Below, piece by piece: positions 1 through 64,000 of a stretch of DNA of 64,000 nt. The stretch is from positions 32,001 through 96,000 of IMG/VR virus record IMGVR_UViG_3300045988_136394. One strand, given 5' to 3'. Origin of the DNA: a virus. Both the position numbers and the translations under genes were made by a program. How positions within the stretch are numbered: position 1 is the first letter of the stretch; each line of letters begins with the position of its first letter. The notes below the pieces were generated by a model. It was not told the DNA's origin and did no database searches. It was given only the letters and a program-made list of their open reading frames with translations.

Positions 1-273
1 GCAGTCCTCAACAGCGTCTTCATCCGCATCTTCGACTTCTTCTTCCTCAGAATCCTCAGAAGCTTCCTCGTCAACTTCCTCTTCAGTTTCTTCTTCTTCA
101 AGATCTTCGACTTCCTCAACTACTTCTTCCTCAACTTCCTTGTAAAAGCGTTCATAAGATTTGCGATTAACAATTCTTTCTTTACCGGAGTTCAAATCTT
201 TTAAAGTGATGTCATCTCCATCTTTGCTAACCAATTCAAATTCTGCGTTGTTTCTTGTGCAAATTACTTTCAT
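1..273 (-). CDS. Partial CDS (N-terminal part in window; continues beyond position 1); highly acidic E/D-rich protein
   Basis: ATG at 273 on minus strand; open frame to window edge; translation MKVICTRNNAEFELVSKDGDDITLKDL... then an E/D-rich tail. Not in ORF track because it lacks a stop. Confidence 0.4.
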   Translation of the reverse strand, partial: MKVICTRNNAEFELVSKDGDDITLKDLNSGKERIVNRKSYERFYKEVEEEVVEEVEDLEEEETEEEVDEEASEDSEEEEVEDADEDAVEDC

Positions 274-350
274 AATACTACCACACTTTCTAAATAAATT
301 TTGTAAGGTTTTCACCTTCAATTACATTATACCCTTCGTAAATTCAAAAG

Positions 351-1361
351 TCAATACTTTTTGGATAAAAAAATTTCAGGGCAATTTTTAAATTCCTGCT
401 CAGATAAATCATTAATATCTTTACCTCTTGGAACTACTAAAGATTTAACCAATTTATTATCAATAACTTTAATTAATCTCTTAGCGCCTTTATCTCCAGC
501 TTCATCTCCATCAAAAGCGGCTACTATTTTTCTAAAAGGAAGTTTTTTAATTAAATTAAATTGTTCTGGCGTGCCTGTACCTAATAATGCTATAGCAGCT
601 ACACCATATTTAACAGCCGTTATAGCATTTATTATACTCTCACACACATATAATGTATCTTGACTATAATCCAATTCATACACACCATATAATGGTTTAA
701 ACACGTTTTCCGGATAATGGTAAAGCTTGAAATGTATTGCCCTTCGTGCAATAAACAGAGTTCTGCCCTGCATATCCCTCACAGGGAATGTTATGCAGGG
801 AAAGGTATTTTCATTTTTCTTTAACTTAAATTTAGGGTCATAACCAATATCGTATTTTTCAATAAGTTCTTCAGTAAGACCTCGTTTAAACATATAATCA
901 TGATAATAACGATATCTATCTAATTGTTTTTCCGGAACATATTGTTGTTCTGAATGATTACTATTTCTACTCAATTTTAAATCTAAAGGTTTTCTATCTT
1001 CTATATCTATAGATAAAAAATTCTTTATTAGCCACTTTGTACCATATGCACCCGAATCATCATATCCATAAATATAACTAATCATTTCAGGTAGTGTTGC
1101 AGTATAGCCACATGTAAAACAATGTACAGTCCCGGCTGGAATTTTTTTACCATTTATTATTTTATCAACTCTTGATATACCACAAGAAGGCCTTTTTTCT
1201 TGCCCATTATTATGCACCGGACAACAAATTTGTATATTTGAATCTGTTACTATAAACCGACCAAACAAACTAATACCTAATTGTTCTTCTATCTGTGATT
1301 GTAAAAATTGCAAAATAGAAACATCGTCTTCTAATAAAGCTTTGCCCCGAATTGTAAACAT
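351..1361 (-). CDS. DNA primase, DnaG-like (CHC2 zinc finger + TOPRIM)
   Basis: Zinc-binding CPVHNNGQEKRPSCGIS...HCFTCG motif; TOPRIM-like LLGTG...AFDGDEAGDKG acidic motif; adjacent to DnaB-like helicase. Confidence 0.85.
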   Translation of the reverse strand: MFTIRGKALLEDDVSILQFLQSQIEEQLGISLFGRFIVTDSNIQICCPVHNNGQEKRPSCGISRVDKIINGKKIPAGTVHCFTCGYTATLPEMISYIYGYDDSGAYGTKWLIKNFLSIDIEDRKPLDLKLSRNSNHSEQQYVPEKQLDRYRYYHDYMFKRGLTEELIEKYDIGYDPKFKLKKNENTFPCITFPVRDMQGRTLFIARRAIHFKLYHYPENVFKPLYGVYELDYSQDTLYVCESIINAITAVKYGVAAIALLGTGTPEQFNLIKKLPFRKIVAAFDGDEAGDKGAKRLIKVIDNKLVKSLVVPRGKDINDLSEQEFKNCPEIFLSKKY

Positions 1362-2686
1362 TAAAAGACCTCTTTTCTATCTTTATATTTTTTACGTTGT
1401 GTTTCTTCGACTTTTTGCCGTTCTTGTGGGGCTACTGAATCCGTTGCACTTGGCACATAAACAAAACGCCCTTTATCGATATCCCAAAAATAAATCAGGT
1501 TTACTCCTACAGCACCAGTTCTATTTTTAGTCAACGATAATTTTAAGCCAGCCCCTGTTTGCCTAATAAACAATACCTTTGAACTATTTTGACCGATACT
1601 ATCGCTATCGGCTAAATTAGTTAAGTCTGGATCGTCTTGAACATTATCTTTACGAATATCACCATCACGATTTAATTGAGATAATCCGATTATTGGAATA
1701 TCATATCTTTCGGATAAACGCATTAAACCTTCAGTTATACTAAATAATTGTTCTGTTTTACTTTTTCCTCGACGATATGTTTCATCGTCCATTAAACTGT
1801 ATTGGTCAATACCAATAATATCAGCCTTACAAGCCGTTATCATTGATTGTATAGAGGATACGGTTGCCCTACCGCCAAAACTTTTAGGTGTAAAAACATA
1901 AAAAGGCAGCATATTTTTCTGTGTTTTATCAATAAAATCTTCATAACCTGAAACATTTTCACCAATAACAAGAGCTTTGTTCGAAAAATTGGCTAATAAA
2001 GTATCAAAACGATACCCAATTTGCATATCATTCATTTCGCCACTGTACATAGCAATACGCTTGCCCTGTTTCCATGCCTCTACTAACATTTTCAATAATA
2101 TCCACGTTTTACCCTGATTAGGTCTTCCTGCTACAGTCAATAATTCGTTTCCTGGCTCTAATCCATATATTACTTCGTCGAGTTCAGGAAATCCGGTTTT
2201 GATATAATTTGTTCCAAATTCCTTTTTTTGTTGGTGTAATTCTAATCTTTCTTTTGCTTTTTTAACTATATTAGAGCCACCAACAATATTTTGACTATTT
2301 AATGCAACTACCTGTGCAGATAAATAATTCAAAGCTTCCCTTGAATCGTCCCGCATTTTATCTGCGGTTTCCTGCACTACAGAAACCATCTGTGAATATA
2401 AATATTCTTCTCTTAGAGTGCTAATTAAAAAGTCGTCAGTTTCTTTAACTTCTGTAATTGGGAAATCTGGAAAATTTTGAAGCATTGTTTCTTTATCCGG
2501 AACTTTGCCATAAAGACTAACATGTCTACGAATAAAATTAAACTCTTCTTCGTATTCTAAAAAATAATCTTCCGTTAGGTTGTTTTGTGTAACAATATCA
2601 AAACTTCCTGTATTTAAACATTTGCTTAAAATTTGAAGTTTAACCACGACGTCTATCCTTTCCACGCAAAGCAACAATATCTCCAC
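1361..2686 (-). CDS. Replicative DNA helicase, DnaB family
   Basis: Walker A GRPNQGKTW, DnaB-like motifs IIGIDQYSLM and SQLNRD. Start uncertain: non-ATG at 2686, GTG at about 2647 overlaps the upstream stop. Confidence 0.85.
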   Translation of the reverse strand: MEILLLCVERIDVVVKLQILSKCLNTGSFDIVTQNNLTEDYFLEYEEEFNFIRRHVSLYGKVPDKETMLQNFPDFPITEVKETDDFLISTLREEYLYSQMVSVVQETADKMRDDSREALNYLSAQVVALNSQNIVGGSNIVKKAKERLELHQQKKEFGTNYIKTGFPELDEVIYGLEPGNELLTVAGRPNQGKTWILLKMLVEAWKQGKRIAMYSGEMNDMQIGYRFDTLLANFSNKALVIGENVSGYEDFIDKTQKNMLPFYVFTPKSFGGRATVSSIQSMITACKADIIGIDQYSLMDDETYRRGKSKTEQLFSITEGLMRLSERYDIPIIGLSQLNRDGDIRKDNVQDDPDLTNLADSDSIGQNSSKVLFIRQTGAGLKLSLTKNRTGAVGVNLIYFWDIDKGRFVYVPSATDSVAPQERQKVEETQRKKYKDRKEVF

Positions 2687-3326
2687 TCAAAATTCGACTG
2701 GATAAGCGTTTACCAACCTGTTTTTCTAAATCTTTATCAGAAACATTACTTGTAAAAATATTAGCAAGTCCCATATTCATTCTTGAATTAATAAAATCAT
2801 ATAAAGTATTTTGTTCAAAAGCGCTTAATCCTGAAACTGCAACATCATCCCAAACTACTAAATCAACAACAGGAATTAAATCTAATAAATCTTGTACATT
2901 ATTTGCTGAATTAAAGGATTGTTTTATGGAAAACAATAAATTTTGTGTAGAAAGGAACAGTCCCCGAGGTTTAAATCCGTTACCTAGCCAGATTTCACTA
3001 AAGTATCGCAGGAGAAATTTGGTTGCCCATGTAGTTTTCCCATTACCTGTAAAACAACTGTGAATAAATAAATTTTCACCCGCCGCCACAAAATTAATAA
3101 TATCCTGTTTTAAATCATTAAGATATTCAAAACTATCATAATCACAACTATCAGGTTTTAAATTTACAGATTTCTGATATACTTTTGGAATACGGCTAGT
3201 ATAAATTAAAAAATCAAATTCCATAAATCTTAAACAACTAGCACAACAGTCAGTTGTTTTGTACTTGCCACAAACATCTTTAAACCAGCATTTTTCACGA
3301 TCAAATTTATACTCATACATAATCAA
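2640..3326 (-). CDS. DnaC/IstB-like ATPase (putative helicase loader)
   Basis: P-loop FTGNGKTTWA; immediately upstream of DnaB-like gene with overlapping stop/start. Confidence 0.6.
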   Translation of the reverse strand: MIMYEYKFDREKCWFKDVCGKYKTTDCCASCLRFMEFDFLIYTSRIPKVYQKSVNLKPDSCDYDSFEYLNDLKQDIINFVAAGENLFIHSCFTGNGKTTWATKFLLRYFSEIWLGNGFKPRGLFLSTQNLLFSIKQSFNSANNVQDLLDLIPVVDLVVWDDVAVSGLSAFEQNTLYDFINSRMNMGLANIFTSNVSDKDLEKQVGKRLSSRILSGDIVALRGKDRRRG

Positions 3327-4102
3327 TACACCTTGTCAATAATAGTGTGATCTAATCCATCATCTTCCGGAGTTTGTTGGATATTATCAATAGGCTTATC
3401 TTTACGTTGCAATTCCCACACAGGCACTAAAACTTTATATCCTGCCGCAAGGGCTGTTTGAACTCTTGAATATACTTCTGTAAAAGATCTGCCTTTAAGG
3501 CTATTTAAAATTGCTTGCCATTGTTCTGGCTCTAATTTAAATTTTAATCGATATTTTAGATATGAACTCAAACAAGCTTTTAATACAGTCCTGTCATTCT
3601 TTATTAAAAAATTTTCTAAAAGAAAAGCGTCCAACTGCTTATCAAACCGCGAAAAATTATTTTCTTTGCTTGTTTTAGCACGTACCCCCCTTATACCCCC
3701 TAGTTTATTATCTATATTGCTATTTGGTATATTATTCTTATTGTCTAATTGTCTAGTATTATTATATTTATTATTTTCTTGTGTTCTACTTTCTGGAACA
3801 CGTTGTTCTACTTTCTGGAACACGTCAAAATTAATAGCATACGCATTTTTTAGTCCAATACCATTTTCGTGCATTGACTGTTTTTTTAGAATCAAATCTT
3901 TCTCGACTAAAGAATTTATACATTTCTGAACTGTTGCATTTGATAAATTTAAATGTTCAGCAAGACTTCTAATAGTCATTGTAAAATACTGATTTTCAAC
4001 ATTTGCATATCTATAAATTACAGCATAAATTGTTAGCTCCGAACCACTTAATTTAAGGTCTTTAAACATCCATTCGTGTACTGTATAGTAGAAATCTTTC
4101 AT
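3323..4102 (-). CDS. Replication initiator / replisome organizer (N-terminal winged HTH, DnaD-like C-terminus)
   Basis: HTH segment LSGSELTIYAVIYRYAN...TIRSLAEHLNLSNATVQKCINSLVEKDLI; position at head of helicase-loader-helicase-primase operon. Confidence 0.55.
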   Translation of the reverse strand: MKDFYYTVHEWMFKDLKLSGSELTIYAVIYRYANVENQYFTMTIRSLAEHLNLSNATVQKCINSLVEKDLILKKQSMHENGIGLKNAYAINFDVFQKVEQRVPESRTQENNKYNNTRQLDNKNNIPNSNIDNKLGGIRGVRAKTSKENNFSRFDKQLDAFLLENFLIKNDRTVLKACLSSYLKYRLKFKLEPEQWQAILNSLKGRSFTEVYSRVQTALAAGYKVLVPVWELQRKDKPIDNIQQTPEDDGLDHTIIDKVY

Positions 4103-4120
4103 AATTTTTCCTCAATTCTT

Positions 4121-4420
4121 TTATTTGTATACAATTTTTGTCGGTTTATCAATTCTTCTAGTATTAGCTTTTATAAAATCCTGTCTAGCTGCTTTTGTAG
4201 CAACTTGTTCATCAGACATTTTTTCTTGCAATTCAATTTCAATAATAATCTCTAACTCTCTATATTTTTTATAAATTGGGCAACTATCTTGCATACAGGG
4301 CTTGAAGTCTGTAATGATCTCCCCTTTATTATTAGCCCCTTTGTGTTCTACCTCGCAGGCATTAACGGTGTTGATACCCACTAATAAAGCCATACTCATT
4401 AACAATACTTTTTTCAACAT
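4121..4420 (-). CDS. Small secreted Cys-containing protein (signal peptide)
   Basis: N-terminal MLKKVLLMSMALLVGINTVNA signal-like; strong RBS AAGGAGG 9 nt upstream. Confidence 0.55.
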   Translation of the reverse strand: MLKKVLLMSMALLVGINTVNACEVEHKGANNKGEIITDFKPCMQDSCPIYKKYRELEIIIEIELQEKMSDEQVATKAARQDFIKANTRRIDKPTKIVYK

Positions 4421-4446
4421 AATAAATCCTCCTTATAACAGGAAAA

Positions 4447-4477
4447 GCCCCCTATATGATTGGCGGTCATAGGGGGC
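4447..4477 (-). terminator. Hairpin terminator/attenuator (stem GCCCCCTAT/ATAGGGGGC, 13-nt loop), short U-tract in both directions
   Basis: Perfect 9-bp GC-rich stem seen in sequence; T4 after stem on minus strand, T3 on plus. Confidence 0.55.
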
Positions 4478-4590
4478 TTTAGCCTGACAAATAAACAAAA
4501 ATGAGGGTTAAAAAGCGGCAAATACTTTTTGGAGTTACTCCTGAACATATCCGGGAACCGACCGCCAAGCTATTTCCCGCTTCTGTTATT

Positions 4591-4619
4591 ATAATACCAC
4601 AACCATTACAAGCTGTCAA
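4591..4619 (-). promoter_or_regulatory. Sigma-70-like promoter, minus strand: TTGACA-17 nt-TATTAT
   Basis: Plus-strand tgtcaa at 4614-4619 and ataata at 4591-4596 with 17-nt spacer; lies upstream of leader + hairpin + secreted-protein gene. Confidence 0.5.
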
Positions 4620-4636
4620 TACTTCGTAAAAAATTT

Positions 4637-4849
4637 TTATCTGCCACCGAACATCTTACTTGTTTCAATAATTTGATTATCTACTTCATCATTTACACGA
4701 CTCCAGGCTTTCTGCCTTACTTCATCTATATTGTCGTCAGTTTCTAGGCTAATCAACTCACTGGCTTCAAAAGTAAAAAATTCACCCTGTATCTGACAAC
4801 TTCTTTTACTGGAAACTGTGATTTCTTTAATCTTTGACATATTTAACAT
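4637..4849 (-). CDS. Hypothetical protein
   Basis: ORF in co-directional operon; overlaps next gene start. Confidence 0.45.
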   Translation of the reverse strand: MLNMSKIKEITVSSKRSCQIQGEFFTFEASELISLETDDNIDEVRQKAWSRVNDEVDNQIIETSKMFGGR

Positions 4850-5186
4850 CCATCCTTTGTGATTTTTTAACTACTTGAAAAGCAATTAATTCTTGTGGAA
4901 GTTTTTTATCCTCAAAAGCTACTTTATCTAACATATCATAATCAATAACTGTTTTAACTGTTAGACATTCTGGATGATTTTCTTCAAGCCATGTTATTAA
5001 TCTATCTTCATTGAAACTTGTTTGTTCAACTTCTTTAATTATTACTTCGCCATCATCAACAGTTATTGAAGATACATTATTTTTTTGCATATAAGCACGA
5101 ACATCTTCTTTTAACTTTTTAAGTTTTTTACTAAGAATGCTTTCTTCTTTATGTACACTAATTAATTCTTTTATTATTTTGTTCAT
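4827..5186 (-). CDS. Hypothetical protein
   Basis: ORF, co-directional, tight spacing. Confidence 0.5.
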   Translation of the reverse strand: MNKIIKELISVHKEESILSKKLKKLKEDVRAYMQKNNVSSITVDDGEVIIKEVEQTSFNEDRLITWLEENHPECLTVKTVIDYDMLDKVAFEDKKLPQELIAFQVVKKSQRMDVKYVKD

Positions 5187-5190
5187 TTTA

Positions 5191-5475
5191 TTACCTCCAA
5201 ACTAAATAAGCACAGCCAACAATTAATAATACAGCAAAAATAATAAACGCTACGTATTCACTTGAAGATACAGGAGCTCCAATATCATTACACAAATAAT
5301 TGTTTACCGTAGAATTTTCAGATTCTTTAGCTTTTGGTAAAGAATTATCGGCTGGAACAAAAGAATTGCAAACTTTAGCTGTTTTTTGATTGCATGTATC
5401 TTCAAAAAAGCATAAATTGCAATCTGTGCTTTTAGGTTTAAAACCTCTTCTTTTCTTTCTACGACTTCTTGACAC
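5191..5475 (-). CDS. Hypothetical membrane-anchored Cys-rich protein (basic N-terminus, C-terminal TM)
   Basis: MSRSRRKKRRG basic start; several Cys; C-terminal hydrophobic helix FIIFAVLLIVGCAYLVW. Confidence 0.5.
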   Translation of the reverse strand: MSRSRRKKRRGFKPKSTDCNLCFFEDTCNQKTAKVCNSFVPADNSLPKAKESENSTVNNYLCNDIGAPVSSSEYVAFIIFAVLLIVGCAYLVWR

Positions 5476-5486
5476 ATTATCCCTCC

Positions 5487-7157
5487 TTAATAAAGTAACA
5501 TATTAATGATTTCCTGCATACGAATAATATTACCACTATCAATAATACCTTGTGATAATAATTCTTTACGCCGAACAATCATCTCGACCTTTTCATCTAT
5601 TGAATTGGCACAAACAAGAGAATAAATATTCAAATCATTTGTTTGACCAATACGATGACATCTATCAATACATTGCTGTTTATCTGCACCAGTCCAAGGA
5701 CTATCAAAAAATATTACATTATTTGAATTATTGAAAGTTAAGCCAGTACCCATTAATTTTATAGTACCAACTAAAGCAACTTTGTTTTTGTCTGACTTAA
5801 AGGCATTTTCTGTGTCCTTTAGGTTTTTATTTTTGGCAAGATACCCCATAGCATTGTAAGGTTTTAGGATATCAACTATTATCTGCACTACCTCAGCCCA
5901 ATTACTAAATATAAGGCATTGTTCCCCTCTACTGGCAATTTCGTCCACCAGTTCTACTAATTTATCTAATTTAGCAGATTTTTGAACTGTAGAGCTTACT
6001 AGCTGCGGAGTTCCAACGACCTGTCTTAATCTTGTAAATTGTGCTAATGGATTTGGACTTAACATTATTAAATCAATTTTATCTTGCAATCCAGCTAATA
6101 CTTCTTTGTATAAAGGTTCTTGCTCTTTATACATATCAACATAAACTGTTTGTGGAAATTTTTGTGGTAATTCTAAAACATCTTCTTTTAATCGTCTTAA
6201 TTGAATATTTTTCAATCTTGTTTTTAATTCTTGCAAATTTCGATATCCAACTATTTCACGATCCATATACCCACCAAAAATACAATAATGATTTTTAAAG
6301 GCTGTATAACTATTTTCTTCATAACCTAATGATTTAAAGATAATAAATAAATCCATAGGTTGATTAACTAATGGTGTACCACTCATTGTTACACGATAAT
6401 CATTTTTGTTTTTGGTATTCATCACCTTAATGAATCCTTTTCCCTGTGCAGAGAGTGGATTCTTAACCTTATGAACTTCATCAATGAAAATAGCTCCTAT
6501 AGTTCCATTCTCATGATATTTTTTTAGTAATTTAACAATAGCTTCTTCCCGAAATGCTTCTATATTTATAATCCAGAAAAATTCTTCCGGAACTTCTTCT
6601 AAATCTTCTAATTTAGCTTTTGTTCCACCATCATATAATTTATTACTTCTTTTTCTAGAACGAAAACCTAATAATTTATAAGTTTCATCACTATGTGTTT
6701 CAATTTCATCACGCCAGTTCCAACGTAGTGAAGCTACACCACAAATAACAAGGCAATGCTCTACACCTTGTATTTCCTTCAGATATCTGGCTAAATCAAT
6801 TATTTGCTTTGTTTTACCAAGACCTTGTTCATCACCTAAATGCCAATGTCTTTTATCAATACCATATTTAACACCTTCTATCTGATATTGATAAGGCTTT
6901 GTTTTAAATGTAAAATCTCCAAGATCATTTTGCAATAATTCTTCACCAATTATTTGGTATTCTTGATTAATTAAAATATTTTTCACTGCTTGTAAATGTA
7001 TAGGAGCAATTTCCCAACAATCAGAATTTACATGAAAATATCTAAATTCTAATTTTCTAAATTTACTTACAATATCAATATCAAAACTGCATTTAATAAA
7101 TAAACAGTATTGAAAATCTTTAAATTTTTTAGATTCTTTCACATTAATTCTAATCAC
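5487..7157 (-). CDS. SNF2/RAD54-family DEAH helicase
   Basis: Motif I LGDEQGLGKT, motif II DEVH, helicase C motif VI QQCIDRCHRIGQ. Confidence 0.85.
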   Translation of the reverse strand: MIRINVKESKKFKDFQYCLFIKCSFDIDIVSKFRKLEFRYFHVNSDCWEIAPIHLQAVKNILINQEYQIIGEELLQNDLGDFTFKTKPYQYQIEGVKYGIDKRHWHLGDEQGLGKTKQIIDLARYLKEIQGVEHCLVICGVASLRWNWRDEIETHSDETYKLLGFRSRKRSNKLYDGGTKAKLEDLEEVPEEFFWIINIEAFREEAIVKLLKKYHENGTIGAIFIDEVHKVKNPLSAQGKGFIKVMNTKNKNDYRVTMSGTPLVNQPMDLFIIFKSLGYEENSYTAFKNHYCIFGGYMDREIVGYRNLQELKTRLKNIQLRRLKEDVLELPQKFPQTVYVDMYKEQEPLYKEVLAGLQDKIDLIMLSPNPLAQFTRLRQVVGTPQLVSSTVQKSAKLDKLVELVDEIASRGEQCLIFSNWAEVVQIIVDILKPYNAMGYLAKNKNLKDTENAFKSDKNKVALVGTIKLMGTGLTFNNSNNVIFFDSPWTGADKQQCIDRCHRIGQTNDLNIYSLVCANSIDEKVEMIVRRKELLSQGIIDSGNIIRMQEIINMLLY

Positions 7158-7215
7158 AATTATTGGCCTCCTTATATACTAATTATACCGCAATGATTTT
7201 AAAATGTCAATAAAA

Positions 7216-7245
7216 AAGAGTACATTCCGAAGAATGTACTCTTTA
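7216..7245. terminator. Bidirectional hairpin terminator (AAAGAGTACATTC-cgaa-GAATGTACTCTTT)
   Basis: 13-bp perfect inverted repeat flanked by A/T runs, directly after stop of 7248..7712 gene. Confidence 0.65.
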
Positions 7246-7247
7246 AA

Positions 7248-7712
7248 TTAAGCTTTGGCGACTTGCATATAGTAGCGATAAGCTTTGCCTTCGCTAACAT
7301 CGGGATCTTCAAACCAAGCCTTGCTCATTTTAACGTAGGTCGCTGTATCAGAACCTAATACGTTGTAATAATCGCTATAAAGCATATTCATTACAAAATA
7401 TAAATCCCAACGGTTAAATCCGATACATTTAATACCATACTGGCGGATTACATCATCAATCTGTTCAACAGACCAGTGAGCTCCTTCCGTACCATCTACG
7501 TTCTTGAAATTTTCAACAGCTTTTTCAGCTAACCAATCACTAAAATGCTCACCATAACACTCTTTATACAATTTGTCAACGACTTCGTCATAAACTTCTT
7601 TATCCGAATATTTTAATGGTTTAATAGCACTTTTAAAAGTTTCCATTAAAATATCATTAGTAAGACCTAAATCTTTCTGCTCTTTAAGATGTTTTAATAA
7701 TGTTTCTAACAT
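7248..7712 (-). CDS. Hypothetical protein
   Basis: ORF with coupled stop/start to next gene. Confidence 0.5.
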   Translation of the reverse strand: MLETLLKHLKEQKDLGLTNDILMETFKSAIKPLKYSDKEVYDEVVDKLYKECYGEHFSDWLAEKAVENFKNVDGTEGAHWSVEQIDDVIRQYGIKCIGFNRWDLYFVMNMLYSDYYNVLGSDTATYVKMSKAWFEDPDVSEGKAYRYYMQVAKA

Positions 7713-7713
7713 A

Positions 7714-8091
7714 TTAATCTTCCAATACTTCTACCGTAGGTACAGTAGGTGCTGTTGGAGTATAAACAGTATTAGGCACACAACACAACATAGAGAAATG
7801 ATTCGGGTCACTACCAAAGATAATTGGATAAACTCTACGGCAACGAATTTGATCTGCTCTTAACAGATTACCTGTGCGGGTATAAACCGGATAAACAGTA
7901 GTTCCGATTTGAATCTGCACTGGAAGCGTATTCGCCCCTGAAGGAAGACTCTGTGCAAGCACAAGACAAAATCTTTTTAAATTGGTGAGTGTAGGTGTAG
8001 TGCTAAGAGTGATAACTAGATTAGTTGAAGTAGTTGTGATGCTGGAACTTTTAATAAATCTATCACAGCGGTTACAGGCCACAATAATCAC
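7714..8091 (-). CDS. Hypothetical Thr/Cys-rich protein
   Basis: ORF; T-rich low-complexity stretch; CNRC and CC motifs. Confidence 0.4.
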   Translation of the reverse strand: MIIVACNRCDRFIKSSSITTTSTNLVITLSTTPTLTNLKRFCLVLAQSLPSGANTLPVQIQIGTTVYPVYTRTGNLLRADQIRCRRVYPIIFGSDPNHFSMLCCVPNTVYTPTAPTVPTVEVLED

Positions 8092-8098
8092 TTCCTAA

Positions 8099-8764
8099 TT
8101 AGATGCAGCCACAGCCATTGTTGCAACCGAATCCATTAGCGGAAGTATAGGGGCTGCAAGTAATGTATGCGGGCTGCGGGAATGGACGAACTGCGTTAAT
8201 AATGTTTTGAGTTTGGGACAAGTTGCCAAGTTGCAGTTGAGCAGCTTGCAGTTGATCACGAAGCTCTTGCATTACGTTTGCAGTCATCAGAGCACGAGTT
8301 GCTTCAGCTTCTGCATGAATTGCAGTAGTGATTTCACAAGTGTTCTTGTAGTTTTCTGCACGAACAGCATCAATATTGCGATTAGTTTCGCAGCAGCATT
8401 GCTGTGCGGCAAAGCGACTTTCTGCGATTGCAGCATTAGTCTGGTTGAATCCTTGACACAGACCCATTTGTAAAGCGCCAGTAGATTCACAGATATCTTT
8501 TTGGATACCGAAATTCTGATTAGCAAGCTGATTAAAGCCACGATCCAAAGTATTATTAAGGTTGGTATAAAGAAATTCATTAGTCAAGGTATTTACAGCA
8601 CCATTAGCGCCGTTACCACCAAAACCGCCGAAGCCACCGCCCCATGCGAGTAAGAAAAATAACATTACTACCCACATCCAGCCAGCTCCACCACCCATGA
8701 AGCCATCGCCATCAGATTTGTTCATGTCATAGACAGGAACCATTTGAGCACCTTCGAATGCCAT
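8099..8764 (-). CDS. Hypothetical membrane protein with Gly-rich segment and Cys-rich C-terminus
   Basis: TM helix WMWVVMLFFLLAW followed by GGGFGGFGGNG; CCCE and C-terminal CNNGCGCI. Confidence 0.45.
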   Translation of the reverse strand: MAFEGAQMVPVYDMNKSDGDGFMGGGAGWMWVVMLFFLLAWGGGFGGFGGNGANGAVNTLTNEFLYTNLNNTLDRGFNQLANQNFGIQKDICESTGALQMGLCQGFNQTNAAIAESRFAAQQCCCETNRNIDAVRAENYKNTCEITTAIHAEAEATRALMTANVMQELRDQLQAAQLQLGNLSQTQNIINAVRPFPQPAYITCSPYTSANGFGCNNGCGCI

Positions 8765-8817
8765 GATAAAACACTTCCTTTAATTTATTAAATCAAAATC
8801 TTTAGGTGCGCACCTTT

Positions 8818-9051
8818 TTAGATTTTAATTCCAAAATTACTTAAAACTCCCATAATTTGTTTAGGATCAATACCTTGAGTTTTAGCTAAATTAAAAGCCG
8901 TTTCTTTTAATTGATCCGGAGTTTTGCCTTGTGCCATTTTCATGGCCTGTTGAAATTTAGGGTCATTTCCGAACATGTGCTGCATTGCCGTTTGAGGATT
9001 TTGCATTTGCCGGAGTTGGTTGAATGCTTGCATCATTTGCATTAGATTCAT
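8818..9051 (-). CDS. Hypothetical Q/M-rich small protein
   Basis: ATG at 9051 with RBS AGGAGG 8 nt upstream; overlaps 3' end of upstream gene by 89 nt in another frame. Confidence 0.45.
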   Translation of the reverse strand: MNLMQMMQAFNQLRQMQNPQTAMQHMFGNDPKFQQAMKMAQGKTPDQLKETAFNLAKTQGIDPKQIMGVLSNFGIKI

Positions 9052-9481
9052 TTTGCTGACCTCCTAACTGATTTAAGAAATTTTCTATATTCTGTACCCG
9101 CTGATTTAAACCATTAAAATCATTAGATGTTACATATTCAATCTTATTTTCTTGTGGATTTACTAACTTATAAGTTTTTAATTCGGCTAAACCATTCATA
9201 CTCAATTGTTTTGTATAAATTTCACCATCTTGAATATTCACAAATACACTCATAGAGCCATCTAAAGCAATTCTAGCAGCTTTAGCTTCTTCTAAACAGG
9301 TAACAGGAACTGCTGATATAAATGATTGCATTTGTTGTGGCTGTTCTACTTGTCCGAACATATTTGGAACTTGAGGATTTATGGCTCTCTGCATTTGCTG
9401 AACTTGTTGCATACGATTATAACCATAATTAGGATTTGTCATTGGATTATTCATAGGATTCATATAATTATCGGGATACAT
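8963..9481 (-). CDS. Hypothetical protein with N/Q/M-rich low-complexity N-terminus and globular C-terminal domain
   Basis: RBS GGAGG 8 nt upstream of ATG 9481; N-terminal 60 aa rich in N, Q, M, P. Confidence 0.5.
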   Translation of the reverse strand: MYPDNYMNPMNNPMTNPNYGYNRMQQVQQMQRAINPQVPNMFGQVEQPQQMQSFISAVPVTCLEEAKAARIALDGSMSVFVNIQDGEIYTKQLSMNGLAELKTYKLVNPQENKIEYVTSNDFNGLNQRVQNIENFLNQLGGQQNESNANDASIQPTPANAKSSNGNAAHVRK

Positions 9482-9582
9482 ACATTTGTCCTCCTACCGC
9501 CGCCACCATATTTGGTTGATATTAAACTTTTTTGTAGTGGCGCATGGTTTATTACCTGTAATTATTGTAACAAAAATAAACC

Positions 9583-9622
9583 GCCCACACATATCCTAAA
9601 TTGTGTAGACGGTTTGTCTGTT
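9583..9622 (-). terminator. Rho-independent terminator after sigma-like gene
   Basis: Imperfect hairpin AAACCG..CACAC/GTGT..CGGTTT followed on minus strand by TTTATTTTTGTT. Confidence 0.5.
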
Positions 9623-9632
9623 TATTCCCTTG

Positions 9633-9932
9633 CTATTGTTTTTGCAATAGGAGCTCAATATATGGTTTTACTTCGTCCGGAATTAATTCCTTTTCATTAC
9701 TAATAATGGTTTGTAATTCCTTTTTGGCATTCCATAAGGCTTTGCCTACTGAAGAACTTTCAATTCCTAAGTCATCGGCTATCTCATAATATGATTTACC
9801 CTCAATATAAAACTTCCATAAAAGTAATTCACTTTTTGTTTTCAAGCCAGTCCCTTTTATAATCACCTTTAGTGCAATTAAAGATAATGTTTTAAGTCTT
9901 TTATTGAAATCTGATTCAGTCATTAGCTCCAA
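9633..9932 (-). CDS. Sigma-70 region-4-like HTH protein (putative phage transcriptional regulator)
   Basis: Segment SELLLWKFYIEGKSYYEIADDLGIESSSVGKALWNAKKEL matches region-4 HTH pattern. Confidence 0.6.
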   Translation of the reverse strand: MELMTESDFNKRLKTLSLIALKVIIKGTGLKTKSELLLWKFYIEGKSYYEIADDLGIESSSVGKALWNAKKELQTIISNEKELIPDEVKPYIELLLQKQ

Positions 9933-10296
9933 ATACCCGCCAAGCTGTTATAATTCCTCCAACTAGACCACCTATAATTAAAGTTAGTATTGTATTGACA
10001 ATTACTCTCTTATAATTATAGTAGTCCTTTAAATCTTTCATTTGATATTCTTCAAAATCTCGCTTTAAAGAACCTATACGTCCATGGAGAATTTCTTGAT
10101 CTTTATTTAATCTAGATTCTAATTTATCAAATAATTTTAAAATAGTAACGACATTAAAGTTTATCTCTTGCACATCTTTACAGGTTTGACGGAATTGTTC
10201 TTCAAATAATTCTGACCGTTTTTCGTATCTATCACAACGGCTTTCTAAAGTTTTAATCCTTTGTAATAGTTCTGCAATTACCTTTTCATTTTCCAT
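9916..10296 (-). CDS. Coiled-coil protein with C-terminal TM anchor
   Basis: Heptad-like charged N-terminus; C-terminal TLIIGGLVGGIITAW helix. Confidence 0.5.
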   Translation of the reverse strand: MENEKVIAELLQRIKTLESRCDRYEKRSELFEEQFRQTCKDVQEINFNVVTILKLFDKLESRLNKDQEILHGRIGSLKRDFEEYQMKDLKDYYNYKRVIVNTILTLIIGGLVGGIITAWRVFGAND

Positions 10297-10630
10297 TTAT
10301 TGTTGCTCCGTTACTTCTGTTCATAATAACACTGTTTCCAGCATCGGAAATAGTATCAGATTCTTCCGTAACAGTTCTTACAATACCTTGTTCATAAGTA
10401 AAATATTCTTTAGCAATAAGCACCGACGAAATACCCAATGCACAGGCACAAAAAAAGATGCAACAGAGAAAACCAATGACTAAAATTTTTAAAAGTCCTA
10501 ATAATTTTACATTATAGTCCCGATAAATTTGAGCGTCTTTTGCTTTTTTATCTATTTCATCTTGTCTTTGCATTAACCTCTCTAGATACTTATCTAGGTG
10601 CTGCAAATCTTTATCATTTGGATTTTCCAT
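10286..10630 (-). CDS. Hypothetical membrane protein
   Basis: Central hydrophobic helix LLKILVIGFLCCIFFCACALGISSVLIA. Confidence 0.5.
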   Translation of the reverse strand: MENPNDKDLQHLDKYLERLMQRQDEIDKKAKDAQIYRDYNVKLLGLLKILVIGFLCCIFFCACALGISSVLIAKEYFTYEQGIVRTVTEESDTISDAGNSVIMNRSNGATINGK

Positions 10631-10639
10631 TACATCCTC

Positions 10640-11059
10640 CTAGGATATCGCAATTAATAAAACAGTACCAAGTCCAATATACAATAAAGTTTTTTCAGCT
10701 TTTAATTGTTTAATCTTCTTTTTGTATTCTTTGGACTCCTGTTCTAAAGTCTGATTGCAACTCTCTAAGTATTTGATTTTGTTGTCGTAAGATGTCTTCA
10801 ACATCGTTTGCTGTTTTTCCAATGTTATTACTGACTGATTGGCTTTCTGTAAGTTGTTGTTTAATTCCGTCCGTTGTTTTTTCAACGTCAGAATTTTGTT
10901 TATCGATTGTTCGTTTAGGGATATCGCTTGCGCTATTTGTTGTTCTTGCATTTCGAATTTCTTCGCTGGAACTAAATAATAATCCTGTGCATAAGCCTGC
11001 TGACATAAACCCAATGATAAACCAAACAACAAAAGCATGAAAAATATTTTTCTTTTCAT
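10640..11059 (-). CDS. Secreted/membrane-anchored coiled-coil protein (signal peptide + C-terminal TM)
   Basis: MKRKIFFMLLLFGLSLGLCQQAYA signal; long coiled coil; C-terminal LLYIGLGTVLLIAIS. Confidence 0.5.
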   Translation of the reverse strand: MKRKIFFMLLLFGLSLGLCQQAYAQDYYLVPAKKFEMQEQQIAQAISLNEQSINKILTLKKQRTELNNNLQKANQSVITLEKQQTMLKTSYDNKIKYLESCNQTLEQESKEYKKKIKQLKAEKTLLYIGLGTVLLIAIS

Positions 11060-11192
11060 TTACCATTGCTTCCAAGTAAAGTAAACTCCGATTGCAAATC
11101 CAAGTCCAAAGGAAATCAGTTTTGGATAACGATTAAAAGTAGCTTTTATTTTATCAAAAAATTCTTTAATTTCTTCCATTTTAGATTCCTCC

Positions 11193-11735
11193 TCAGTTAT
11201 TCTGTTTCCAGATTGCCAATCCACGAATTACATCACCGCCGGGCTGGTTTTTCTTACCTGTTCCGGGGTCGTCTAAAAGAAGTAAATCCCATCTCATATC
11301 GGGATCGTTACCATAAAGACCATAACCATCAATATCAGCGATTTCTGCATGAGTCATAACATGCTCTGAGTCTATTGGAATTTCTAGAACAGTTGCTATA
11401 AAACAAATTACCTCGGCTAACCGTTCGACTTGAATTGGTGTTGGTGGATAACCGTTCCAATTAATTCTTTCAGGATTTTTATAAACAGTCGCCCCATAAG
11501 CACAACATAAAGCGATTCCAATAGCATTACTGTTTCGATGCCATGTATGCTCTTTGTAGTCTGTAAGTTCACCATTAATACGAACAGTTCCATCACTTTC
11601 AATACAAATATGATAATGTTCTTTTTCAACACTATTCATTTTGTATAATCCACCTGTATGGTGACAATAGATTCGATTAATACCACTATTTTTAGCCCTT
11701 TCGGCAAGTGCAATGATCTCATTTATAGTTACCAT
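11193..11735 (-). CDS. Endolysin, N-acetylmuramoyl-L-alanine amidase (amidase_2/PGRP type)
   Basis: YCHHTG and zinc-binding H/C pattern typical of PGRP amidases; start taken at ATG 11735 (RBS GGAGG 9 nt upstream) rather than track start 11792. Confidence 0.8.
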   Translation of the reverse strand: MVTINEIIALAERAKNSGINRIYCHHTGGLYKMNSVEKEHYHICIESDGTVRINGELTDYKEHTWHRNSNAIGIALCCAYGATVYKNPERINWNGYPPTPIQVERLAEVICFIATVLEIPIDSEHVMTHAEIADIDGYGLYGNDPDMRWDLLLLDDPGTGKKNQPGGDVIRGLAIWKQNN

Positions 11736-12048
11736 TGTCTTTTTCCTCCTTTCCTTCAAGAATATCTGATATGCCATTATTATTTTTATCAATAAATAAT
11801 TTAGCTAAAAATGTAATGGCATAAACAGTTGACCCACTTACAAAGAAAGTCAAAAATGAAATAATTATCGGCAAGTCCGCTTCGTTTGTTACATTTAGGT
11901 TATGTATCCATCCGTAAACAAACATTACAGTAAAGCCGAGATACACCAATATAAGGTAGAAAGCTATATACTTAATGTATTTGTTACCTATTAATTGTGG
12001 TGTATTTTCAACCAATTTTTTAAACCAGTTAAGTATTTTATCTTTCAT
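11719..12048 (-). CDS. Putative holin (two TM helices)
   Basis: 109 aa, two hydrophobic helices, charged C-terminus, 3' overlap with endolysin start. Confidence 0.6.
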   Translation of the reverse strand: MKDKILNWFKKLVENTPQLIGNKYIKYIAFYLILVYLGFTVMFVYGWIHNLNVTNEADLPIIISFLTFFVSGSTVYAITFLAKLFIDKNNNGISDILEGKEEKDNGNYK

Positions 12049-12096
12049 CTTATACTCCTTAATTATAGTATATTATTTTTATTTTGTCAAGCTTTA

Positions 12097-12825
12097 TTAA
12101 GATACTAATACTTGCAATTCATTTATTTTATCTTCAAAATATCCAACAGGAGCTTGTGTTTGACCAGTAGTCCCATCCTCACAGGTTACTTCAACATTAA
12201 GTGATTCTGCTGTTTTTAATACATTATAACCAGCATATGATAGTAAATATCTACCATCAGCGAGAGTCTTTCCTGTTTCTGTATATTCAGAACCTATTGA
12301 TATGTTAACAGTAGCTCCTCTAACTATACCTTGAGAATTAACAACTTGAATATAAATTCTTACATCTTCACCATAAACAGATGAATTAGCATTTAAAGCT
12401 GGATAAAAATATACTCTACAATCATTACTCCAATTAAAATAAACAGTCTGACCTTTTCGTACAGCTAAATTACCACATAAATTAATATATGGTTGACCAT
12501 AATCACAATAAATTAAAGTGCCATAATTAGTTGTATCTGCATTAGTAGAGTCCCAAACATTTAACCAACTATTTACAACATTACTACCTCCAACCTTCAT
12601 TCCCCATATATAACCATCACAGGGGGCTGTCCAGGAATCTCCCTGATTTTTTAAATTAATAATTATCTTGTTATTAGACGGCATACTCAATTTATTATTT
12701 TTTGCTAATAATTCCCAAGTTGGATCATGATAAAATTCATCACGATGATCAAAAGCCATTTGCCATTGTTTGTTAGGTGTTATACTATTAAAAAAACATC
12801 TACAAAATGTTATTGCTTTTTCCAT
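12097..12825 (-). CDS. Hypothetical protein, tail-fiber-associated
   Basis: Position between tail fibers and lysis cassette. Confidence 0.45.
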   Translation of the reverse strand: MEKAITFCRCFFNSITPNKQWQMAFDHRDEFYHDPTWELLAKNNKLSMPSNNKIIINLKNQGDSWTAPCDGYIWGMKVGGSNVVNSWLNVWDSTNADTTNYGTLIYCDYGQPYINLCGNLAVRKGQTVYFNWSNDCRVYFYPALNANSSVYGEDVRIYIQVVNSQGIVRGATVNISIGSEYTETGKTLADGRYLLSYAGYNVLKTAESLNVEVTCEDGTTGQTQAPVGYFEDKINELQVLVS

Positions 12826-12850
12826 TGTAAATATTCCACTTCTGCACCGC

Positions 12851-13450
12851 CTAATCTAAAATAATCGCATCCAATTCCTCTTTGCTTTGAGCTGCATTTA
12901 CTTCAGCCTGTTTATTCCAACCTGCCTGCTTACACGTACCTATATGGGTAGAAAGGTCAGCGCACCATTCAAGCACCTGTTCCGGCGTAAGATAGAATAT
13001 CGTTTTGTCAGTGCTTCCGTCTGCGTAACCACGTACAGGGCAGCCTGTAGGATACTCTACAGCAAAGCGATCAGTATTTACGTTCAAGGCTATACCCTGC
13101 ATTGTAAGTTGTGTATCCTTGTCGCTGTCGTATCTGATCAGTTCTCCACTACATTCAGACGTAAAACCGCCGGTGATTTTTCCTTCTGTCCAAGCGTCTA
13201 CCTCTGCCAGTTTATTTGCCTTCAGTTCTTCTAAGTCAGGCGTAGGAGGTTCATATATACTATAACTTCCATCAGATTTACGTATATACTCATGCCCATC
13301 AATATTTCCTAACAATAATTGATAATCTTCTTCTGATACTTCTTCAAATCCATTATCTAATAAATTTTGTATTTCTTCACTTGTTTTTTCTTCGTAGACG
13401 TAAGTCTCCCCACGTCTACCATTATTATCAAATTTAATTAAATATTTCAT
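12851..13450 (-). CDS. Putative tail fiber assembly/chaperone-like protein
   Basis: Directly downstream of large tail fiber; hairpin-coupled start. Confidence 0.45.
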   Translation of the reverse strand: MKYLIKFDNNGRRGETYVYEEKTSEEIQNLLDNGFEEVSEEDYQLLLGNIDGHEYIRKSDGSYSIYEPPTPDLEELKANKLAEVDAWTEGKITGGFTSECSGELIRYDSDKDTQLTMQGIALNVNTDRFAVEYPTGCPVRGYADGSTDKTIFYLTPEQVLEWCADLSTHIGTCKQAGWNKQAEVNAAQSKEELDAIILD

Positions 13451-13477
13451 TTGTTACTCCTCTCTTATTTGCAATAA

Positions 13478-15796
13478 TTAGCTAACCCCTATTGCAAATA
13501 TATAACAATCGCCCCAGTTTTGAATATCATCGTTATAGCCATTGTTGGTATTAAATGTAATGCTTGTATTAGACCTTGCTATAATATAAGGCACTAAGTT
13601 GGAGCTACACATTACATTTGAATAATAGCAAGTGGTAAAAGTGCGTGGAAATGTAAGTGTTCCACTGATGATATTACTTCTATTTACATATTCCCATTGT
13701 ACAGTTAAACCTGTACTGTTTTCTCTTGCCCAACCATTAGTACCTTTGGAGATTGTCCATGAACTATCTCCTGCTAATGCACTTATAGCTTGTTTAACTC
13801 TTAAAGGGGACATAAACTTTGTGTTATTAGTACCAGCCTCGGCTTCCGCTTCACTGGCAATAACAGGTTTGGGTATATCAATAGTTACATTACCATTTGT
13901 CGGTTTTATTCCATTAACACTTTTAACTACACTATTACTTAAATTAGTTAAGTCAGATTGTTTAGCTATTTGAGTCCAAGAAGGATTAGTATTATTAGTA
14001 ACATGGTAATGAGTGACATACATTGTTTGATTCGTGCCTGTAAAATGAAATATAGTAATATCTCCTGTAAGTCGAGTAGCTATAAAGTTACCATAACTTG
14101 CAGGATATATATCCGCAAAATTTTGTGCTTCAGAAGCATAATACTCCAATACACTGTTTATTGGTAATGCGGAGTGAATAGAAGCGAATGTTTCTTCCCC
14201 TGGAGTTATTCCGATTTGTTCTAAAGAAGTATATGTTGTTAAATTAGAACCACTTCCTGCATCACAGTTAATGGTAATATCTTGCGTGCCGTCAAAAGCC
14301 ACACCATTTATTGTGCGTGCGGTTTGTAACTTTGTTGCTGTATTAGCATTACCTAACCATTTTGCAACACCATCATGTGTGACCGTTGCAAAGGGATTAT
14401 TATTGCTAGAAAAAGTTACTTTTGTATTATCGTCACGTATGACAAACACATTATTATTCGTTCCAACTCTAAATACATGAGGTTGATTTGTGCTTGTGTG
14501 ATAAAATAATCCACCTAAATTATCCGTCCCAATTCTTGCTTGTACTGTTTCATTTGTTGGAGGAATACCAAAATTTATACTACCACTGCTACCTGCCGCA
14601 CTGCCATTTGATACTTTAATGTTTGCTCTGAAAGTATTTAAAGCTGTAAAGGTATTTGCTTGATTTAATAAGCCTACTTCATCAGTACAAGCAATTTCTC
14701 GCCATGCAGTCCAACTACTATTTTCATGGTAAAAACAGCGTTGATACGTTCTTGAAGCTACATAACTACTCCCATAAGTTCGATAAATCTGGACTAAACT
14801 TGTTCTAGGGGCATTAAATCCAATCAATACACTTAATACACCGCCCCTTGGCGTTGCATCATTATAGCTAGTGGGGAGATTTGCTATTGTGTTTGCTTCT
14901 GTATTGCTTTGTACTTGATATTCTCCAGGAGTTTTGTAATCATTAAAATCGCTATTTGAAGGGATAAAATTCGTTATGTTTAAATATTTAGCCGAATTTA
15001 CATCTCCGTTAGCTATACTATCATCTACATATTTTTTGTTCGGCACATCATTATTTACTGTAGGAGTTTTGTGTACTGTCAGTTCCAGCCCATTTGCATT
15101 AGTATATTTACCCCACGGAGTATTATTTAACGAGCTAAATTCTACTGTGCCATCAGAATTATACACGCTAGCAAAGGATGTTTGAATACCGCTTTGTAAA
15201 AAACAATGTCTATAATCAGCGGCACGCATTATTAATTCGCCTGTTTTATTTCTGACTATACTAGGTGTTTGTTCACTACCTTCAGGTTTTAGTCCGAGCC
15301 ATAAATAAGTTGATGCATCACCAGGAGTGGTAGCACTGCCCCGTATGTTTAAATTTGCATTAAATATAGCACTACCATTCCAATAGTTATTGCCTGTCCA
15401 TGTGTTATTGCCTGCTAATTTGCCATAGGTCGTATGAATATTATTGCCATTAATATCAGCTAATGCTTTTGTTGCTGTACCCGCTGCATATTCTTGAAAT
15501 GCGTCCATTGTGCCTAATTTAGTATCATCTACGACTTGATATTGTACTGGAGGAGTAACTCCTATTATCATTACAGTATCGCCATTTTGAACATCATCAA
15601 CAGTTAAAGCAAGCATATCTGTAACAGTATCAACCTTTATAACATTATCCAAGCCTGCTGGAGGAATATTAGAAATATCTAATTGTCCTTTTATACGAGT
15701 GGCATCAATATCACTGGTATTTACATAATCAATTAAACTATTTATATATTTGATAAATGCCAGTCCGGATAATGTTTTCGTTATTTTCTCAAACAT
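13478..15796 (-). CDS. Tail fiber protein (772 aa)
   Basis: Size and position; shares conserved segments (NTFTALNTFRANI, TARTINGVAFDGTQDITI) with the block-2 fiber at 43428..46103. Confidence 0.8.
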   Translation of the reverse strand: MFEKITKTLSGLAFIKYINSLIDYVNTSDIDATRIKGQLDISNIPPAGLDNVIKVDTVTDMLALTVDDVQNGDTVMIIGVTPPVQYQVVDDTKLGTMDAFQEYAAGTATKALADINGNNIHTTYGKLAGNNTWTGNNYWNGSAIFNANLNIRGSATTPGDASTYLWLGLKPEGSEQTPSIVRNKTGELIMRAADYRHCFLQSGIQTSFASVYNSDGTVEFSSLNNTPWGKYTNANGLELTVHKTPTVNNDVPNKKYVDDSIANGDVNSAKYLNITNFIPSNSDFNDYKTPGEYQVQSNTEANTIANLPTSYNDATPRGGVLSVLIGFNAPRTSLVQIYRTYGSSYVASRTYQRCFYHENSSWTAWREIACTDEVGLLNQANTFTALNTFRANIKVSNGSAAGSSGSINFGIPPTNETVQARIGTDNLGGLFYHTSTNQPHVFRVGTNNNVFVIRDDNTKVTFSSNNNPFATVTHDGVAKWLGNANTATKLQTARTINGVAFDGTQDITINCDAGSGSNLTTYTSLEQIGITPGEETFASIHSALPINSVLEYYASEAQNFADIYPASYGNFIATRLTGDITIFHFTGTNQTMYVTHYHVTNNTNPSWTQIAKQSDLTNLSNSVVKSVNGIKPTNGNVTIDIPKPVIASEAEAEAGTNNTKFMSPLRVKQAISALAGDSSWTISKGTNGWARENSTGLTVQWEYVNRSNIISGTLTFPRTFTTCYYSNVMCSSNLVPYIIARSNTSITFNTNNGYNDDIQNWGDCYIFAIGVS
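14268..14680. repeat. About 400-bp segment of tail fiber gene homologous (roughly 85-90% in the aligned stretches read by eye) to 44563..44955 in the block-2 fiber
   Basis: E.g. ggtaatatcttgcgtgccgtcaaa(a/t)gccacaccatttattgtgcg and gcaatgtttgctctgaaagtatttaaagctgtaaaggtatt present in both. Confidence 0.7.
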
Positions 15797-16976
15797 TTTC
15801 AGTAACTCCTTCCACTAAATCATAAATACATAATCTACCTGCAAAAGGATAAATTGCTCTTAATGTAACTGATTTATCAGTCATAGTATTAAATTCCATA
15901 TCCACGAAAGGCACTCTAATATATTGATTATTAGCTTCGTCCTTCATTTGAATATTTAAAATTGCTTTACCACTTGTATCAATTTCGATTGTATATGTAT
16001 CCCCATCAGCGACCCATAAATCTTCCGAAATCTCATCTGTAAATTCGAGGTAACTTGCAGCCTGATGAAATTTTTCATACCATTCCTGAATTTGCAAATA
16101 TTGCATATTTACATTTTCAGCTTTATTCGTAAGATCTTTTTCAATTTCTTGAATATTTTCATGTCTTGTTTGAATATCGGCATAAATGGTATCAATTTGT
16201 TCTTTTGCTTCTGTTACAATCTCTTGATTAGCCTGCGCTCTATCTGCATCTAATTTAGCGGATTCTGCACTTTCTGCGGCATTGGATTCTGAATTAGCGG
16301 CATTTAATTCAGATTGTTTAGCATTTTGTGAATATATTTTAGATTCACCAGCATAACGTCCAGCTTCTGTTTCTGACTTACTAGCCGCCTCTGCAGAAGT
16401 TTTAGCCGCTTCTGCATATTGATAAGCTGTATTTGTTGATTCCTGAACTTGATGAAGTAAATCTTCTATATCTGATTTAACATCTTTAACATTTTGATAA
16501 ATTACATCAATTTGGTTTTTAATATTTTGGGAGGCTTCTTGTGCCTTTTTAGCTTCATCAGCCGCTTTAACAGCTTTATCTGCATTTTCCTGAACTTGTT
16601 GAACATATTGTTCAAATATATCTGGAGTAGGATCTTCAGGAAGTAGACTATCCTCATTAAACCCACTATCAATAATTTCTATATCGATTTCATTAGTTGT
16701 TGCTCTTTTGTTATCCATAGATACGGCAAAAGCATTTACCTGCATTATTCCTGCACCAACTAAAACTTCCCACGGTACTGGATATTCTACGCCATCTGAA
16801 ATGTTGGTTACATTGTAAGTTTTTCCATTCTTGGTAAATTGTACTGTCTTACCTACATAATTAGCCCAATCTTCAGAGGTTTCAAGTGTAAATGTTAAAT
16901 AACCCTTACTATCTGCAACAACTTCAGAATCTCCATAATAACTCAATCTTTGTTTAAATATTCTAAATTTTATCAT
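15789..16976 (-). CDS. Tail fiber/structural protein with long Ala/Glu/Lys-rich coiled coil
   Basis: Low-complexity coiled-coil centre, position in fiber cluster. Confidence 0.55.
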   Translation of the reverse strand: MIKFRIFKQRLSYYGDSEVVADSKGYLTFTLETSEDWANYVGKTVQFTKNGKTYNVTNISDGVEYPVPWEVLVGAGIMQVNAFAVSMDNKRATTNEIDIEIIDSGFNEDSLLPEDPTPDIFEQYVQQVQENADKAVKAADEAKKAQEASQNIKNQIDVIYQNVKDVKSDIEDLLHQVQESTNTAYQYAEAAKTSAEAASKSETEAGRYAGESKIYSQNAKQSELNAANSESNAAESAESAKLDADRAQANQEIVTEAKEQIDTIYADIQTRHENIQEIEKDLTNKAENVNMQYLQIQEWYEKFHQAASYLEFTDEISEDLWVADGDTYTIEIDTSGKAILNIQMKDEANNQYIRVPFVDMEFNTMTDKSVTLRAIYPFAGRLCIYDLVEGVTENV

Positions 16977-17029
16977 TTTTAATTCCTTTCTTTAAAGATC
17001 AGAATAAGCTCCATAACCATACGGCTAAT

Positions 17030-17278
17030 ATAAATACTACTCCAGCGCAAGGTTCTTTCCGTACTTGGAAGTTTGATCCAGTAGCTTCCGGAGTGTTTTC
17101 ATCTACCTATTTAGGACGATGGGCAAATAGCAAAAATGGCGGAGATGATGCCATGTGGCAAGTTAACTTTAATTTAGCAAATACATTAAATAATATTACT
17201 ATTGGAAATTCTGGAGAATCTGAAGGATTTCCAAAACACGTTATAATGCCTTATTACCTGAGAGTTTTAAATATTTAA
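17030..17278 (+). pseudogene. Start-less tail fiber C-terminal domain paralog, opposite orientation, convergent with 17267..18241
   Basis: Open frame from 17030 without ATG; encodes GVFSSTYLGRWAN...FPKHVIMPYYLRVLNI, homologous to C-terminus of adjacent fiber (...AYPKHIIMPYYLRILNI). Confidence 0.45.
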
Positions 17279-18241
17279 TATTCTTAAATAATATGGCATA
17301 ATTATATGCTTTGGATAAGCTTCTTCTCCACCTGTATTCACGCCTGTAGATTCAATTTTAATATCATGATTATGGTCGCCATTAAATTGTATAACTTCAC
17401 GAGTATCACTTTTATGAGCACATTCGCCAGCCCATGTACCAGTTCCGGAAAATACGCCAGTTGTTCGACCCCAACTGCCTCCAACCTGATTTCCTGCAAT
17501 GAAAGTTCCTCGAAGTTGTGTAGTTCCAGTCTTATTTCCAGTGGCCAAATTATGGTTATGGAGCTTATTCTGATCTTTAAAGAAAGAACCAGCATTTTCT
17601 CCACCACGACCAAAATCTAATATAAATGGAGTTCTAAAAGTTGTACTGTCATCACCAGTTGAAAAATAGCCAACAGAAGTTTTATTTAATGTTAACATTT
17701 TTTGCCATTCAACTTCAGAAGTTAAAGGATAATATTTTTGAACAAAATCCCACAATTCTGGATATTCTGATCTATTTAATACATGACTTTGTGTCATTTT
17801 TAAGTATCCTGGAGGAGCGCTATTCCATAATTGCTGTTTAATCGTTCCTATTGGTGTAGTATCTGCAGATACTTGAATTGGTTGTTCTTCCCAAATAATA
17901 TCATTATCTGTTATCGTTCTGGAACCTTCTTGTCCACTTGCTTCCGACCATGTTGGTTCATTACTTCCACTTGTACCAGCATTTTTAGATACTAATTTAG
18001 TATGCAATCCAAAAGGATAAAGTAATACAGAATTTTTAGGATATGCTGTATTCGGTTGCCAAGAAAATCTTTTTAAAAATTCTGCATGCTGTTGCAATGT
18101 ATTTTCCCAACCATTAATATTTTTAGCCATTACAATGTCGTTATCTGTGTCATGCCATAAATGAGCGATGTAATCAGTAATTTTCATAACAATATTATTA
18201 GCCATTTGTTCCAACCTCCCGAATATTAATTCGATGTTCAA
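17267..18241 (-). CDS. Tail fiber protein (short fiber)
   Basis: Position after XkdU-like gene; C-terminal receptor-binding-like domain. Confidence 0.6.
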   Translation of the reverse strand: MNIELIFGRLEQMANNIVMKITDYIAHLWHDTDNDIVMAKNINGWENTLQQHAEFLKRFSWQPNTAYPKNSVLLYPFGLHTKLVSKNAGTSGSNEPTWSEASGQEGSRTITDNDIIWEEQPIQVSADTTPIGTIKQQLWNSAPPGYLKMTQSHVLNRSEYPELWDFVQKYYPLTSEVEWQKMLTLNKTSVGYFSTGDDSTTFRTPFILDFGRGGENAGSFFKDQNKLHNHNLATGNKTGTTQLRGTFIAGNQVGGSWGRTTGVFSGTGTWAGECAHKSDTREVIQFNGDHNHDIKIESTGVNTGGEEAYPKHIIMPYYLRILNI

Positions 18242-19115
18242 TCATAGTATCTAAAGCAATAGGAATATAAACAGGATCATTAGAAAGAATTAAATCTTTC
18301 CCATCTAAAAATTTAATATTAGTGATTAATTTTATTTCTTCCCAATTTTCAATATTATATTGGATTCTTAAATACCCACCAGTAATAATTTTTTGAACAA
18401 AATTTGTTATCTTATAAGTATCATTTATAAGAACTGCCTGTATTTCTTCCCCTGTAAATGTTTTTAATTTATTAAGCATTAATGGAGTCAAGGATTGCAC
18501 CTCCTCAGATTTTAATTTTGCTAATTCTTGAACACTTATAATAGGTTTTTGACCTACTTTCCATTTACCACCTAAAATATAATTCCACCACCATTTTTGT
18601 TGATAAATTTCTTCGCCAACTTCAATCGTATTTGGAATAAATGGAACATTGATAAATACAATGTTTGCAGGTTTTATTTTATTTATAGTAGCAATACTTT
18701 CCTTATAAATAAAAGAATTAGAAGCATTACTTTTAATGTATAAGGTATAATTCGGATAATCCATTTCTATTTCATAATTATTTTTTCCAAATAAAGAGTC
18801 TAATTTTTGACGAAGATAAATCATTGTATAATAGGATAATGTTTGTATCCTATTTAATAATCTAAATCTTCTTTCCTCCAATGTTTCTGTTTCCGGATCT
18901 GCAACTATTTGGAATAATTGTTCATAAGCATAAATACCATCTTCATCTGCGTATGCAATAAATTGATTATTTTTTGCTTTATTTAATAACAAGTATAAGT
19001 TATTCCAAATATCATTTTCAACTTTAATTAATTCATCTGTTTCTAAAATACCTTCATAATAACGAGGAAAATAACGACCAATTCTAGTTCTGTATAAACC
19101 ATACCTATTGTTCAT
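18198..19115 (-). CDS. Baseplate protein, XkdU/P2 gpI-like
   Basis: Size and position immediately after baseplate J. Confidence 0.55.
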   Translation of the reverse strand: MNNRYGLYRTRIGRYFPRYYEGILETDELIKVENDIWNNLYLLLNKAKNNQFIAYADEDGIYAYEQLFQIVADPETETLEERRFRLLNRIQTLSYYTMIYLRQKLDSLFGKNNYEIEMDYPNYTLYIKSNASNSFIYKESIATINKIKPANIVFINVPFIPNTIEVGEEIYQQKWWWNYILGGKWKVGQKPIISVQELAKLKSEEVQSLTPLMLNKLKTFTGEEIQAVLINDTYKITNFVQKIITGGYLRIQYNIENWEEIKLITNIKFLDGKDLILSNDPVYIPIALDTMIEHRINIREVGTNG

Positions 19116-20271
19116 CTAGACTCACCGTACCTAATACAGGAATTTCTTGTAATGAACTTGTTTCTGTTAATTTAATATCTGTGTCTGTTTCATTTAATTT
19201 TAATTCATAGGCACTAGATACACCTTTAACATTTAGAATAGCAAAATTAATTCTACCTAAATAAACAGTTACAGAATAATTATTTTCATCGTCACTATTT
19301 TCCCAAGCTTCTCTTAAAGACAAAAGATAATTTTCTAAAGCAGCTTTAATATCAGGCATCAAAGTTTCTAATTTATATCCTGGCAATAAAGTGATTTTTC
19401 CAGACACATTAATTGTTCTAGGTAATGGAGTGCTTACTGTTACTTTATGCCCAATGGGAGCAATACCTAACCCTAAACCAGTTTCCCCGCCAGAATTTTC
19501 CGGATCGAATTTTTCTAAAATAGTTTGACAAAATTCTGAAGAACAAGAATTGTAATCTGTATCAATAATACTTAACTTTACAGTTCCTCCGCCTGCCCAT
19601 ACAGGATAAACTTGAACGCCACCAATGCCCGGAATTTCTTTAGCCCATTGCCGATACTGTGCAATATTACCACCAAACGCTGTTTTCATTAAATTAGCTA
19701 AAAATCTTTCTCTTAGAGAATCATCTGATTCTTCTTCTTCTCCCGGATAAAGTAAAGTAGTAATTTCAGCACTTGCCAACTTTTCAATATAATCATTAGG
19801 AACGATTCTACCTATATAACTATTTCCCACGCTACCAACAGTATTGCATTGCATAACATAACTTCCGGGTACTACATCACCATCTTCATTTGCGTATACC
19901 TGTACTGCGGTATAATTTAAGATAGTATCTCCAACGGTTGAAAAAGATTGTCCAATAGAAATTTGACAAGGTTCATCCAGCTGTGTTTTAAATACTCCTA
20001 ATTTTTTAGCGTATGTTGCGGGATCTCGAGTTATACCCCCCTCTATTACACGCCCATCAAGCCATAATCCATTTGCAGTTTCGATATATGTTTGTTCGAT
20101 AATATCAGCTAAATATAATATGTGTTTTGCGGCTTCATAACAACATGGTGATAAAGCATCCCGAATAATCGAACCTTCTCGTTTATCAACATTATCTGGA
20201 ACTTTGCTTAATGCTTCCGTTAAAATATACTCATAGGTATACTTTTGCAGGTATTCACTTAAAACATTCAT
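19105..20271 (-). CDS. Baseplate J-like protein (XkdT-like)
   Basis: 388 aa, conserved position between gp25-like and gpI-like genes. Confidence 0.75.
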   Translation of the reverse strand: MNVLSEYLQKYTYEYILTEALSKVPDNVDKREGSIIRDALSPCCYEAAKHILYLADIIEQTYIETANGLWLDGRVIEGGITRDPATYAKKLGVFKTQLDEPCQISIGQSFSTVGDTILNYTAVQVYANEDGDVVPGSYVMQCNTVGSVGNSYIGRIVPNDYIEKLASAEITTLLYPGEEEESDDSLRERFLANLMKTAFGGNIAQYRQWAKEIPGIGGVQVYPVWAGGGTVKLSIIDTDYNSCSSEFCQTILEKFDPENSGGETGLGLGIAPIGHKVTVSTPLPRTINVSGKITLLPGYKLETLMPDIKAALENYLLSLREAWENSDDENNYSVTVYLGRINFAILNVKGVSSAYELKLNETDTDIKLTETSSLQEIPVLGTVSLDEQ

Positions 20272-20669
20272 TTTTTCACCTCCAAAGTTATTGGCAATAC
20301 GCCAGATTCAGTTTGTAAATCTAAAGTAATTGACATATAGTCAAGTCCTTCTTGTGTAAACTGTAAATTACTAATAGCGTAAATTCGAGAATCTGCTAAT
20401 AAACAATCTTCCAAAGCTCTCTGTAAGTCTGCTTGAATATAATCAAAATCTTTACCGATATACTTTTCTAATTCAATTCCATAATTTTTAGAATAAATAA
20501 CATAAGCATATCTTTCAGTATCGAAATTTTTCATTATTGCTTGTTCAATAGCAGACTGTCCATCTGTTGTACCTATAATTCGTTTATTATAATTATCAAC
20601 CTTATAGGTTCTTGTAACTTCATTTTGCCCTATTTGATTTACAATAATATTGCGATTTGTGGGTATCAT
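20268..20669 (-). CDS. Baseplate wedge gp25/W-like (XkdS-like)
   Basis: 133 aa, characteristic size and position. Confidence 0.6.
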   Translation of the reverse strand: MIPTNRNIIVNQIGQNEVTRTYKVDNYNKRIIGTTDGQSAIEQAIMKNFDTERYAYVIYSKNYGIELEKYIGKDFDYIQADLQRALEDCLLADSRIYAISNLQFTQEGLDYMSITLDLQTESGVLPITLEVKK

Positions 20670-21067
20670 GGTATTCCCTCCACCCTTTGCTGAATTAAAA
20701 ATTTCTGTCCATTATTAAATCTAATTAAAATAACTCTGTCGCCGGGATTCAAGCCACGCCATAATTGTATCTCAGGAAGCTCTTCTGTGGTATTGTGCAT
20801 ACCATTATGAATAGCTTGATGTTTATGCTTTACTTGTCCTTTTTCCGGAAAAGGAATCTTAATTATTGTTTCCTTACATAAAGCTCCGACAACTAATTGA
20901 TTTTCACCTAATGTCGTTCTCGAATCTAATTGTACACTTAAAGGAGAAACAGAAAGCACTGTTCCGTATACACAATCAGACATATCGGAACTTTGAGCTC
21001 TCTGTTTTACCATTTTTCGCGTTATACTTAGAATCCGAACAACTCCAGAATCTTCCATATTAAACAC
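20666..21067 (-). CDS. XkdR-like small tail protein
   Basis: Position. Confidence 0.45.
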   Translation of the reverse strand: MFNMEDSGVVRILSITRKMVKQRAQSSDMSDCVYGTVLSVSPLSVQLDSRTTLGENQLVVGALCKETIIKIPFPEKGQVKHKHQAIHNGMHNTTEELPEIQLWRGLNPGDRVILIRFNNGQKFLIQQRVEGIP

Positions 21068-22049
21068 CTACATCCAAACTATATTGACTTAAATTTAATT
21101 TAACTATGTGCTCATTATTTTTCCAAGTGTGCGAACAATCTGTTGCAATATATTCCTGCATATTAACAAATCCAGCTTTAGTTAGAGGGTCTAATTTAAC
21201 GGTTAACCAATTTCCAGCTCTAAAAGAATAGGGTAAACCAACACACTCAACTCTTAAAGATTTTAATTCCCTATTTTTAACCTTCAAAAGAGCATCGCCT
21301 CTTTGTTTGATTTGATTTTCAGTTGCTGTTTTATCTACTTTTTCGTAATATTGCAATATGCCCCATTTACGCTGATTTTCATCATCCTGAGCCACATAAA
21401 CTTTACGAACTCCTTCTTTCGTATTGTCTTGTACTAATTTTACACGATTATATGAATCCCTGTCAATGTTTTTCTTAAAATTGTAACCTGTAATATTTAA
21501 ATCGTCTGAAATGTAGTAGTTTGTTTTTGTTGATAATAAACTGATTTGTTCTAATGTACCATAATTATCTCTTAGAATAAACCAATTTTGTATATTCACT
21601 AACGCTTCGTCATAGCCATAATTAATTATTGAATACAAGGATTTTCCATCATGAACTCGTGGAGAAACTTCCCATGAACAATCATCAACTATTTTGTAAG
21701 TAAATTTCCAGTCTTCACAAATAGCTTTAAAAATCTGAGTTGCTGTCTTTCCGGAAAAGACATAGGATTCTTTATTTTTTAAATAAAAAACTTGATCAAC
21801 AGCTTCATAAGTAATAGTATCTTCAGAAGCTGTCATATTAACAACATATCCATAGAAAATTGGTATATCGTCAATTCTTAAATTAACTGTGGTTGCAAAT
21901 TCTAAAATTAATTCAATATTATTAGGTACGGAGAATCTTAATTTTCCAGGCTGTTCTAGCAATGTCGTTGTCCAAGATATATCAAAGACAACTTGAGAAA
22001 TTTCAAAAACTTTAGTATTCGGAAGTTGTACAGCTAATAAAATATTCAT
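21060..22049 (-). CDS. XkdQ-like tail/baseplate hub protein
   Basis: 329 aa, position after XkdP-like. Confidence 0.55.
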   Translation of the reverse strand: MNILLAVQLPNTKVFEISQVVFDISWTTTLLEQPGKLRFSVPNNIELILEFATTVNLRIDDIPIFYGYVVNMTASEDTITYEAVDQVFYLKNKESYVFSGKTATQIFKAICEDWKFTYKIVDDCSWEVSPRVHDGKSLYSIINYGYDEALVNIQNWFILRDNYGTLEQISLLSTKTNYYISDDLNITGYNFKKNIDRDSYNRVKLVQDNTKEGVRKVYVAQDDENQRKWGILQYYEKVDKTATENQIKQRGDALLKVKNRELKSLRVECVGLPYSFRAGNWLTVKLDPLTKAGFVNMQEYIATDCSHTWKNNEHIVKLNLSQYSLDVGV

Positions 22050-22906
22050 TACAGTATACCCGATATTTTATTTACCGCTGTTTCGGATACCCAACCAATC
22101 CAACGGTCTTCATTATCAGTTATATGGATTGCTCCATTATTATCGAAATCTAAAAGATTTACGTAACAGCCAGTTTTATTCTTAACATACCTATCTACAA
22201 ACTGCATAGCTGGATCTTTATAAATTGTACCTGTTACACTTACTTCATCCCCCATTGTTAAGGCCTCGGATTCATCTGTTCTTAATCCACCAGTATCAAC
22301 AGTTATTGTACCATCTTCATCAACGGTAGCGTTATTAACTGCATAAATCTGATAAACCTTAAATTCGATATCATAATATGGATCTGGATCTGCTTCCTTC
22401 CAATCATAATCGAATTTTTCAATAGATACAAGCTTATTAAATCCAACAGCAAGTCCAGTAATAATTAACCTTACAGGTTCTTTGCTATCTCTAATCTTAC
22501 TAAATAAACTTACATAAAATGAAGGTTCATGAAATTGTGCTTTATTTTGCCTATCTAAAATTTGCTTAATTAATGCAGTATAAAAAGTTTGTTCTGAATT
22601 GCCTGTTAGCACATATGGATAGTTCTGTGTTTCTATTGTTGGGAAAAAACAACTAAATCCAATCGTGCTTAATTTAGGATTTTTTAAAACATTTATTTCT
22701 CCTAATGATACAATAGGGTATGTTTTATTATTTCCCGGAGTAGCGATTTTTAAGTCTGAAGGATTTACAGGAATTTGCACTGTATCTCCTTTATACACAA
22801 TAAATATCTTTACATCGCCTCTAGCCCTACTTATAGAATCCGAATTTGGAGAAAGGCTCTCAAGAAGTGTGGTAGTATCACTTATTTTTCCGGATTGTGC
22901 AACCAT
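22049..22906 (-). CDS. XkdP-like tail protein
   Basis: Immediately downstream of tape measure. Confidence 0.5.
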   Translation of the reverse strand: MVAQSGKISDTTTLLESLSPNSDSISRARGDVKIFIVYKGDTVQIPVNPSDLKIATPGNNKTYPIVSLGEINVLKNPKLSTIGFSCFFPTIETQNYPYVLTGNSEQTFYTALIKQILDRQNKAQFHEPSFYVSLFSKIRDSKEPVRLIITGLAVGFNKLVSIEKFDYDWKEADPDPYYDIEFKVYQIYAVNNATVDEDGTITVDTGGLRTDESEALTMGDEVSVTGTIYKDPAMQFVDRYVKNKTGCYVNLLDFDNNGAIHITDNEDRWIGWVSETAVNKISGIL

Positions 22907-22912
22907 TTTATC

Positions 22913-24628
22913 CTACTCCTCTCCAACACTTAAATTATAGGCATTTTCAAACATATCCGCCAAATCATCTGCAATTTGTCCTACATCTGCATTTTGATGC
23001 ACATCTCCAAACACAACTCTCATAATTGGACGCATTGTAGTATACCTATTCACAAATTCTATTGCCTGAGATTCTTTGATCCACTTAATACTATCTTCAT
23101 CAAGACTAATTTTACCACCTTTAACATTTTTTACTTCTCCAACAGTATCAAGATCCGTAATAGGTTTAGCTTTAACTCCACCAGTAGCTCCAACACCATT
23201 TGGATTAAATGTATTTTTCATGGTATTTAAAAAACTGTCTATTTTAGTGTTAGTATCTTTAGCAAAATTAGTTCCCCAATCATAACCTGATTTATAACTA
23301 GCTCCTACATCTTCCATCGCAAACATACTTACATAACCAATTTTTTCTTTACCTAATTTATCTAAAACAAAATTCATTCCTCGAAGAATTATGTTATTAA
23401 ATAGTAAGATAAAATAATCGGCAACCATTTTTACTAAATTCATAAAGGCTGTTTTCATTGCATTAATACCACCCATAATAACTCCAAAAGCTTCCGGAAA
23501 AGCTAAAAATAATTTCATTAACATTCCGACGGCGGCTACTACGAGCAATACTTGCCAATTCATAGCAATAAAACTTAATGCCAACGCAGCGGCTCCAGGA
23601 AGCGCTGCTGCAATATTACGAACTAATATAACAAGAGAAACGCCTGCAATGTAGCCTAAAATTCCAGCTAATATATCAAAATTTTCTACAAGTGTTTGAA
23701 TCATTCCTACGCCGCTGGTACTAATGCCAGTAAATATTTCATCCATTCCAATTAGCAGACTATTTCCAGCCATCGTCATAGCTTGACCGAATGTTATAGG
23801 AAGTTCATTAAATTTATTTTCAATTTCTGTAGCTTTTTGAAAAACTGCATTCTTAATTACTTCAGCAGTTATTTCCCCATTTTTTTGTGCTTCTTTAAAA
23901 GCTGCATCATCAAGTCCCATATAATTTTGTATAGCTTTTTTAATTAAAGGAGCAGATTCGCGAATAGTACGCATTTCATCGCCTTGCAATCTTCCAGAGG
24001 CCATAGCTTGTGTGAGCTGATACATGGCCGCTTTTTGTTCTTGTGGTGTACTACCACCAACAAGGAAAGCCTTATTTACTAACTCAGTAAAAGCTATTAA
24101 TTCATTGTTATTTGCAAAAGCGTGTCCTGCAAGAATACCCATACGACCAATAACTCGGCTTGTAGCTAAATAGTCAGCTCTTGATCTTTGTGCAGAATCA
24201 TAAATATCTCTGGATAGTTGATCTTGTGTTCTTAAACCATCATTAATAATATTTAATCTCGCTGCATTTAACATTAAGGCATCGCCTATATCTGTTACAC
24301 GTCCAATTTCTGAAATGGTACTTTTCAACAAATACACACCAGCTAATAATTCTGTTAAAGGATTCATTGCATTTGAAAATACGTTTCCAATAGGATTTTC
24401 ATCTTTAAAGCCAAGCCCCTTAATTAAATTCTGAGAACGATTAACATCAGAATTAAAATCTTTAAGTAAAGCATTAGCTTTTGATATATCCCGCGAAGCT
24501 GCTTTAAATAGACTCGCTTCGCCCGGCGTTTGATTTAATGCCGTTAAAGTAAGACGAAGCGAGGCTAAAACCTTATTTAGCACAGGGGACATTTGATCGT
24601 TTAAATATAATGTATTCCTGACTTCCAT
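22913..24628 (-). CDS. Tail tape measure protein
   Basis: 571 aa, TM helices, motif QAMASGRLQGDEMRTIRESAP typical of TMPs. Confidence 0.8.
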   Translation of the reverse strand: MEVRNTLYLNDQMSPVLNKVLASLRLTLTALNQTPGEASLFKAASRDISKANALLKDFNSDVNRSQNLIKGLGFKDENPIGNVFSNAMNPLTELLAGVYLLKSTISEIGRVTDIGDALMLNAARLNIINDGLRTQDQLSRDIYDSAQRSRADYLATSRVIGRMGILAGHAFANNNELIAFTELVNKAFLVGGSTPQEQKAAMYQLTQAMASGRLQGDEMRTIRESAPLIKKAIQNYMGLDDAAFKEAQKNGEITAEVIKNAVFQKATEIENKFNELPITFGQAMTMAGNSLLIGMDEIFTGISTSGVGMIQTLVENFDILAGILGYIAGVSLVILVRNIAAALPGAAALALSFIAMNWQVLLVVAAVGMLMKLFLAFPEAFGVIMGGINAMKTAFMNLVKMVADYFILLFNNIILRGMNFVLDKLGKEKIGYVSMFAMEDVGASYKSGYDWGTNFAKDTNTKIDSFLNTMKNTFNPNGVGATGGVKAKPITDLDTVGEVKNVKGGKISLDEDSIKWIKESQAIEFVNRYTTMRPIMRVVFGDVHQNADVGQIADDLADMFENAYNLSVGEE

Positions 24629-24647
24629 AGGCTAACCTCGCTATCTT

Positions 24648-25216
24648 TTATGTTTTCGTTTTCTTTTGTAATTCAGCATCTTGTTTAGCGGCGATTTCAA
24701 TAAATGCCAGCACACAGGCTTTTTCTGAAATTGGCAAATTTAGATATTCAGAAGGCTTCCAATGAAGTCTTCTGAAACACCAAAATGCTGCCACTGTATC
24801 GGAATCTCCTTCTTTAAAGAGCTGTTTTACTTTTTTGCTGTGTCAACAGCCTCTTCACCATAGCCAGAATGTTGCATGATTTTATTTGCAATAAATTCAA
24901 TTTCGCCGGGTTTAAATTTAGCTTTAACAAATTCCGTTGGAACTGTAACACCACCTAAAACAGCCGGGTCACGGAAATTAGGGTTTACACAGCCAATAGC
25001 CATTAAGCTACTGGATAATGCCATGTTATCAACTGTTGGTTCACCTTTTGCATTAATTTTAATTGCCTTAGCTCTAGCTTCTTGCCATTCATCGGCATCA
25101 ATAGCTCTAATAGTAATTGTTATTCCTGCAAGCTCACCCTTTAAAGCAATTTCTTTTGTATCACGTATATCACGATTTCGAATAAGATCTAAAAGTTCCA
25201 TTATAATAACCTCCAA
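24648..25216 (-). CDS. Tail assembly chaperone; 24827..25216 is the short product, with a -1 frameshift extension reaching 24648
   Basis: Slippery heptamer A_AAA_AAG (plus 24830-24836) immediately before the TAA stop; the -1 frame stays open for 61 codons and ends just before the TMP RBS. Confidence 0.7.
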
Positions 25217-25696
25217 TTAAATTTCCGGATTAGGGCTTGAAAAGTAATCTAAATATTCAAAGTCGGAGAATGTGCAAGTCATAGACTCTTCCAAAACTTC
25301 GCTTTCAACATCTAATTTTGCCAAGACCCCTTCATCAATATTGCAGTAATAGAATGCAGACACCTGTTTTCCGATTGTGGTAGTTGGGTCATTATTCTTG
25401 ATAGTAATAGTGAAATATAAATCTTTACCTGTTTTAGCGTATTCACGCATAAGTTTACGAAATACAGAAGAAACATAGTAAAGAGTAAATTCACCTTTAC
25501 CAGACCAGCCAGAAGATTTATGTTGCGCCCCACGAAAACCAAGAGAACGAAATTCTTTCTTGCGTTTTGTGAAAGTCATTGTACAATCCTTAATCATAAA
25601 CAATTCTGTAAGAACACCGTCAACAACCATAGTTGCCCAACCTTCTTGACCGGAAACGGCATCGCCAGCTCGTAAATAATCATACTCCTGTGACAT
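25217..25696 (-). CDS. Tail tube protein (XkdM-like)
   Basis: 159 aa, position between sheath and chaperone. Confidence 0.7.
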   Translation of the reverse strand: MSQEYDYLRAGDAVSGQEGWATMVVDGVLTELFMIKDCTMTFTKRKKEFRSLGFRGAQHKSSGWSGKGEFTLYYVSSVFRKLMREYAKTGKDLYFTITIKNNDPTTTIGKQVSAFYYCNIDEGVLAKLDVESEVLEESMTCTFSDFEYLDYFSSPNPEI

Positions 25697-25713
25697 TATT
25701 TAATCCTCCCTTC

Positions 25714-27048
25714 TTAACGACGAATAGTTACTGTCATATACAATTTTTCCATTGAATCAACAGGCTGTAAATACAATTCAACTACAACTTCGTCAAGGTT
25801 AGCACCTTGTCTGATTGTAATGTCTGTAGAGCCGTCAAAATTCTGAATAGCGCCCATTTTTTGAAGTTTATTTAAGTAATCAACGATATCAGCTTTAAAT
25901 ATTTCTCGACCATCATCATTATTATTCTGTTTACCTAAATAACTCTTTTCAAATAATAAACGAATATCATTATTAATTTGATCAATGGTACGAATTACTC
26001 TGTTTTTACTAAAAGAATAATCTTTTAGTGCAGTAAACGTATGCAATGTATTAATATCCTGTTCAACAACAACAACGCCATCTTGGCGAGAAGAAAGAAT
26101 AAATTTACCCCTTCTTAAAGCATCAATAATTTGTTCATGTGTCAATTGATTAATGATTTCTGTTGCATCTTCAAAAGCATAATAAGTTAAAGATTTATTA
26201 ATTGCACAACCTGCACTCATACCAGTTACACGAGCCACAAAAATAGGAACTGTAATCTCATACTGAGCGGATATATAACCTTGATTAAGAGTAGAAATAA
26301 TACCCTCTGTATCTGCATCAATATTATTTAAAACGGCCTGAACTTTCGTTCCGGTTGTTTCTCTCATATAACTGATAAAGGATTTTACTTGAGCGTGTAT
26401 TTCAGTTGATGTTTCGAGTGGGATACCCATTGTATTCCATTTTGCAGTTTTCAGTAATTCAAAATAACGAGTATAATTAGAATTAACTACAGTCCCATTT
26501 GTGCCATCTTCCAATTCCCCGCCCGCATCAGCTGTTAAAGATGCTGAACTTGTACCACTAAAATCAACAAAATCATTATTTTCGATATCGCCTACAGTAG
26601 TCCCTGTCTGTGTATCCTTAACAATTCCATTAAAAGTAGTAATAACATCGAATGCAGACCCATTTTCAACCACGGAAACGGCAATTTTATTTCCGCCAAC
26701 ACCTGCATATTTCGCAGTAGCCGTAAGATTGTTTAAAATAAGCTTTGCTTTAGTGCCTCCAGTATCCATACGGAAAAGCAAAACTTTAGAACAATCTGTC
26801 AAAACTTGCTGATATATTAAAGATTCTTCATCCATAATATTACAGCCAATAATACTTTCACAGGAGCCATCTAAAAGTTGTTCTGGAGTTAAACTAATTA
26901 ATACATCATTAGCGCCAAAGTTCATTTGAATTGGTAATGTAGCAATTCCACGATCGCCTACCATATTCAAAGGCTGAGATGCACTTTGAAAATTAATATA
27001 AGCACCCGGACGAACTTTATTCATAGCTTCAAAAGTTCCACCTGCCAT
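25714..27048 (-). CDS. Tail sheath protein (XkdK-like)
   Basis: 444 aa, position, sheath-like sequence. Confidence 0.8.
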   Translation of the reverse strand: MAGGTFEAMNKVRPGAYINFQSASQPLNMVGDRGIATLPIQMNFGANDVLISLTPEQLLDGSCESIIGCNIMDEESLIYQQVLTDCSKVLLFRMDTGGTKAKLILNNLTATAKYAGVGGNKIAVSVVENGSAFDVITTFNGIVKDTQTGTTVGDIENNDFVDFSGTSSASLTADAGGELEDGTNGTVVNSNYTRYFELLKTAKWNTMGIPLETSTEIHAQVKSFISYMRETTGTKVQAVLNNIDADTEGIISTLNQGYISAQYEITVPIFVARVTGMSAGCAINKSLTYYAFEDATEIINQLTHEQIIDALRRGKFILSSRQDGVVVVEQDINTLHTFTALKDYSFSKNRVIRTIDQINNDIRLLFEKSYLGKQNNNDDGREIFKADIVDYLNKLQKMGAIQNFDGSTDITIRQGANLDEVVVELYLQPVDSMEKLYMTVTIRR

Positions 27049-27545
27049 TATTCTTCATCCTCCATTCGTTGAATTTCCAAAACTTGCATTTTAGGTTCTT
27101 CAGGCAAAATAAGTTTTGCCTTAATTTTATAATTAACAAAGAACTGTAAGACATTTTCAATAATTTGATAATTCATCTTACTTGCCTTTGCTTTTCTTGT
27201 TACTACTTCATCGCCATCTTGTTTATCTGGAATGTCGATTATTCTTAGAATACCAAACAATTTTTCAGCCATATCACGATATTCACTATGCCTACCATAA
27301 TCAGATTCTTCTAAATAATATTCGACTTTCATTCGATATGTTCTCCAAGCCGAAGCAGTCATCCCATTTTCTTGTGTTACATCAATTACAGATAATACGA
27401 AAAAGGGCTCTACTGCACCTTCCATTATCTTATTTTTAAAAATAGTTGGAATTATGGGTGGGTCTACAGAATCATTTTTTAACCGATTTGCAATATTTTT
27501 TGCCATTGCACTAATAATGAAATCGCCTTTAATTGGTATAATCAT
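27048..27545 (-). CDS. Tail completion / head-tail joining protein
   Basis: Position. Confidence 0.45.
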   Translation of the reverse strand: MIIPIKGDFIISAMAKNIANRLKNDSVDPPIIPTIFKNKIMEGAVEPFFVLSVIDVTQENGMTASAWRTYRMKVEYYLEESDYGRHSEYRDMAEKLFGILRIIDIPDKQDGDEVVTRKAKASKMNYQIIENVLQFFVNYKIKAKLILPEEPKMQVLEIQRMEDEE

Positions 27546-28012
27546 AATCCTTTTCCTTTATAAAATGCTTTAAATGCAGCTTCAAAGTTGGCTTTAATTG
27601 TATCATCATATCTATCAATTGCGATCCGGCACATATGAAAACCATTTACAAAAGGCTTTTTTAATACTATTCCTGATTTAGCTCCTTTTGTATAAACAAA
27701 CTTCCCACCAACAAAAATTCCAGGAACAAATCTACCGACTTGTTGCCTATGCCCATCTTCCACATATGACGCATATTCTAGTGAATTGAAAATTTGAATA
27801 TAATAACCTTTAGCAGTTTTAAAAACTTGAGTTAATTCCCAGCGATTTCTTAAATCCCCTGTCTTAACTGGAGTTAGTGCTTTTGTGTCAGCTAATACCT
27901 TCATGGCCTCTTTTAAAAGAAACTGACGACAAAATAAATCATAATCTTTTTCTAGGTTCTCAAAATTTTTTAAAAACTTGTCAAAATCTTTATGATCAAA
28001 TTTTATAGACAT
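27542..28012 (-). CDS. Head-tail joining protein (HK97 gp10-like)
   Basis: Position, size. Confidence 0.45.
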   Translation of the reverse strand: MSIKFDHKDFDKFLKNFENLEKDYDLFCRQFLLKEAMKVLADTKALTPVKTGDLRNRWELTQVFKTAKGYYIQIFNSLEYASYVEDGHRQQVGRFVPGIFVGGKFVYTKGAKSGIVLKKPFVNGFHMCRIAIDRYDDTIKANFEAAFKAFYKGKGL

Positions 28013-28404
28013 TAGGCAAACTCCCTATTTACAAGAGCGAATTGCTGATGGGAAGTATGCTTTTCAGGTCTACCAGCATAATCTGTATATGTATCTAATA
28101 CATTTCCATGATCGTCTAGTACATAAGCTTTAATCTTATCACCTTTACGAATATCATAGGAAGGATCACAAAAAATTCCAATATGCTGATTTGTTGGGTT
28201 TATTAATAATGAATCTTCTTCCGGTAAATCTTGATAATTCAAACTAATTTTACAAGGAATTTTTGTATAAATAGGCTGAACGGATTGTTCATTTGATACA
28301 GTAAAGTCCTCCCCCATAGTTAAACCTAACCGATAAACTTCCATTCTGTCTTTATACATTAATGATTTAAAGAGTTTTCTTGTAAAACCAATTTTTATCA
28401 CCAT
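28012..28404 (-). CDS. Head-tail adaptor
   Basis: Position. Confidence 0.45.
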   Translation of the reverse strand: MVIKIGFTRKLFKSLMYKDRMEVYRLGLTMGEDFTVSNEQSVQPIYTKIPCKISLNYQDLPEEDSLLINPTNQHIGIFCDPSYDIRKGDKIKAYVLDDHGNVLDTYTDYAGRPEKHTSHQQFALVNREFA

Positions 28405-28832
28405 ACTAACCTCCGAAATTTCTTCAGTTGGGATTCATAATCTAAAACAACAGTATCTAAATTAGCTTGATGACTTCTTAAATTCTTGTTATATATAGAG
28501 GTATCGCTACCACTTCCAAAGGTTATAGTAGTATCCCCTACTCTTATAGAGTTGATATTGCCTGTATTCACATCTGGCTCGGCTTCTTCCTCCTCACCTT
28601 CTACAGAAACAGTTGTTGCCTTTATAAACTCATCTTCATACCTAAATAAGTCAACTACCATATTCGCAAAAGTATAAGTTAATTCTTTAGGAATCTCATT
28701 AATATTACAATAATTTAAAATAGTCTGTTCTATTTCATCTACTGTTATTTTTAGTAAAGGCTCGGAGGGTGTATCCGCTCCGAGCTTTACTTTTACAATG
28801 TCCGTAACTAAAGATTTATCAACAGTTTTCAT
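28398..28832 (-). CDS. Head-tail connector
   Basis: Position after capsid. Confidence 0.45.
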   Translation of the reverse strand: MKTVDKSLVTDIVKVKLGADTPSEPLLKITVDEIEQTILNYCNINEIPKELTYTFANMVVDLFRYEDEFIKATTVSVEGEEEEAEPDVNTGNINSIRVGDTTITFGSGSDTSIYNKNLRSHQANLDTVVLDYESQLKKFRRLVW

Positions 28833-29038
28833 TCCGTTAATCTTCCAGATTTAGATTTTTTTCTTTTTGGAGTTGCAACAGGTTTTTCTTCCTGTTCTAC
28901 TTGTTCTTCAAAAACAACAGCTCCAGATTTTTTCATTTCCGGAAGATCAGATTCATCGGCGATAATATCAGTATAGGGAGGATATACTTTACGATTATAT
29001 TTTACAGTTATGGGAAACTGTACTTTAACCTTAGACAT
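28829..29038 (-). CDS. Small hypothetical structural protein
   Basis: ORF with coupled stop/start. Confidence 0.4.
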   Translation of the reverse strand: MSKVKVQFPITVKYNRKVYPPYTDIIADESDLPEMKKSGAVVFEEQVEQEEKPVATPKRKKSKSGRLTE

Positions 29039-29052
29039 ATTAGCCTCCTAAA

Positions 29053-30132
29053 TTATTGAACTTTCATTACATAAATGTCATCCATTCTTTCGAAGGAAGG
29101 CAGCATAATAGCATCTACAACAGTAAATACATTTACTGGATGCGGTTCTTTAACTGTGGTAATGGCAACACCATTAGCTACAACAGAAACAGAAGCGGAA
29201 GAATTACCGCTCATTAAATCATATTCTTCAGGAGTAGTGCCAAACCAAGTATTACCTAAAGAATAACTCGGTAACAAAGTTACATATCCATCAGGATAGA
29301 ATTTATGGTCAACACCTTGTTCATCTTTGAACATCTTATCATATGTAATGATTTCAAGTTGAGTTTCTTGACTTACAAAGGATTTAGCCTGAGCGCTAGA
29401 AACCAACATATTCGGAGCTGCTAATGGATTCATAAATTTCTTAATGGATTCAGAAGCCAACATATCTCGCAATGTTTTAGTTGTCATCAATGCTCGAGTA
29501 AGAGTGACACCATATTGATCAGCCATTGTAGTTGTTGCGTCAAGTAAGTCACCAATCGGATCATTTACAGCTTTCTTTTCTTGAGTCCAAACACCATCAC
29601 CAGTCAAAGTGATTTTATGGTCGGAAGCCCAATCGCCGTCAGGATCATAATTATATTGATAACTAATATCACGACCAGTGCCTGCGGTTGCAGTAACAGA
29701 GATAGTACCATCTACCAGCAAGCTCATACGCATACGTTCTGCTTGTACCAATGCACCATCTACAAGACGAGTAATATCGTCATATACACGTGCAATAGTA
29801 GGCTGTGCAAAAGGAATGCCTTTAGCCAACAGATTTTGAATATCCTGACGTTCTTTTTCACCAATACGAGTTGCTTCACGGAAGAACGGCATTTCCGTAG
29901 AAACTTCAGTAACACCAATACGATCTCTTAAAGTCGCTTTGGTATCAAAAGCAGACGGTTGCAATGCAACAGGAAGTTGATTACGACCTTTAATCCATGC
30001 AAGCTCAAGACCATTATTTTTATTATTAGGGAAAAATTGACTACCAATCATAGGATTTTTCATGGCTGTATTAACATCAGTCCAATAAGCTGCAATGGCC
30101 TTTGAATCAAAAATTTCAAAAATAGATTTCAT
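29053..30132 (-). CDS. Major capsid protein
   Basis: 359 aa; downstream of scaffold. Confidence 0.75.
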   Translation of the reverse strand: MKSIFEIFDSKAIAAYWTDVNTAMKNPMIGSQFFPNNKNNGLELAWIKGRNQLPVALQPSAFDTKATLRDRIGVTEVSTEMPFFREATRIGEKERQDIQNLLAKGIPFAQPTIARVYDDITRLVDGALVQAERMRMSLLVDGTISVTATAGTGRDISYQYNYDPDGDWASDHKITLTGDGVWTQEKKAVNDPIGDLLDATTTMADQYGVTLTRALMTTKTLRDMLASESIKKFMNPLAAPNMLVSSAQAKSFVSQETQLEIITYDKMFKDEQGVDHKFYPDGYVTLLPSYSLGNTWFGTTPEEYDLMSGNSSASVSVVANGVAITTVKEPHPVNVFTVVDAIMLPSFERMDDIYVMKVQ

Positions 30133-30157
30133 TTCTATTATTCTCCTTTACTAATAA

Positions 30158-30538
30158 TTAACTACCAACAGACGCATCCGCAGGTTGTAAGATGGTCATA
30201 TCATCTTTTAAGAAATAAATCATTCTTAAATTTTTAAGTGCTGCATCTGATGGCTGAGCAGGTAAACGATCTGCTCGAATAAATCCATGTAAAACAATAG
30301 CCATGGAAGCATCACTTTCAGTTACATCATAATCTTGCAATACAACACCAATCGCTTTATTGTCATTAGACGGATAAATAGTACCCGCTTTAATAATAAA
30401 ACGATCACCTTCTTTAACTACCATACCACCAGCCTCTGTGGCTTTTGTGGCCTTTCTTGCAATAGATACATAGTGATCAGGCATTGCAAGAATATGCTTA
30501 GCAGAATCGTAAGCAATAGTTTTGTACTTCATTGTCAT
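30158..30538 (-). CDS. Hypothetical head protein
   Basis: Between scaffold and capsid. Confidence 0.45.
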   Translation of the reverse strand: MTMKYKTIAYDSAKHILAMPDHYVSIARKATKATEAGGMVVKEGDRFIIKAGTIYPSNDNKAIGVVLQDYDVTESDASMAIVLHGFIRADRLPAQPSDAALKNLRMIYFLKDDMTILQPADASVGS

Positions 30539-30540
30539 TT

Positions 30541-31152
30541 TTAATTTCCTCCTTCTGTCTGAATCCCAAGCATTTGAAGTTTTTGTTTTGCTAAAGATTT
30601 ACCGAAATCTTCACTTGTTGTAGGCTCTTTTTTATTGGTATCACTGTCCCTCGGTGTATTGCCACTAGGATTTCCAGGATTATCCGCAGGTTTAAACAAG
30701 AAAGATTTATCTTTTTGCAAAGATTCAACCTGTTCTTTCAGTCCACTAACAACCTTGTCCCCATCTAATTTAATTAGACTTAAATCGATTAACCCTTTTA
30801 CAAGTTGCAAATCGTGCGGTTTATTTTCGCCAGCTAATAAGGCTAATTCAACTGCATTAACTTTGCGTAATTTTTCGAGCTGCTCTTTATACTCAGTTTC
30901 CTTCGTAGTAGCCTCGCCCTGAAGTTTTTCGATTTTGGCGGCAAGTTCAGCATTAGTACCTTCAAATTTTTTCAATTTTTCCAGTTCTGTTTTATTGCTG
31001 TTGACTGTTGCAACAAGGTTTTCATTCTCTGCCTTTAGCACATCATAAGTCCCTTTAGGCACATAACCTTCCATAGCTGCATTATGCAGTTGTATTGCTT
31101 TTTCTGCTTGTTCTTCTGTTAAGCCAAAAGCAATCAAGGCTTCTTTTGTCAT
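30541..31152 (-). CDS. Scaffolding protein (coiled coil)
   Basis: Strongly helical E/K-rich sequence. Confidence 0.6.
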   Translation of the reverse strand: MTKEALIAFGLTEEQAEKAIQLHNAAMEGYVPKGTYDVLKAENENLVATVNSNKTELEKLKKFEGTNAELAAKIEKLQGEATTKETEYKEQLEKLRKVNAVELALLAGENKPHDLQLVKGLIDLSLIKLDGDKVVSGLKEQVESLQKDKSFLFKPADNPGNPSGNTPRDSDTNKKEPTTSEDFGKSLAKQKLQMLGIQTEGGN

Positions 31153-31176
31153 ATCATTCGCTCCTTTTCATAAAAA

Positions 31177-31212
31177 ATGTACTCGTAGAATCATCTACGA
31201 GTACATTATACA
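31177..31212 (-). terminator. Hairpin (AATGTACTCGTAGA-atcatc-TACGAGTACATT) with downstream T-run on minus strand; possible intra-operon attenuator
   Basis: 14-bp perfect inverted repeat. Confidence 0.5.
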
Positions 31213-31244
31213 ATATAAATTCTTAAAATTCAATATAAAAGTTC

Positions 31245-32282
31245 TTATTTATTTACATATTCTTTTAACCATTGTTTATAACTGATATTTTTATCAACTG
31301 TATAATAACTTTCTTCTTTAGCAATGCGTTGTGTATAAGATTGCCCATCTATAACTGGAACAGTTGTTGTTCTACAATTTGGATGAAATGGTGGAAAGTT
31401 TACCCCTCGTTCAGCTTTAGATACTTTAAAAATTCTACCGTCCATACTTATACAAATTTCTGATGTTTTAAAATCCAAAGTTGCTAAAAGTTGATATTCT
31501 TTTATGCCAGCTTGTGTATAAGCTTGTAAAGCCGCCTGATTTGCTACATTATTCATTTCAGTTCTGACTAAAGTCATTGCTACACCTTGGCGTGTATTCA
31601 TGGCACTGGCAATTTTATCCGCAACATATCTAGATGATTTTCCAGCTGCAAAAGCAAATTGCATTTCTTTTTTAAGATTATAAATTAGCATTTCTTTATT
31701 TTTCCAAAGACGATCACTAAAATCCTCTCCTAAATAATTTTGTGAGAGAACACTAATAACTAAATCTTTGGAAGGGGTAGTGAAGGACATGCCTACGCCC
31801 GAATAAGTCTGCACGTCATATAAAGTATGGTAGTACATATCTTCATAGCCTTGTAGGTATATATTCGGTTGTTGATCTTCCTGTTTTAATAATAGCATTT
31901 CAATAGCATGCCTATATTCGGCTATTAATAATTCTAATCTGGATAATCTTGCACGATCTTGAAGTTCCTTTAAATTTTTAAGGTAACTTTGAGCATTTTT
32001 AGTATCATACTGTGAAGCCTGTTCAATATAATCTTGAATAATTTCTTTAAATTCTGATAATTCTTTACCGGATAATCTTTTTTTAGCCATTTCTAAAGAA
32101 ATTTTATTTTCTTCTGCATATTTAGCATAAAAAAGCATTAATTCTTCCTGAAGCTCTTTAATTACTTTTTTATATTCTTTAGCTAGTTCAAGATTATAAT
32201 CAACTGCAATATCTTCCACAGCTTGCAAATTACGTTCTGCTCTTTGTTGCCAATAATCCTGATTACTCATTATTTCCTCCAT
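31245..32282 (-). CDS. Head morphogenesis / minor head protein (SPP1 gp7 / Mu F-like)
   Basis: 345 aa immediately after portal. Confidence 0.6.
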   Translation of the reverse strand: MEEIMSNQDYWQQRAERNLQAVEDIAVDYNLELAKEYKKVIKELQEELMLFYAKYAEENKISLEMAKKRLSGKELSEFKEIIQDYIEQASQYDTKNAQSYLKNLKELQDRARLSRLELLIAEYRHAIEMLLLKQEDQQPNIYLQGYEDMYYHTLYDVQTYSGVGMSFTTPSKDLVISVLSQNYLGEDFSDRLWKNKEMLIYNLKKEMQFAFAAGKSSRYVADKIASAMNTRQGVAMTLVRTEMNNVANQAALQAYTQAGIKEYQLLATLDFKTSEICISMDGRIFKVSKAERGVNFPPFHPNCRTTTVPVIDGQSYTQRIAKEESYYTVDKNISYKQWLKEYVNK

Positions 32283-33801
32283 AAGAAGCTCTTGTTAATT
32301 TTAACTGCATATCAAGTTCTTTTTGTTGTTCTTCTTCTTGTTCTTTTTCCAATAAACGAATCTCTTCTTTTGGATCAATAACCCATGGATGATTCGAAAC
32401 AATGGTTTGTTTACTAATAACACCTTCACTATTTTTACAATCGAGAATTGTTTGGGCTTCATTAGTAATCATATCAGTATTAAAGATGATATCGAAATCT
32501 TCAGAAGTAAAATCTTTATTATTAAATGTTTTTTCGTGTTCTTTAATAAACCATGCAAGAGATTCTAAGGCTTCGATTACTTGCACACCTATATCGTTAC
32601 AATCCAAAGACAAATCAATGTATTTAAATTTTAAAGCTTCACCACTAATATCTCGCATTTCATCTTGTTGAGTATCTACACCCGAACCATCTTCATAAAT
32701 ATCTTTACGTAAACGATTTAAATGTAATTCGGCTCCCTCTAATTTAAAAGGTATATCTAAATTAGTAAGATCGCCCTCTTCCGTTACATAGGCAACTTTT
32801 GTTTGCTTTAAATTAAGCATAAATTCATCTTTATCTGTGCCATCATAACCTTTAACAATACGAATACTATTAGGAACATCATGAATTTGATCACTAATAT
32901 CACTGGTAATGGAATCATAGTCATCTATTAAAGTTTTAATGTATCTTAATAATGGCAATTCTTCCATGTTATATTTAATACAAACAAAAGGAACACGTCC
33001 CCAAGACATGGGATCAGATACATAAATAGGATTTCCAAATTCATCTGTATCAATTAAACCATTTTCATTAGTTTTCTTCTTCTTAATTCGAAAATGACTA
33101 TCAACAAAACTTTCTTTATCCGGATCAATTCGTATTCCATCAGCTGTTAATTCATAAAACCAAACTCCTTGAGGTGTATAATATTCAATTTTTTGATGTG
33201 GAATTTGATCTCCATTTGGCTTAATTTCCATAATTTCATAAAATCGAATTACTGCATCTAAAACTGTATGGTCTGCATCTGCCCAAAAAGGAATGATTTC
33301 ATAATCGGGCATTCTTTTAAATAATAAATTTCCATCTTCATCATAATAAACTTGAAACCAATTAATTCCGGAAACAACAGCTTGTCTAACCATATTTTGT
33401 AAACGACGAAGAAATTTTTTATTAAAATAACCTTGAAGGATTTGTTCAAACTCTTCATTTTTACATTTGATAGTAAAGGCTTTACTTAAAAGATAGTTAA
33501 CTTTTTGATTTACTAATTTACGATAAAAAGAATGTCTTAATTTAACATTAGACACAGTATTATCAATAATTTGTAATCCTTCGCGATTAAAATAAAATCT
33601 TATTTTATTATCAATCTCGGTTTCATTTTCAAAATACTCTCTTGCTACTTTTCTTTCCTTAAACAAAGCACTATTTTGAAATTGTTGAACAGCTCCAGTT
33701 AAAAAATCTTCTTGTGGTTTACCATAGCTACTCATACGACGAATGTTTTCTGCATTAAAGTCATTTGGATCAATTCTCATAAAATCAGGTAATTTTAACA
33801 T
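32263..33801 (-). CDS. Portal protein
   Basis: 512 aa directly after terminase large subunit. Confidence 0.75.
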   Translation of the reverse strand: MLKLPDFMRIDPNDFNAENIRRMSSYGKPQEDFLTGAVQQFQNSALFKERKVAREYFENETEIDNKIRFYFNREGLQIIDNTVSNVKLRHSFYRKLVNQKVNYLLSKAFTIKCKNEEFEQILQGYFNKKFLRRLQNMVRQAVVSGINWFQVYYDEDGNLLFKRMPDYEIIPFWADADHTVLDAVIRFYEIMEIKPNGDQIPHQKIEYYTPQGVWFYELTADGIRIDPDKESFVDSHFRIKKKKTNENGLIDTDEFGNPIYVSDPMSWGRVPFVCIKYNMEELPLLRYIKTLIDDYDSITSDISDQIHDVPNSIRIVKGYDGTDKDEFMLNLKQTKVAYVTEEGDLTNLDIPFKLEGAELHLNRLRKDIYEDGSGVDTQQDEMRDISGEALKFKYIDLSLDCNDIGVQVIEALESLAWFIKEHEKTFNNKDFTSEDFDIIFNTDMITNEAQTILDCKNSEGVISKQTIVSNHPWVIDPKEEIRLLEKEQEEEQQKELDMQLKLTRASYGGNNE

Positions 33802-33810
33802 AATAACCTC

Positions 33811-35082
33811 CTAAAAACTAAATGTTCTGCGATTACATCTTTCAGTTGCATATCTTAGTGCGTCCATTAAATGATTATATTCATCCATAGGTTCATTAAT
33901 TGGTTTTCCAGTATCTTTATCTTTATCCCATACATAGTTACTAAATTCAACAACGTGATTCATGCAGCGTGGGTGAACATAAATATGATAATCTTGCAAT
34001 TTTTGAATACCCGCAAGAACGCTACCTTTACCTTTTTTAGCAGCTTTAATACGATTTAGACCTAATAATCTTAATTCGTTAATTGTTCTCGCATCCTCAT
34101 TATCTGCAATAATAACATCATTCATATATCCCTTATATCTAATATTGTCACGAATTTGTTGATTTGTTAGTTGAGTACGATAAATTTCATCGTAAACAAA
34201 AATTTCGTATTTATCCTCGTCAACAAAAATACAACTCATTGCAGTTGGGTCATTCGCATAGCCAAAGTCAAGACCTTTGAAATCTCTATAAATTGGAATA
34301 CCTTTTTTATTTTTAACATCTCTAAAATATGAGATATCAAAATCAGCTTCTTCCCAATTACTATAGATAAGACCTTCTGCAATACCCCAATCTCCCATTC
34401 CTTCGATACTATAACGACGAGGATTAGTACGTTTCATTTCCTCGAATATTTTTATATCATCTTCGCCTAAAAATTCATTACATTGATAATTTGTTGTTAA
34501 AGCTAATATATTTACATTATCGGCTTTATCAAAAAATCTTTTTTTGATCCAAATTTTATCAGACCACGGATTGAATGTAAAAGTATGTTGTTTAAATAAT
34601 GGATAAGGTATAGCGCCACGAATTGATAAGTCAACCTTATTAAATTCATCTTCATTAGAACATTGAAAAGCTTCTTCCCACCATACCCAGCAAATATATC
34701 CATCTTCTACTGTGATAGATGTGATTGATTGTGCGTCGTCCATGCCTCTAAAGAATATCTTTTGTCCGGAAGGTTTATAAGTGATTTCCAAAGGATTAAC
34801 TGTGCAATGCCATAAATGGTCTACACCTAATCTATTAATAGCCCATTTCAACTGTCTATAAGTAGAATCTCTGTGTGTATTATAGTAACGTCTAACTACC
34901 ATTGTGTTCGGTTTTAATCTATACCGTTCGTAGAACTTCATCATATTATAGATATACCATAAAGCAGTAGTACAGGATTTTTTACTACCACGACCACCTT
35001 TTAAGCACCTATAACGACCTTTAAAGTTCCAAAATTTGGCGTAACCACGACCAACAACTTCTGCTATATTAATCGTGGCCAT
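33811..35082 (-). CDS. Terminase large subunit
   Basis: P-loop GGRGSKKS near N-terminus, acidic nuclease-type C-terminus, size. Confidence 0.85.
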   Translation of the reverse strand: MATINIAEVVGRGYAKFWNFKGRYRCLKGGRGSKKSCTTALWYIYNMMKFYERYRLKPNTMVVRRYYNTHRDSTYRQLKWAINRLGVDHLWHCTVNPLEITYKPSGQKIFFRGMDDAQSITSITVEDGYICWVWWEEAFQCSNEDEFNKVDLSIRGAIPYPLFKQHTFTFNPWSDKIWIKKRFFDKADNVNILALTTNYQCNEFLGEDDIKIFEEMKRTNPRRYSIEGMGDWGIAEGLIYSNWEEADFDISYFRDVKNKKGIPIYRDFKGLDFGYANDPTAMSCIFVDEDKYEIFVYDEIYRTQLTNQQIRDNIRYKGYMNDVIIADNEDARTINELRLLGLNRIKAAKKGKGSVLAGIQKLQDYHIYVHPRCMNHVVEFSNYVWDKDKDTGKPINEPMDEYNHLMDALRYATERCNRRTFSF

Positions 35083-35640
35083 TTAGTCCTCCAAATCCTC
35101 TTCCCCAACGAAAGAAACAGCGCTATTAACATTGACGTTATTTTCGTTAAAGCCATGCATAGTATTCAACTCACTAACTGCATCAACAATGCCTGTGACT
35201 TGAATTTTATTAAGATGATTTTTCTGACGAAGTTTAATCATCTTATTTACAAGACTTTTAATAACCCTCGGGTCTTCTTCTTCCTCAATTTGTTCCTGAA
35301 GGAATTGTAATTCTTCTTCAAAGGCTTGATTAACACGTTCCATTTCATTTTGGCAAGTAGCTATAACATAACGAAGTTTTTCAATGGATTCTTCCTTAGA
35401 CCATTTTATAGACTTTAACTGTTCCTGTTCTCTAGCCTCAATTAATTTTCTAATACGATTTGCGATTGCAGGTTGCTGTGCTTTCGAATAAGCCGATGCG
35501 CCAACACTTTTCACTGTATCTAATTTTTCCGGAAAATGTTGTCTAAAAGCATCAACATATCGAACACCCATTGCAATATCCATACAGAACGCTTCTTCTT
35601 GCTCTGTTAAAATACCTGCAAGAGATACTAATGCTGCCAT
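35083..35640 (-). CDS. Terminase small subunit
   Basis: LTEQEEAFC motif near N-terminus; start chosen at ATG 35640 (RBS AGAAGGAGG). Confidence 0.55.
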   Translation of the reverse strand: MAALVSLAGILTEQEEAFCMDIAMGVRYVDAFRQHFPEKLDTVKSVGASAYSKAQQPAIANRIRKLIEAREQEQLKSIKWSKEESIEKLRYVIATCQNEMERVNQAFEEELQFLQEQIEEEEDPRVIKSLVNKMIKLRQKNHLNKIQVTGIVDAVSELNTMHGFNENNVNVNSAVSFVGEEDLED

Positions 35641-35657
35641 AATTAACCTCCTTCTAA

Positions 35658-35690
35658 ATAAAAATAAGGATACCAAAAAGATATCCTTAT
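35658..35690 (-). terminator. Rho-independent terminator (AAGGATATC-loop-GATATCCTT + T-run) separating early region from packaging genes
   Basis: 9-bp perfect stem, T-rich tail on minus strand. Confidence 0.6.
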
Positions 35691-35731
35691 TCGTATCTTT
35701 TATTTAATTGTAGAACAGAAAGTTAAAAATG

Positions 35732-35980
35732 TCAACTATCTTTTGTTTCTAACAGGTGTGTTCCATTTAAAATGTATAAAAGATATTCACAACTTTTAGA
35801 AACGGCCGAATAATCCTCGTCGAATTTATCGCTATAACATTTCCATAATGTAAGGTTAGAACCGAAATAAAATATTCCATAATACTTTCCAGTAAACCCA
35901 TCATAAAGTTTAAACTTTTGTTGAATTTTTATACCAAGCTCAGATAAAACCTTTACTGTTATATTTTTCTGTATAACCAA
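35732..35980 (-). CDS. Hypothetical protein
   Basis: ORF. Confidence 0.4.
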   Translation of the reverse strand: MVIQKNITVKVLSELGIKIQQKFKLYDGFTGKYYGIFYFGSNLTLWKCYSDKFDEDYSAVSKSCEYLLYILNGTHLLETKDS

Positions 35981-36021
35981 ACACCTTAACCCCCTTTATA
36001 ACTCCTAATATAAAGGCATTT

Positions 36022-36465
36022 TCATTTGCCTGTACTTCCTACTCCGCCAACTCTTTCAGGTAGATTATCTACATCTTCGGTATCCACAGTATGATATCTA
36101 TGAAAAATACCCTGTGCAATACGATCGCCTTTTCTAAACGTATATGGAGCATTACCTCTATTAGTAATGTCAATTAGGATTTCTCCTTCATTATCCGGAT
36201 TATTATAATAATCAGCATCAATAATGCCTGTCCCGTTAGTTAACTGTAAATTATATTTAATACCTAAACTAGAACGAATATGAATATACAAAACTTCATT
36301 ATCATTCATTTGACATTTAATACCAGTTTTAAAAAGAATAGATTGTCCTGGATTTAAAGTTACTCCTCCCCATGGAGCAAAAAAATCATAACCAGCTGAT
36401 TTTTTTGTTTTTCTTTGTGGAATAAAAGCTTCCTTTACTTTTGATACTTTTTCAAAATTACGCAT
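36022..36465 (-). CDS. dut: dUTPase
   Basis: Motifs KSAGYDF, NGTGIIDADY, RVGGVGSTGK; start at ATG 36465 (RBS AGAGGTGA). Confidence 0.8.
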   Translation of the reverse strand: MRNFEKVSKVKEAFIPQRKTKKSAGYDFFAPWGGVTLNPGQSILFKTGIKCQMNDNEVLYIHIRSSLGIKYNLQLTNGTGIIDADYYNNPDNEGEILIDITNRGNAPYTFRKGDRIAQGIFHRYHTVDTEDVDNLPERVGGVGSTGK

Positions 36466-36760
36466 TATCTTCACCTCTACGATAAATTCTATGAATTTGA
36501 TAAAATTTGAAAGCTCCAATATAATATTCATCACATTTATCAATTTTCACTGCATATATATCTTCAGAATCACTAACTAATTCAGGATTTAAAGCATGAG
36601 AAACGATGCCTAAACCAACTCCGGAAACAAGAACTCTATCACCTTGCTCTAAATGATAGCCAAGTATCCATGTTAACCAACGTAAGAAATTCATAATTAC
36701 ATCAGAAAACACAAAAGCTCCTAATGTGCTTATAAATGCAACCACACAAAACTCTAACAT
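36458..36760 (-). CDS. Hypothetical membrane protein
   Basis: Hydrophobic N-terminus. Confidence 0.4.
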   Translation of the reverse strand: MLEFCVVAFISTLGAFVFSDVIMNFLRWLTWILGYHLEQGDRVLVSGVGLGIVSHALNPELVSDSEDIYAVKIDKCDEYYIGAFKFYQIHRIYRRGEDNA

Positions 36761-36924
36761 TACTTATTCAATCCTTTCCATAACAGCATATGTATTCTAA
36801 GTAACATAAATAAAATACAAGCTAATAAAATTTCTATGGAAGTTATCCAAAAACCCGCTTGTGATTTAAGAAAGCAAAAAGCGATTGCAACTCCAACAAA
36901 ACCATTGCATATCATTTCAAACAT
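36760..36924 (-). CDS. Small two-TM membrane peptide (54 aa) missed by ORF track
   Basis: RBS GGAGGA 7 nt upstream of ATG 36924; TAATG overlap with next gene; MFEMICNGFVGVAIAFCFL... Confidence 0.45.
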   Translation of the reverse strand: MFEMICNGFVGVAIAFCFLKSQAGFWITSIEILLACILFMLLRIHMLLWKGLNK

Positions 36925-37232
36925 TTTATTTCCTCCAATTTACGACTGACTTTAACTGTATCTGCATCAGGTTTTAATAATTCTTTAACAGCCTCACAAA
37001 GAATTTTATTATTATGCAAGCATGTATCATAGGCTTTTAAGATTGATTCTTTTTCTTTCAAATCATTAGAACATTTAGTTAAATAATCAATATATTGTTT
37101 TTGTAATTCTGAAAATTTTTTTGTAGCTATATTCCACATGAAATATAATACCACATTAACAATAATACTACAAAGAATGAGTAAAATTAAAAAGATTTCA
37201 GTTTCCGTGAACATTTTCTTTTCTCCTTTCAA
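36912..37232 (-). CDS. Hypothetical membrane protein
   Basis: N-terminal TM. Confidence 0.4.
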   Translation of the reverse strand: MKGEKKMFTETEIFLILLILCSIIVNVVLYFMWNIATKKFSELQKQYIDYLTKCSNDLKEKESILKAYDTCLHNNKILCEAVKELLKPDADTVKVSRKLEEIKCLK

Positions 37233-37497
37233 ATTTATTTTGTAACAAATTAATAAATTCTTTTGTTGCCATGTGTAATATATCCTGTTTTAAGGCAGCG
37301 TTATAATACTTTAGGTGAATGAAAACAATGCACTCTTGCACATAAATATTATTTAAGTATAAATCTGCCATACAGGATTTACAAACATGTAAAGTAACGG
37401 TTTCAAGTTGTGATTCTGTGCATTGATAGGGAGAAAACCATTTAGGAATCCAATCTACTAATTTATCACTTTCTTTATTGCAAATAGTACATTTCAT
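37198..37497 (-). CDS. Cys-rich hypothetical protein
   Basis: CxxC pairs. Confidence 0.4.
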   Translation of the reverse strand: MKCTICNKESDKLVDWIPKWFSPYQCTESQLETVTLHVCKSCMADLYLNNIYVQECIVFIHLKYYNAALKQDILHMATKEFINLLQNKFERRKENVHGN

Positions 37498-37835
37498 TCC
37501 TTCACTTCCTCAAACAAATCTTTAACTTTTACATTTAAAGCCTGTGCAAGACTGATAAGGGTACTTAATCGAACACTATTCTGTCTATCACTGGTATTTG
37601 TTTCGATAAGTCTAATAGTTGTAGGGGCTACCCCGGAAACGGCGGATAAAGCTTCCCTTGTCCATCTTTTTTTCTCCCTATATTGCCGAACCTTATAAAT
37701 AACTTTTTTTGTTTGTGTTGGCTTTACAATCATTTTAATATCATTAGTTTTAATATAATCAATTTTATGAATTTTTAAATAATGTAATACTTTAGTAAAA
37801 GCTTCAAATAATTCTGAATTAACTATTAGATTCAT
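37494..37835 (-). CDS. XRE-family HTH transcriptional regulator
   Basis: C-terminal WTREALSAVSGVAPTTIRLIETN...LSTLISLAQALNVKVKDL HTH. Confidence 0.6.
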   Translation of the reverse strand: MNLIVNSELFEAFTKVLHYLKIHKIDYIKTNDIKMIVKPTQTKKVIYKVRQYREKKRWTREALSAVSGVAPTTIRLIETNTSDRQNSVRLSTLISLAQALNVKVKDLFEEVKE

Positions 37836-37844
37836 TTTCTACAC

Positions 37845-38036
37845 TCATTTCTGATTAATATCAACAACTATTGGATTTAAATACTTATCTTTAACTTGCA
37901 TATCTAGTATTTTATTTGTTAACTCATAAATACATTGTAAAGCATTTTGTCTTATTGTAACATCTTCATCTTCCTGACAAGCACAAACCATGGCCTCGAT
38001 AAGTTTAGTTAAATTTTCATCATTAATAATTTCCAT
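37845..38036 (-). CDS. Hypothetical protein
   Basis: ORF. Confidence 0.35.
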   Translation of the reverse strand: MEIINDENLTKLIEAMVCACQEDEDVTIRQNALQCIYELTNKILDMQVKDKYLNPIVVDINQK

Positions 38037-38398
38037 TATAATCTACCTCTTTCACTATCTGCTAATTTAGTACATTCTAAATGATATATTCTACCTTTAC
38101 CATACGCACCACAATTTATAATAGCAGTATCTGTATTTACAATATCTTTAATATTTTTATTGACTTCTATAAATTGTTCTTCTGTGACAGGTAAAATTAC
38201 CCCTATTTTTAATTTAAATTCGGCGTTTACAAAGGCTTTTGTTGCATCGTGAATGAATAAATCAAAAACATTACATTCATACCCCAGTTGTTCATTTTTT
38301 ATCGGTTTTCCATTTTTAAGACAATCTTTAAGGGGATTGATAATATCCCATTTATAAATACCACTAAATTTAACTATAGCTGTAGCTTTAACTAACAT
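38036..38398 (-). CDS. Hypothetical protein
   Basis: ORF. Confidence 0.4.
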   Translation of the reverse strand: MLVKATAIVKFSGIYKWDIINPLKDCLKNGKPIKNEQLGYECNVFDLFIHDATKAFVNAEFKLKIGVILPVTEEQFIEVNKNIKDIVNTDTAIINCGAYGKGRIYHLECTKLADSERGRL

Positions 38399-38400
38399 TA

Positions 38401-38658
38401 TTAACCCTTCTTTCTCATTTGTTGTTCATATTGTTTAATTTGTTCTTCTATTTCGTGAATTTTATTCTTAATTTGATTAATATTTTCCATATTCTTAGAT
38501 TGTATTTCATTAAATGTAGAAACATATTCTTCTTTACTACAGATTTTCTTTTCTAATAATAAAGTTAAAATTGTCATGTTACTAGATCTTGTTATTTCTA
38601 AATCTTGCTGAGTTTCCGCTAATTCTTTTAGTATTTTAAAAATAAAACGATATAACAT
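38401..38658 (-). CDS. Hypothetical coiled-coil protein
   Basis: Start moved to ATG 38658 (RBS AAGGAGAA) instead of track start 38715. Confidence 0.4.
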   Translation of the reverse strand: MLYRFIFKILKELAETQQDLEITRSSNMTILTLLLEKKICSKEEYVSTFNEIQSKNMENINQIKNKIHEIEEQIKQYEQQMRKKG

Positions 38659-38669
38659 AATAATTCTCC

Positions 38670-38810
38670 TTAAAATATTATTTGTCTTATAGCATACAAA
38701 ATTAAAAGTATACATATAATCAGATTAAAATAAGATTTATTGCGCATATATAGTTGTAGACTGACAGTAAATAATATACCTAAAATAAAAGAATCAAGTT
38801 TACCATTCAT
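38670..38810 (-). CDS. Small TM peptide (46 aa)
   Basis: RBS AGGAG 9 nt upstream of ATG 38810; hydrophobic MNGKLDSFILGILFTVSLQLY... Confidence 0.35.
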   Translation of the reverse strand: MNGKLDSFILGILFTVSLQLYMRNKSYFNLIICILLILYAIRQIIF

Positions 38811-38828
38811 AAATTTAACTCCTAATAA

Positions 38829-39173
38829 TTACCGTCCAGTTATTAAATAATTCAAAGTTGCCCCTAACGGATTTTGTAAATAGGCTAAATACTCACTGAC
38901 GCCAGTAATGAAACAACACACCATACCTATACTTAATATGCCAAGAATAACAGATATTAAAGTTATGATAAACAATATATCATCTTTATACCTATATTTT
39001 GGAAATAACTTATAAAAAAGATAAAAAATAAAAATTATAAAAATTTCGAAAAATACCATTGCAATTAAATCATTAAACATATGATGCCCATAATATTCAA
39101 TTAAATCATCTAAACTTTTTTCGCCTACTGTGGTTAAACTATTTAAAATCTGAATAATTGTTTCTTCTTTCAT
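38829..39173 (-). CDS. Hypothetical membrane protein
   Basis: Multiple hydrophobic helices. Confidence 0.4.
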   Translation of the reverse strand: MKEETIIQILNSLTTVGEKSLDDLIEYYGHHMFNDLIAMVFFEIFIIFIFYLFYKLFPKYRYKDDILFIITLISVILGILSIGMVCCFITGVSEYLAYLQNPLGATLNYLITGR

Positions 39174-39592
39174 TATTCTTCCTCCTGTATTATTAAATCT
39201 TTATAGTCTTTATCTAAATATCTTTTCGCTTCTTCTTCCGACCTGTATAATTTTCCTGCTTTGCGTAATAATTGATGAAGTGTAGAGTCCGTATCAAATC
39301 TGACTTCTTGAATATAACCTGAAACAGTCACATAATAAACCATTTCACCATATTTAGGATAAAAAGGTTTTTTCTTTATAAAAGCTCTGCCAATTAATAA
39401 ACATAGTAAATTATAAGAATAACCACCATTTCTACTGGCACATTTTAAAATATCTTCCGGTTTTTCAAAATTTTTATTGATATAAAATAGTTCATTAGAT
39501 ATCTTTTCATGGTCTTTATCCAAAATATAAAATTTTTCACCTGCTTGTAAATCATTATCGTCTAAAAATTGTTGTATATATTTATTCATCAT
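39173..39592 (-). CDS. Hypothetical protein, paralog of 41172..41519 (KYIQxFL family)
   Basis: N-terminus MMNKYIQQFLDDNDL vs MVSKYIQYFLNENNL. Confidence 0.45.
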   Translation of the reverse strand: MMNKYIQQFLDDNDLQAGEKFYILDKDHEKISNELFYINKNFEKPEDILKCASRNGGYSYNLLCLLIGRAFIKKKPFYPKYGEMVYYVTVSGYIQEVRFDTDSTLHQLLRKAGKLYRSEEEAKRYLDKDYKDLIIQEEE

Positions 39593-39887
39593 CGTCATCT
39601 CCGTTATTTTCCATAATAGCCCCGCAAGCCTGACAATAATTGTCTTTGCTATATAATCCGAACTTGCTGTCGCATACGCTACATTGGATAAAGTTGCCAT
39701 ACTTATCAGGTTCTAATTCAATCCAATGCCCATGCTTACGTTCTTCTACAACTGGCATTGTATCAAGCCTATCAGCAGCACTTTGATAACCACTTCTAAT
39801 GCCGTCGAAAAAGCCAGGCCAAGCGGGTATAGTTTCAGCTATTGCTAATAACTCAGCTTTCGCCTTATCAGCGTCTATCAATCTCAT
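39582..39887 (-). CDS. Zinc-ribbon protein, paralog family (ERKHGHW...C.VC...C..CGA)
   Basis: Shared C-terminal motif with 39891..40154 and 41500..41916. Confidence 0.5.
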   Translation of the reverse strand: MRLIDADKAKAELLAIAETIPAWPGFFDGIRSGYQSAADRLDTMPVVEERKHGHWIELEPDKYGNFIQCSVCDSKFGLYSKDNYCQACGAIMENNGDDDDE

Positions 39888-39890
39888 AAT

Positions 39891-40154
39891 TTATTCACCG
39901 TCCATTTTAGCCCCGCACTCCGGGCAGTATTTTGTTTCGTATTCTTGTGGTTTTTTGCAAACGCTACATATGCTAGTATCTAAATCAATATCTTCCCAAT
40001 GCCCGTGCTTGCGTTCTTCTACTGTAGGGGCTTTGTCTATTAAACCTTGAAAAACGTTTAACGCATGAGCAAAACGAAAATCAGCCTTTGCATAAGCGTT
40101 TAACACTTCATTCATTAGTTCCATGCTTAAAGCGTCTTTATCTATTAATTTCAT
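39891..40154 (-). CDS. Zinc-ribbon protein, paralog family
   Basis: C-terminus EERKHGHWEDIDLDTSICSVCKKPQEYETKYCPECGAKMDGE. Confidence 0.5.
   Translation of the reverse strand: MKLIDKDALSMELMNEVLNAYAKADFRFAHALNVFQGLIDKAPTVEERKHGHWEDIDLDTSICSVCKKPQEYETKYCPECGAKMDGE
39895..39947. repeat. 53-bp exact direct repeat (copy 1); copy 2 at 41516..41568
   Basis: Identical string tcaccgtccattttagccccgcactccgggcagtattttgtttcgtattctt at both sites. Confidence 0.8.
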
Positions 40155-40195
40155 AATCTATTATGACTCCTTAAATTATAATATATGTTTCATTG

Positions 40196-40690
40196 TCACA
40201 ATACGTCGTCAGCCTCAATAACGGTCTTGTCATCATATTTTGATACCAATAGTACATCATGTCCGTAATATCCGTTGTGTTCATTATATGCAGCAAATTG
40301 TAACAAGCCTCTAGTCGTTTCAACATTAATAAACATAGCTGATCCAGCATCTAGATCTTCTTTCATGTTTGATACTATTGTCCCCAACTTAGTATCGGTA
40401 ACATAAACATTTTTTAATTCACTGCCAATAAAGCTTCCAAAATCGTCTTCACTAGATAAATAGCCCCAATTTTCACAACAATCTTGTTCATTATTTATGA
40501 CAAAATATAATTGTCTTGAATCTGTTTCAATACAATATCCATCATATGTGTTCCATTTATTATCAAAATAGACATCACTAACTTCTGTTATATTTTTTAT
40601 AATTTCCATATTTTTATTCACGCTCCAATACAGGCTCATAAGTTTCAAGGAAGATATCTTCATTTTTACTCGCTCCAATTTTTCGCGCAC
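40196..40690 (-). CDS. Hypothetical protein
   Basis: ORF. Confidence 0.45.
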   Translation of the reverse strand: MREKLERVKMKISSLKLMSLYWSVNKNMEIIKNITEVSDVYFDNKWNTYDGYCIETDSRQLYFVINNEQDCCENWGYLSSEDDFGSFIGSELKNVYVTDTKLGTIVSNMKEDLDAGSAMFINVETTRGLLQFAAYNEHNGYYGHDVLLVSKYDDKTVIEADDVL

Positions 40691-40980
40691 TCGTCACATA
40701 GCACCTCTACTTCATCTAAAACTGTTGCTGTATCATTCTGAACACGTGTCCCACAGTTTGAACAAGACAGCCACCAGCCATGACTTAAAAATTCTTTTGC
40801 TGGTATTATTTTACTGGCTCCATATTTATCAGCCCACGGAACACGATAAACCCGTATTTCTGTAAATTCTCTATCATGTTCGGAAGCAAGTAACGCTTTA
40901 GCTTTTCCCGGTGTAGCCGCCCAAACTACATGACTTTCGTCACGATATTCGTCGTCCCATTCATAAGCTTTTATATTCAT
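40666..40980 (-). CDS. Hypothetical protein with C-terminal zinc ribbon
   Basis: CSNCG...CDEC. Confidence 0.45.
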   Translation of the reverse strand: MNIKAYEWDDEYRDESHVVWAATPGKAKALLASEHDREFTEIRVYRVPWADKYGASKIIPAKEFLSHGWWLSCSNCGTRVQNDTATVLDEVEVLCDECAKNWSE

Positions 40981-41002
40981 TCTTTTTTATCTCCTATACA
41001 TT

Positions 41003-41257
41003 TTAATCCGCTTCAAATAGCGGAATATCTTTTCCTACACTGGCTATACGCTTTTCGGCTATGTCGCAATATTCCGCTGATATTTCAAAACCTATAAATT
41101 TTCTGCATGTTAATATAGCCATTTTTGCTGTTGTACCGCTGCCACAAAACGGGTCTAGAACAACATCACCTTTATTTGACCAATTTATTAAACAATGTTT
41201 GGCTATGGATAACACCTTTATTCCTTCCTTCGTCAACCGCGACGTAAAAATATACGT
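41003..41257 (-). pseudogene. Truncated DNA methyltransferase (C-terminal motif I fragment of beta-class N6A/N4C MTase)
   Basis: DPFCGSGTT SAM-binding motif + IGFEI; frame opens only about 85 codons before stop; no N-terminal catalytic (DPPY) region; upstream replaced by 41172..41519 gene. Confidence 0.5.
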
Positions 41258-41519
41258 CGCCTATTTCGGGCTGCCACGGTTTCTTTTTGACATAGTATAA
41301 GCCAGTTAATAAACCTAACAATATAGTGGGGCAAAAGTTTTCATCCTTTTTAGAAATTAAAATGTCATTTGTGTATGTTGGAGTGTTTTTAAAGAAAAAT
41401 GCTTCATTATCTTTATATACTTTACTGCCGTTTTCGTACACTATTGTAAATTCTTCGCCTAATTCTAAATTGTTTTCATTTAAAAAATATTGAATATATT
41501 TACTTACCATTATTATCAC
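41172..41519 (-). CDS. Hypothetical protein, paralog of 39173..39592
   Basis: Shared N-terminal motif. Confidence 0.45.
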   Translation of the reverse strand: MIIMVSKYIQYFLNENNLELGEEFTIVYENGSKVYKDNEAFFFKNTPTYTNDILISKKDENFCPTILLGLLTGLYYVKKKPWQPEIGDVYFYVAVDEGRNKGVIHSQTLFNKLVK

Positions 41520-41916
41520 CGTCCATTTTAGCCCCGCACTCCGGGCAGTATTTTGTTTCGTATTCTTCTATGTTTTGGCAAACGCTGCACATACTTGCGT
41601 CAAAAGTAATGTCTATCCAATGCCCTTTATCACGTTCTTTTTCCGCTGGCATATCGTTAATAAGTTCGTAGGCGCATTGATAGCCATTAAATTTTCCTTC
41701 GTAAAACCTACCGCTATATTCTTTTATAGCTTCTCCTGCAAGATATAGTGCTTTTAATGCGGGCTTAAAAAGCTGTATCTGCTGCCCACATTTTGGGCAG
41801 TAAACAGAATCGCTGTTATTCACCGTGTCCGTGATGTGATAATCACATTCAGGGCAAAAATCTACTCTTTCCCCATTTCTTAATTTAAATCTCTTGCTAT
41901 ATTTTATATTTGTCAT
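41500..41916 (-). CDS. Zinc-ribbon protein, paralog family
   Basis: CPECDYH...CPKCG plus C-terminal ...EYETKYCPECGAKMDGD. Confidence 0.5.
   Translation of the reverse strand: MTNIKYSKRFKLRNGERVDFCPECDYHITDTVNNSDSVYCPKCGQQIQLFKPALKALYLAGEAIKEYSGRFYEGKFNGYQCAYELINDMPAEKERDKGHWIDITFDASMCSVCQNIEEYETKYCPECGAKMDGDNNGK
41516..41568. repeat. 53-bp exact direct repeat (copy 2)
   Basis: See copy 1. Confidence 0.8.
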
Positions 41917-41930
41917 ATTTTTTCACTCCT

Positions 41931-42386
41931 TTATGGCAGTCCCCTTACTGTTACTATTTCCTTTTTATCGTTGGCACGAATTTCTACTGTATGAATTTCA
42001 AATTTTTGCACATAGCCGCACTTGTTATATATCGCCTGTGCGCCTTGTTTCGCCCTTGCAAACGTTTTATAAAGCTTAACTTCTCCATTGATTGTTGGAA
42101 CGTGTCCCGGTACATATATATCGCCTTGAAGTCCTATTGTTCCAGTGTAGTAGCCTAAATTGTTGCCTGTGCAATTTCCGAAATTATGAATTAAATAAAT
42201 CGCGTACCGGGTATGTGAATCTAGTTGAAAAAAATCCCCGTACTGCTTTGCCGCCGTCAAGGTCGGAAAAGATTTTATCATTCTATCTCGAAAATATAAT
42301 ATGTAGTGTCGGTTCACTTTTTCTATCGTGATTAAATGGCTATGTGACATTTTATAACAGTCATTTACTTTATCTTTAATCCACAT
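41931..42386 (-). CDS. Hypothetical protein, first gene of early leftward operon
   Basis: RBS AGAGAGG; about 300 nt downstream of consensus promoter. Confidence 0.5.
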   Translation of the reverse strand: MWIKDKVNDCYKMSHSHLITIEKVNRHYILYFRDRMIKSFPTLTAAKQYGDFFQLDSHTRYAIYLIHNFGNCTGNNLGYYTGTIGLQGDIYVPGHVPTINGEVKLYKTFARAKQGAQAIYNKCGYVQKFEIHTVEIRANDKKEIVTVRGLP

Positions 42387-42696
42387 TCTGGTAAACCTCT
42401 CTTATAATGATATCTGTAGTTATTCGGTATATTTCACGAATAGCAATCGTGTTTTCTTGGCGGTATTTCAAACTAAAAAGTTTTATGTAGTCTTTTGCTA
42501 TTTCCATGCTATCAAAATCTAACTTTTCTTGTATCTTGCCATTTATAACAATGCAGTATATCTTTTTTTACAACAGCGTTACTATCTTGCATTTTATTCC
42601 TCGTCTGCTTCTTCAACTTTCGGGTAACGCATATCAAGATATTCGCAGTCTATATTGCCCCCTTTATTTTTTTATTTTTCCTTACCTCTTGTCTAT

Positions 42697-42725
42697 ATTA
42701 TAGCCCCCCTTTGTCTTGTTGTCAA
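42697..42725 (-). promoter_or_regulatory. Consensus sigma-70 promoter on minus strand: TTGACA-17-TATAAT (copy A)
   Basis: Plus tgtcaa 42720-42725, attata 42697-42702, exact 17-nt spacer; duplicated with flanks at 56693..56721. Confidence 0.65.
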
Positions 42726-42751
42726 GTATTTTTTGAAAAATTGCAAAATTA

Positions 42752-42782
42752 AAAAACAGGGCAAAAGCCCTGCTTTTTTGCT
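42752..42782. terminator. Bidirectional hairpin terminator AAAAAACAGGGC-aaaa-GCCCTGCTTTTTT
   Basis: 7-bp GC stem flanked by A6 and T6; ends block-2 tail operon. Confidence 0.65.
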
Positions 42783-42902
42783 TTTCTGCTTTTTGGTTAT
42801 AAGTTAGGAAAAATAAATTCAAAAACAGAAAGACTGTCAGCTTGGTAAACTGTAGCGATTATTCTGTGATTAATTAAGTTTTTAAAATTATAACACACTT
42901 TT

Positions 42903-43418
42903 TTAAAATTCAACTGAAAAAATCTTGTCTGCACGTTTATATTTGTTTACCGCGTCCCGTGCTTGCTTGAAGCGGTTGTACGCGGATTGTTGCAGCAAGG
43001 CGGATTTTAATAAAATGCTTTCAAAGTCGCCTACCGTTAATGTTACAAGCTCATATTCTCCCGCTTCATTTTTTGCCCTAAAAAGGTTATCGCCTTTCAT
43101 TTTTGCAACTTCATGCGCCGAATTAAATTTAATAATGTTGTCCGTGTCCCGGTCAATGTAGTAAGTCTTACCGTTGACTTCGTACTTTGTGGGGACTACT
43201 AATTCGGACTGATATTCTTGATATAGCTGGCTAATGCGTATAGCTCGGGCTTCATCCGTACTGTAATTTAATTCTAATTTTAATATATTTAACGCGCTAC
43301 ACTGTTCATCTGTCAATGTGTTTGGAAGTGATACATTCGGCATAGCTCGCCGCAACGCGTTAATGCTGGTGTAGTCAGTCCCTTTGTATCTATACACTGT
43401 TTTTTTGTCCATTTTCAA
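42903..43418 (-). CDS. Hypothetical protein downstream of tail fiber
   Basis: ORF. Confidence 0.45.
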   Translation of the reverse strand: MKMDKKTVYRYKGTDYTSINALRRAMPNVSLPNTLTDEQCSALNILKLELNYSTDEARAIRISQLYQEYQSELVVPTKYEVNGKTYYIDRDTDNIIKFNSAHEVAKMKGDNLFRAKNEAGEYELVTLTVGDFESILLKSALLQQSAYNRFKQARDAVNKYKRADKIFSVEF

Positions 43419-43427
43419 ACCCCTTTC

Positions 43428-46103
43428 TTAACCGCTATACGGCAGGACTACTGTGTCGCATACCTGAATTGAAAAGCTGCTTCCATAATTCGTTATTGCT
43501 ATAATATTAATTATATTGTTCGCATTTGCCGTTAAGGTCGGCGCAACACCTTTAGGGTAGTAGACTGTGCTAGCCGTCGGGAACTTCCAAGTTACCGCCG
43601 GAACAGTAGCCCCCACATGTAACCAAATGGTTAATGTCTTACACATATGAGGCCCCGATCCAAAGGGCGCTTTGAAGTCTATTGCCGAAAAATTCATATT
43701 TAAGCTCGACGGGTTATTGATCGAACAGTTAACCAGATAGCAATTTGCTGTTGATTCATAATCAACGGTATTCCCTGTATTTGGCGATGCGAAGCGAGTA
43801 ACTTCCGCTGTTCCCGTAAAGTAAAGGCAGCTTTCATTGTTCCCAGCTTGAATAACGCCGTTAAATATGCCAGTATTTAACGTTGAGCCAACCGTTAAGC
43901 TCTGTGATATATAAAAGTTACCATTGCTATCAATGCTGCTTGTGTTGCTGGCTAGGTTGTTCGGCGTGAATAGTATCTGCCCATTACTGTCTGCCTTTAT
44001 AGTTACATTATTGTTATTTCTGTCAACTTCTAATATCTTAAAGTTTCCAACTTGCAAGGCTGCATTTTTCGTATAGCTGATAGCAGAATTATTCTGTAAA
44101 GAAAATATACTGTAGTCAGTGCTAATGGCTTCTGCTTGATTTGAAAGCCGCATACCTGCCGTGTTATCGGCTGCCTCGGGGTAAAAACCTATGATTTTGC
44201 TTGTACCGCCGCCACCTACTCTTAAACCACTTGAAGTGCTATACTTTAGGATATTATTAGATAAAAAGTCAAGTGTAGCCGTCGTTGCAGTACCGCCTAT
44301 TGTGGCAACTTCTGTTGCGCCAACGTTAAAAAAGTGTGCCAGTCCTTCTGTTGCTGTATAATACATTGCTCCGGTAGTAGTGGAATTTATCTTTGCTTGC
44401 GTTGTTGCGCTATTAGGCTTCATGCCTAATGTGATAGTTCCACCACTGCCCGCAAGTGCGCCGTCCCTAACTGTTATAGGTTTGTTAAATGTGTTCGTTC
44501 CTGTAAAGTTGTTATCTCCTGCGGCGGTAACATCACCGCCACCGCTTGCCTCAATGGTAATATCTTGCGTGCCGTCAAATGCCACACCATTTATTGTGCG
44601 GGCAGTTTCTAGTTTCGTAGCTGTCTTTGCATTACCTAACCATTTTGCAACGCCGACATTTGTTATTCGCGCAAATTCAAAGGCATTATGTGAAAAGATT
44701 GCTGTTTCACTTTCGTTAGTAGTTATGGATGTAGCCGCAGTATTATTGCCAATTTTGAAGTAATGTCCAGTTTTTTCTGTAGCAATATAGTTTAACGCCC
44801 CTGTTGTGCTAGATATGATATTCGCTTGTACTGTTGCTGTACTGGGTTTTACGCCAAAAATAACCTGTCCTTGACTGCCTGCCGCTGTGCCGCTTGATAC
44901 AGCAATGTTTGCTCTGAAAGTATTTAAAGCTGTAAAGGTATTGGCTGAATTTAATTGAGCGTATCCACTTAAATCATGGTTACCGCCTAGAATATCCCAT
45001 TGTGCGCCGTCCCATGCTACGTTGTCCCCTGCTTTAATACCGTGGTCGGGGTCTGCCGTTTCGACGTTATAAACGTCACCTATTTTCTGCCCAGTAGTCG
45101 GTAAATCTGCGTAAGTCGCAACGCTGCCTTTATATTGATATACCGTTGTTAATCCGAGTTGTTCGGCGGTTACTTTGTGCGGGTTATTGAAGTCAGCTTC
45201 ATGTGTAGCAAGGTTATTCGCTACAGTATTTATCTTTTTAGTTAATGTCGTCGTAGTTCCGTCAATATCTGCTTTTGTAGCCAGCTTATACCACTCTGAC
45301 CAGCTGCTAACGGTAGCCGGGTCACTGTTTTCTACAATTTGCCCGAAACGGTTATAAATCGCTCCGGTCGTTTTGCTCACCCATAGCTGTTTACATACGC
45401 TGTCATTATAATCGTTATCAACGTTTAAAAAGCCCGGGTTTGTTTCGGGCGCGTTAGGATTATTAGAAGCTTGTAAATACCAGCGATGAATATCAACTAA
45501 TGTGTTTACATCTGTCGCTTCTGTCACGTTATTATAATAGTTTAAAATGCTTAACTGCTCAATTTTTGTCAATGCGTCCTCTGCTTTTGTTAACGCATTT
45601 TTAGCGTCATTAGCTGCGCTGTTAGCGGCTTTTTGCGCAGCGTCAGCAGTATTTTGCGCAGCGTCGGCGGCTTTTTGCGCAGCGTCGGCTAAATCGTATG
45701 CTTCGTCTGCTCTTTTTTGCGCTGCTGCTGCGGCTGTAGCGGCAGATGTTCCAACGCTTAAAGCATTGTTTGCAATATTCAATGCAGTATCAGCGGTTTG
45801 TTGCGCTGTTTGAGCCGCGGCAAGTGCATTATTCGCCGTTTCTAATGCTGCTAAAGCTATGTTATAAGCCTGTTGTGCTATTTTTAACGCTTCATCTGCG
45901 ACTTGTTCCGTTGCATATGCTACGTTGCCTATATCGTTAATAGCGTCCTCTGTTTGTTGCTGAAAGTATAACCCTGGCAGTGCGCCCTCTATCGGCAGGT
46001 ATTTGAATTTGTAGTATTCTCTGTTTAATATCTTGTTATTAATGTCATCTAATAACCTAGCATTTCTTATACGGGTTGAGTTGACTATATTGTTAATATC
46101 CAT
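43428..46103 (-). CDS. Tail fiber protein (891 aa) with Ala-rich repeat region
   Basis: Conserved fiber segments shared with 13478..15796; imperfect 21-bp tandem repeats around 45600-45700 encoding DAAQKAA-like heptads. Confidence 0.8.
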   Translation of the reverse strand: MDINNIVNSTRIRNARLLDDINNKILNREYYKFKYLPIEGALPGLYFQQQTEDAINDIGNVAYATEQVADEALKIAQQAYNIALAALETANNALAAAQTAQQTADTALNIANNALSVGTSAATAAAAAQKRADEAYDLADAAQKAADAAQNTADAAQKAANSAANDAKNALTKAEDALTKIEQLSILNYYNNVTEATDVNTLVDIHRWYLQASNNPNAPETNPGFLNVDNDYNDSVCKQLWVSKTTGAIYNRFGQIVENSDPATVSSWSEWYKLATKADIDGTTTTLTKKINTVANNLATHEADFNNPHKVTAEQLGLTTVYQYKGSVATYADLPTTGQKIGDVYNVETADPDHGIKAGDNVAWDGAQWDILGGNHDLSGYAQLNSANTFTALNTFRANIAVSSGTAAGSQGQVIFGVKPSTATVQANIISSTTGALNYIATEKTGHYFKIGNNTAATSITTNESETAIFSHNAFEFARITNVGVAKWLGNAKTATKLETARTINGVAFDGTQDITIEASGGGDVTAAGDNNFTGTNTFNKPITVRDGALAGSGGTITLGMKPNSATTQAKINSTTTGAMYYTATEGLAHFFNVGATEVATIGGTATTATLDFLSNNILKYSTSSGLRVGGGGTSKIIGFYPEAADNTAGMRLSNQAEAISTDYSIFSLQNNSAISYTKNAALQVGNFKILEVDRNNNNVTIKADSNGQILFTPNNLASNTSSIDSNGNFYISQSLTVGSTLNTGIFNGVIQAGNNESCLYFTGTAEVTRFASPNTGNTVDYESTANCYLVNCSINNPSSLNMNFSAIDFKAPFGSGPHMCKTLTIWLHVGATVPAVTWKFPTASTVYYPKGVAPTLTANANNIINIIAITNYGSSFSIQVCDTVVLPYSG

Positions 46104-46118
46104 TTTTTCACCCCTTTG

Positions 46119-46844
46119 TTAATCGCTTATTAATGGTAGCCAGCGCACATACTCCGCGCCACTCACTAAATAGGTAGCACCTTTTGGTACTGGAAAAGAT
46201 ATTGAACAGTTTCCTTGTCCGTATTTACCTCTACCTGCGGTATACATTACTTCTAAACCGTTTACATAGCCAGTAATCCCAGTATTCCGATAACTTTTTG
46301 CAGTTATAATTCCGTCTGTTGTAGCAGTGCCATTTGATGAAACACTTGAATAACTGCCGAAATGTGTTGCCACAGGTTTGGGTATCTCTCCAATGGATAT
46401 GTCTATCTTATCTTGTACTTGTTCAGGTGTGATACCGCCTATATATGGCAAAAGCTCTTGCCAGTATGTTGTATCAATGCCCGGAGTTTTTAGCCCTGCC
46501 GCCGTATCTACGCCATTAGCAAGAATGCACATATAAAGCTTGTTGTTGTGATTTACTAGGCAGTTTGCAGAATACTGTAAAGTCGTCTTGTAAGTCATTA
46601 AACCGCCGCTTTGCTGCCAATAAGCGAAAGCGGATAACATATAAAGAATACCGTTAAAGTCTGCCCGTGTCGGGGCTATGCCGCCTGCCTTAATTGGGAC
46701 TTGCGTTATAGCAGGGAAGCCGTTCGTCTGTGACGCTAATCCCGTTGTTTCGTTATTCGTTGCCGGAATGATGTTTTTTGTCCCTTCGTTTGCAAAGGGT
46801 CTTTCAAATAAATACAATGGTTCTTGAACTACTGGTATAGCCAT
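46119..46844 (-). CDS. Tail fiber/baseplate-associated protein
   Basis: Position between gpI-like and fiber. Confidence 0.45.
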   Translation of the reverse strand: MAIPVVQEPLYLFERPFANEGTKNIIPATNNETTGLASQTNGFPAITQVPIKAGGIAPTRADFNGILYMLSAFAYWQQSGGLMTYKTTLQYSANCLVNHNNKLYMCILANGVDTAAGLKTPGIDTTYWQELLPYIGGITPEQVQDKIDISIGEIPKPVATHFGSYSSVSSNGTATTDGIITAKSYRNTGITGYVNGLEVMYTAGRGKYGQGNCSISFPVPKGATYLVSGAEYVRWLPLISD

Positions 46845-46864
46845 TTTAACACTTCCTTTTTTCT

Positions 46865-47524
46865 TTATTCTATAGATTGGAGAGGGTACGGGTCAAAGAC
46901 GCCATTATTGAATGGTTGAAGCAGGCTGCCGTTAAAACCAAACGTATTATCGATATCAATCATTATCAGTGACCAGCCTACGCCTGCGCCTACGATTAAA
47001 TTCGCGCCTATCCTAAATATGGCAAGCTGTACATCTGTTAAATACATTGTGAATACGAAGCGAACGTGCATGGGATAGTTATTGTAAAACGTCCCGTCCT
47101 CTCTTTGCTTTTCGTCGATAACGTTGAATACAACGCCGCCCAGCTCCGGAAAAAGCTTGTTTAGCATATAGTTAAGCGTCGCAAGGCTTGCGTCGGTGAT
47201 ATTAGCTAAAGCTTTATAGTAAAGCAGTGAGCGGTATTCATCATCTTTTAACGTGAATTTTTTCCCGTTGATAGGGTCTGTTATAGTTCTGCCCATAACA
47301 AGGATTTCGCCCCATATATCAAGTCCAACGCCGTTAGCCGTCGCTATATTAAATATATTGTCGTAAAAGACAAGCATATCTTTGCTAGGATTAATGTTTG
47401 AGCGAAAATCATCTAAAATCTGATAAATAGTTGTGCTGCTACCGTATTGACTTTGGATATACGGTTGTAGTTCAACACGTATATTGTCGCACTCGCGCAC
47501 ATCTTCTTGCCCTCTAAAGTCCAT
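46865..47524 (-). CDS. Baseplate protein, XkdU/gpI-like
   Basis: Position after J-like gene. Confidence 0.55.
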   Translation of the reverse strand: MDFRGQEDVRECDNIRVELQPYIQSQYGSSTTIYQILDDFRSNINPSKDMLVFYDNIFNIATANGVGLDIWGEILVMGRTITDPINGKKFTLKDDEYRSLLYYKALANITDASLATLNYMLNKLFPELGGVVFNVIDEKQREDGTFYNNYPMHVRFVFTMYLTDVQLAIFRIGANLIVGAGVGWSLIMIDIDNTFGFNGSLLQPFNNGVFDPYPLQSIE

Positions 47525-47536
47525 GTTTAAGCCCCC

Positions 47537-48736
47537 TTAATCTAGTACAGTAATCGTGATATTGCTTTCGCTCATTACTGGTATCTGATTAGCTGGAATA
47601 TCAACGCTATCAGTCCATTCTGACCCGCTAGGGTATGATATCTCAATATTTTCAAGGTTATCTACACCGACGTCAACTATATCGGCGTAGAAGCGGCTTG
47701 CGTAAATCGTCTGTGCCATTTTCGCGCGTCCGTATTTATTTAATTCGCCGTTGAAGTTTTGAAGAACAACTTTTTTAATTTGTTCTTCGTAATTGGTCGG
47801 AAGCGTCGAAGTTTTCCTTATCTTTACAGACAGCGCGAATGTTGTTGTTGTCGGTATCTCAATGTAGTAAACGAATTCATTGCCTTTTTCATCTACATAA
47901 GCGATTTTTGTGTTTCCCGAAATTCCACAGCCGCCGTCAATTTTTTCGTGAATCGTTTTGGCTATACTCTCTATGTTCCCGCCATAGACGCTACAGTAAA
48001 TGCTATGCGGGGGCAGTGTGACGCCGTAAAGCACTTTGTCCGTGTCACCGCGGTTTTCTAAAACCGATACGGCTACTACGTCGGAAAGGTTAGCTAGTGC
48101 GCCCTCAACCGCCGACGCTATGCCGTGGGCGTTCTGTGCTACGCTGGCACGTCTGCGCTGCTCAAATTCTGCCTGCGTTTCGCTGTTTCGTCCGGTGACG
48201 CCTGCGGCTAGATTTGTTATGCTGTCCCAGCCGGGAACAACGGTAACTATCTTCGTAAGCTGCCCTACGCCTATTTCAATAGCCCCACGCTGGCTACAGC
48301 GGAAAATAGCTGTAGCTGTTCCGTCCTCTCCTATGGTCGTTACTGTGACGTTCGTATATGTGTATCCCTTTTGGTCTTGGACTATAGCTCCATAGGGTAT
48401 AACTGTGCCGTATGCGCCTTTGATGTTGCCCGTAACAAGGGTTGCTATGGCTATATGGCGTTCAATGAAGTAAATGCCTGCTAGTGCGTCCTGCCATATT
48501 CCAAGCGCGGTTTTTGGATTGAACATATTCGCAAGATAAAGAATCTCACTATCTTTCCTGTTAATCAATACAGCCTGTCCGTCAATAAGCTGCCCCGCTG
48601 GTGTTTCGGGGGCTGTGTCAAGCAATGGCTTATTGGGGTCTGTCGCGAATGCTTTTTGCCATTGAGTTACAAGGTTAGCCCGTATCGCCGCCGTTCCGCT
48701 TGATACAAGCCCCGTATCCGGGTTAAATGTTATCAT
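47537..48736 (-). CDS. Baseplate J-like protein
   Basis: 399 aa, position. Confidence 0.75.
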   Translation of the reverse strand: MITFNPDTGLVSSGTAAIRANLVTQWQKAFATDPNKPLLDTAPETPAGQLIDGQAVLINRKDSEILYLANMFNPKTALGIWQDALAGIYFIERHIAIATLVTGNIKGAYGTVIPYGAIVQDQKGYTYTNVTVTTIGEDGTATAIFRCSQRGAIEIGVGQLTKIVTVVPGWDSITNLAAGVTGRNSETQAEFEQRRRASVAQNAHGIASAVEGALANLSDVVAVSVLENRGDTDKVLYGVTLPPHSIYCSVYGGNIESIAKTIHEKIDGGCGISGNTKIAYVDEKGNEFVYYIEIPTTTTFALSVKIRKTSTLPTNYEEQIKKVVLQNFNGELNKYGRAKMAQTIYASRFYADIVDVGVDNLENIEISYPSGSEWTDSVDIPANQIPVMSESNITITVLD

Positions 48737-48748
48737 TATAAATCCCCC

Positions 48749-49363
48749 TTAATCGTTTAATCTAAATGGATTGATATGAAAAGCGATCATAGATTGCCCC
48801 GCAGTCCCCTTGAATTTCCAGCCTAAATAAATTCGCAGATAAAACCATTTGCAATATTTTTTTGTGTAAAATATGCTCCATGTTTTATTTAAAAATATTC
48901 GATTATCGTTAACGACAGCGATATAGCATTTGTCGTTTTCAGCATAGTTATAGTCAACGTATGTTTTTACCTTATCAGCTAATACATAACGCCCGCAAAC
49001 CTCATAAGAAAAGCCATAAGCAGTATTTCTGTAAAGCCAAACATTGCGGCAAATATAACGCTGAATTTTTTCCCATATAGTAAAATTCGGGTCTAATATC
49101 TCTACGTATCCCGGCTTCATGGCGTATTTATTTTTGAATTCAGGGGTGTATTTATAATGCTTGTCAAAGTCATATCTAAACAGCTTTGGAACGCCGCTGT
49201 TAATTGTATGCGGTATGTCGATACAATTATCGTAAGTCTGCCACCAGCGCAGAGGATATGGAAGTTCTCCGTGTTCGTTTGAGAATAATATTACAACTGG
49301 ATTAGTTACATAGCATATCAATGTAAACATGATATCTAATATTAGATAAAAAATGTAAGTCAT
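48749..49363 (-). CDS. AT-rich inserted gene inside baseplate module: N-terminal TM anchor, W/Y/C-rich 170-aa domain, unknown function
   Basis: Local AT-rich composition contrasting with flanking J and gp25-like genes; TM MTYIFYLILDIMFTLICYV. Confidence 0.5.
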   Translation of the reverse strand: MTYIFYLILDIMFTLICYVTNPVVILFSNEHGELPYPLRWWQTYDNCIDIPHTINSGVPKLFRYDFDKHYKYTPEFKNKYAMKPGYVEILDPNFTIWEKIQRYICRNVWLYRNTAYGFSYEVCGRYVLADKVKTYVDYNYAENDKCYIAVVNDNRIFLNKTWSIFYTKKYCKWFYLRIYLGWKFKGTAGQSMIAFHINPFRLND

Positions 49364-49374
49364 GTTTTCGCTCC

Positions 49375-50103
49375 TTAAAAATCAATTTGAACGTTTTCGC
49401 TTTCCAATACTGTCGCTTGCACTTCACCGCCCATGACACGCCCGCTTTCATCAAATGTTAAGTCAACTTCTGCTCCTGTTACTCCGTTCACGTTCAGAAC
49501 GGTTTCACGTATGCGAGTTCGCAGGATAGGGGCGGCAATCGCAGGGGCTTTGCCCAGCTCGATTTCAAAATGTGGAATCCCGCGCGTTTGTGCTAAATAA
49601 GCGTCGTTTTTGAACAGCCTGACTGCGTTCGCCGCATTCTGTGCTATAGCATATGCGCCGGATACTAACGCTATCTGTCCGCTTGCGTCACTAAATATAT
49701 CCCACTTGTCATTAAGGTATAGCGTACGCCCTATATCGCCGGGCGTAAAATACGGGTTCATTTCAATTCCATATTTACCTGTGACGTAAATAGGTTCTTG
49801 GATATTGGGCGGCTTTGGCGGTTTCGGTTTATCTTTAGCTTTAACTTCAATCTGATACGTATTATCAATATCTATTGAGCCTGTAAGTGGTTCAAACGTG
49901 TATATCTGCGTTATAGGTTGTAAGTCAACTCCCACAACGCGCATTGTTTCGCCTTTGATATAGCTGCTTTCATCAGATTTAGACGTAACATAACCTTTTA
50001 TAGTCGGATATGCTTCGTCTGCTCTGTTTTGCGCTGCTGACGAAAAATCCGCTTCGTTTGGGCTGGACGTAACAAACGCTTTTAATTCAACAACTTCTGC
50101 CAT
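49375..50103 (-). CDS. Baseplate wedge gp25/W-like domain protein with N-terminal extension
   Basis: C-terminal segment GIPHFEIELGK...ETVLNVNGVTGAEVDLTFDESGRV resembles GPW/gp25 fold signature. Confidence 0.5.
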   Translation of the reverse strand: MAEVVELKAFVTSSPNEADFSSAAQNRADEAYPTIKGYVTSKSDESSYIKGETMRVVGVDLQPITQIYTFEPLTGSIDIDNTYQIEVKAKDKPKPPKPPNIQEPIYVTGKYGIEMNPYFTPGDIGRTLYLNDKWDIFSDASGQIALVSGAYAIAQNAANAVRLFKNDAYLAQTRGIPHFEIELGKAPAIAAPILRTRIRETVLNVNGVTGAEVDLTFDESGRVMGGEVQATVLESENVQIDF

Positions 50104-50114
50104 GTTTACACCCC

Positions 50115-50297
50115 CTAACTTTTTCTAAAATAACTGGTTTCTTGTGTTTTAGAGTTTTTTTGTGACTTCTTATTCATTCTTTCGTATATTTTAGGCAAGC
50201 ATTCTTTACATATATAATAAGTCTTATGATATGCGGGCATTTCAAAAGCCCACTCAATAGGCTTTATCTTACCGCACGAAGTACATTGATGTATCAT
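50115..50297 (-). CDS. Small zinc-ribbon protein
   Basis: CTSCG...CKEC. Confidence 0.4.
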   Translation of the reverse strand: MIHQCTSCGKIKPIEWAFEMPAYHKTYYICKECLPKIYERMNKKSQKNSKTQETSYFRKS

Positions 50298-50298
50298 T

Positions 50299-50520
50299 TT
50301 AGCAATTCCCCTTTTTTAGCGCAGCTTCAACCTCTTTGATATGTAACTGGTTTTCGTTTCGGATTTCTAAAACGGATAATTTAGTAATGCAATCTATACA
50401 TATACCGAATTTGTTATTAAAGTAGTAGTAACCAGTAAGCAAAGGCTTATTGCAGCGGCAGCAAATTCTATCTATATCCATTTTATCACACCTTAACTTT
50501 TGATATTTAAATTGAATCAA
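50299..50520 (-). CDS. Small zinc-ribbon protein (TTG start per track)
   Basis: CCRC...CIDC. Confidence 0.35.
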   Translation of the reverse strand: MIQFKYQKLRCDKMDIDRICCRCNKPLLTGYYYFNNKFGICIDCITKLSVLEIRNENQLHIKEVEAALKKGNC

Positions 50521-50820
50521 GTAATATTAAGTAATCTACATTCGCATGAAAAACAGTATCTTCTAATATTGGCAAAAACCTATCATCTTGCACTGTTATT
50601 TCATATACCGTTTCCGCATACAAATTCACAGGAACGCCAACGGTAGAATTTACTTTTGCATAGTAAGTTAATTCTTCTGTTTTAAAATCTGATATCTTAA
50701 AAGTTACAGGTAGGTCTATAATTCCCGGCTGATAATCAGGGCATTTCAGATAAAAATTTATAGTTACTACAGCGGGTATGTCCCCCCCGAATTTGCAATT
50801 AATACCCTGCGGCTAAACAT
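50508..50820 (-). pseudogene. Frame-broken paralog (copy C) of MF(N/S)RR(L/V)L...SGGDIP family; G7 tract where G8 restores frame
   Basis: ATG overlapping upstream stop (TAATG) encodes MFSRRVLIANSGG then stops; the -1 frame after the G7 run (plus C7 at 50782-50788) continues DIPAVVTINF... for about 90 codons. Confidence 0.5.
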
Positions 50821-51338
50821 TAGCTTGTCAACTCCGTTTCAGTAAAGCTAAAATTTAATAAATTCTGCGGGTATAAATTGCCTACTTGTGCGCCGGGCTT
50901 TATTGCTACAATAAAAAACAAACAGCTATTTACAGAGGTTATTTTATTTGTAGAATTTATAGCAAGAGGACTGTTTGGCGATATCGCAGCGTATATATTA
51001 CTTCCGTCTAAAGCCTGCAAGAGTGCTGTTTTATCTTGAAACAATACTGGTCTAACTTGGCTTTGCTGTGTTCCTATCGCGGATATAATAATCGTTCTGG
51101 ACTGATACCCCGCTGTTAATGTTCCGCTAGATATTTCAAAGCCTGCCTCTGTTCTTAAATATAACGGGAATCCGATTAAAGGGCAAAAATTCGCAACACC
51201 TACTTTTGAGGTTGGGTACGAGATGATATCTGTAAATGTATTTACAGTGCCTAAATTAAAAGGAGTGCTTATGTCGATTTCTTCCCCGTCTGCTGCTCCT
51301 ATGTTGCCGCCAGTATACCAATGTAAATGATTAGCCAT
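50820..51338 (-). CDS. Hypothetical structural-like protein, YxGG-N-terminus family (copy 3)
   Basis: N-terminus HWYTGGNIGAADGEEIDIS similar to 51355..51759 and 52076..52450. Confidence 0.45.
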   Translation of the reverse strand: MANHLHWYTGGNIGAADGEEIDISTPFNLGTVNTFTDIISYPTSKVGVANFCPLIGFPLYLRTEAGFEISSGTLTAGYQSRTIIISAIGTQQSQVRPVLFQDKTALLQALDGSNIYAAISPNSPLAINSTNKITSVNSCLFFIVAIKPGAQVGNLYPQNLLNFSFTETELTS

Positions 51339-51354
51339 TGTTCGAACTCCCTTC

Positions 51355-51759
51355 CTATTCGATTGTTTTTCGCAAATCTATAACATAAGCATAGATTTTT
51401 ATAGACGTATCTACAGTAGCCCCATCACTTGCTGTTGCGTAAAAAGTAAAGGTTAATTCTTGATTGACATCCGAAACTGTTTTTAATACGGTTTCAAAAT
51501 ACCCCCCTGTTAAACCTATCGTTTGCGTAATTGAGTTGTTGAATGAAGTTATACGGCATTTAGTAAATTTATCGGCATTAACTCCAACTAAAACCTGTCT
51601 ATAACTTTCTCCCGCGTCTGCTCTGATATACACCTTAACGCTTTTGCTTGCTGCCGTGCTACCCGACGGGAAAAGCCCTGTAGCTGTGATAGGATTTATT
51701 GATGTAACTTCTGTACCGTCTTTTTGCCCTGTTGTCCCGTCTATATAGAATCTAATCAT
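51355..51759 (-). CDS. Hypothetical protein, YxGG family (copy 2)
   Basis: N-terminus FYIDGTTGQKDGTEVTSI. Confidence 0.45.
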   Translation of the reverse strand: MIRFYIDGTTGQKDGTEVTSINPITATGLFPSGSTAASKSVKVYIRADAGESYRQVLVGVNADKFTKCRITSFNNSITQTIGLTGGYFETVLKTVSDVNQELTFTFYATASDGATVDTSIKIYAYVIDLRKTIE

Positions 51760-52069
51760 TTTCTAGCCCTCTTTCTACCTTTTTTATCGCCCAATCAATA
51801 ATGTTTTTTAAATCAATAAATATATTTGTGTTGCAGTCAGGTGCGCAAGACATTTCTACCTCTATCGCTGTCATACATTCATTTAACAGCTTTTCTACGA
51901 CTTTTTTGTCATAAGTTATACTTAATGCCGTTTTTCTGAATTCTTGGCAGTATATATCTAGCTTGCCTGTTATTTCTTTATCATTGTCAGGAATATCGAT
52001 TTTTATCGCCTTAATATAAGCGTTGCCGCTTAACATCAACAGTTCATCCTCGCACTTTATTATAATCAT
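51752..52069 (-). CDS. Hypothetical Cys-containing protein
   Basis: ORF. Confidence 0.4.
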   Translation of the reverse strand: MIIIKCEDELLMLSGNAYIKAIKIDIPDNDKEITGKLDIYCQEFRKTALSITYDKKVVEKLLNECMTAIEVEMSCAPDCNTNIFIDLKNIIDWAIKKVERGLEND

Positions 52070-52075
52070 TAAAAT

Positions 52076-52450
52076 CTACCCCTCTGTTAATACTGTTTCA
52101 ATATATTTCAGCAAAAATCTGTTTAATACGGTTTGTCCGAACTCTGCCCCTTCCGGAATATTCGACCGCACATAAAACAATGTGTTTGTATCGCCGATAT
52201 TCGCGAATTCTAACTTTTGACCCCACGTGTTCCCGTCTTTAGATAACTGTAACCATTCAGGGTTGCTGCCGATAACAGAAAGCGAAACGTTATAAACATT
52301 AGTCGTTAACGCCGCCCGCAGCGCATAGGCTACAATGTGTCCAAGCTCCCCTTTTTTATCTGTGTACTTCAAGATATCGCTTGTAGTGATTAGTGTTCCG
52401 TCTGTTCCGCCGGATGTAACACTGCCGTTATAAATGCTTAATTGCGCCAT
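52076..52450 (-). CDS. Hypothetical protein, YxGG family (copy 1)
   Basis: N-terminus SIYNGSVTSGGTDGTLITTS; RBS AAAGGGGG. Confidence 0.45.
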   Translation of the reverse strand: MAQLSIYNGSVTSGGTDGTLITTSDILKYTDKKGELGHIVAYALRAALTTNVYNVSLSVIGSNPEWLQLSKDGNTWGQKLEFANIGDTNTLFYVRSNIPEGAEFGQTVLNRFLLKYIETVLTEG

Positions 52451-52497
52451 AAATAAGCCCCCTTTTATTTTTTATTTAACTATGTTATAATTTTAGC

Positions 52498-52577
52498 GTA
52501 GCATAGTCGTAAGCCCTTATATTTTTTCATTCAACGAACCTCTGCAAAATTGGCAATCGGAAACGGTTGCTTTTTTT
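52498..52577 (+). ncRNA. Candidate sRNA unit 1 (extended -10 promoter tgtTATAAT at 52483-52491; terminator GCAATCG-gaaa-CGGTTGC + T7)
   Basis: Promoter and terminator seen in sequence on plus strand; no ORF. Confidence 0.3.
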
Positions 52578-52601
52578 GCGCCCTGTTGATATAATTTAGA
52601 C

Positions 52602-52684
52602 ATTCACAGTCAGCGTTGATTGTTGGTAACTAAAAAGGGTCACAGAAGCGCAAATGCAACGCACATTTGCGTTTTTCTGTTTTA
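52602..52684 (+). ncRNA. Candidate sRNA unit 2 (promoter TTGCTT-17-TATAAT at 52567-52595 with TGn; terminator GCGCAAATG-loop-CATTTGCG + T-run)
   Basis: Canonical spacing; strong 8-bp hairpin. Confidence 0.35.
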
Positions 52685-52744
52685 TATGATAAAATAAATA
52701 CGGTACATATCAGTTTATCTCCCCAACGATAGGCTGATATAGTA

Positions 52745-52766
52745 AAAAGCCCTGCGGGGCTTTTTA
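52745..52766. terminator. Bidirectional terminator AAAAAGCCC-tgcg-GGGCTTTTT
   Basis: Perfect 6-bp GC stem with A5/T5 flanks. Confidence 0.55.
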
Positions 52767-52807
52767 TTTTTGTTTACATTATACCACATGTGCGTTATAA
52801 TAAATAT

Positions 52808-52908
52808 GGTACAAAATTAAACCGCCTTTTTATCATGTGACGCAAAACAAGTTAAAAAGCAGCAGACAAAAGCAAAGTTAACGCTTTGCTTTTTCTGTTT
52901 TTATGCTA
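52808..52908 (+). ncRNA. Candidate sRNA unit 3 (promoter TTTACA-17-TATAAT at 52773-52801; terminator AAGCAAAG-ttaacg-CTTTGCTT + T-run)
   Basis: Promoter and terminator geometry. Confidence 0.35.
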
Positions 52909-52918
52909 TAATATTTAT

Positions 52919-52979
52919 GTGGCGTCAGCTCTCCTGTTGAATTAAAATAAAAGAAGCAATCATAAGAGGTTGCTTTTTT
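52919..52979 (+). ncRNA. Candidate sRNA unit 4 (promoter TTTGCT-16-TATAAT with TGn at 52885-52912; terminator AGCAATC-ataaga-GGTTGCT + T7)
   Basis: Promoter and terminator geometry; terminator T-run doubles as -35 of next promoter. Confidence 0.3.
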
Positions 52980-53004
52980 TGCGCCTTGTTGCTATAATTA
53001 AATA

Positions 53005-53077
53005 TGCAGAAGCTGCCCCTTCTCGCAATCCTTTTTAAACAAAAAAACACCCTGCTTTTTAGCAGGGTGTTTTTTTA
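53005..53077 (+). ncRNA. Candidate sRNA unit 5 (promoter TTGCTT-17-TATAAT with TGn at 52970-52998; strong bidirectional terminator ACACCCTGCT-tttt-AGCAGGGTGT flanked by A7/T7)
   Basis: Near-exact repeat of unit 2 promoter; 3' end convergent with small peptide gene. Confidence 0.35.
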
Positions 53078-53185
53078 CTTCGTCATTTGCCCCAATCCTG
53101 CGCCGATAATTAAAAAGCAAACGCAGAAAAAAACGAAATTCATAATTAAGCCGTTTTCTTTTAGAACGGTAAAAAACTTATCCAT
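53075..53185 (-). CDS. 36-aa hydrophobic peptide (candidate type I toxin-like membrane peptide)
   Basis: RBS GAGAGGGGGG 8 nt upstream of ATG 53185; MDKFFTVLKENGLIMNFVFFCVCFLIIGAGLGQMTK; stop abuts bidirectional terminator; 5'UTR hairpin AACGCTGT/ACAGCGTT next to RBS. Confidence 0.35.
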   Translation of the reverse strand: MDKFFTVLKENGLIMNFVFFCVCFLIIGAGLGQMTK

Positions 53186-53295
53186 GATATACCCCCCTCT
53201 CTTGAACGCTGTTTAGGTTACAGCGTTTTATTTTTGCTTGTATATAGTAATTGTCCTAAAAGTATTTTGAAACGATTACAGGGCAAATATGAGCG

Positions 53296-54240
53296 TCATT
53301 CTTTTCCCGTCGACCCAAAACCGCCCTTGCGGACTTCGTTTGTATCGTCGCTGTCGCATACAGTATATTTAACAAAAATACCTTGCATAATTCGTTCGCC
53401 TTTTTTAAAACTCACGATTTCATTACTGTTATTTTGCAGGCAAATGCCTATATTGCCGTCGTTGTCGGGATTGGAAAAATAATCGGCGTCAATAATTCCT
53501 GTCCCATTCGCTAGTGTTACATGCTGTTTAATGCCTATTGAGCTGCGAATATATAGCATTAACACTTCATCATCAGGCATAAACGCTTTAACGTTTGTTG
53601 GAATAATAGCCGATATGCTGTGGGGATTTAAGCGCACATCACAGGGTAGCACGAAGTCATAACCTGCGCTTTTTGCTGTTTTCCTTTTCGGCAGCACTGT
53701 ATCGGCAGGGGCATTTTTTACGGGGTAAAATTTGCGGGAAACTTTTTCTTCTTCTAAAATTCCGAATTTTACCGGGGCTTCAAACTGATTAGAATTTTCC
53801 ATGTTATCACCTTTAAATATTTCATTTATTTTGTTTTGCAAAAGTTTGCTCGGATTATCTACGATGATTTTTTCACCATTCGTTAATCTAATAATAACTT
53901 TTATCACGTTATTTTTCAAGTTTCGCGTTTCGGTAACGTTAGTTATGCTTCTTATTTGATTAATGTTTTGAATTATTTTTAAAGCTCTGTTCTCTGCTTT
54001 TATCTGCTCTCGGTAGGATTGTTTAAATTGGTTATCAAAAAAAGATTTAAAATTATTACCGCTAGATGTTTGGTCAATAACTTTTCTGATCGATATATAG
54101 TCTTTTGGTATTCGGCATTTCGTGATTATTTCCTCGGCTGCTTTTACAGCTTCTATATCACTGCTATATTTACAACATTTTCCTATCAATAAGCAACACC
54201 GCGGTTTAAGCTTGCTGTTTTGTTTAACTATTTCGCCCAT
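53296..54240 (-). CDS. dut: dUTPase with about 146-aa N-terminal Cys-containing extension
   Basis: C-terminal half has KSAGYDF, NGTGIIDADY, RKGGFGSTGK; internal ATG 53802 with RBS AAGGTGA could give stand-alone dUTPase. Confidence 0.7.
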   Translation of the reverse strand: MGEIVKQNSKLKPRCCLLIGKCCKYSSDIEAVKAAEEIITKCRIPKDYISIRKVIDQTSSGNNFKSFFDNQFKQSYREQIKAENRALKIIQNINQIRSITNVTETRNLKNNVIKVIIRLTNGEKIIVDNPSKLLQNKINEIFKGDNMENSNQFEAPVKFGILEEEKVSRKFYPVKNAPADTVLPKRKTAKSAGYDFVLPCDVRLNPHSISAIIPTNVKAFMPDDEVLMLYIRSSIGIKQHVTLANGTGIIDADYFSNPDNDGNIGICLQNNSNEIVSFKKGERIMQGIFVKYTVCDSDDTNEVRKGGFGSTGKE

Positions 54241-54477
54241 GTAATACCCTTTTTTTCGATTTCAATATAATAAAAACTCACAACTTCAACTGCCACTCAA
54301 AATATGTTTAAATATACTCAAACACATCGAGAAATTGAAGTCCTCACGAATACTTCTTACTGCTTCATTGTGTATGTTTTGACGATTGCAGGCAATACGC
54401 TACTCACAAGTTCTTGTACACTCCACAGTCGTTAATTCCCGAAATAGCCTTCGGTACATACTTACATTTGCTTTTAA

Positions 54478-55641
54478 TCATGCAATCTTGTAAGTTTTAG
54501 CATCTTTTAAATTAAGTGCCGCATTGAAATCCCTGTCTGCAACATAGCCACATTCACATCTGTAAATTCTATCTGAAAGCTTTAAATTTTTCCTGATAGA
54601 ACCACAATGGTGACATGTCTTTGAAGATGGATAAAATCTATCTGCTACCCTTAATTCAATGCCTTTTTCATCACACTTGGCTTTAAGCCTTTTTCTAAAT
54701 TCATAAAACTTCTGAGATGCAACAGCTTTTGAAAGACACCTGTTTTTCATCATTCCTTTTACATTTAAATCTTCAATCGTTATGTAAGACGGTTTGGTTT
54801 TCACTATCTCAGCGATTGTCTTGTTAATGTAATCAGTACGGATATTATCCATTTTATGATGAAGTTTTTGTACCTTAAGCTTTTGTTTCTGTATATTTGC
54901 TCTTTGAGTGGACTCTCCTTTCTTTAAATTTTCATACTTTCGGGAAAGACTTCTCTGTTCCCGGATCAGTTGTTTTTCAAGTTTCTTTAATCCTGCCGAT
55001 TTGTTGATGTTCCTGTATGTCTTTCCATTTGAAATAATAGCAAAGTCTTTTAGCCCAAGGTCTATACCGATTCCCTCGTTTAAGTTATTGTTAATATTGA
55101 CATCGGGAATCTCTACAAGAACAGAAACATAAAATCTGCCAGCCTTAACAGACACTGTACCACTTCTGATCATATATCCATCCTTTGTTGTTGGGATATA
55201 TCCTTTTTCTTTGATACGGACCCAGCCCAGAGTTGGGATCTTAAGTCTGTGCCTTTCGCATTGACAATCCTTTGGGTTATTTCTGACGAAATACATTTTC
55301 ACATCAGATTTACCTTTCTTTTTAAATTTAGGAAAATCACTCTGATGTTTAAAAAATCTTGTAAAAGCAGCACATCCATCTTCGATAGACTTTTTTACGG
55401 CTTTTGAATACACTTCCCTGATCCATGTTTTGTCAGGATTATCTGGAATGTATTCGTTATTAAGCCATAGACTAAAGCTCTTACCAGTCATAAACTTTTC
55501 ACCATTATCATGCAGGGCTTTGTTGTGACCAAGGTAGAAGTTATAAACATATCGGCAAGTGCCTATCGTCTTACGGATTCGGGCTTTCTGTTCTTCAGTT
55601 GGGTTGATTTCCGTCTTGAAGCTCTTTAGCAATCTCTTCAT
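54478..55641 (-). CDS. tnpB: TnpB (OrfB_IS605 family, RuvC-like + zinc finger)
   Basis: GIDLGLKDF (RuvC-I), CHHCG...CECG zinc finger, RDFNAALN (RuvC-III). Confidence 0.85.
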   Translation of the reverse strand: MKRLLKSFKTEINPTEEQKARIRKTIGTCRYVYNFYLGHNKALHDNGEKFMTGKSFSLWLNNEYIPDNPDKTWIREVYSKAVKKSIEDGCAAFTRFFKHQSDFPKFKKKGKSDVKMYFVRNNPKDCQCERHRLKIPTLGWVRIKEKGYIPTTKDGYMIRSGTVSVKAGRFYVSVLVEIPDVNINNNLNEGIGIDLGLKDFAIISNGKTYRNINKSAGLKKLEKQLIREQRSLSRKYENLKKGESTQRANIQKQKLKVQKLHHKMDNIRTDYINKTIAEIVKTKPSYITIEDLNVKGMMKNRCLSKAVASQKFYEFRKRLKAKCDEKGIELRVADRFYPSSKTCHHCGSIRKNLKLSDRIYRCECGYVADRDFNAALNLKDAKTYKIA

Positions 55642-56242
55642 CCTTTTCTATTTGTTTTTTATACTTACGAAGTCCGTACAATCTACAGGAAAAAACATGA
55701 AGTATAGATACAATATCCTGTACAAGTTCTTCTTGCGGTGATAGTTCTTCATTGTTCACTATCACTATAGTTGTATTGAACTTCATACAGAATTTTTCAA
55801 ACCAGTCATATCCAAATCTGATAAATCTGTCTTTATGTGCAACTATGATGGTTTTAATTTTTTGTTCCATTACTTCATCTAACATCTGATTCCACTTTTT
55901 GCGGTTATAGTTTAAACCACTGTCATAATCTTCAATACATTGGTCTACAATCATTCCTCTGGCATTACAGAATTGACGTAAAAACGATACTTGATTCTGT
56001 AAATCATCCTTTTGATTTCTTGTAGAAACTCTTGCATAAATAACAACTTGTCGAGTATCATTCTCTGTATCTATGCCTTTGAATTGAAGATATTGGTTGT
56101 AAGTATAATAACGCCTGTCAGTTGGAGTTCGATTCGCTTTTAGCGTTCCTTCCCTGTCCCAACGCTGTAATGTTTTCACAGAGACACCTAATAATTCAGC
56201 AAAATCTTTTGGTTTATAATTAGTGATATTCGATGTGTTCAT
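55595..56242 (-). CDS. tnpA: IS607-type serine recombinase transposase TnpA (N-terminal MerR-like HTH + resolvase catalytic domain)
   Basis: HTH DFAELLGVSVKTLQRWDREG; catalytic VIYARVSTRNQ; start taken at ATG 56242 (RBS GGGGGG). Confidence 0.8.
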   Translation of the reverse strand: MNTSNITNYKPKDFAELLGVSVKTLQRWDREGTLKANRTPTDRRYYTYNQYLQFKGIDTENDTRQVVIYARVSTRNQKDDLQNQVSFLRQFCNARGMIVDQCIEDYDSGLNYNRKKWNQMLDEVMEQKIKTIIVAHKDRFIRFGYDWFEKFCMKFNTTIVIVNNEELSPQEELVQDIVSILHVFSCRLYGLRKYKKQIEKDEEIAKELQDGNQPN

Positions 56243-56356
56243 AGCAATACCCCCCATGAGCACATTTTAACACATTTAATCACTAATATCAATGTTATCG
56301 ATTGCTTAAAAATTCTCCTTTGATATGTCACATAATTTTGTACGCTTTCAAGTTTT

Positions 56357-56617
56357 TCATCTGTTATACCTTCTATCTCTGATGATTAAATCCATATCTA
56401 GGCTATCCAGCAGCTTTATTAAATCGTTAATGTTGACAAAACCTCTTTTAAAACGGTCGTGCAATCCTGTTTCATTGATATTCATTTCTGCTGCAACTTC
56501 TTTTAAATACCTCTTGTCCCTGCGTACCAGCCTTCTGACCCATGTTTTAAACGCTACCGGGTCAGCTAATTTCTCGGCAGCGTTCCATTCTTTCAGTGTT
56601 GGTTTTTCAAACTTCAC
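56357..56617 (-). CDS. Small HTH-type regulator (GTG start)
   Basis: Immediately downstream of consensus promoter copy B. Confidence 0.45.
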   Translation of the reverse strand: MKFEKPTLKEWNAAEKLADPVAFKTWVRRLVRRDKRYLKEVAAEMNINETGLHDRFKRGFVNINDLIKLLDSLDMDLIIRDRRYNR

Positions 56618-56692
56618 TTTATCACCTGCCTACTTTTTAATTTTTTCATAATACTGCCCCTTTATTTTGATTTTCCCTTACCTCTTGTCTAT

Positions 56693-56721
56693 ATTATAGC
56701 CCCCCTTCGTCCTATTGTCAA
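56693..56721 (-). promoter_or_regulatory. Consensus sigma-70 promoter TTGACA-17-TATAAT (copy B), with about 60 bp of flanking sequence homologous to copy A (~120-bp cassette counting the downstream terminator)
   Basis: Plus tgtcaa 56716-56721 and attata 56693-56698; flank cctcttgtctatattatagcccccc shared with 42.68 kb. Confidence 0.65.
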
Positions 56722-56745
56722 GTCTTTTTTTAATCACAAAATAAA

Positions 56746-56772
56746 AAGCAGGGCGTTTGCCCTGCTTACTGG
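56746..56772. terminator. Hairpin terminator AAAAAGCAGGGC-gttt-GCCCTGCTT (homolog of 42752..42782)
   Basis: 7-bp GC stem. Confidence 0.55.
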
Positions 56773-56774
56773 TA

Positions 56775-57056
56775 TTAATGGGGTAGTTTTTTATAACATT
56801 CTATGCACAGAAGCCCTTTTTCCTGCTGCCTTTTCCCGCATTGAGTGCATAGCCCGGCAGCTTTGAGTTTTTCCCGCCGCTGCTTTGCATATTCAAGCCG
56901 CTGCGCCTTGTGTGCGTGATAATATGCATAGTAATACTTTTCGCACTCTTTACAATGCAGCTTGCCCGCTACAGCTTTACGCTTATAACATCTTGGGCAG
57001 TATCCTTCCGCTTTCAATTCCTCACGGTAGGCTTTCGCCTTTTCTGCTTTATTCAT
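56775..57056 (-). CDS. Tandem CxxC zinc-finger protein
   Basis: CPRC...CKEC and CTQCG...CIEC. Confidence 0.45.
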   Translation of the reverse strand: MNKAEKAKAYREELKAEGYCPRCYKRKAVAGKLHCKECEKYYYAYYHAHKAQRLEYAKQRREKLKAAGLCTQCGKRQQEKGLLCIECYKKLPH

Positions 57057-57083
57057 GTCAATTCACTTCACTTTGTTTTTTTC

Positions 57084-57783
57084 TTAATAATCTAAAACGT
57101 TTGGAGTTACGCCGTTTATGCTTGCAGAGTAGGACATTATAATCTGAATATTCGTAGTAATTGCACCCTCTATTGCATCTCCTGCATATGAACTTACCCA
57201 TTCCTTAGAATCAGAAGAACTATTATACCTGTATACTAGTACATCCCAATATTCAGGTTCGGGTATACTTCCTTCTTCTACAGTAGCCCAACGTATATTA
57301 TAAGTTTTACCGCCTGTTACACCAATATATCTAGGCAGATTAGGGTCAACAAACTCATTTACATAGGTATCTTCTGTTGTGATTTTTAAAACTTTCACAC
57401 CTGGCGGGATAGTGATAGTAAAAGCATTTACAGTGCTACCCTTCCACAATACAGTTTCCTTTGTTGGCAGCGGGGGTTCAAGGGGGGGATAAAACAACAT
57501 ACTCTGTTTCATATTCGACGTCGGTGGGAATAATCCATTTCCCTGTAGCCGCATTATATCCTGCCGCCGTTATCGTATAAGATATTTCTGTTCCTGTCGG
57601 CACTCCATAGAAAACGGCTATTCCTTTATTATCAGTATTAGCTAAATTGCTTTCACCGTTGTAAGTCAGCTCCACTCTTGCTGACCGAACGTGACCGCCG
57701 TCGGGCGTGTCTACATGGATTTCAAGCACAGAATAAGTTTGCTGCTTCCCCCCCGAATCTATTAATAAACGCCTGTTGAACAT
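57084..57783 (-). pseudogene. MFNRRLL-family fiber-like gene (copy B) split into two overlapping ORFs by a C7 tract (plus G7 at 57482-57488)
   Basis: 57478..57783 and 57084..57554 fuse into one 233-aa Ig-like fiber protein if the tract were 6 nt; N-terminal MFNRRLLIDSGGK with in-frame G7 at 57748-57754. Confidence 0.5.
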
Positions 57784-57796
57784 AGTTATCCTCCTA

Positions 57797-58282
57797 TCAC
57801 GCTATACTTGCTGTTATAGGCAACTTTTCAATCTCTCTATTATATCCGCAATACAATACGTTGCAGGGAAACATAAATAAACCAGAACTAACGGCAGCTC
57901 GAAGAATATCATCATTAAAATAAACTAATCCGTTCGCTGTACCTAAATACTTTCCGTTATTTACATTGGTTAGCCGTAATGTCCCGCGTGCGTTACTAGC
58001 AAGGTCAGCCCAATTAAAGTAATCAACTCTATATTGCTGTCCTGCTGCCACGGCAACAACTTGCCGAAATAGTCGGCTATATGTGGGATTCATTGTACTA
58101 CGCGGATACCAGTATAACCCTAATCGCGTCACATTTTCGGGAATGGTAAATGTCGGCATATATTCCACTCGATTTTGAGCGTTATATTGATTTCGTGACG
58201 GAACAAAACAGGCGCTAGGAACATCAACGGGAATAGGAATATCCCCCCCTGATGTGGCTTGAAGTAATCTTCTATTAAACAT
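57797..58282 (-). CDS. MFNRRLL-family fiber-like protein (copy A, intact)
   Basis: MFNRRLLQATSGGDIP; G7 tract (plus C7 58243-58249) in frame. Confidence 0.5.
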   Translation of the reverse strand: MFNRRLLQATSGGDIPIPVDVPSACFVPSRNQYNAQNRVEYMPTFTIPENVTRLGLYWYPRSTMNPTYSRLFRQVVAVAAGQQYRVDYFNWADLASNARGTLRLTNVNNGKYLGTANGLVYFNDDILRAAVSSGLFMFPCNVLYCGYNREIEKLPITASIA

Positions 58283-58712
58283 TTTATCACTTCCTTAAAA
58301 TTCAGAATAAATCATATAGCAAATACCAATGATAGCCCACGTTATCGCACCCATAAATATCGCTTCCACGTCAACGCCTGTCTTTCTTTTGTCGCAGCGT
58401 TTTTCTCGCCATAACTGCCCATTCGTGTGATGACCAAACCAAACATGTCGGGCAAATATTTACATCAAGCCGCCCGTAAGTAAAGCTTTTGCAAGCGTCC
58501 GCTGAATATTCTTCATTGCATAGATTGCACTTAATTTTCCCGTTTCCCATTTCAAAACCTCTCTTAGTTTGTATGCTAAATTTGCTGGTATAAATGCGGT
58601 AAAATACGGTATTTTATCGCTAAATTATTTATGTAGTTTAAATGTCAAAAACAGCGTTTTTTGCTATCTCTTTTTTTGAGATATCAAATTTACCCATTTT
58701 TGATGTTTTGCT

Positions 58713-59426
58713 TTATTTAGGTGTGCCAGTATTACTATTGCCGCTTTCAACATTTCCGTGAACGTGGTCGGCAAAGCTAATACCTTTGATTGTCGCATTG
58801 TCGATAACATCAAGCCGCTGCTGCACGGTTGTGTTACCTGTAACGGTCAGATTGCCATTTATGGTAGTGTTACTGTTAATGGTCGTCTGACTGGTGTTAA
58901 TTGTGACGTGCTGCGGGGCTGTGACGATAACATTGCCGTCCGGTAGAATCTGAATGTAGCAGGTCGGCTGCTGGTTTAAAAATCCGCCGATAAAAAAGCC
59001 GTCTGAAATATCAAAGTTCCTAAAGCTACCGGGCTGGACTGGTTCAGGTGTTCCGTTAATAACGTTGGATACGTCCCGCTGACAGAATACCGCAAGTCCA
59101 ATATCACCCGGTACAGGGTCGCAAACTAATGCCGCTGCGCCGCCCTGTATTCTGCAATAGGGTAAATTATAAAGCGGGGCTGGATTTATGGCGTTGTTTT
59201 TGGCGTCTAGGGCAACTATTAAGGGCAGTACATCAACTCGCCCTGTGGGGCTTATTCCGTCGCTGTAAACAGCTTGGACTTTGCACGGCAACGCCGTATT
59301 TACCCTGCCATTCAAAAAGTTTTCGATAAAATACGCCATTTCGTTACCCGGACTATTTCCCGTAAAAGGTGAACGAGTGCTTTCAACCGTCGGCGAAATT
59401 ATTTGAGATTTTTTCAAAGTATCCAT
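58713..59426 (-). CDS. Baseplate spike-like protein (gpV/Mu gp45-like) with C-terminal Thr/Asn-rich beta-helix-like repeats
   Basis: Position after D-like gene; C-terminus TINTSQTTINSNTTINGNLTVTGNTTV...HVHG. Confidence 0.5.
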   Translation of the reverse strand: MDTLKKSQIISPTVESTRSPFTGNSPGNEMAYFIENFLNGRVNTALPCKVQAVYSDGISPTGRVDVLPLIVALDAKNNAINPAPLYNLPYCRIQGGAAALVCDPVPGDIGLAVFCQRDVSNVINGTPEPVQPGSFRNFDISDGFFIGGFLNQQPTCYIQILPDGNVIVTAPQHVTINTSQTTINSNTTINGNLTVTGNTTVQQRLDVIDNATIKGISFADHVHGNVESGNSNTGTPK

Positions 59427-59427
59427 A

Positions 59428-60294
59428 TCAGCTCTCCTGTACGTAAACGGCTTTGACTACGCTGTCCCACGCTCCCGCAGCTTGCGAATTAAAACATTCT
59501 AGGTTATGCGTCAAGCTCGTTACTTTCCATACGCCTGTAGCTCGCGGAACAACGCTTTCCAGCTTTACTAACCCGCCCAGTGTGATAGTAGGGTCAAATT
59601 CGCATTTAAACTCTATGCCGTCCTGCGTGAAAGACGGGTAGCCGATTAAACCAGTTCCTACCTTTATCAACACAGCATTACCGCTGCGCGCTCCGTTTTT
59701 CGGAGTTATCACGACTTTACTGTCGTCAATATATAAATCAATGCCTAGTTGCTTTGCTAGCTTGTGCATTTTTTCGATTGGACTGCCTGTAAAGGTTGTG
59801 TTTCTGACGCTTGCTGAAACGCCCTCGTTGATAAAGGTGTATCCCGCTTCTGTCGCGAATTGCTCGAACAGTTTCGCAGCGTCGGTAGTGCCTTGTACAG
59901 CGATTGGCGGCGTTGCCAACAGCGCAGGATAAATACCCGCCGCTGCTTTGATATCAAAAGATATCTCCGGCGCACCGCTAAAGTTAGCGGCTGCCAGTGT
60001 AAACTCACCTTCAAAGACTGTCCCAACTATACCCGTATCGTCGCCAACTTCAAGGCGAATAAAGTTCTTTTCTGACTGCTGTGGATAAAATGCTAACGTG
60101 CTTGCCGTTTCCATGACACTTAAAGGTAAACCGTATATACTGGCGGTTAAAGTGTTCTTGTCCTCGCCGCCCGGCTTCGATATCGTCGCTTTAATGCGGT
60201 GGTTTTCAATAATAATAGTATTGCTATTCGTATTCGGAAAAGTCCCGCTACGAAGCGTTATAGTCGCTCTAAGGGCTTTTATAGAAAAACTCAT
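59428..60294 (-). CDS. Tail protein, P2 gpD / XkdQ-like
   Basis: Position between TMP-distal gene and spike; start at ATG 60294 directly after upstream TAG. Confidence 0.5.
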   Translation of the reverse strand: MSFSIKALRATITLRSGTFPNTNSNTIIIENHRIKATISKPGGEDKNTLTASIYGLPLSVMETASTLAFYPQQSEKNFIRLEVGDDTGIVGTVFEGEFTLAAANFSGAPEISFDIKAAAGIYPALLATPPIAVQGTTDAAKLFEQFATEAGYTFINEGVSASVRNTTFTGSPIEKMHKLAKQLGIDLYIDDSKVVITPKNGARSGNAVLIKVGTGLIGYPSFTQDGIEFKCEFDPTITLGGLVKLESVVPRATGVWKVTSLTHNLECFNSQAAGAWDSVVKAVYVQES

Positions 60295-60295
60295 G

Positions 60296-60604
60296 CTACA
60301 TCTCGCTTTCCGGCACGAAGCACAAGACAAAACGTGTTCCTAGCTCTTTATAGTCCGGCTGCGCTCCGTGTCCTTCTTTGTCCACAAATAGCAGATTTCC
60401 GCTGAAATTCAATTTAGGCTGCTGTAAGATCAACTCATTAGTTACACACAGCGCGCCTGTACATATCACTTCATCCTGTACGCTTAAATCACAATATAGT
60501 TTGTCATAACGCCAGTATAAGCGAATTTGGCAGATTTGACCGTCAAGCGTTACCGTGAATTGCTGATTAGGTATAGCGTTTAATGGTATCGTTTTATAAG
60601 TCAT
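60296..60604 (-). CDS. Hypothetical tail protein
   Basis: ORF coupled to neighbours. Confidence 0.4.
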   Translation of the reverse strand: MTYKTIPLNAIPNQQFTVTLDGQICQIRLYWRYDKLYCDLSVQDEVICTGALCVTNELILQQPKLNFSGNLLFVDKEGHGAQPDYKELGTRFVLCFVPESEM

Positions 60605-60613
60605 AATGTCCCC

Positions 60614-61186
60614 CTACAATCCCAAAACCTTTTTTATATCGTATGCTACACTACTGTTTTCGGAATCGTCCCCGTTGCTAGGATTAGTGTTGCCCCTGTC
60701 TACGGTTGAAGCGTCTGACGCGCTGGCGGCGTCGTCTGTTGTTATTGGCTGCACATCAACATTTGTATACTGGCTTTTCTGCTGCCGAATCTCGACAAGA
60801 TGAATGTTTACTACAAGGGTCGTTAATGCCTGCCCCTCGTTAAAAGCATAATCATATTTGTCTAGCGTCATGTTTTGGTGTTCTTTAAGCGGCGTAACAA
60901 ATGATATTAATTCCGTTGTTGTCCGCAGACGTTCCAGCACCGCTACAGCCTGTTGAAGTTCTCCCGGCGTTCCGTCTTTAGCAAGCGTTACTGTGATATC
61001 CATAGGGGCAGTAGTTTTATTGTAGGCAGCAAAGCTACCTTGTTCTAGGTAATCGTATGTAATATTAGCTTCCGCTTTTACTGTGCTGCCTAGATAGGTC
61101 GTAAATGTGGCTAGTGCTGTACCTGCGCTGTCGGCAAGTAGCCAGTTCTGCCACTCTTTACCGCTCCAATTCCATAATTTCGCCAT
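60614..61186 (-). CDS. Tail protein downstream of TMP (XkdP-position)
   Basis: Position. Confidence 0.45.
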   Translation of the reverse strand: MAKLWNWSGKEWQNWLLADSAGTALATFTTYLGSTVKAEANITYDYLEQGSFAAYNKTTAPMDITVTLAKDGTPGELQQAVAVLERLRTTTELISFVTPLKEHQNMTLDKYDYAFNEGQALTTLVVNIHLVEIRQQKSQYTNVDVQPITTDDAASASDASTVDRGNTNPSNGDDSENSSVAYDIKKVLGL

Positions 61187-61198
61187 ATTTACGCCCCC

Positions 61199-62665
61199 TT
61201 ATTTAATGCCGCTTGCATTCGTAAAGAATAGCCCTGATTTCTCACTGATTGCTCCACCCATGTCGGCAGCTATGCCGCTTGCGTCCGTTGCTGCGGTATG
61301 GATATCAATTTTTCCTACATTGATTTCTTGATTGGTATTGCTACCTCCGCCGCCTGCTGCAATAGCCTGCAACGACGGTATCGGAGTATTAGCTTGTTCC
61401 CACCGTTCGGAAATGGTAGCTTTTATACTGCTCAATGAAGGAATTTTGTCTAAAATCTTCCCTATCCATTCCCACGCTGATTCGAGCGGGGATATTAAGT
61501 AGTCGTTAATAAACCCTGCAATGGCTTTGAACGCTGCGCCGCCTGCTGTAACAAGTAACGCCATTGCTGTTACGATTTTATAAAATCCCATTAAGGCGAA
61601 TAATAAGATTTGTTTCAGTATCTCCCATGCTATTTGAGCTGCCTGTTTCAGGTACTCCCACGCCGTTTGCAGTGTCGCAAGGACTTCATCTCCTGTCCCC
61701 AACATTTCCCATAAATCTTCAAAGGCACTCTTGCCGCCATTGGCATACACCCATAAATCTTCTAGGACTAATAGAAACGCCGCTATAAGCATTATAACCC
61801 ACGTTATAGGATTGGCTAGTATGGCGGTGAATAAACTCCATAGGGTAGGCAGTAATAAGCCCGTAACAACGGCTACAATAGCGTATAACGCCATCGTTAA
61901 TATATCGCCGTGCTTCTGCATATAGGCGAATGCATCCGTTAATGCTAGGGCGAATTGGGTCAGTGTCGGAGCAGCAAACCGCAGAATCGGCAAAAATACG
62001 AATCTAAAAGAACGGCTTAATTCAGTAATGCTGTCGTTAAACTTTGCAGCTATAACCGTATCCTCTTTTGTGAAATATCCTAAATCCTTTTGACGTTTTA
62101 TCAGGTCGTCTAAAGCTTGCCTACCACCTTGCAAAAGTCCTATCGTACCTTCGTCGAGTTGTAGTGAAGATAATATACTTTGACTTTCCAGCTTGCTCAT
62201 ACCTTCAACAGCTCCGGCTAAATCTCGCAAAACGTCAAATACATTGCGGACTTTTCCGCTGTCGTCTACTACTGCAACGCCCAGTTGCTCAAAGAATGGC
62301 AGGATACGGCTTTTACCTGTAACAGCGATACGGGTCAACTGTTTATTAAGTCCTTCGACGCTGTTAAACAATCCCCTGACGCTGCCGCCTGATAGTTCTG
62401 CCGCGTTGCCCCATGCGTATAAATCCGGAGCATTTGCACCAATTCTGTCGGCAATCTTACCAACTTCGTCAGCCCCTGCTGCCAAACTTTTAACTTGAGC
62501 TATAATTGCACCGAATGAAAAGAAAGCGGCAGCGGCGGCTGTTCCTTTTTTCGTTAGCTTGGAAGCAAAGCTTTCTGTTTTTTTGTCGGCTTCATCTATT
62601 CCTTTGTTAAAGTCTGTGGGGTCTAGCCCTAGAGTTATCATAAAACTATCAATAACTGTAGCCAT
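61199..62665 (-). CDS. Tail tape measure protein
   Basis: 488 aa, multiple TM segments, position after chaperone. Confidence 0.7.
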   Translation of the reverse strand: MATVIDSFMITLGLDPTDFNKGIDEADKKTESFASKLTKKGTAAAAAFFSFGAIIAQVKSLAAGADEVGKIADRIGANAPDLYAWGNAAELSGGSVRGLFNSVEGLNKQLTRIAVTGKSRILPFFEQLGVAVVDDSGKVRNVFDVLRDLAGAVEGMSKLESQSILSSLQLDEGTIGLLQGGRQALDDLIKRQKDLGYFTKEDTVIAAKFNDSITELSRSFRFVFLPILRFAAPTLTQFALALTDAFAYMQKHGDILTMALYAIVAVVTGLLLPTLWSLFTAILANPITWVIMLIAAFLLVLEDLWVYANGGKSAFEDLWEMLGTGDEVLATLQTAWEYLKQAAQIAWEILKQILLFALMGFYKIVTAMALLVTAGGAAFKAIAGFINDYLISPLESAWEWIGKILDKIPSLSSIKATISERWEQANTPIPSLQAIAAGGGGSNTNQEINVGKIDIHTAATDASGIAADMGGAISEKSGLFFTNASGIK

Positions 62666-62668
62666 TTT

Positions 62669-63327
62669 TTAACCCCCTTTCGTGTTTTTTCGCATATAGT
62701 CGGCTAGTAAAAAGTCATTAGTATTTTTATTAGCCAAAATCTCGCACATATCTAATAAATCATCATAGCTGTAAATTGTTTGAAGTTCATGCAGTGTGGC
62801 AAGTCTTGCGGCGACTACGTTAGCAACAGAGGGCGTGACATTTACTGTTTTTTCGAGAAATGAATACCGTTGCTGCTCGGCGACAAGTCGGGCGTTTCGT
62901 TTGACTTGCCGCCTTTTAGAAAACTAGAAAAATTCACCTCAAAGGCTTTCTTTTTCAACGTCCATAGGCTACCTACTTCCTCAATAACTGCGTCTATTGT
63001 TTCCGGCATTAATTCTTGCTCTACACCGTCGGAAGTAATTAGCGAACAGCATTTAAGCAGCTCGTTGCCCAGCTCGGCGACTTCTTCCACGTTAACATTT
63101 CCTAAAGATTTAAAAACTTCATCAATGTTAACATCACGCCAGTTAATCTCGGAAATGCCTTTCCCTTCCGGCAGTCCGTTGAATGAATTTGCAATTCCGC
63201 CGTGAAGTGCCACGGCTGCAAGTTTAATGATAAACATCTCGAGTTTTGTTGCGGGCATTTGTCGCGCCTTAAATTTTAGCGTTCTTTCTGCGTCTTGTAG
63301 CGTAAATATGATTTCTTTTCTAGCCAT
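62669..63327 (-). CDS. Tail assembly chaperone; 62842..63327 is the short form, with a -1 frameshift extension reaching 62669
   Basis: A6 run G_AAA_AAA_C (plus 62847-62854) just before TAA; the -1 frame stays open for 57 codons and terminates TAA 3 nt before the TMP ATG. Confidence 0.6.
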
Positions 63328-63395
63328 TTTTTGCTCACTCCTTTTATAAGAATAGGCGATACTATGAATATCGCCTATTAGTTAACTATATTATA

Positions 63396-63812
63396 TTAGC
63401 TTCTAGTTTCAAAAGCAAACGCTGCTGTAACGGGGTCAAGCACCTGTTTAAGTGCTGGGAAGTCTTTAGCGTTAGTTAATACGCCATTCGAGAACATGAA
63501 CGAAGTTGAAATGCTCGGAATGTTTATTGATAAACCTAGCCGAACGATTTTTTTCTGTGTTTCCATGTATTTAGCCAACGCCCTGATATAAGTTAAAGAC
63601 GGGCTATTTGCTTCAAAGGTAAAGTGTATAATATGCGGTTGCGGTGTCCAGCCTGCCGCCATATGTCCGTCAACGCCCATACGAACGATACTGATTTGTC
63701 GCTCGTCTTGGTCTACAGCTTGGTCGGTAGCGTAGTTTTGCAACAGAACACCTGCCGGGAACAGTTCTTCAATCGTTAAGAAACATTTTGCATTTGCTGA
63801 TGTAATATCCAT
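63396..63812 (-). CDS. Tail tube protein
   Basis: 138 aa, RBS AAAGGGGG, position between sheath and chaperone. Confidence 0.65.
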   Translation of the reverse strand: MDITSANAKCFLTIEELFPAGVLLQNYATDQAVDQDERQISIVRMGVDGHMAAGWTPQPHIIHFTFEANSPSLTYIRALAKYMETQKKIVRLGLSINIPSISTSFMFSNGVLTNAKDFPALKQVLDPVTAAFAFETRS

Positions 63813-63831
63813 TTATAGCACACCCCCTTTT

Positions 63832-64000
63832 TTATAACACTACGGTCAGCGGAACGACTAATCTGTTAACGCTGCCGCCATACGTGTACCAAACATTTAT
63901 AATCGGGCTATCACGGTTAACCCTTGCTGCTGCGCCTGGGTCTAACACTTGGATATAATAGCCATTGGTGTAAAGCTCTGTAGAGATATCTTCCCCTGCT
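63832..64000 (-). CDS. Tail sheath protein, C-terminal fragment (gene continues beyond window end)
   Basis: Open frame to window edge ending ...GGSVNRLVVPLTVVL*; position upstream of tube. Confidence 0.55.
   Translation of the reverse strand, partial: AGEDISTELYTNGYYIQVLDPGAAARVNRDSPIINVWYTYGGSVNRLVVPLTVVL

What the first reader, a model, noticed from the sequence alone, without database searches (positions are those of the whole stretch)
17030..17320. Start-less alternative tail-fiber C-terminal domain in inverted orientation, joined tail-to-tail to the fiber gene through a perfect 12-bp palindrome that encodes LNI-stop on both strands
The minus-strand fiber gene (17267..18241) ends ...AYPKHIIMPYYLRILNI*. 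On the plus strand an open frame (17030..17278, no start codon) encodes a homologous domain ending ...GFPKHVIMPYYLRVLNI*. The two stops overlap in TTAAATATTTAA (17267-17278), which is its own reverse complement, and the flanking about 45 bp on each side form an imperfect inverted repeat (CCAAAACACGTTATAATGCC... versus CCAAAGCATATAATTATGCC...).
This is the layout of Mu G-segment / P1 C-segment inversion cassettes (convergent U/U'-type ends), suggesting present or past host-range switching by DNA inversion. No invertase gene is present in block 1. The only serine recombinase in the window is the IS607 TnpA at 55.6 kb.
Basis: partly seen in the sequence, partly recalled or inferred. Interest (0 to 1): 0.6.

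Follow-up and report, generated by a model that had tools for sequence, protein, structure and literature searches.

The report
Flippable tail-fibre tip, no invertase
A common uncultured human-gut phage carries a 601-bp DNA segment that flips between two perfect 36-bp inverted repeats and thereby swaps the last ~90 amino acids of a tail fibre, yet its ~64-kb genome encodes no recognisable invertase.

Summary
A perfect 36-bp inverted repeat (16986-17021 / 17551-17586) brackets both C-terminal cassettes and reads (S)FFKDQNKLHNH in frame in both.

Inverting 16986-17586 in silico gives an in-frame 303-aa fibre. That exact protein is on 62 public contigs, and the window's own 312-aa isoform is on 34. 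Two natural gut contigs (L166, L175) are identical over 3.9 kb except for the orientation of the 529-bp segment. Two diverged lineages each occur in both orientations. All 38 cassettes examined are intact, and the two arms change in concert.

The 12-bp palindrome is not a crossover site. Both cassettes end in LNI-stop, so they can share those four codons.

The window is a composite. Block 1 (1-40664) is part of a ~64-kb gut myophage. Block 2, which holds the IS607 TnpA, belongs to a different phage. The full genome of the block-1 phage, rebuilt from relatives, has no serine or tyrosine recombinase. It does have RecA, RecU, SSB and a Cas4-like nuclease.

I read this as a Mu-G-like host-range switch of a new variant. 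It is probably driven by homology. A recombinase supplied in trans is the main rival.

The parts
17551..17586 (.). Inverted-repeat arm inside the fibre gene, at the constant/variable junction. It encodes (S)FFKDQNKLHNH on the minus strand.
   Evidence: I1, 36 nt, 100% complementary.
16986..17021 (.). Far inverted-repeat arm at the 5' end of the silent cassette. It reads the same FFKDQNKLHNH on the plus strand. Its outer end overlaps the purine-rich ribosome-binding site (GAAAGGAA) of the downstream gene, 9 nt from that gene's ATG.
   Evidence: One search shows the sequence upstream of the downstream ATG is unchanged by inversion.
17022..17550 (.). The 529-bp segment between the arms, whose orientation differs among otherwise identical natural genomes.
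   Evidence: L166 against L175: 0 mismatches once the segment is reverse-complemented; window against L174: 2/0/1.
17267..17550 (-). Cassette X, currently expressed: NLATGNKTG...AYPKHIIMPYYLRILNI*, 94 codons after the repeat plus the stop.
17022..17278 (+). Cassette Y, currently silent and without a start codon: TANINTTPAQGS...GFPKHVIMPYYLRVLNI*, 85 codons after the repeat plus the stop. It is expressed in the flipped state.
   Evidence: the exact flipped isoform is on 62 public contigs.
17267..17278 (.). TTAAATATTTAA palindrome. It is the last three codons plus the stop (LNI*) of both cassettes, shared by overlap. It is conserved in lineages A, B and C.
   Evidence: searches give cassette lengths and arm positions, from which I compute a 12-nt overlap in lineages A and B; (lineage C).
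17222..17323 (.). Imperfect inverted repeat around the palindrome. It arises from the homologous cassette ends (PKH[IV]IMPYYLR[IV]LNI). It is a potential mRNA hairpin.
   Evidence: 37 of 51 per arm; -37.6 kcal/mol, z = -5.75. No U-tract terminator.
17587..18205 (-). Constant N-terminal part of the tail-fibre gene, residues 1-206.
   Evidence: alignment; PHROG tail-fibre families; T5 pb1 fibre, 8hqz; P2-like Burkholderia phage long tail fibre.
15789..16976 (-). Downstream 395-aa tail-fibre-like gene. It is read through the silent cassette in either orientation.
   Evidence: PHROG tail and tail-fibre hits.

Best explanation
**What it is.** Window 16986-17586 is an active invertible segment in the genome of an uncultured human-gut myophage of about 64 kb. 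The host is probably a Bacillota species.

**How it works.**
- The fibre gene has a constant part (residues 1-206) that ends in the motif FFKDQNKLHNH.
- That motif is encoded by a 36-bp sequence that recurs, perfectly inverted, 529 bp downstream.
- Two homologous but diverged C-terminal cassettes lie between the copies, tail to tail. X is 94 aa and Y is 85 aa. They overlap in their last four codons.
- Recombination between the two arms flips the segment. The constant part is then fused in frame to the other cassette. This changes the distal, presumably receptor-binding, tip of the fibre.
- The neighbouring genes and the downstream ribosome-binding site are left untouched.

**Shown.**
- The repeat is there.
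- The fusion after inversion is in frame.
- Both states occur in nature, in genomes that are otherwise identical.
- Both cassettes are kept intact under purifying selection.

**Inferred.** The flips change host range. They are made without a dedicated invertase, by homology-dependent recombination across the matched arms. The likely agents are the phage's own RecA-family recombinase, SSB, Cas4-like nuclease and RecU resolvase, or replication template switching.

**Confidence.**
- About 0.9 that this is a real, recurrently flipping fibre switch.
- About 0.45 that the flipping is homology-driven rather than made by an unseen site-specific recombinase.
- The figure given below is for the switch together with the absence of a cis-encoded invertase.
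For: **Anatomy.**
- A perfect 36-nt inverted repeat is in frame in both cassettes.
- It is the only inverted repeat of 24 nt or more in 40.6 kb.

**Outcome of inversion.**
- In-silico inversion gives a 303-aa ORF.
- That exact protein is on 62 public contigs. The window's own isoform is on 34.
- Cluster sizes are 426 (X-on) against 661 (Y-on) in lineage A. They are 214 against 234 in lineage B.

**Clean natural inversions.**
- L166 against L175: 0 mismatches in 2119 + 529 + 1192 nt apart from the orientation.
- Window against L174: 2, 0 and 1 mismatches.

**Recurrence.**
- Lineages A and B are 74-81% identical in the flanks. Each occurs in both states, with identical outer flanks and swapped inner flanks.
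- Orientation is scattered over the flank tree.

**Heterogeneity within assemblies.**
- Contig 3300045988_115771 (64185 bp) stops exactly at the inner edge of the repeat at both ends.
- L032 stops there at one end.

**Selection.**
- All 19 silent and 19 expressed cassettes are intact.
- dN/dS between lineages is 0.11-0.14 for Y and 0.44-0.56 for X, at dS 0.6-1.3.

**No invertase.**
- Pfam and PHROGs scans of block 1 and of the rest of the genome find no serine or tyrosine recombinase and no integrase.
- The rest of the genome was rebuilt from relatives, and the circle closes.
- Lineage-B genomes that carry the cassette are syntenic with it gene for gene.

**Pointers to homology.**
- The arms are identical within a genome, although X and Y are only 53% identical.
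- Arm variants change in concert: GATCAGAATAAG in A, GACCAAAATAAA in B, and TTC in both arms of L027.
- Lineage C has a different 29-bp repeat. It is shifted about 9 nt upstream and pairs X with a third cassette type, Z.
- The arms show no internal dyad symmetry above shuffles and no hix-like core.
- The phage has a RecA homologue (E = 8.5e-30), RecU, SSB and a Cas4-like exonuclease.
Against: - No reads were mapped, so flipping within one population is inferred from contig ends and from identical genome pairs in different samples. It was not observed directly.
- Exchange of the whole region between co-infecting phages could spread the two orientations without new inversions.
- 36 bp (29 bp in lineage C) is near the lower limit for RecA-type recombination (my own knowledge). 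The repeat also has sharp edges and a conserved length, as a protein-recognised site would.
- Several phage proteins of 150-330 aa have no assignable function. One of them could be an unrecognised recombinase.
- The host is unknown. A host invertase acting in trans, like RecV of Clostridioides difficile (my own knowledge), cannot be tested.
- The receptor-binding role of the swapped part rests on distant similarity only. The structure model was too poor to use (pLDDT 43).
- About 4 kb of the early region was seen only in relatives whose fibre type is unknown.
Confidence: 0.8

Rival explanations
1. The switch is real, but a site-specific recombinase acting in trans makes the flips. This could be a host-encoded invertase of the kind that flips many scattered invertons in gut bacteria. 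It could also be a phage protein too divergent to be recognised.
For: - The repeat has sharp boundaries and a nearly constant length of 35-36 bp in two lineages whose flanks are 19-26% diverged.
- 36 bp is short for homologous recombination (my own knowledge).
- Clean inversions exact to the base are seen.
- Several phage ORFs of recombinase-like size remain unassigned.
- Host invertases that act on distant sites are described in the literature cited in PMC13501310.
Against: - No serine or tyrosine recombinase domain is found anywhere in the rebuilt genome.
- The arms lack the dyad symmetry of recombinase core sites.
- The arm sequence drifts at synonymous sites, always in both arms together. 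A fixed-point crossover does not by itself produce this.
- Lineage C uses a different, shifted 29-bp repeat.
- A phage without an integrase would depend on every host carrying the right enzyme.
Confidence: 0.4
2. This is not a working switch. It is a fossil inverted duplication of the fibre 3' end. One or a few ancient inversions gave two stable genotypes. Ordinary recombination between co-infecting phages then moved them into different genetic backgrounds.
For: - The flanks are clearly mosaic. The window is 100% identical to L024 upstream of the segment but only 91.4% identical downstream.
- Decayed variants exist. L028 has a 58-bp deletion that removes part of the far arm and the first 17 codons of Y. 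L009 has mismatched arms.
- Most relatives carry a fixed, non-invertible C-terminus.
Against: - Pairs of genomes are identical over 3.9 kb apart from the orientation.
- Both states occur in both lineages at similar frequency.
- Silent cassettes are intact in 19 of 19 genomes and are under purifying selection. A never-expressed fossil would not be.
- The arms are kept identical while the cassettes are 47% diverged.
- Contigs break at the inner edge of the repeat.
Confidence: 0.08
3. The two orientations are assembly artefacts caused by the inverted repeat.
For: Inverted repeats can confuse assemblers. Some of the contigs have low coverage.
Against: - The repeat is only 36 bp. That is shorter than the final k-mers named in the contig labels (k119, k141) and shorter than reads.
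- Both orientations appear in dozens of independent assemblies from different pipelines. Some have high coverage, such as cov 129 and cov 1002.
- Each lineage shows its own cassettes in both states.
Confidence: 0.02

Closest known systems
Phage Mu G segment with Gin. The relatives are the P1/P7 C segment with Cin, e14 P with Pin, and p15B Min.
   Same: - An invertible segment has one inverted-repeat arm inside the tail-fibre ORF, at the constant/variable junction.
- Two alternative C-terminal coding parts lie in opposite orientation.
- Inversion gives an in-frame fusion and, in Mu and P1, a different host range.
- The repeat length is similar. Mu's is 34 bp (my own knowledge).
   Different: - There is no serine invertase next to the segment or anywhere in the genome.
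- The arms have no hix/gix-type dyad site.
- The segment is 0.6 kb, not 3-4 kb.
- It carries only the last 85-94 codons of one gene.
- It has no alternative fibre-assembly genes (U/U').
- The two cassettes share their last four codons in a palindrome.
- The phage has no integrase, and its genes point to a Bacillota host.
Gene-altering programmed inversions, also called intragenic invertons (Milman et al. 2023, PMC9881135; Chanin et al., PMC10028968)
   Same: Inverted repeats recode the 3' part of a specificity-determining gene. Tail-fibre and tail-collar genes in prophages are among the enriched families listed in PMC9881135.
   Different: Those surveys covered bacterial chromosomes, including prophages. 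In PMC9881135 invertase and integrase genes are among the families enriched at the loci. Here the element sits in an integrase-less phage genome assembled from metagenomes, with no recombinase.
Large invertible regions in Anabaena cyanophages, flanked by 400-700-bp repeats (bioRxiv 10.64898/2026.02.14.705889)
   Same: - Both orientations are found among close relatives, with no link to phylogeny.
- The authors raise the possibility that isomers are maintained even without a dedicated recombinase.
   Different: - There the segment is about 30 kb and the repeats are 400-700 bp, ample for homologous recombination. No coding sequence is spliced.
- Here the arms are 36 bp and the inversion splices a gene.
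R64-type shufflon (Rci) and invertible hsdS cassettes of Type I restriction systems
   Same: The C-terminal specificity domain of a surface or target-recognition protein is swapped by inversion at short repeats inside coding sequence.
   Different: - Those systems have multiple segments and repeats, and an adjacent tyrosine recombinase.
- Here there is one repeat pair, two cassettes and no recombinase.

Membership tests
Gin/Cin/Pin/Hin-type tail-fibre inversion system | The segment is bounded by inverted repeats, with one arm inside the fibre ORF at the constant/variable junction. | tested here: met
   36-nt perfect repeat, in frame in both cassettes.
Gin/Cin/Pin/Hin-type tail-fibre inversion system | Inversion fuses the constant part in frame to an alternative C-terminus, and both states occur. 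| tested here: met
Gin/Cin/Pin/Hin-type tail-fibre inversion system | A serine invertase gene (Resolvase catalytic domain with a C-terminal HTH) lies beside the segment. | tested here: not met
   - None is found in window 1-40664 or in the rest of the genome rebuilt from relatives.
- The only Resolvase-domain protein (55595-56263) is an IS607-type TnpA in a block from another phage.
Gin/Cin/Pin/Hin-type tail-fibre inversion system | The crossover site is of hix/gix/cix type: two 12-bp dyad half-sites around a 2-bp core, with AAACC-NN-GGTTT (consensus from my own knowledge). | tested here: not met
   no AAACC or GGTTT in or around either arm; the best dyad in the arms is no better than in shuffles.
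Gin/Cin/Pin/Hin-type tail-fibre inversion system | Alternative fibre-assembly (U/U'-type) genes lie inside the segment. | tested here: not met
   the 529-bp core holds only the two partial cassettes.
Gin/Cin/Pin/Hin-type tail-fibre inversion system | A Fis-dependent recombinational enhancer is present. | not testable with these tools
   This needs biochemistry.
Gene-altering programmed inversion (intragenic inverton), generic class | An inverted-repeat pair has at least one arm in a CDS, the two orientations encode different protein variants, and both orientations are observed. | tested here: met
   Co-occurrence within one sample is only inferred from contig ends.
Shufflon (Rci-type multiple inversion system) | Several segments are separated by multiple short repeats, with an adjacent tyrosine recombinase. 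| tested here: not met
   a single repeat pair. No Phage_integrase-domain protein in any scan.
Diversity-generating retroelement | A reverse transcriptase is present, with a template and a variable repeat that differ at adenines. | tested here: not met
   No reverse transcriptase in any scan. X and Y are inverted, only 53% identical, and differ at all base types.
Phage distal tail-fibre / receptor-binding protein | The protein shows sequence similarity to characterised tail fibres and sits in a baseplate/fibre gene block. | tested here: met
   - PHROG tail and tail-fibre families.
- T5 L-shaped fibre 8hqz, E = 8.6e-11.
- P2-like Burkholderia phage long tail fibre, 28% identity over residues 110-308.
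- The gene follows the Baseplate_J and Mu-Gp48-like genes.
- No Pfam family matches, and the fold could not be modelled.

The most novel reading that the evidence does not exclude
This may be a programmed, selectively maintained inversion switch that needs no dedicated invertase. The phage would keep two 36-bp arms perfectly matched and let its general recombination machinery (RecA-family recombinase, SSB, nuclease, RecU), or replication template switching, flip the receptor-binding tip. That would be a homology-driven host-range switch. It would be cheap to evolve by an inverted duplication of a gene's 3' end. It would also be invisible to gene callers and to searches that look for invertases.
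Probability: 0.4. Interest if true: 0.8.

Novelty: new variant of a known kind. Interest (0 to 1): 0.66.

Why it matters
**Departure from the textbook cases.** Tail-fibre inversion is textbook biology for Mu and P1. It has been tied to temperate phages of Proteobacteria and to a neighbouring serine invertase.

Here the same outcome appears in a widespread uncultured human-gut phage. Its primase is indexed in 4752 blocks of the assembly collection. Its two fibre isoforms form clusters of 426 and 661 sequences. It has no integrase and no invertase, and the cassette is only 0.6 kb.

**Consequences if the flips are homology-driven.**
- Host-range switching can arise from a simple inverted duplication.
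- Methods that anchor on recombinase genes would miss it.

**Practical points.**
- Gene callers report the silent cassette only as a 41- or 93-aa reverse-strand ORF without annotation. Half of the phage's receptor repertoire is therefore hidden in current catalogues.
- Host prediction and strain tracking for such phages need to treat the two orientations as one genome.
- The system gives a directly testable case: there are exact natural pairs that differ only by the flip.

Tried and rejected
**IS607 TnpA (55595-56263) as the invertase: rejected.**
- Its relatives sit on 37 viral contigs, none of which carries the fibre.
- Relatives of the block-2 Baseplate_J are likewise on other contigs.
- The block junction is at 40664|40665.
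- GC content is 0.327 in block 1 against 0.402 in block 2.

**The palindrome or its imperfect flanks as the crossover site: rejected.**
- Recombination there would invert nothing of consequence.
- The C-terminal motif MPYYLRxLN[IL] is also present in fixed, non-invertible fibres.

**Searches that found nothing.**
- DNA searches of cultured phages (INPHARED), near and distant: no match.
- Species-representative bacterial genomes: no relative of the fibre and no match to the repeat pattern. There is therefore no prophage copy and no host assignment.
- Sequence searches of four unassigned proteins against PDB: nothing.
- A search for the lineage-C repeat in IMG/VR: no match.
- The top-ten sample lists for the two exact isoforms: no sample in common.
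- Literature searches: no description of this phage or of an invertase-less fibre switch.

**Other dead ends.**
- AlphaFold2 model of the fibre: pLDDT 43, with the C-terminal third unmodelled. No fold search was run.
- Terminator and promoter scan around the segment: nothing above background.
- Diversity-generating retroelement and shufflon readings: considered and rejected (see the membership test).
Full report
**1. The observation**

- The minus-strand ORF 17267..18241 ends ...AYPKHIIMPYYLRILNI*. Its likely start is the ATG at 18205.
- On the plus strand a frame without a usable start codon ends ...GFPKHVIMPYYLRVLNI* at 17278. It is open from 16967, not 17030.
- The two stop codons lie in TTAAATATTTAA (17267-17278), which is its own reverse complement.
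- The flanks of the palindrome are an imperfect inverted repeat, 37 of 51 positions per arm. In the mRNA they could form a hairpin of -37.6 kcal/mol, z = -5.75.

**2.

- A perfect 36-nt inverted repeat, CTTTCTTTAAAGATCAGAATAAGCTCCATAACCATA, lies at 16986-17021 and 17551-17586, with 529 nt between the arms.
- It is the only inverted repeat of 24 nt or more in window 1-40664.
- In the fibre gene it encodes (S)FFKDQNKLHNH, at the point where relatives begin to differ.
- On the plus strand it encodes the same residues at the head of the start-less frame.
- The far arm ends 9 nt from the ATG of the next gene (15789..16976). Its outer end forms part of that gene's purine-rich ribosome-binding site.
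- Inverting 16986-17586 in silico gives an in-frame 303-aa fibre. It leaves the 40 nt upstream of the next gene unchanged.

**3. Both states exist in nature**

A degenerate pattern for the repeat and a search with the fibre protein recovered relatives from IMG/VR and from human-gut metagenomes. Two lineages emerged:

| Lineage | Repeat | Between arms | Expressed/silent pairs seen |
|---|---|---|---|
| A | 36 bp | 529 nt | X on, Y silent; or Y on, X silent |
| B | 35 bp, three synonymous changes present in both arms | 507 nt | X' on, Y' silent; or Y' on, X' silent |

- In each lineage some genomes express the X-type cassette and carry Y silent, and others do the reverse. The outer flanks are identical and the inner flanks are swapped.
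- The exact in-silico flipped isoform of this window is on 62 public contigs. The window's own isoform is on 34.
- At 90% identity the clusters hold 426 (A, X-on), 661 (A, Y-on), 214 (B, X'-on) and 234 (B, Y'-on) sequences.
- L166 (X-on) and L175 (Y-on) come from different samples. They have 0 mismatches in 2119 nt on the left, 0 in the 529-nt segment once reverse-complemented, and 0 in 1192 nt on the right.
- The window differs from the Y-on contig L174 by 2, 0 and 1 mismatches.
- Orientation is scattered over a tree built from the flanks.
- One 64185-bp contig stops exactly at the inner edge of the repeat at both ends. Another contig stops there at one end. An assembly graph branches at that point when both orientations are present in the sample.

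**4. The switch is maintained by selection**

- All 19 silent and all 19 expressed cassettes examined are intact ORFs.
- Between lineages A and B, dN/dS is 0.11-0.14 for Y and 0.44-0.56 for X, at dS 0.6-1.3.
- X and Y are only 53% identical at the DNA level. The arms are nevertheless identical within almost every genome, and arm variants always occur in both arms together.
- Decay is seen now and then. L009 has one mismatch in each arm, and L012, L161 and L163 have one mismatch. L028 has lost 58 bp, including the inner end of the far arm and the first 17 codons of Y.

**5. A wider family of fibre ends**

- Most relatives have a fixed 328-aa fibre with a third C-terminal type, Z. The next gene follows at once.
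- Others have a fixed X-like end.
- Lineage C (L155) again has an invertible layout, but with differences. Its repeat is 29 bp, with a different sequence, and is shifted about 9 nt upstream (it encodes IGKYYNDQN). An X-like cassette is expressed and a Z-like cassette is silent. The two cassettes have the same TTAAATATTTAA stop overlap.
- The C-terminal motif MPYYLRxLN[IL] is common to all three types. This explains the palindrome and its imperfect flanks as by-products of coding, not as recombination sites.

**6. Context**

*The window is a composite.*
- Block 1 (1-40664, GC 0.327) matches phage contigs of 63-67 kb.
- Block 2 (40665-64000, GC 0.402) matches a different phage of about 50 kb.
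- Relatives of the block-2 Baseplate_J and of the IS607-type TnpA are on none of the fibre-carrying contigs. The TnpA is therefore irrelevant.

*The block-1 phage.*
- I rebuilt the missing part of its genome from relatives that are 98-99% identical to the window where they overlap it, and the circle closes.
- The genome encodes the following:
  - Virion genes: a PBSX/YqbQ-like baseplate, sheath, tube, portal and terminase.
  - Replication genes: DnaD, a DnaC-like loader, a DnaB-type helicase, primase, DNA polymerase A, a sliding clamp and its loader.
  - DNA-modification genes: a 7-deazaguanine pathway with a DpdA-like transglycosylase.
  - Recombination genes: SSB, a Cas4-like exonuclease, RecU and a RecA homologue.
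- No serine or tyrosine recombinase and no integrase was found.
- Lineage-B genomes that carry the cassette are syntenic gene for gene with this reconstruction around the polymerase.
- No relative is present in cultured phages at the DNA level or in species-representative bacterial genomes.
- The terminase is at most 51% identical to any record in the phage collection. Among the listed matches that name a host, the best are phages of Bacillota.

**7. Mechanism**

*Shown.* An inversion with its breakpoints inside the repeat converts one natural genome into another. It swaps the last 94 or 85 residues of a protein that is similar to distal tail fibres: PHROG tail-fibre families, T5 pb1, and P2-like long fibres over residues 110-308.

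*Inferred.* The swap changes receptor specificity.

*The enzyme is open.* The following points favour homology-dependent recombination:
- No invertase is present.
- The arms evolve in concert.
- Synonymous drift is tolerated as long as both arms match.
- Lineage C has a shifted and different repeat.
- The arms lack dyad symmetry.
- The phage has a full recombination kit of its own.

The following points count against it:
- The arms are short.
- Their edges are sharp.
- Several phage proteins remain unassigned.
- The host is unknown, and it could supply an invertase in trans.

I put the homology-driven reading at about 0.45 and a trans-acting site-specific recombinase at about 0.4.

**8. Comparison with known systems**

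- The layout and the outcome are those of Mu G, P1 C and their relatives.
- The defining invertase gene, the hix/gix-type site and the paired fibre-assembly genes were tested and not found. This is therefore not a member of that family.
- It fits the generic class of gene-altering programmed inversions (PMC9881135).
- A 2026 paper states that putative invertons on metagenome-assembled gut viral genomes had not been reported before it (PMC13501310).
- A cyanophage preprint raises the maintenance of isomers without a dedicated recombinase, but for repeats of 400-700 bp and with no gene splicing.

**9. Verdict**

This is a real and widespread invertible tail-fibre tip cassette, and a new variant of a known kind. 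The open and interesting point is how it flips without an invertase.

Noticed in passing
window 40664|40665: The window joins two different phages. Block 1 (1-40664, GC 0.327) is part of a phage of about 64 kb. Block 2 (40665-64000, GC 0.402) matches a phage of about 50 kb. About 10 bp at the junction are shared by relatives of both, so it could be an assembly chimera, a concatenation or a natural recombinant. All genes in both blocks are on the minus strand.
   Followed up: partly
window 14270-14669, within the 772-aa fibre gene 13478-15796; L143 7434-7833: A 400-bp stretch of the block-1 long fibre gene is 90% identical to part of the roughly 890-aa fibre of relatives of the block-2 phage. 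The same stretch is 82% identical in L145 and 69% in L144. This suggests fibre-module exchange between two otherwise unrelated gut phages, and perhaps a shared host.
   Followed up: no
window 54478-56263: An IS607-type element (MerR-HTH plus Resolvase TnpA, and TnpB with a Cas12f-like TNB domain) is inserted in the structural region of the block-2 phage. Relatives of the TnpA at 80-92% identity are on 37 IMG/VR contigs of many sizes, so the element is spreading among gut phages.
   Followed up: partly
L138 15041-18381 (relatives of block 1, beyond the window start): The block-1 phage family carries QueC, QueD (PTPS), QueE (radical SAM), GTP cyclohydrolase I and a DpdA-like transglycosylase. 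This implies 7-deazaguanine modification of its DNA.
   Followed up: no
L146 1360-3177 (relatives of block 1, early region): A stretch of about 1.8 kb in the early region has no called gene. It is conserved in position in three relatives (L146-L148). It could be an origin, a regulatory region or non-coding RNA.
   Followed up: no
L028 around 1011-1019 (equivalent to window 17014-17071): A natural variant has a 58-bp deletion that removes the inner end of the far repeat arm and the first 17 codons of cassette Y. The other arm carries a point change. It looks like a switch locked in the X-on state.
   Followed up: partly
window 39714-39907; L142 10800-10997: A short early-region stretch of block 1 is about 80% identical to the block-2 phage family. 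This is another sign of mosaic exchange between the two phages.
   Followed up: no
L025 and L038 (both from contig OIYW01000024.1, 115199 bp): One metagenome contig holds the fibre locus twice, with identical flanks and the same orientation. At 115 kb it is about 1.8 genome lengths, so it is probably a concatemeric assembly of a circularly permuted genome.
   Followed up: no
L182 and L187 (both from contig IMGVR_UViG_3300045988_138881, 81541 bp): This contig carries two DNA polymerase A genes, one 99% and one 82% identical to the query. It seems to join lineage-A and lineage-B genomes and may be chimeric.
   Followed up: no
L159-L168 2428-2553 and L170-L179 2401-2682: Public gene calls show the silent cassette only as an unannotated reverse-strand ORF of 41 or 93 aa. 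The alternative fibre end is therefore invisible in protein catalogues.
   Followed up: yes

What the first reader, a model, noticed from the sequence alone, without database searches (positions are those of the whole stretch)
42387..42900. Abrupt compositional and organisational junction: two different contractile-tail phage modules abut, sharing a duplicated consensus promoter cassette, dUTPase paralogs and fiber segments
Left of about 42.4 kb the DNA is roughly 30% GC with a full PBSX-like virion module. Right of 42.9 kb it is roughly 45-50% GC with a second sheath/tube/chaperone/TMP/baseplate/fiber set.
The two blocks share three things. First, an about 60-bp promoter segment within a ~120-bp homologous cassette holding a perfect TTGACA-17-TATAAT promoter and a hairpin terminator (42.65-42.78 kb and 56.65-56.77 kb). 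Second, dUTPase paralogs (36022..36465 and 53296..54240). Third, about 400 bp of tail-fiber sequence (14.27-14.68 kb versus 44.56-44.96 kb).
This fits tandem related prophages, or a prophage next to a tailocin-like element, that exchange modules. An assembly chimera is also possible.
Basis: partly seen in the sequence, partly recalled or inferred. Interest (0 to 1): 0.55.

Follow-up and report, generated by a model that had tools for sequence, protein, structure and literature searches.

The report
Phage promoter cassette, not genome boundary
The flagged 0.5 kb is the normal terminator-plus-promoter spacer between late and early genes of one very common human-gut phage; the real seam with a second common gut phage lies 1.7 kb to the left at 40,655-40,664 and looks like a fusion of the two genomes.

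Summary
The interpretation of 42,387-42,900 is wrong.

More than 40 independent gut-metagenome, IMG/VR and virome contigs run collinearly through this interval. It is the late/early intergenic region of one ~49-52 kb E217-like myophage, "G". It holds an intrinsic terminator, a perfect TTGACA-17-TATAAT promoter and a conserved leader with a ribosome-binding site. The cassette occurs three times per G genome. Both window copies lie in G and none lies in the left block. Unrelated orphan genes follow each copy, as with the PeSL cassettes of T4-type phages.

G's late genes are 42-45% GC and its early genes 36-38% in every relative examined. Part of the GC step is therefore intrinsic to G.

The true change of genome is at 40,655-40,664. 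There G meets "P", a ~65.4 kb PBSX-like myophage of 29-33% GC. This junction (J1) is a ~0.8 kb deletion between 7-nt repeats. It removed one copy of a gene that G and P share at 98-99% identity.

J1 recurs in a second assembly whose graph context argues for real molecules. P+G contigs of 113.9 and 114.6 kb also exist. I judge the fusion probably real (~0.6), but an assembly path through shared genes is not excluded.

The parts
40655..64000 (-). Block G: part of a ~49-52 kb E217-like myophage. In order: tube, chaperone, tape measure, hub, an island of orphan genes, baseplate, fibres, then the first 2 kb of early genes.
   Evidence: Collinear with L001-L014 at 94-99%. 100.000% identical to L023 over 40,655-50,980 and to L095 over 51,199-64,000. 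Pfam families on relatives: E217_gp31, gp32, gp41, Baseplate_J.
1..40664 (-). Block P: part of a ~65.4 kb PBSX-like myophage. In order: small early genes, dUTPase, terminase, head, sheath/tube/tape measure/baseplate/fibres, lysis genes, then SNF2, DnaD-like, DnaB and primase.
   Evidence: 98-99.99% identical to L015-L022, L025 and L094. Pfam and PHROG annotation.
42903..43418 (-). Last gene of G's late operon (171 aa, orphan), directly after the 891-aa fibre gene.
   Evidence: Conserved as a 169-171-aa gene after the fibre gene in every G relative. No PHROG or Pfam hit.
42751..42781 (-). Cassette copy 2: intrinsic terminator, GCAGGGC-UUUU-GCCCUG followed by a U-run.
   Evidence: Fold energy -21.9 kcal/mol, z = -4.1. 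Stem conserved and loop variable across 50 unique copies.
42697..42725 (-). Cassette copy 2: perfect sigma-70-type promoter, TTGACA-17-TATAAT, with a conserved GGGGGGC just before the -10 element.
   Evidence: 0.00 expected by chance. Nearly invariant in 50 unique copies.
42652..42696 (-). Cassette copy 2: conserved unstructured leader ATAGACAAGAGGTAAGG-A-rich-AAAGGGGG (ribosome-binding-site-like). Homology between copies ends here.
   Evidence: Alignment. No stable fold.
41931..42386 (-). First conserved early gene downstream of the cassette (151 aa, orphan).
   Evidence: The exact protein is listed in 1,404 collection blocks and lies after the fibre genes and cassette in all eight contigs shown. 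No Pfam hit.
56652..56767 (-). Cassette copy 1: terminator 56,746-56,767, promoter 56,693-56,721, leader. It sits at the head of a variable orphan-gene/dUTPase island inside G's tail module.
   Evidence: The genes that follow differ among relatives.
56357..56617 (-). 86-aa orphan gene, the first gene after cassette copy 1.
   Evidence: Called in relatives L003, L005, L006 and L095. No family hit.
54292..56314 (-). IS607-type insertion: serine-recombinase tnpA 55,595-56,263, tnpB 54,478-55,641, RAGATH-18 RNA 54,357-54,429.
   Evidence: PHROG transposase hits. MerR, Resolvase and OrfB_IS605 Pfam families. Rfam 69.8 bits. Clean insertion relative to L005.
53296..54240 (-). G's 314-aa protein, N-terminal DUF7694 fused to dUTPase.
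   Evidence: 50% identical to P's dUTPase.
36022..36465 (-). P's 147-aa dUTPase, upstream of the terminase genes.
   Evidence: Pfam dUTPase in all P relatives.
40666..40980 (-). 104-aa gene, the last intact G gene before the seam.
40655..40664 (.). J1, the true G/P junction. The first 11 nt of G's 91-aa gene are joined to the last 50 nt of P's 99-aa gene at a 7-nt microhomology, GAAGATA.
   Evidence: G homology ends at 40,655 and P homology ends at 40,664. Sequence comparison with contig (a). The same junction is in L025.
40196..40663 (-). Fused ORF of 155 aa: G's 91-aa start codon read in frame into P's DUF7448 gene.
   Evidence: The exact protein is on only 2 contigs, the longest 113,939 bp.
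44553..44955 (-). Segment of G's 891-aa fibre gene shared with P's 772-aa fibre gene (14,270-14,669).
   Evidence: Up to 90% identity over 400 nt in other G relatives.

Best explanation
THE FLAGGED INTERVAL. 42,387-42,900 is the late-to-early intergenic region of a single phage genome (G). G is an E217-like myophage of about 49-52 kb that is very common in human gut metagenomes. The interval carries a compact regulatory cassette with four parts:
- a rho-independent terminator that ends the fibre/late operon;
- an A/T-rich spacer;
- a consensus host sigma-70/sigma-A promoter;
- a conserved unstructured leader ending in a ribosome-binding site.

I infer that it stops late transcription and starts host-polymerase transcription of the small early genes (151 aa and onward).

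The cassette occurs three times per G genome, each time in front of different, mostly orphan genes. It therefore works like the promoter-early stem-loop (PeSL) cassettes of T4-type phages, as a portable terminator/promoter/RBS unit marking the edges of variable gene blocks.

THE GC STEP. It has two components. G's own late genes are 42-45% GC and its early genes 36-38%. A second drop to 29-33% occurs at the real seam.

THE REAL SEAM. At 40,655-40,664 G is joined to P, a ~65.4 kb PBSX-like myophage. G and P share a 284-nt early gene (97 aa in G, 96 aa in P) at 98-99% identity.

The most likely history has two steps. First, a single homologous crossover in that gene fused the two genomes into a ~114.7 kb cointegrate. 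Second, a ~0.8 kb deletion between 7-nt direct repeats (GAAGATA) removed that copy of the shared gene. This produced J1 as seen in the window and prevented resolution by recombination between the two copies.

SHOWN: the cassette anatomy, copy number and conservation; collinearity across 42.4-42.9 kb; the breakpoint position; the J1 sequence and its recurrence; the contig sizes.

INFERRED: early timing and function of the cassette; physical reality and circularity of the cointegrate (about 0.6).
For: NO BOUNDARY AT 42.4-42.9 KB
- 8 of 8 contigs of 50-52 kb show fibre, 169/171-aa gene, cassette, 151-aa gene, then early genes.
- Single blastn alignments cross the interval, for example L008 41,755-52,070 at 94%.
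- The IMG/VR loci and ENA/JGI loci that extend that far agree, as does virome contig MT839655.1.

CASSETTE
- Terminator, 12/12 promoter and leader.
- A third copy lies ~8.7 kb further into G's early region in L007, L009, L010 and L011. None occurs in P.
- 50 unique copies align, and homology stops at the RBS, after which unrelated genes follow.
- Downstream genes have no Pfam or PHROG family.
- PeSL definition taken from PMC2839356 and PMC4122927.

GC
- Late genes 42-45% against early genes 37-38% in all G relatives examined.

SEAM
- G relatives stop at 40,655 and P relatives stop at 40,664.
- L023 is 100% identical to the window down to 40,655 and then continues as normal G.
- The 7-nt repeat is visible at both parental sites in contig (a).

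REALITY OF J1
- The fused 155-aa ORF is also on ERZ19667701 contig k119_26517 (28,334 bp, depth 8), which starts at window-equivalent 40,773.
- The G contig of the same sample (k119_22421, 48,861 bp, depth 30) is 100% identical to the window. By arithmetic it ends at 40,655, so the two overlap by exactly k = 119.
- The G unitig is unbranched for 48.9 kb upstream of J1, and no free-P path merges after J1.
- A 7-nt overlap cannot be produced by a de Bruijn mis-join.

COMPOSITE CONTIGS
- ERZ27262266 k119_58120 (114,561 bp) starts with P (L094) and ends with G (L023).
- A 113,939-bp contig carries J1, and 48,861 + 65,078 = 113,939.
- L113 (95,607 bp, a different strain) shows G, the undeleted junction, then P.
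- The shared gene is 284 nt at 98-99% identity.
Against: CASSETTE
- Its function is inferred from sequence alone. No transcript data were available.
- 'Early' timing is an assumption.

FUSION
- I never saw the reciprocal P-to-G junction.
- No reads, depth profile or long reads were available for the window itself.
- J1 has 0 exact hits in IMG/VR, in the 185,579 GTDB species-representative genomes and in the metagenome collection.
- G is followed by normal G early genes in all IMG/VR loci that extend that far (~25) and in ~22 of 29 ENA/JGI loci.
- The same shared region also links G to an unrelated prophage X in contig L122. Assemblers may therefore simply jump there.
- The same P strain is assembled apart from G in ERZ28663291 (64,450 bp).
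- A 114-kb fusion would not fit either capsid as a complete genome.
- The three samples carrying identical strains may not be independent.
Confidence: 0.8

Rival explanations
1. 42.4-42.9 kb is the boundary between two elements, either tandem prophages or a prophage next to a tailocin, and they share a duplicated promoter cassette.
For: Composition changes near there. Two unrelated tail modules lie on either side.
Against: Genes on both sides of the interval are syntenic in every G genome examined. Both cassette copies and a third copy lie within G, and none lies in P. G relatives have full head modules. The homology switch is at 40,655-40,664.
Confidence: 0.03
2. The G/P join in the window is an assembly path, not one molecule. 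A P variant that natively carries G-like early genes (as in L019) and the J1 deletion co-occurs with free G. The assembler then walked from G's late genes through the shared early genes into P.
For: - L019 is a P-type genome with G-like early genes (106, 91, 96/97, 99, DUF7448) at 94-98% identity.
- L122 shows G joined at the same gene to another prophage.
- Most G and P genomes are separate.
- J1 is absent from three large collections.
- Contig ends cluster at the shared 96/97 gene.
Against: - In ERZ19667701 the G unitig runs 48.9 kb unbranched up to J1. A P-specific upstream arm at depth 8 against 30 should have split it.
- No P-only closure (99-aa gene into DUF7448) exists in that sample.
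- The window is 100% identical to G, not L019-like, from 40,655 to 42,600.
- The contig lengths equal G + P.
Confidence: 0.3
3. Two prophages are integrated side by side in a bacterial chromosome.
For: Same strand and adjacent. A P-type genome sits in a 262-kb scaffold next to an HTH repressor.
Against: - The seam lies inside both early operons, not at attachment sites.
- No integrase or tRNA gene is present in the window.
- The composite contigs are 113.9 and 114.6 kb, which is G + P with no host flank.
- No close P relative occurs in the 185,579 species-representative genomes.
Confidence: 0.05
4. A single evolved ~114 kb phage that normally carries two complete virion modules.
For: Contigs of similar length recur: 113,939, 114,561, 115,346, 115,531 and 118,531 bp.
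Against: Both halves occur thousands of times as separate ~50 kb and ~65 kb genomes. The junction is a recent deletion scar, with flanks 99.98-100% identical to free genomes.
Confidence: 0.03

Closest known systems
PeSL (promoter-early stem-loop) cassettes of T4-type phages (Arbiol, Comeau and Krisch; PMC2839356, PMC4122927)
   Same: A composite unit of a stem-loop terminator, a strong sigma-70-like promoter and a Shine-Dalgarno site. It is present in several copies per genome, sits in front of orphan genes in variable regions, and gene content changes immediately downstream between close relatives.
   Different: - The phage is an E217-like ~50 kb myophage from gut metagenomes, not a T4-like phage.
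- Three copies were found in the ~40 kb of G examined, against many in T4-type genomes.
- One copy also separates the late operon from the early operon.
- No experimental test of promoter or terminator activity, or of mini-circle formation, has been done.
Pseudomonas phage E217-type contractile tail and head module
   Same: Pfam families E217_gp27, gp31 (sheath), gp32 (tube) and gp41, plus Pam3_gp18, Baseplate_J and Phage_Wedge1, in the canonical order.
   Different: - Low-GC gut phage.
- The tail module is split by an ~8 kb orphan-gene/dUTPase/IS607 island between the hub and the baseplate wedge.
- No close DNA relative among named phages in GenBank.
Bacillus PBSX/SPP1-like myophage virion module (block P)
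   Same: Terminase_3, SPP1 portal, Mu-F, sheath, DUF2001 (XkdM-type tube), Phage_TAC_5, YqbQ-like protein, DUF2577, sheath initiator, Baseplate_J and an XhlA-like lysis gene.
   Different: It is a complete 65-kb phage with its own replication genes (DnaB, primase, SNF2), not a defective PBSX-type element.
Hybrid and cointegrate phages formed by recombination between co-resident relatives, for example SPbeta/phi3T hybrids in Bacillus or lambdoid hybrids (recalled from my own knowledge, not checked here)
   Same: Homologous recombination at a short shared gene joins two otherwise different phage genomes.
   Different: Here both complete virion modules are retained in series (~114 kb) instead of one being swapped for the other. 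A secondary deletion has also removed one of the two recombination repeats.

Membership tests
PeSL-type regulatory cassette | Stem-loop that can act as a transcription terminator | tested here: met
   GC-rich 7-9 bp stem followed by a U-run, at -21.9 and -17.1 kcal/mol, z about -4. The stem is conserved and the loop is free to vary. Termination itself was not measured.
PeSL-type regulatory cassette | Strong sigma-70-like promoter next to the stem-loop, followed by a Shine-Dalgarno site | tested here: met
   12/12 TTGACA-17-TATAAT, with 0.00 expected by chance. AAAGGRG lies before the start codons in copies 1 and 3.
PeSL-type regulatory cassette | Several copies per genome that flank variable or orphan genes, with indels between relatives at the cassette | tested here: met
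   Three sites per G genome. Different first genes follow the same cassette. No family hits for the downstream genes.
PeSL-type regulatory cassette | Demonstrated promoter and terminator activity, and recombination between copies (mini-circles) | not testable with these tools
   Needs reporter assays or inverse PCR, as in PMC2839356.
PeSL-type regulatory cassette | Host genome is a T4-type phage | tested here: not met
   The structural genes are E217-like. This is therefore 'works like a PeSL', not membership of the described family.
Prophage boundary / tandem prophages at 42.4-42.9 kb | Different elements on the two sides, with att repeats, an integrase or a tRNA gene at the boundary | tested here: not met
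   The two sides are syntenic in all G genomes examined. No tRNA gene is present. No integrase is nearby. The only direct repeat is the internal cassette.
Tailocin / defective PBSX-like element (right block) | Tail module without head and packaging genes | tested here: not met
   Terminase, portal, Mu-F, scaffold-like, cement and capsid genes lie directly upstream in L001-L006 and L095.
IS607-family insertion sequence (54,292-56,314) | Serine-recombinase TnpA (MerR HTH plus resolvase domain) with TnpB, inserted without target duplication | tested here: met
   (Pfam MerR, Resolvase, OrfB_IS605). L005 positions 18,056 and 18,057 are adjacent at the empty site. RAGATH-18 lies 3' of tnpB.
Phage-phage cointegrate by homologous recombination | A near-identical segment is present in both parent genomes at the join | tested here: met
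   The 96/97-aa gene is 284 nt at 98-99% identity between G and P relatives.
Phage-phage cointegrate by homologous recombination | Both reciprocal junctions lie on one molecule, with read-level support | tested here: inconclusive
   The G-to-P junction was seen as J1 (window, L025) and undeleted (L113). Contig (a) must contain a P-to-G junction, but I could not read it. No reads were available.

The most novel reading that the evidence does not exclude
Two of the most widespread human-gut myophages, G (~49 kb) and P (~65 kb), physically fuse through a shared 284-nt early gene into a ~114-kb cointegrate. In one lineage a 0.8-kb microhomology deletion has removed one copy of that gene. Homologous recombination can then no longer resolve the fusion. 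The fused genome carries two complete virion modules and persists across samples, presumably as an intracellular replicon in a low-GC Clostridia host. The host is possibly a member of the Peptostreptococcaceae, because exact P proteins carry NCBI names from a Terrisporobacter MAG.
Probability: 0.45. Interest if true: 0.6.

Novelty: new member of a known kind. Interest (0 to 1): 0.38.

Why it matters
The flagged feature is ordinary phage regulatory architecture. It does extend the PeSL idea of portable terminator/promoter/RBS cassettes at the edges of variable gene blocks. That idea was described for T4-type phages of Gram-negative hosts; here it appears in an unrelated and very abundant gut myophage.

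The more useful outcome is practical. Contigs of ~114 kb that string together two common gut phages exist in public assemblies. They would be catalogued as one "large phage" with two tail modules.

If the fusion is real, it is a natural example of phage cointegration followed by a locking deletion. That would bear on how mosaic genomes and defective composite elements arise.

If the fusion is not real, it marks a specific shared gene (the 104/106-aa and 96/97-aa region) where assemblers mis-join gut phage genomes.

Tried and rejected
- GenBank phage search found only short unannotated faecal-virome fragments and no named relative.
- An exact 38-mer across J1 gave 0 hits in IMG/VR, in the GTDB species-representative genomes and in the metagenome collection.
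- A terminase search of the GTDB representative genomes for a host found nothing above 65% identity.
- The tRNA scan found nothing. Rfam found only RAGATH-18 in the IS element.
- I tried to read the reciprocal P-to-G junction and failed. The look-up of G's 222-aa protein returned only normal 50-52 kb G genomes. The look-up of the 139-aa protein returned only P fragments.
- I tested whether contig (a) closes on itself. There is no exact end overlap. Its ends lie 143 nt apart within the shared gene when placed on P references.
- I looked for the opposite orientation of the 36-nt-inverted-repeat segment in two relatives. Both have the window's orientation.
- The leader RNA of the cassette has no significant fold, so a structured riboregulator is unlikely.
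- Considered and rejected: a tailocin, an att boundary, and a chimera at 42.4-42.9 kb.
Full report
LAYOUT AND COMPOSITION

All long ORFs lie on the minus strand. GC is not a single step:

| Segment | GC |
|---|---|
| 1-40,654 | 29-33% |
| 40,655-42,640 | 36% |
| 42,900-50,103 | 42.5% |
| 50,104-58,700 | 36.9% |
| 58,701-64,000 | 44.7% |

- The cassette, 42,659-42,775 against 56,657-56,767, is 117 nt at 83% (E=8e-26).
- Two sub-blocks of fibre DNA are 86-87% identical.
- The dUTPase paralogs are 50% identical as protein.
- No other protein is shared between the two sides at blastp 1e-3.

WHAT THE TWO BLOCKS ARE

The right block ("G") encodes, in order:
- tube, chaperone, a 488-aa tape measure, a Dit-like protein, a Pam3_gp18-like protein and an E217_gp41 hub;
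- an ~8 kb lower-GC island of orphan genes, with an IS607 element and a DUF7694-dUTPase fusion;
- sheath initiator, Baseplate_J, Wedge1 and two fibre genes.

The exact tube protein is listed in 4,454 collection blocks. The contigs shown for it are ~50-52 kb and carry terminase, portal, Mu-F, cement, capsid and the E217_gp31 sheath directly upstream. G is therefore a complete E217-like myophage and not a tailocin.

The left block ("P") has a PBSX/SPP1-type module: Terminase_3, SPP1 portal, Mu-F, scaffold, capsid, sheath, DUF2001 tube, TAC_5, TMP_3, YqbQ-like, DUF2577, sheath initiator and Baseplate_J. Fibres, an amidase endolysin and an XhlA-like gene follow. After them come SNF2, DnaD-like, DnaB and primase genes. 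One exact P protein is listed in 6,586 blocks, and contigs of 65.3-65.4 kb recur.

THE FLAGGED INTERVAL IS INSIDE G

The 151-aa protein encoded just left of the interval (41,931-42,386) was looked up. All eight contigs shown, each 50-52 kb, have the order baseplate, 891-aa fibre, 169/171-aa gene, intergenic region, 151-aa gene, small early genes.

Blastn alignments run straight through 42.4-42.9 kb. For example, L008 aligns over 41,755-52,070 as one 10.3-kb piece at 94%. The IMG/VR loci and ENA/JGI loci that extend that far show the same, as does the faecal virome contig MT839655.1.

A boundary or a chimera at 42.4-42.9 kb is therefore excluded.

In every G relative examined the late genes are 42-45% GC, and the early genes and the internal island are 36-38%. 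Part of the "abrupt" compositional change is thus a constant property of this phage.

ANATOMY OF THE CASSETTE

Reading the minus strand, the cassette contains:
- a hairpin, GCAGGGC-N4-GCCCTG(C), with a U-run (-21.9 and -17.1 kcal/mol, z about -4);
- an A/T-rich spacer;
- TTGACA, then a 17-nt spacer ending in GGGGGGC, then TATAAT;
- an unstructured leader, ATAGACAAGAGGTAAGG followed by A-rich sequence;
- AAAGGRG, a ribosome-binding site.

Perfect 12/12 promoters occur four times in the window against 0.00 expected by chance. Two are the cassette copies. The other two stand before P's SNF2 operon and before its lysis genes.

G relatives carry a third cassette about 8.7 kb further into the early region, in a part the window lacks. 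No copy was found in any P locus.

Fifty unique copies align from the hairpin to the RBS. Similarity then stops and unrelated genes begin. The gene directly after copy 1 differs among close relatives. The downstream proteins have no Pfam or PHROG family.

This matches the description of PeSLs in T4-type phages: strong sigma-70-like promoters combined with terminator stem-loops that flank orphan genes and mediate modular shuffling (PMC2839356, PMC4122927).

I conclude that the flagged interval works as a late-operon terminator plus an early promoter. The cassette is a portable regulatory unit of G and is not something shared between two phages. Its function is inferred from sequence only.

WHERE THE GENOME REALLY CHANGES

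G relatives match the window from 64,000 down to 40,655. P relatives match from the left up to 40,664 at 98-99.99%.

L023 is the end of contig (a), ERZ27262266 k119_58120, which is 114,561 bp long. It is 100.000% identical to the window over 40,655-50,980. It then continues as normal G with the 91-aa and 97-aa genes, where the window switches to P. MT839655.1 matches only from 40,655 rightwards, so it does not cross the seam.

At the seam, the first 11 nt of G's 91-aa gene are joined to the last 50 nt of P's 99-aa gene. Both parental sites contain GAAGATA at the join.

Compared with genomes that have the order 104/106, 91, 96/97, 99, DUF7448 (L019, L113), the window lacks about 0.75-0.8 kb. 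The ends of contig (a) are compatible with that same order. J1 is therefore a deletion between 7-nt direct repeats.

G's 97-aa gene and P's 96-aa gene are the same gene, 284 nt at 98-99% identity. It is a ready substrate for homologous recombination.

IS THE G-P FUSION REAL?

In favour:
- A 7-nt overlap cannot arise from a de Bruijn mis-join, so J1 must exist in reads.
- The fused 155-aa ORF is on a second contig, ERZ19667701 k119_26517 (28,334 bp, depth 8). That contig begins at window-equivalent 40,773.
- The G contig of the same sample, k119_22421 (48,861 bp, depth 30), is 100% identical to the window over 12.8 kb. By arithmetic its last base falls at 40,655.
- The two contigs therefore overlap by exactly k = 119 and are neighbouring unitigs.
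- The G unitig is unbranched for 48.9 kb upstream. The P unitig shows no merge from a free-P path (99-aa gene into DUF7448).
- Contig (a) starts with P (L094: 99 aa, DUF7448 and onward, 99.99% identical to window 30,196-40,664). It ends with G (L023).
- The fused ORF's other contig is 113,939 bp, which equals 48,861 + 65,078. This contig is probably the window's source, because the look-up index does not return it.
- L113 (95,607 bp) comes from a different strain, with its G part 92-96% identical. It shows G's 169-aa gene, cassette, 151-aa gene, 104-aa gene, 813 nt, DUF7448, then P's early and late genes.

Against:
- J1 has no exact match in IMG/VR, in the GTDB species-representative genomes or in the metagenome collection.
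- Nearly all G loci continue as normal G.
- L019 shows that P-type genomes can natively carry G-like early genes.
- L122 joins G at the same gene to another prophage, one found in 363-366 kb bacterial contigs.
- The same P strain is assembled alone in ERZ28663291.
- I could not read the reciprocal junction.
- A 114-kb unit would not fit either capsid as a complete genome.

I put the probability that the window reflects a real molecule at about 0.6.

COMPARISON AND VERDICT

The flagged locus is a new member of a known kind, a PeSL-like cassette at a late/early boundary. It is not a junction of two elements.

The window as a whole is a head-to-tail composite of two very common gut myophages. They are joined 1.7 kb to the left of the flagged interval, at a deletion scar next to a shared gene.

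Host is unknown. Exact P proteins carry NCBI names from a Terrisporobacter sp. MAG. That fits P's 29-33% GC, but I did not test it.

Interest is modest for the flagged feature. It is higher if the locked cointegrate is confirmed.

Noticed in passing
54292-56314: An IS607-type element: serine-recombinase tnpA, tnpB, and a RAGATH-18 RNA at 54,357-54,429 just 3' of tnpB. It is inserted cleanly between G's 86-aa gene and its dUTPase gene. IS607 or TnpB copies sit at different places in other G relatives, so the element appears to be active in this phage lineage.
   Followed up: partly
16986-17021 and 17551-17586: A perfect 36-nt inverted repeat flanks 529 nt between two P fibre genes (15,789-16,976 and 17,267-18,241). 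By arithmetic, several P contigs end at window-equivalent 16.5-17.5 kb. This could be an invertible fibre segment, but the two relatives checked have the same orientation and no invertase was seen nearby.
   Followed up: partly
52450-53296: An ORF-free gap in G's island. It holds five plus-strand terminator-like hairpins, a plus-strand TTTACA-17-TATAAT at 52,773-52,801, and a 51-nt direct repeat (52,546-52,596 and 52,949-52,999). These may be antisense small RNAs or a terminator array. No Rfam family matched.
   Followed up: no
7182-7210 and 12062-12090: Two further perfect TTGACA-17-TATAAT promoters lie in P, one before the SNF2/replication genes and one before the lysis-region genes. They lack the G-type cassette context.
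   Followed up: no
39582-40154 and 41500-41916: Small paralogous early genes (34-64% amino-acid identity; 124-nt DNA repeat 39,895-40,018 against 41,516-41,639). A 246-nt presence/absence polymorphism at 39,750-39,995 occurs among otherwise 99.98%-identical P genomes. One P scaffold ends exactly at 39,749.
   Followed up: partly
L122:9984-20312 (relative locus; window-equivalent just left of 40,659): A 91.8-kb contig in which G's late genes and 104/106-aa gene are followed by 10 kb that is 99.95% identical to a different prophage. That prophage sits in 363-366 kb bacterial contigs (L117, L120). The region of the 104/106-aa and 96/97-aa genes is therefore a recurrent join point between different phages, or a recurrent assembly trap.
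   Followed up: partly
50104-58700: G's tail module is split between the hub (59,428-60,330) and the sheath-initiator/wedge gene (49,375-50,103). An ~8 kb lower-GC island (36.9%) of orphan genes plus the dUTPase gene lies between them, headed by cassette copy 1. The island is present but variable in all relatives.
   Followed up: partly
7248-9481: Exact matches of P proteins (154, 221 and 143/172 aa) carry NCBI names from a Terrisporobacter sp. MAG, with consecutive locus tags ACLUTP_06630 to _06645. This is a host lead consistent with P's low GC. Other names in the same clusters (Bacteroides uniformis, Phascolarctobacterium) look like binning or contamination noise.
   Followed up: no
45604-45708: Four 21-nt tandem units (heptad-like, Ala-rich) lie in G's 891-aa fibre gene. 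A faint Alanine_zipper Pfam hit is recorded on relatives.
   Followed up: no

What the first reader, a model, noticed from the sequence alone, without database searches (positions are those of the whole stretch)
50508..58282. Three paralogous fiber-like genes (MF[NS]RR[LV]L...SGG(D)IP N-terminus) each carrying a poly-G7 tract at codons 11-13; two copies are frame-broken at homopolymers (candidate phase-variable host-range cassette)
Copy A (57797..58282) has the G7 tract in frame. Copy B has the same G7 in frame at 57748-57754, but a second C7 tract (plus G7 at 57482-57488) splits it into the two overlapping ORFs 57478..57783 and 57084..57554. One fewer C would restore a 233-aa protein with an Ig-like CarboxypepD_reg-type domain. 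Copy C (50508..50820) begins ATG within TAATG, encodes MFSRRVLIANSGG and then stops. A G8 in place of the G7 (plus C7 at 50782-50788) restores SGGDIPAVV... for about 90 more codons, matching copy A's SGGDIPIPV.
Conservation of a slippage-prone tract at the same codon position in all paralogs argues for contingency-locus-style ON/OFF switching of alternative receptor-binding proteins rather than random sequencing error. Homopolymer sequencing error must still be excluded.
Basis: seen in the sequence. Interest (0 to 1): 0.7.

Follow-up and report, generated by a model that had tools for sequence, protein, structure and literature searches.

The report
Poly-G on/off switches on phage tail-module genes
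A gut phage, probably of Coprococcus or a close relative, starts several unrelated small tail-region genes with the same 13-codon leader containing a slippery run of G's, and the run length differs among near-identical phages, so each gene is independently on or off; this kind of switching was previously documented mainly for Campylobacter phages.

Summary
The only four G/C runs of 7 or more in the 64 kb window lie in these three minus-strand genes.

- **Tract variation.** Across 243 distinct relatives of such genes, from IMG/VR and gut metagenome contigs, 130 are in frame, 73 need one more G and 40 need one fewer. The downstream ORFs stay intact.
- **Speed of change.** Three copy A body alleles, each 100% identical between contigs, carry different tract lengths. 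A tree needs at least 9 length changes among 24 genomes.
- **Error control.** A/T runs of 6 or more in coding DNA never differ (0 of 203). OFF states also occur at 20-234x coverage. Sequencing error is therefore excluded as a general cause.
- **Leader.** The genes share only a leader peptide, MF(N/S)RR(L/V)L-x3-5-GG. It is conserved as protein while its codons vary. At least 5-7 unrelated bodies follow it.
- **State in the window.** Copy A is ON. Copy B's C-terminal domain is OFF, through a second, interdomain C-tract that also varies in relatives. Copy C is OFF, as in 23 of 25 relatives.
- **Setting.** The genes sit between the spike and sheath-initiator genes of an E217/Pam3-like myophage.

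A "fibre/RBP" identity and "paralogy" of the bodies are not supported. Heritable slipped-strand ON/OFF switching is strongly supported, but no reads were available. I rate this a new variant of a known kind.

The parts
57797..58282 (-). Copy A: intact 161-aa leader gene (ON as assembled)
   Evidence: ORF. The family has 54 proteins, all from gut metagenomes, with no Pfam domain. pN/pS is about 0.3. The AF2 model is a beta-sandwich at pLDDT 68.7 with no significant PDB fold match.
58243..58249 (-). G7 tract of copy A (codons 12-13 plus the first base of codon 14); ON length is G7
   Evidence: Relatives carry G5, G6, G7 or G8: 39 of 64 ON, 16 G6, 8 G8. Against the window, 10 aligned relatives have the same length and 10 differ.
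58244..58282 (-). Shared leader, codons 1-13 (MFNRRLLQATSGG)
   Evidence: The peptide MFNRRLL is conserved while Arg and Leu codons vary synonymously. Residues 1-14 are disordered in the AF2 model.
57478..57783 (-). Copy B, first ORF: leader plus transthyretin-like (CarboxypepD_reg/CnaB-like) domain, 101 aa
   Evidence: Weak Pfam PF13620 hit, E=5e-4. AF2 pLDDT 87.7. Foldseek TM 0.63-0.72 to CnaB2, TIE, SlaB and the carboxypeptidase D transthyretin-like domain.
57748..57754 (-). G7 tract of copy B leader (in frame here, followed by AAG)
   Evidence: In relatives, G8+AGCAGC is ON, G7+AGCAGC is OFF and G7+AAGCAG is ON. Interrupted GGGGAGGG alleles are in frame ('locked'). Overall 30 of 46 are ON.
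57482..57488 (-). Interdomain C7 tract (coding strand) that breaks copy B after the first domain
   Evidence: In IMG/VR, C6 or C5TTT is in frame in 16 relatives. C7 ('...VVLSPPR*') and C5 forms are common in Logan/ENA proteins; for example P0058 is a cluster of 34 member sequences. C7 was confirmed in DNA in L168.
57084..57481 (-). Copy B C-terminal 'D-type' domain, out of frame in the window
   Evidence: The same body is a standalone 145-aa leader gene in L001, L005 and others. It is fused in frame in L020 (232 aa) and L004, and the junction is aligned for L015 and L027, whose ORFs are cut short for other reasons. The restored window protein is 232 aa.
50507..50820 (-). Copy C: leader gene OFF as assembled (17 aa); 104 aa if G8
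   Evidence: The family has 25 instances: 2 ON (G8), 17 G7, 6 G6, with the body intact.
50782..50788 (-). G7 tract of copy C; register TC[G GGG GGG]
   Evidence: There is no stable downstream RNA structure (z = -1.47).
58713..59426 (-). Context: baseplate spike (gpV-like, Apex motif) immediately upstream of the leader genes
   Evidence: Pfam xxxxx_N and Apex. The spike precedes the leader genes in the relatives examined (L029 series, L059, L168).
49375..50103 (-). Context: gp25-like sheath initiator / baseplate wedge downstream of the island
   Evidence: phrog_120. The Sheath_initiator Pfam is at the equivalent position in L029.
56693..56767 (-). Terminator (56767-56746) ending the tail operon after A, B and the Zn-ribbon gene, then a perfect sigma-70-type promoter (56721-56693)

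Best explanation
The three genes belong to a lineage-specific set of small accessory genes in the baseplate/tail module of an E217/Pam3-like myophage of human-gut Lachnospiraceae. The probable host is Coprococcus comes or a close relative.

Each gene starts with a portable leader of 12-14 codons, M-F-N/S-R-R-L/V-L-x3-5-G-G. The two Gly codons of the leader are embedded in a G6-G8 homopolymer. During DNA replication the tract gains or loses one G by slipped-strand mispairing. This shifts the frame directly after the leader, so each gene is turned ON or OFF heritably, reversibly and independently of the others.

Copy B has a second tract (C5-C7) between its transthyretin-like domain and its C-terminal domain. 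That tract adds or removes only the C-terminal domain.

In this window A is ON, B makes only its first domain, and C is OFF.

Shown:
- Tract hypervariability among near-identical genomes.
- Intact ORFs under purifying selection.
- Codon-level maintenance of the tract.
- Peptide-level conservation of the leader.
- Unrelated bodies behind the same leader.
- Position in the late tail operon.

Inferred:
- The mechanism is replication slippage.
- The switching is adaptive bet-hedging.
- The proteins are virion (baseplate or tail-tip) accessory or adhesin-like proteins that use the common leader as a docking peptide. A phage population would then carry many combinations of surface modules.
For: 1. 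Non-random tracts. The only four G/C runs of 7 or more in 64 kb are in these genes. GGG is the rarest Gly codon, and 2 of 84 Gly-Gly pairs are GGGGGG. Of 64 leader instances found without requiring a tract, 57 have a G run of 5 or more.

2. Length polymorphism. There are 243 distinct leader genes: 130 ON, 73 need +1 G, 40 need -1 G. By family, A is 39/64 ON, B 30/46, D 23/39, C 2/25.

3. Fast change. Three copy A body alleles, each identical between contigs over 444 nt, carry different tract lengths. States are interspersed on a flank tree, with at least 9 changes among 24 taxa.

4. Not error. A/T runs of 6 or more in coding DNA show 0 of 203 length differences. A non-leader coding G6 is unchanged in 4 of 4 comparisons. 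Contigs at 20-234x coverage give 16 ON and 14 OFF, each genome with its own combination.

5. Not decay. OFF alleles keep full-length ORFs, and pN/pS is 0.29-0.31. 'Locked' in-frame alleles with interrupted tracts exist.

6. Leader selected as a peptide. Its Arg and Leu codons vary synonymously. Behind it are at least 5 mutually unrelated bodies, and up to 4 leader genes occur in tandem.

7. Tail context. The gene order is TMP, hub, spike, leader genes..., sheath initiator, Baseplate_J, Wedge1, fibres. No promoter or terminator lies between the spike and A/B. B's first domain has an adhesin/stalk-type transthyretin-like fold.

8. Precedent. PolyG-based phase variation of RBPs is described for Campylobacter Fletchervirus (Sorensen 2021, cited in PMC10877375, PMC11959909, PMC10579305). 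Contingency loci are reported in T2/T4 (bioRxiv 10.1101/2025.10.21.683753).
Against: - No reads were available, so within-population heterogeneity, switching rate and reversibility are not measured.
- Recombination among co-circulating phages could inflate the count of independent tract changes.
- The island also carries non-structural cargo: dUTPase, an HTH protein, HicAB and Bro-N in relatives, and an IS element.
- Copy C is OFF in 23 of 25 genomes. This fits a mostly silent gene, or expression by slippage during transcription or translation, as well as it fits bet-hedging.
- The window's own states (A ON, C7 in B, G7 in C) are single assembled calls.
Confidence: 0.68

Rival explanations
1. 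Homopolymer sequencing or assembly error: all genes are really intact, or really broken, and the tract lengths in contigs are artefacts.
For: Some contigs have very low coverage, 1.5-4x. A few contigs end at or near a tract (L069; L037 and L038). The window's C7 in copy B was unique among the 17 IMG/VR loci.
Against: - A/T runs of 6 or more in coding DNA show 0 of 203 length differences, against 10 of 20 at the copy A tract.
- OFF states are as common at 20-234x coverage: 14 of 30.
- The same OFF lengths recur in independent studies and assemblers.
- C7 of copy B is seen in independent Logan data.
Confidence: 0.03
2. Recoding rather than a genetic switch: the tracts are programmed ribosomal frameshift or transcriptional slippage sites, so 'OFF' alleles still make the full protein. 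Candidates are a -1 shift on G GGG GGG in copy C and a +1 shift on CCC_C in copy B. DNA length variation would then be tolerated noise.
For: - Copy C's tract is in the exact X XXY YYZ register.
- It is G7, one short of in frame, in 16 of 25 genomes while the body stays intact.
- The commonest OFF class overall needs +1 G, which equals a -1 ribosomal slip (73 against 40).
- CCC_C is a known +1-prone motif (my own knowledge).
Against: - Tract length and frame relation are not conserved. For A, B and D the in-frame form is the majority, and both +1 and -1 OFF forms occur.
- There is no stable RNA structure downstream of any tract (z from -1.5 to +0.6), and the downstream sequences are unrelated between genes.
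- Copy C also occurs as G6 in 6 genomes, which the same slip would not rescue.
Confidence: 0.1
3. Neutral mutational hot spots: the genes are dispensable, and the tracts are simply fragile sites where frameshifts accumulate. The switching has no adaptive value.
For: - 47% of instances are OFF.
- The family is narrow and lineage-specific.
- The island is a dumping ground for cargo and an IS element.
- OFF-OFF pN/pS is higher, 0.69, though on very low divergence.
Against: - The tract is kept despite strong codon bias against GGG, and in 57 of 64 unbiased instances across diverged paralogues.
- OFF alleles keep full-length ORFs, and pN/pS is about 0.3.
- The ON fraction, 53%, exceeds the 33% expected for free drift over three frames.
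- The leader-plus-tract module has been recruited to at least 5 unrelated bodies.
Confidence: 0.12
4. The switching is real, but the proteins are not virion adhesins. They are phase-variable non-structural or injected accessory proteins, such as anti-defence or superinfection factors. The leader would be a targeting signal, analogous to the about 10-aa capsid-targeting sequence of T4 internal proteins (my own knowledge).
For: - A short conserved N-terminal peptide on otherwise unrelated small proteins.
- No fibre or RBP homology.
- Neighbours include moron-type cargo: dUTPase here, HicAB and Bro-N in L029.
Against: - The genes sit directly after the spike in the relatives examined and appear co-transcribed with tail genes.
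- B and the 470-aa L059 protein carry transthyretin-like stalk/adhesin-type domains.
- There are no PADLOC hits, although that library holds defence proteins, not anti-defence proteins.
Confidence: 0.22

Closest known systems
Hypermutable polyG tracts in Campylobacter Fletchervirus phages (Sorensen et al. 2021, Cell Rep 35:109214; known here only through citing papers PMC10877375, PMC11959909, PMC10579305)
   Same: G homopolymers inside phage genes of the host-recognition or tail region change length. This gives phase-variable expression and mixed phage populations.
   Different: - The host is a Gram-positive gut commensal lineage (inferred), not Campylobacter.
- The proteins are small, 100-230 aa, and of unknown function, not demonstrated RBPs. 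No sequence relation was found (no PHROG hits).
- The tract is part of a conserved, portable leader peptide shared by at least 5 unrelated bodies.
- One gene has an additional interdomain tract.
Bacterial contingency loci (homopolymer phase variation in Campylobacter, Haemophilus, Neisseria surface genes)
   Same: A homopolymer sits near the 5' end of the ORF. Changes of one base toggle the frame. Interrupted 'locked' alleles exist. Several loci switch independently, giving combinatorial states.
   Different: The element is a virus. Switching has not been measured within a population. The MutS/L status of the host and the polymerase used are unknown.
Contingency loci in T2/T4 and other lytic phages (Gomez, Barrick, Waters, bioRxiv 10.1101/2025.10.21.683753)
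   Same: Reversible frameshifts occur at runs of 6 or more in phage genes and are interpreted as bet-hedging.
   Different: - Those are mostly A/T runs scattered through all gene classes, and are under-represented in infection proteins.
- Here A/T runs in coding DNA are stable.
- The variable tracts are rare G/C runs confined to one dedicated gene set with a common leader.
Other phage tropism-switching devices: Mu/P1 invertible G/C segments (Gin/Cin) and diversity-generating retroelements (BPP-1)
   Same: A single genome produces progeny with alternative tail-associated proteins.
   Different: The mechanism is entirely different: site-specific inversion or reverse-transcriptase mutagenesis rather than replication slippage. 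Those systems switch between alternatives, not independent ON/OFF.
Short conserved N-terminal attachment peptides of interchangeable second RBPs in KP32-type Klebsiella phages, and the T4 capsid-targeting sequence of internal proteins (both from my own knowledge, not tested)
   Same: A short conserved N-terminal peptide precedes highly variable bodies, which suggests a common docking or targeting partner.
   Different: There is no sequence similarity, and no partner was identified here. The analogy is only a lead for the leader's role.

Membership tests
Homopolymer (SSR) contingency locus / phase-variable gene | Homopolymeric tract within the 5' coding region, beyond chance expectation | tested here: met
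   G7 at codons 11-14 of all three genes. These are the only G/C runs of 7 or more in 64 kb (expected 0.57 and 0.09). The tract is kept against codon bias.
Homopolymer (SSR) contingency locus / phase-variable gene | Tract length polymorphic among close relatives, changing faster than flanking sequence | tested here: met
   G5-G9 among 243 instances. Identical 444-nt bodies carry different tract lengths in 3 cases. At least 9 changes among 24 taxa. Control A/T coding runs show 0 of 203 differences.
Homopolymer (SSR) contingency locus / phase-variable gene | Length change toggles the frame of an otherwise intact, selected ORF | tested here: met
   OFF alleles regain 100-235-aa ORFs with a change of one G. 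pN/pS is 0.29-0.31.
Homopolymer (SSR) contingency locus / phase-variable gene | Heterogeneity within one population, a measurable high switching rate, and reversibility | not testable with these tools
   No read data. Three same-assembly contig pairs that each carry a leader gene were compared; two share no sequence and the third overlaps by only 46 nt at its ends.
Homopolymer (SSR) contingency locus / phase-variable gene | Phenotypic consequence of switching | not testable with these tools
   No isolate and no experiments.
Fletchervirus-type polyG phase-variable receptor-binding proteins | PolyG tracts in genes of the phage tail / host-recognition module | tested here: met
   The genes lie between the spike and sheath-initiator genes in the window and in L029, and directly after the spike in L059 and L168.
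Fletchervirus-type polyG phase-variable receptor-binding proteins | The gene product is a receptor-binding protein, or homologous to the Campylobacter phage proteins | tested here: not met
   No PHROG, Pfam or PDB match for any body. RBP function itself is not testable here.
   hhalign between A, C, Ig, F and G bodies gives probability at most 6.6%. Only B1c with the 146-aa type, and D with the E and TETVPT types, are related. The shared part is the 13-aa leader, plus DIP in A and C.
Programmed ribosomal frameshift site | Slippery sequence in the correct register | tested here: met
   Copy C has TC-G-GGG-GGG, which is X XXY YYZ. Copy B has CCC_C (read).
Programmed ribosomal frameshift site | Conserved tract length and two-frame arrangement across relatives | tested here: not met
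   Lengths vary. The in-frame form is the majority for A, B and D.
Programmed ribosomal frameshift site | Downstream stimulatory RNA structure | tested here: not met
   z-scores of -1.47, 0.17, -0.54 and 0.56 for the 70 nt after each tract.

The most novel reading that the evidence does not exclude
A portable 'docking-leader plus poly-G switch' module has been placed in front of at least 5-7 unrelated small domains in the baseplate region of a widespread group of human-gut Lachnospiraceae myophages. Each domain would be displayed or withheld independently, giving 2^n virion types from one genome. A second interdomain tract would add or drop a distal domain. This would be the first SSR-based phase-variation system in phages of Gram-positive gut commensals, and the first in which the switch is a modular, transferable leader rather than an incidental run inside a gene.
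Probability: 0.35. Interest if true: 0.82.

Novelty: new variant of a known kind. Interest (0 to 1): 0.68.

Why it matters
Phage-encoded phase variation by simple repeats has been documented experimentally for Campylobacter Fletchervirus. A 2025 review calls that an 'exceptional case' (PMC11959909). It has recently also been reported for A/T runs in T-even phages.

Here the same principle appears in an uncultured but common group of human-gut phages, found in more than 100 metagenome contigs. It is organised as a dedicated module: a conserved leader peptide whose Gly-Gly codons form the switch, reused on many unrelated bodies.

If the proteins are virion-surface modules, one phage genotype would continuously generate mixed particle types. 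That bears on three things:
- how gut phages coexist with hosts whose surfaces also vary;
- how host range is inferred from metagenomes;
- gene calling, because about half of these genes are annotated as fragments.

The leader-tract module is also a compact natural ON/OFF cassette that could be tested and reused.

Tried and rejected
1. **Homopolymer cap artefact.** The window has no run of 8 or more of any base. Relatives are also poor in such runs, about 1 per 23 kb, so this is not a truncation artefact.

2. **Generic homopolymer error.** Rejected by the A/T and non-leader G6 controls and by the high-coverage contigs.

3. **'The window's C7 break in copy B is a one-off.'** This was my interim view after (16 of 17 IMG/VR loci in frame). 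I revised it, which showed many C7 and C5 truncated forms in other data.

4. **Function by homology.** Nothing usable came from any of these:
   - Pfam, PHROGs and PADLOC on A, B, C, D and four other bodies;
   - PDB sequence profile;
   - copy A profile against 1.84 billion representative proteins, which returned only 21 fragments of the same family.

5. **Host via prophage.** Copy A is absent from 185k species-representative genomes. Host was instead inferred from the IS element.

6. **Within-sample heterogeneity from same-assembly contig pairs.** The pairs do not overlap at the tracts.

7. **PRF stimulatory structures.** None found.

8. **Tat or lipoprotein signal reading of 'RRLL'.** Rejected by inspection. 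No hydrophobic h-region follows, and charged residues come soon after the leader.

9. **Sorensen 2021 full text.** Not held, so details of that system are cited only through other papers.

Full report
**1. Observation**

All genes in this part of the window are on the minus strand.

- Copy A (57797-58282) is an intact 161-aa ORF, MFNRRLLQATSGGDIPIPV.... Its G7 lies at 58243-58249.
- Copy B starts at 57783 (MFNRRLLIDSGGKQQ...) with an in-frame G7 at 57748-57754. It stops after 101 aa, just past a coding-strand C7 at 57482-57488. The sequence continues open in another frame to 57084.
- Copy C starts at 50820. Its ATG overlaps the upstream stop. It reads MFSRRVLIANSGG-TYPL*. A G8 would give 104 aa, SGGDIPAVV..., ending at 50507.
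- Removing one C from copy B gives 232 aa.

The four tracts are the only G/C runs of 7 or more in the 64 kb window, against an iid expectation of 0.57 and 0.09. GGG is the rarest glycine codon here (11%). Only 2 of 84 Gly-Gly pairs in long ORFs are GGGGGG.

**2. Relatives show the tracts vary in length**

Two faecal-virome records at 94-98% identity already differ. Copy A has G8, which is OFF, in both MT840027 and MT836504.

I then collected related loci in three ways:
- 25 IMG/VR loci through the copy A protein;
- 52 IMG/VR stretches and 115 metagenome stretches through an exact leader-plus-G6 DNA pattern;
- further contigs through exact-protein look-ups.

Pooling gives 243 distinct leader genes. 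Of these, 130 are in frame, 73 need one more G and 40 need one fewer. In every case an ORF of at least 90 aa (typically 100-235 aa) is restored by that single change.

| Family | ON / total | Notes |
|---|---|---|
| A | 39 / 64 | OFF forms include G6 x16 and G8 x8 |
| B | 30 / 46 | |
| D | 23 / 39 | |

**3. The tract changes much faster than its surroundings**

- Among 16 copy A body alleles (444 nt), three occur with different tract lengths in different contigs, with 100% identical bodies. The pairs are L005 G7 / L017 G6, L006 G7 / L018 G6 and L014 G5 / L015 G6.
- On a neighbour-joining tree of 1.5 kb of upstream sequence plus the body, the G5/G6/G7/G8 states are interspersed. At least 9 changes are needed for 24 taxa. 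Recombination could inflate this number but cannot remove it.
- pN/pS is 0.29 for ON-ON pairs and 0.31 for OFF-ON pairs, so OFF alleles are not decaying.
- Interrupted tracts (GGGGAGGG) that are in frame also exist. These are the 'locked' alleles typical of contingency loci.

**4. Sequencing error is excluded as a general cause**

- In blastn alignments of the window to the relatives, A/T runs of 6 or more inside coding DNA never differ in length (0 of 203). In intergenic DNA they do (17 of 162).
- The copy A tract differs in 10 of 20 comparisons.
- A G6 inside a non-leader gene (51502) is unchanged in 4 of 4 comparisons.
- In contigs assembled at 20-234x coverage there are 16 ON and 14 OFF leader genes. 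Each genome has its own combination. For example, L207 is A ON, B OFF, D OFF. L222 is A OFF, B OFF, D ON. L261 has all three ON.
- The window has no run of 8 or more of any base. Its relatives are also poor in such runs, so this is not a truncation artefact.

**5. What the genes share, and what they do not**

Only the leader is common: M-F-N/S-R-R-L/V-L, then 3-5 variable residues, then G-G.

Its Arg and Leu codons vary synonymously (AGA/AGG/CGT/CGC/CGA; TTA/CTT/CTA/TTG) while the peptide is kept. Selection therefore acts on the peptide, not only on the DNA.

Behind the leader are at least five mutually unrelated bodies: A, C, the transthyretin-like domain, F and G. All hhalign probabilities between them are 6.6% or lower. 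There are also two small superfamilies: the B1 C-domain with a 146-aa type, and D with the E and TETVPT types. One 470-aa multi-domain version also exists (L059).

The B1 and D-type domains occur in two arrangements. They are either fused behind the transthyretin-like domain through the C-tract, or standalone behind their own leader. The window's copy B is the fused form. 'Three paralogous genes' is therefore not accurate. It is one portable leader-switch module on different bodies.

**6. The second tract in copy B**

In IMG/VR loci the interdomain tract is C6, or C5TTT, and in frame in 16 of 17. Only the window has C7.

A protein search with the first domain returned many forms of 100-118 aa:
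- forms ending '...VVLSPPR*', which is C7 on the non-fused allele (for example P0058, a cluster of 34 member sequences);
- forms ending 'SPSLTMIL*', which is C5;
- out-of-frame readings of the fused allele.

L168 confirms C7 in DNA, with an intact downstream domain. This tract is therefore a recurrent break point as well. It removes only the C-terminal domain.

**7. Context and host**

The gene order on the minus strand is as follows.

| Feature | Coordinates |
|---|---|
| Tape measure | 61199-62665 |
| Hub | 59428-60330 |
| Spike with Apex motif | 58713-59426 |
| Small Zn-finger protein | 58371-58550 |
| Copies A and B | 57084-58282 |
| Zn-ribbon protein | 56775-57056 |
| Terminator | 56746-56767 |
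| Perfect promoter | 56693-56721 |
| HTH protein | 56357-56617 |
| IS element | about 54290-56328 |
| dUTPase | 53296-54240 |
| Three small paralogues | 50820-52450 |
| Copy C | 50507-50820 |
| Two Zn-finger proteins | 50115-50520 |
| gp25-like sheath initiator | 49375-50103 |
| DUF7338 | 48749-49363 |
| Baseplate_J | 47537-48736 |
| Wedge1 | 46865-47524 |
| Fibres (241 and 891 aa) | 43428-46844 |

Precomputed Pfam hits in relatives identify an E217/Pam3-like myophage. In the relatives examined the leader genes directly follow the spike.

Copy A has no relative in 185k species-representative genomes. The IS607-family element in the island is absent from all related phage contigs that span that junction. 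It is 99% identical over 2040 nt to a copy in Coprococcus comes MSK.16.63, and the next best match is 88%. This points to Coprococcus or a close Lachnospiraceae relative as host. That is an inference.

**8. Function of the proteins**

- No Pfam, PHROG, PADLOC or PDB sequence match is usable.
- Copy A's family is narrow: 54 proteins in the word-indexed search, and only 21 fragment hits among 1.84 billion representative proteins.
- Copy B's first domain is modelled well (pLDDT 87.7). It has the transthyretin / CnaB / CarboxypepD_reg-like fold seen in pilins, S-layer and adhesin stalks, at TM 0.63-0.72.

A role as baseplate-attached accessory or adhesin modules that dock through the common leader is my preferred reading. 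It rests on position, apparent co-transcription with the tail operon and this one domain. It is inference, not a result. The phage has conventional fibre genes elsewhere, so 'fiber-like' is not supported.

**9. Mechanism and rivals**

The best-supported mechanism is slipped-strand mispairing at the G tract, and at the C tract in B. This gives heritable, independent ON/OFF states, as in a contingency locus.

- Programmed frameshifting or transcriptional slippage cannot be excluded as an additional layer. This applies most to copy C: its slippery heptamer is in perfect register, and G7 is the majority state. However, tract length and frame relation are not conserved. No downstream structure is predicted.
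- Neutral fragility is argued against by four observations: maintenance of the tract against codon bias, intact ORFs, pN/pS of about 0.3, and re-use of the module.
- What is missing is read-level evidence of mixed lengths within one population.

**10. Comparison with what is known**

The closest system is the polyG tracts of Campylobacter Fletchervirus phages. These are cited as giving phase-variable RBP expression, and as an 'exceptional case' of phages using phase variation.

A 2025 preprint reports contingency loci in T2/T4. Those are mostly A/T runs in all gene classes, and are under-represented in infection proteins.

I found no description of the present system.

It differs in four ways:
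- host lineage;
- restriction of variability to rare G/C runs in one dedicated gene set;
- the conserved portable leader;
- the interdomain tract.

I rate it a new variant of a known kind.

Noticed in passing
window 54290-56328 (serine recombinase 55595-56263, TnpB 54478-55641, RAGATH-18 RNA 54357-54429, all minus strand): An IS607-family element is inserted in the accessory island. It is absent from all related phage contigs that span the site, which join 54291 directly to 56315. It is 98.97% identical over 2040 nt to a copy in Coprococcus comes MSK.16.63, and the next best match is 88%. It carries a RAGATH-18 RNA (69.8 bits against a gathering score of 44.9) just 3' of tnpB, as expected for a TnpB guide RNA. 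I used it to infer the host.
   Followed up: yes
window 56700-56705 (within promoter 56721-56693, minus strand) and 53192-53197: Two further G6 runs sit at regulatory positions and also vary in relatives. One lies inside the 17-nt spacer of a perfect TTGACA-17-TATAAT promoter; it is G7 in 1 of 5 relatives, which would make the spacer 18 nt. The other lies in the Shine-Dalgarno region of a small membrane-protein ORF; it is G5 in 7 of 12 relatives. This may be promoter- or RBS-level tuning of the kind seen in bacterial phase variation.
   Followed up: partly
window 52076-52450, 51355-51759, 50820-51338 (minus strand); also L059 723-2056: Three small tandem genes (124, 134 and 172 aa) share an N-terminal Y-x-G-x3-G-x2-DG-x-(I/L/V) motif. 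Examples are MAQLSIYNGSVTSGGTDGTLI, MIRFYIDGTTGQKDGTEV and MANHLHWYTGGNIGAADGEEI. They have no G tract. They are also present, next to DUF7338, in L059. They have no family match except a weak phrog_23562 hit. Function unknown.
   Followed up: partly
window 58371-58550, 56775-57056, 50299-50520, 50115-50297 (minus strand): Four small Cys-rich (CxxC...CxxC) zinc-ribbon-like proteins are interspersed with the leader genes. They have no family match. Their repeated co-occurrence with the switchable genes is unexplained; a chaperone or regulator role is possible.
   Followed up: no
window 52450-53290, e.g. 52546-52596 and 52949-52999: This long non-coding stretch has repeated units consisting of a hairpin, a T-run and ...TATAAT on the plus strand. 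One 51-nt repeat has 82% identity between its two copies. Several terminator-like hairpins are present. A 124-nt block at 56651-56767 is 82% similar to 42652-42775. The only Rfam hits are below the gathering scores. The stretch may hold antisense promoters or small RNAs.
   Followed up: partly
L012 5280 and L002 2521 (minus strand): A leader-like gene start, MINRRLLIYGAPK..., lies upstream of copy A in a sub-lineage and has no G tract. It may be an ancestral or 'unswitched' version of the leader.
   Followed up: no
L069 (contig ends inside the tract), L037 and L038 (end 7 nt after the second gene's tract), L022, L055, L031: Several independent contigs stop at or very near a leader or tract. 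L037 and L038 are two different assemblies of the same run, ERR2227709. This could reflect mixed tract lengths in the sample, or the short leader repeat confusing the assembler. It is not decisive.
   Followed up: partly
L029 9467 (also L032, L033): In the more distant lineage, a G7 also lies inside the spike gene itself (...RMQGG...). The window's spike has no such run.
   Followed up: no
whole window: There is no homopolymer of 8 or more of any base in 64 kb, although about 10 T runs of that length are expected under iid. Relatives are similarly depleted, at about 1 per 23 kb. This looks like genuine avoidance of long runs in a densely coding genome, which makes the retained G7 tracts stand out more.
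   Followed up: yes
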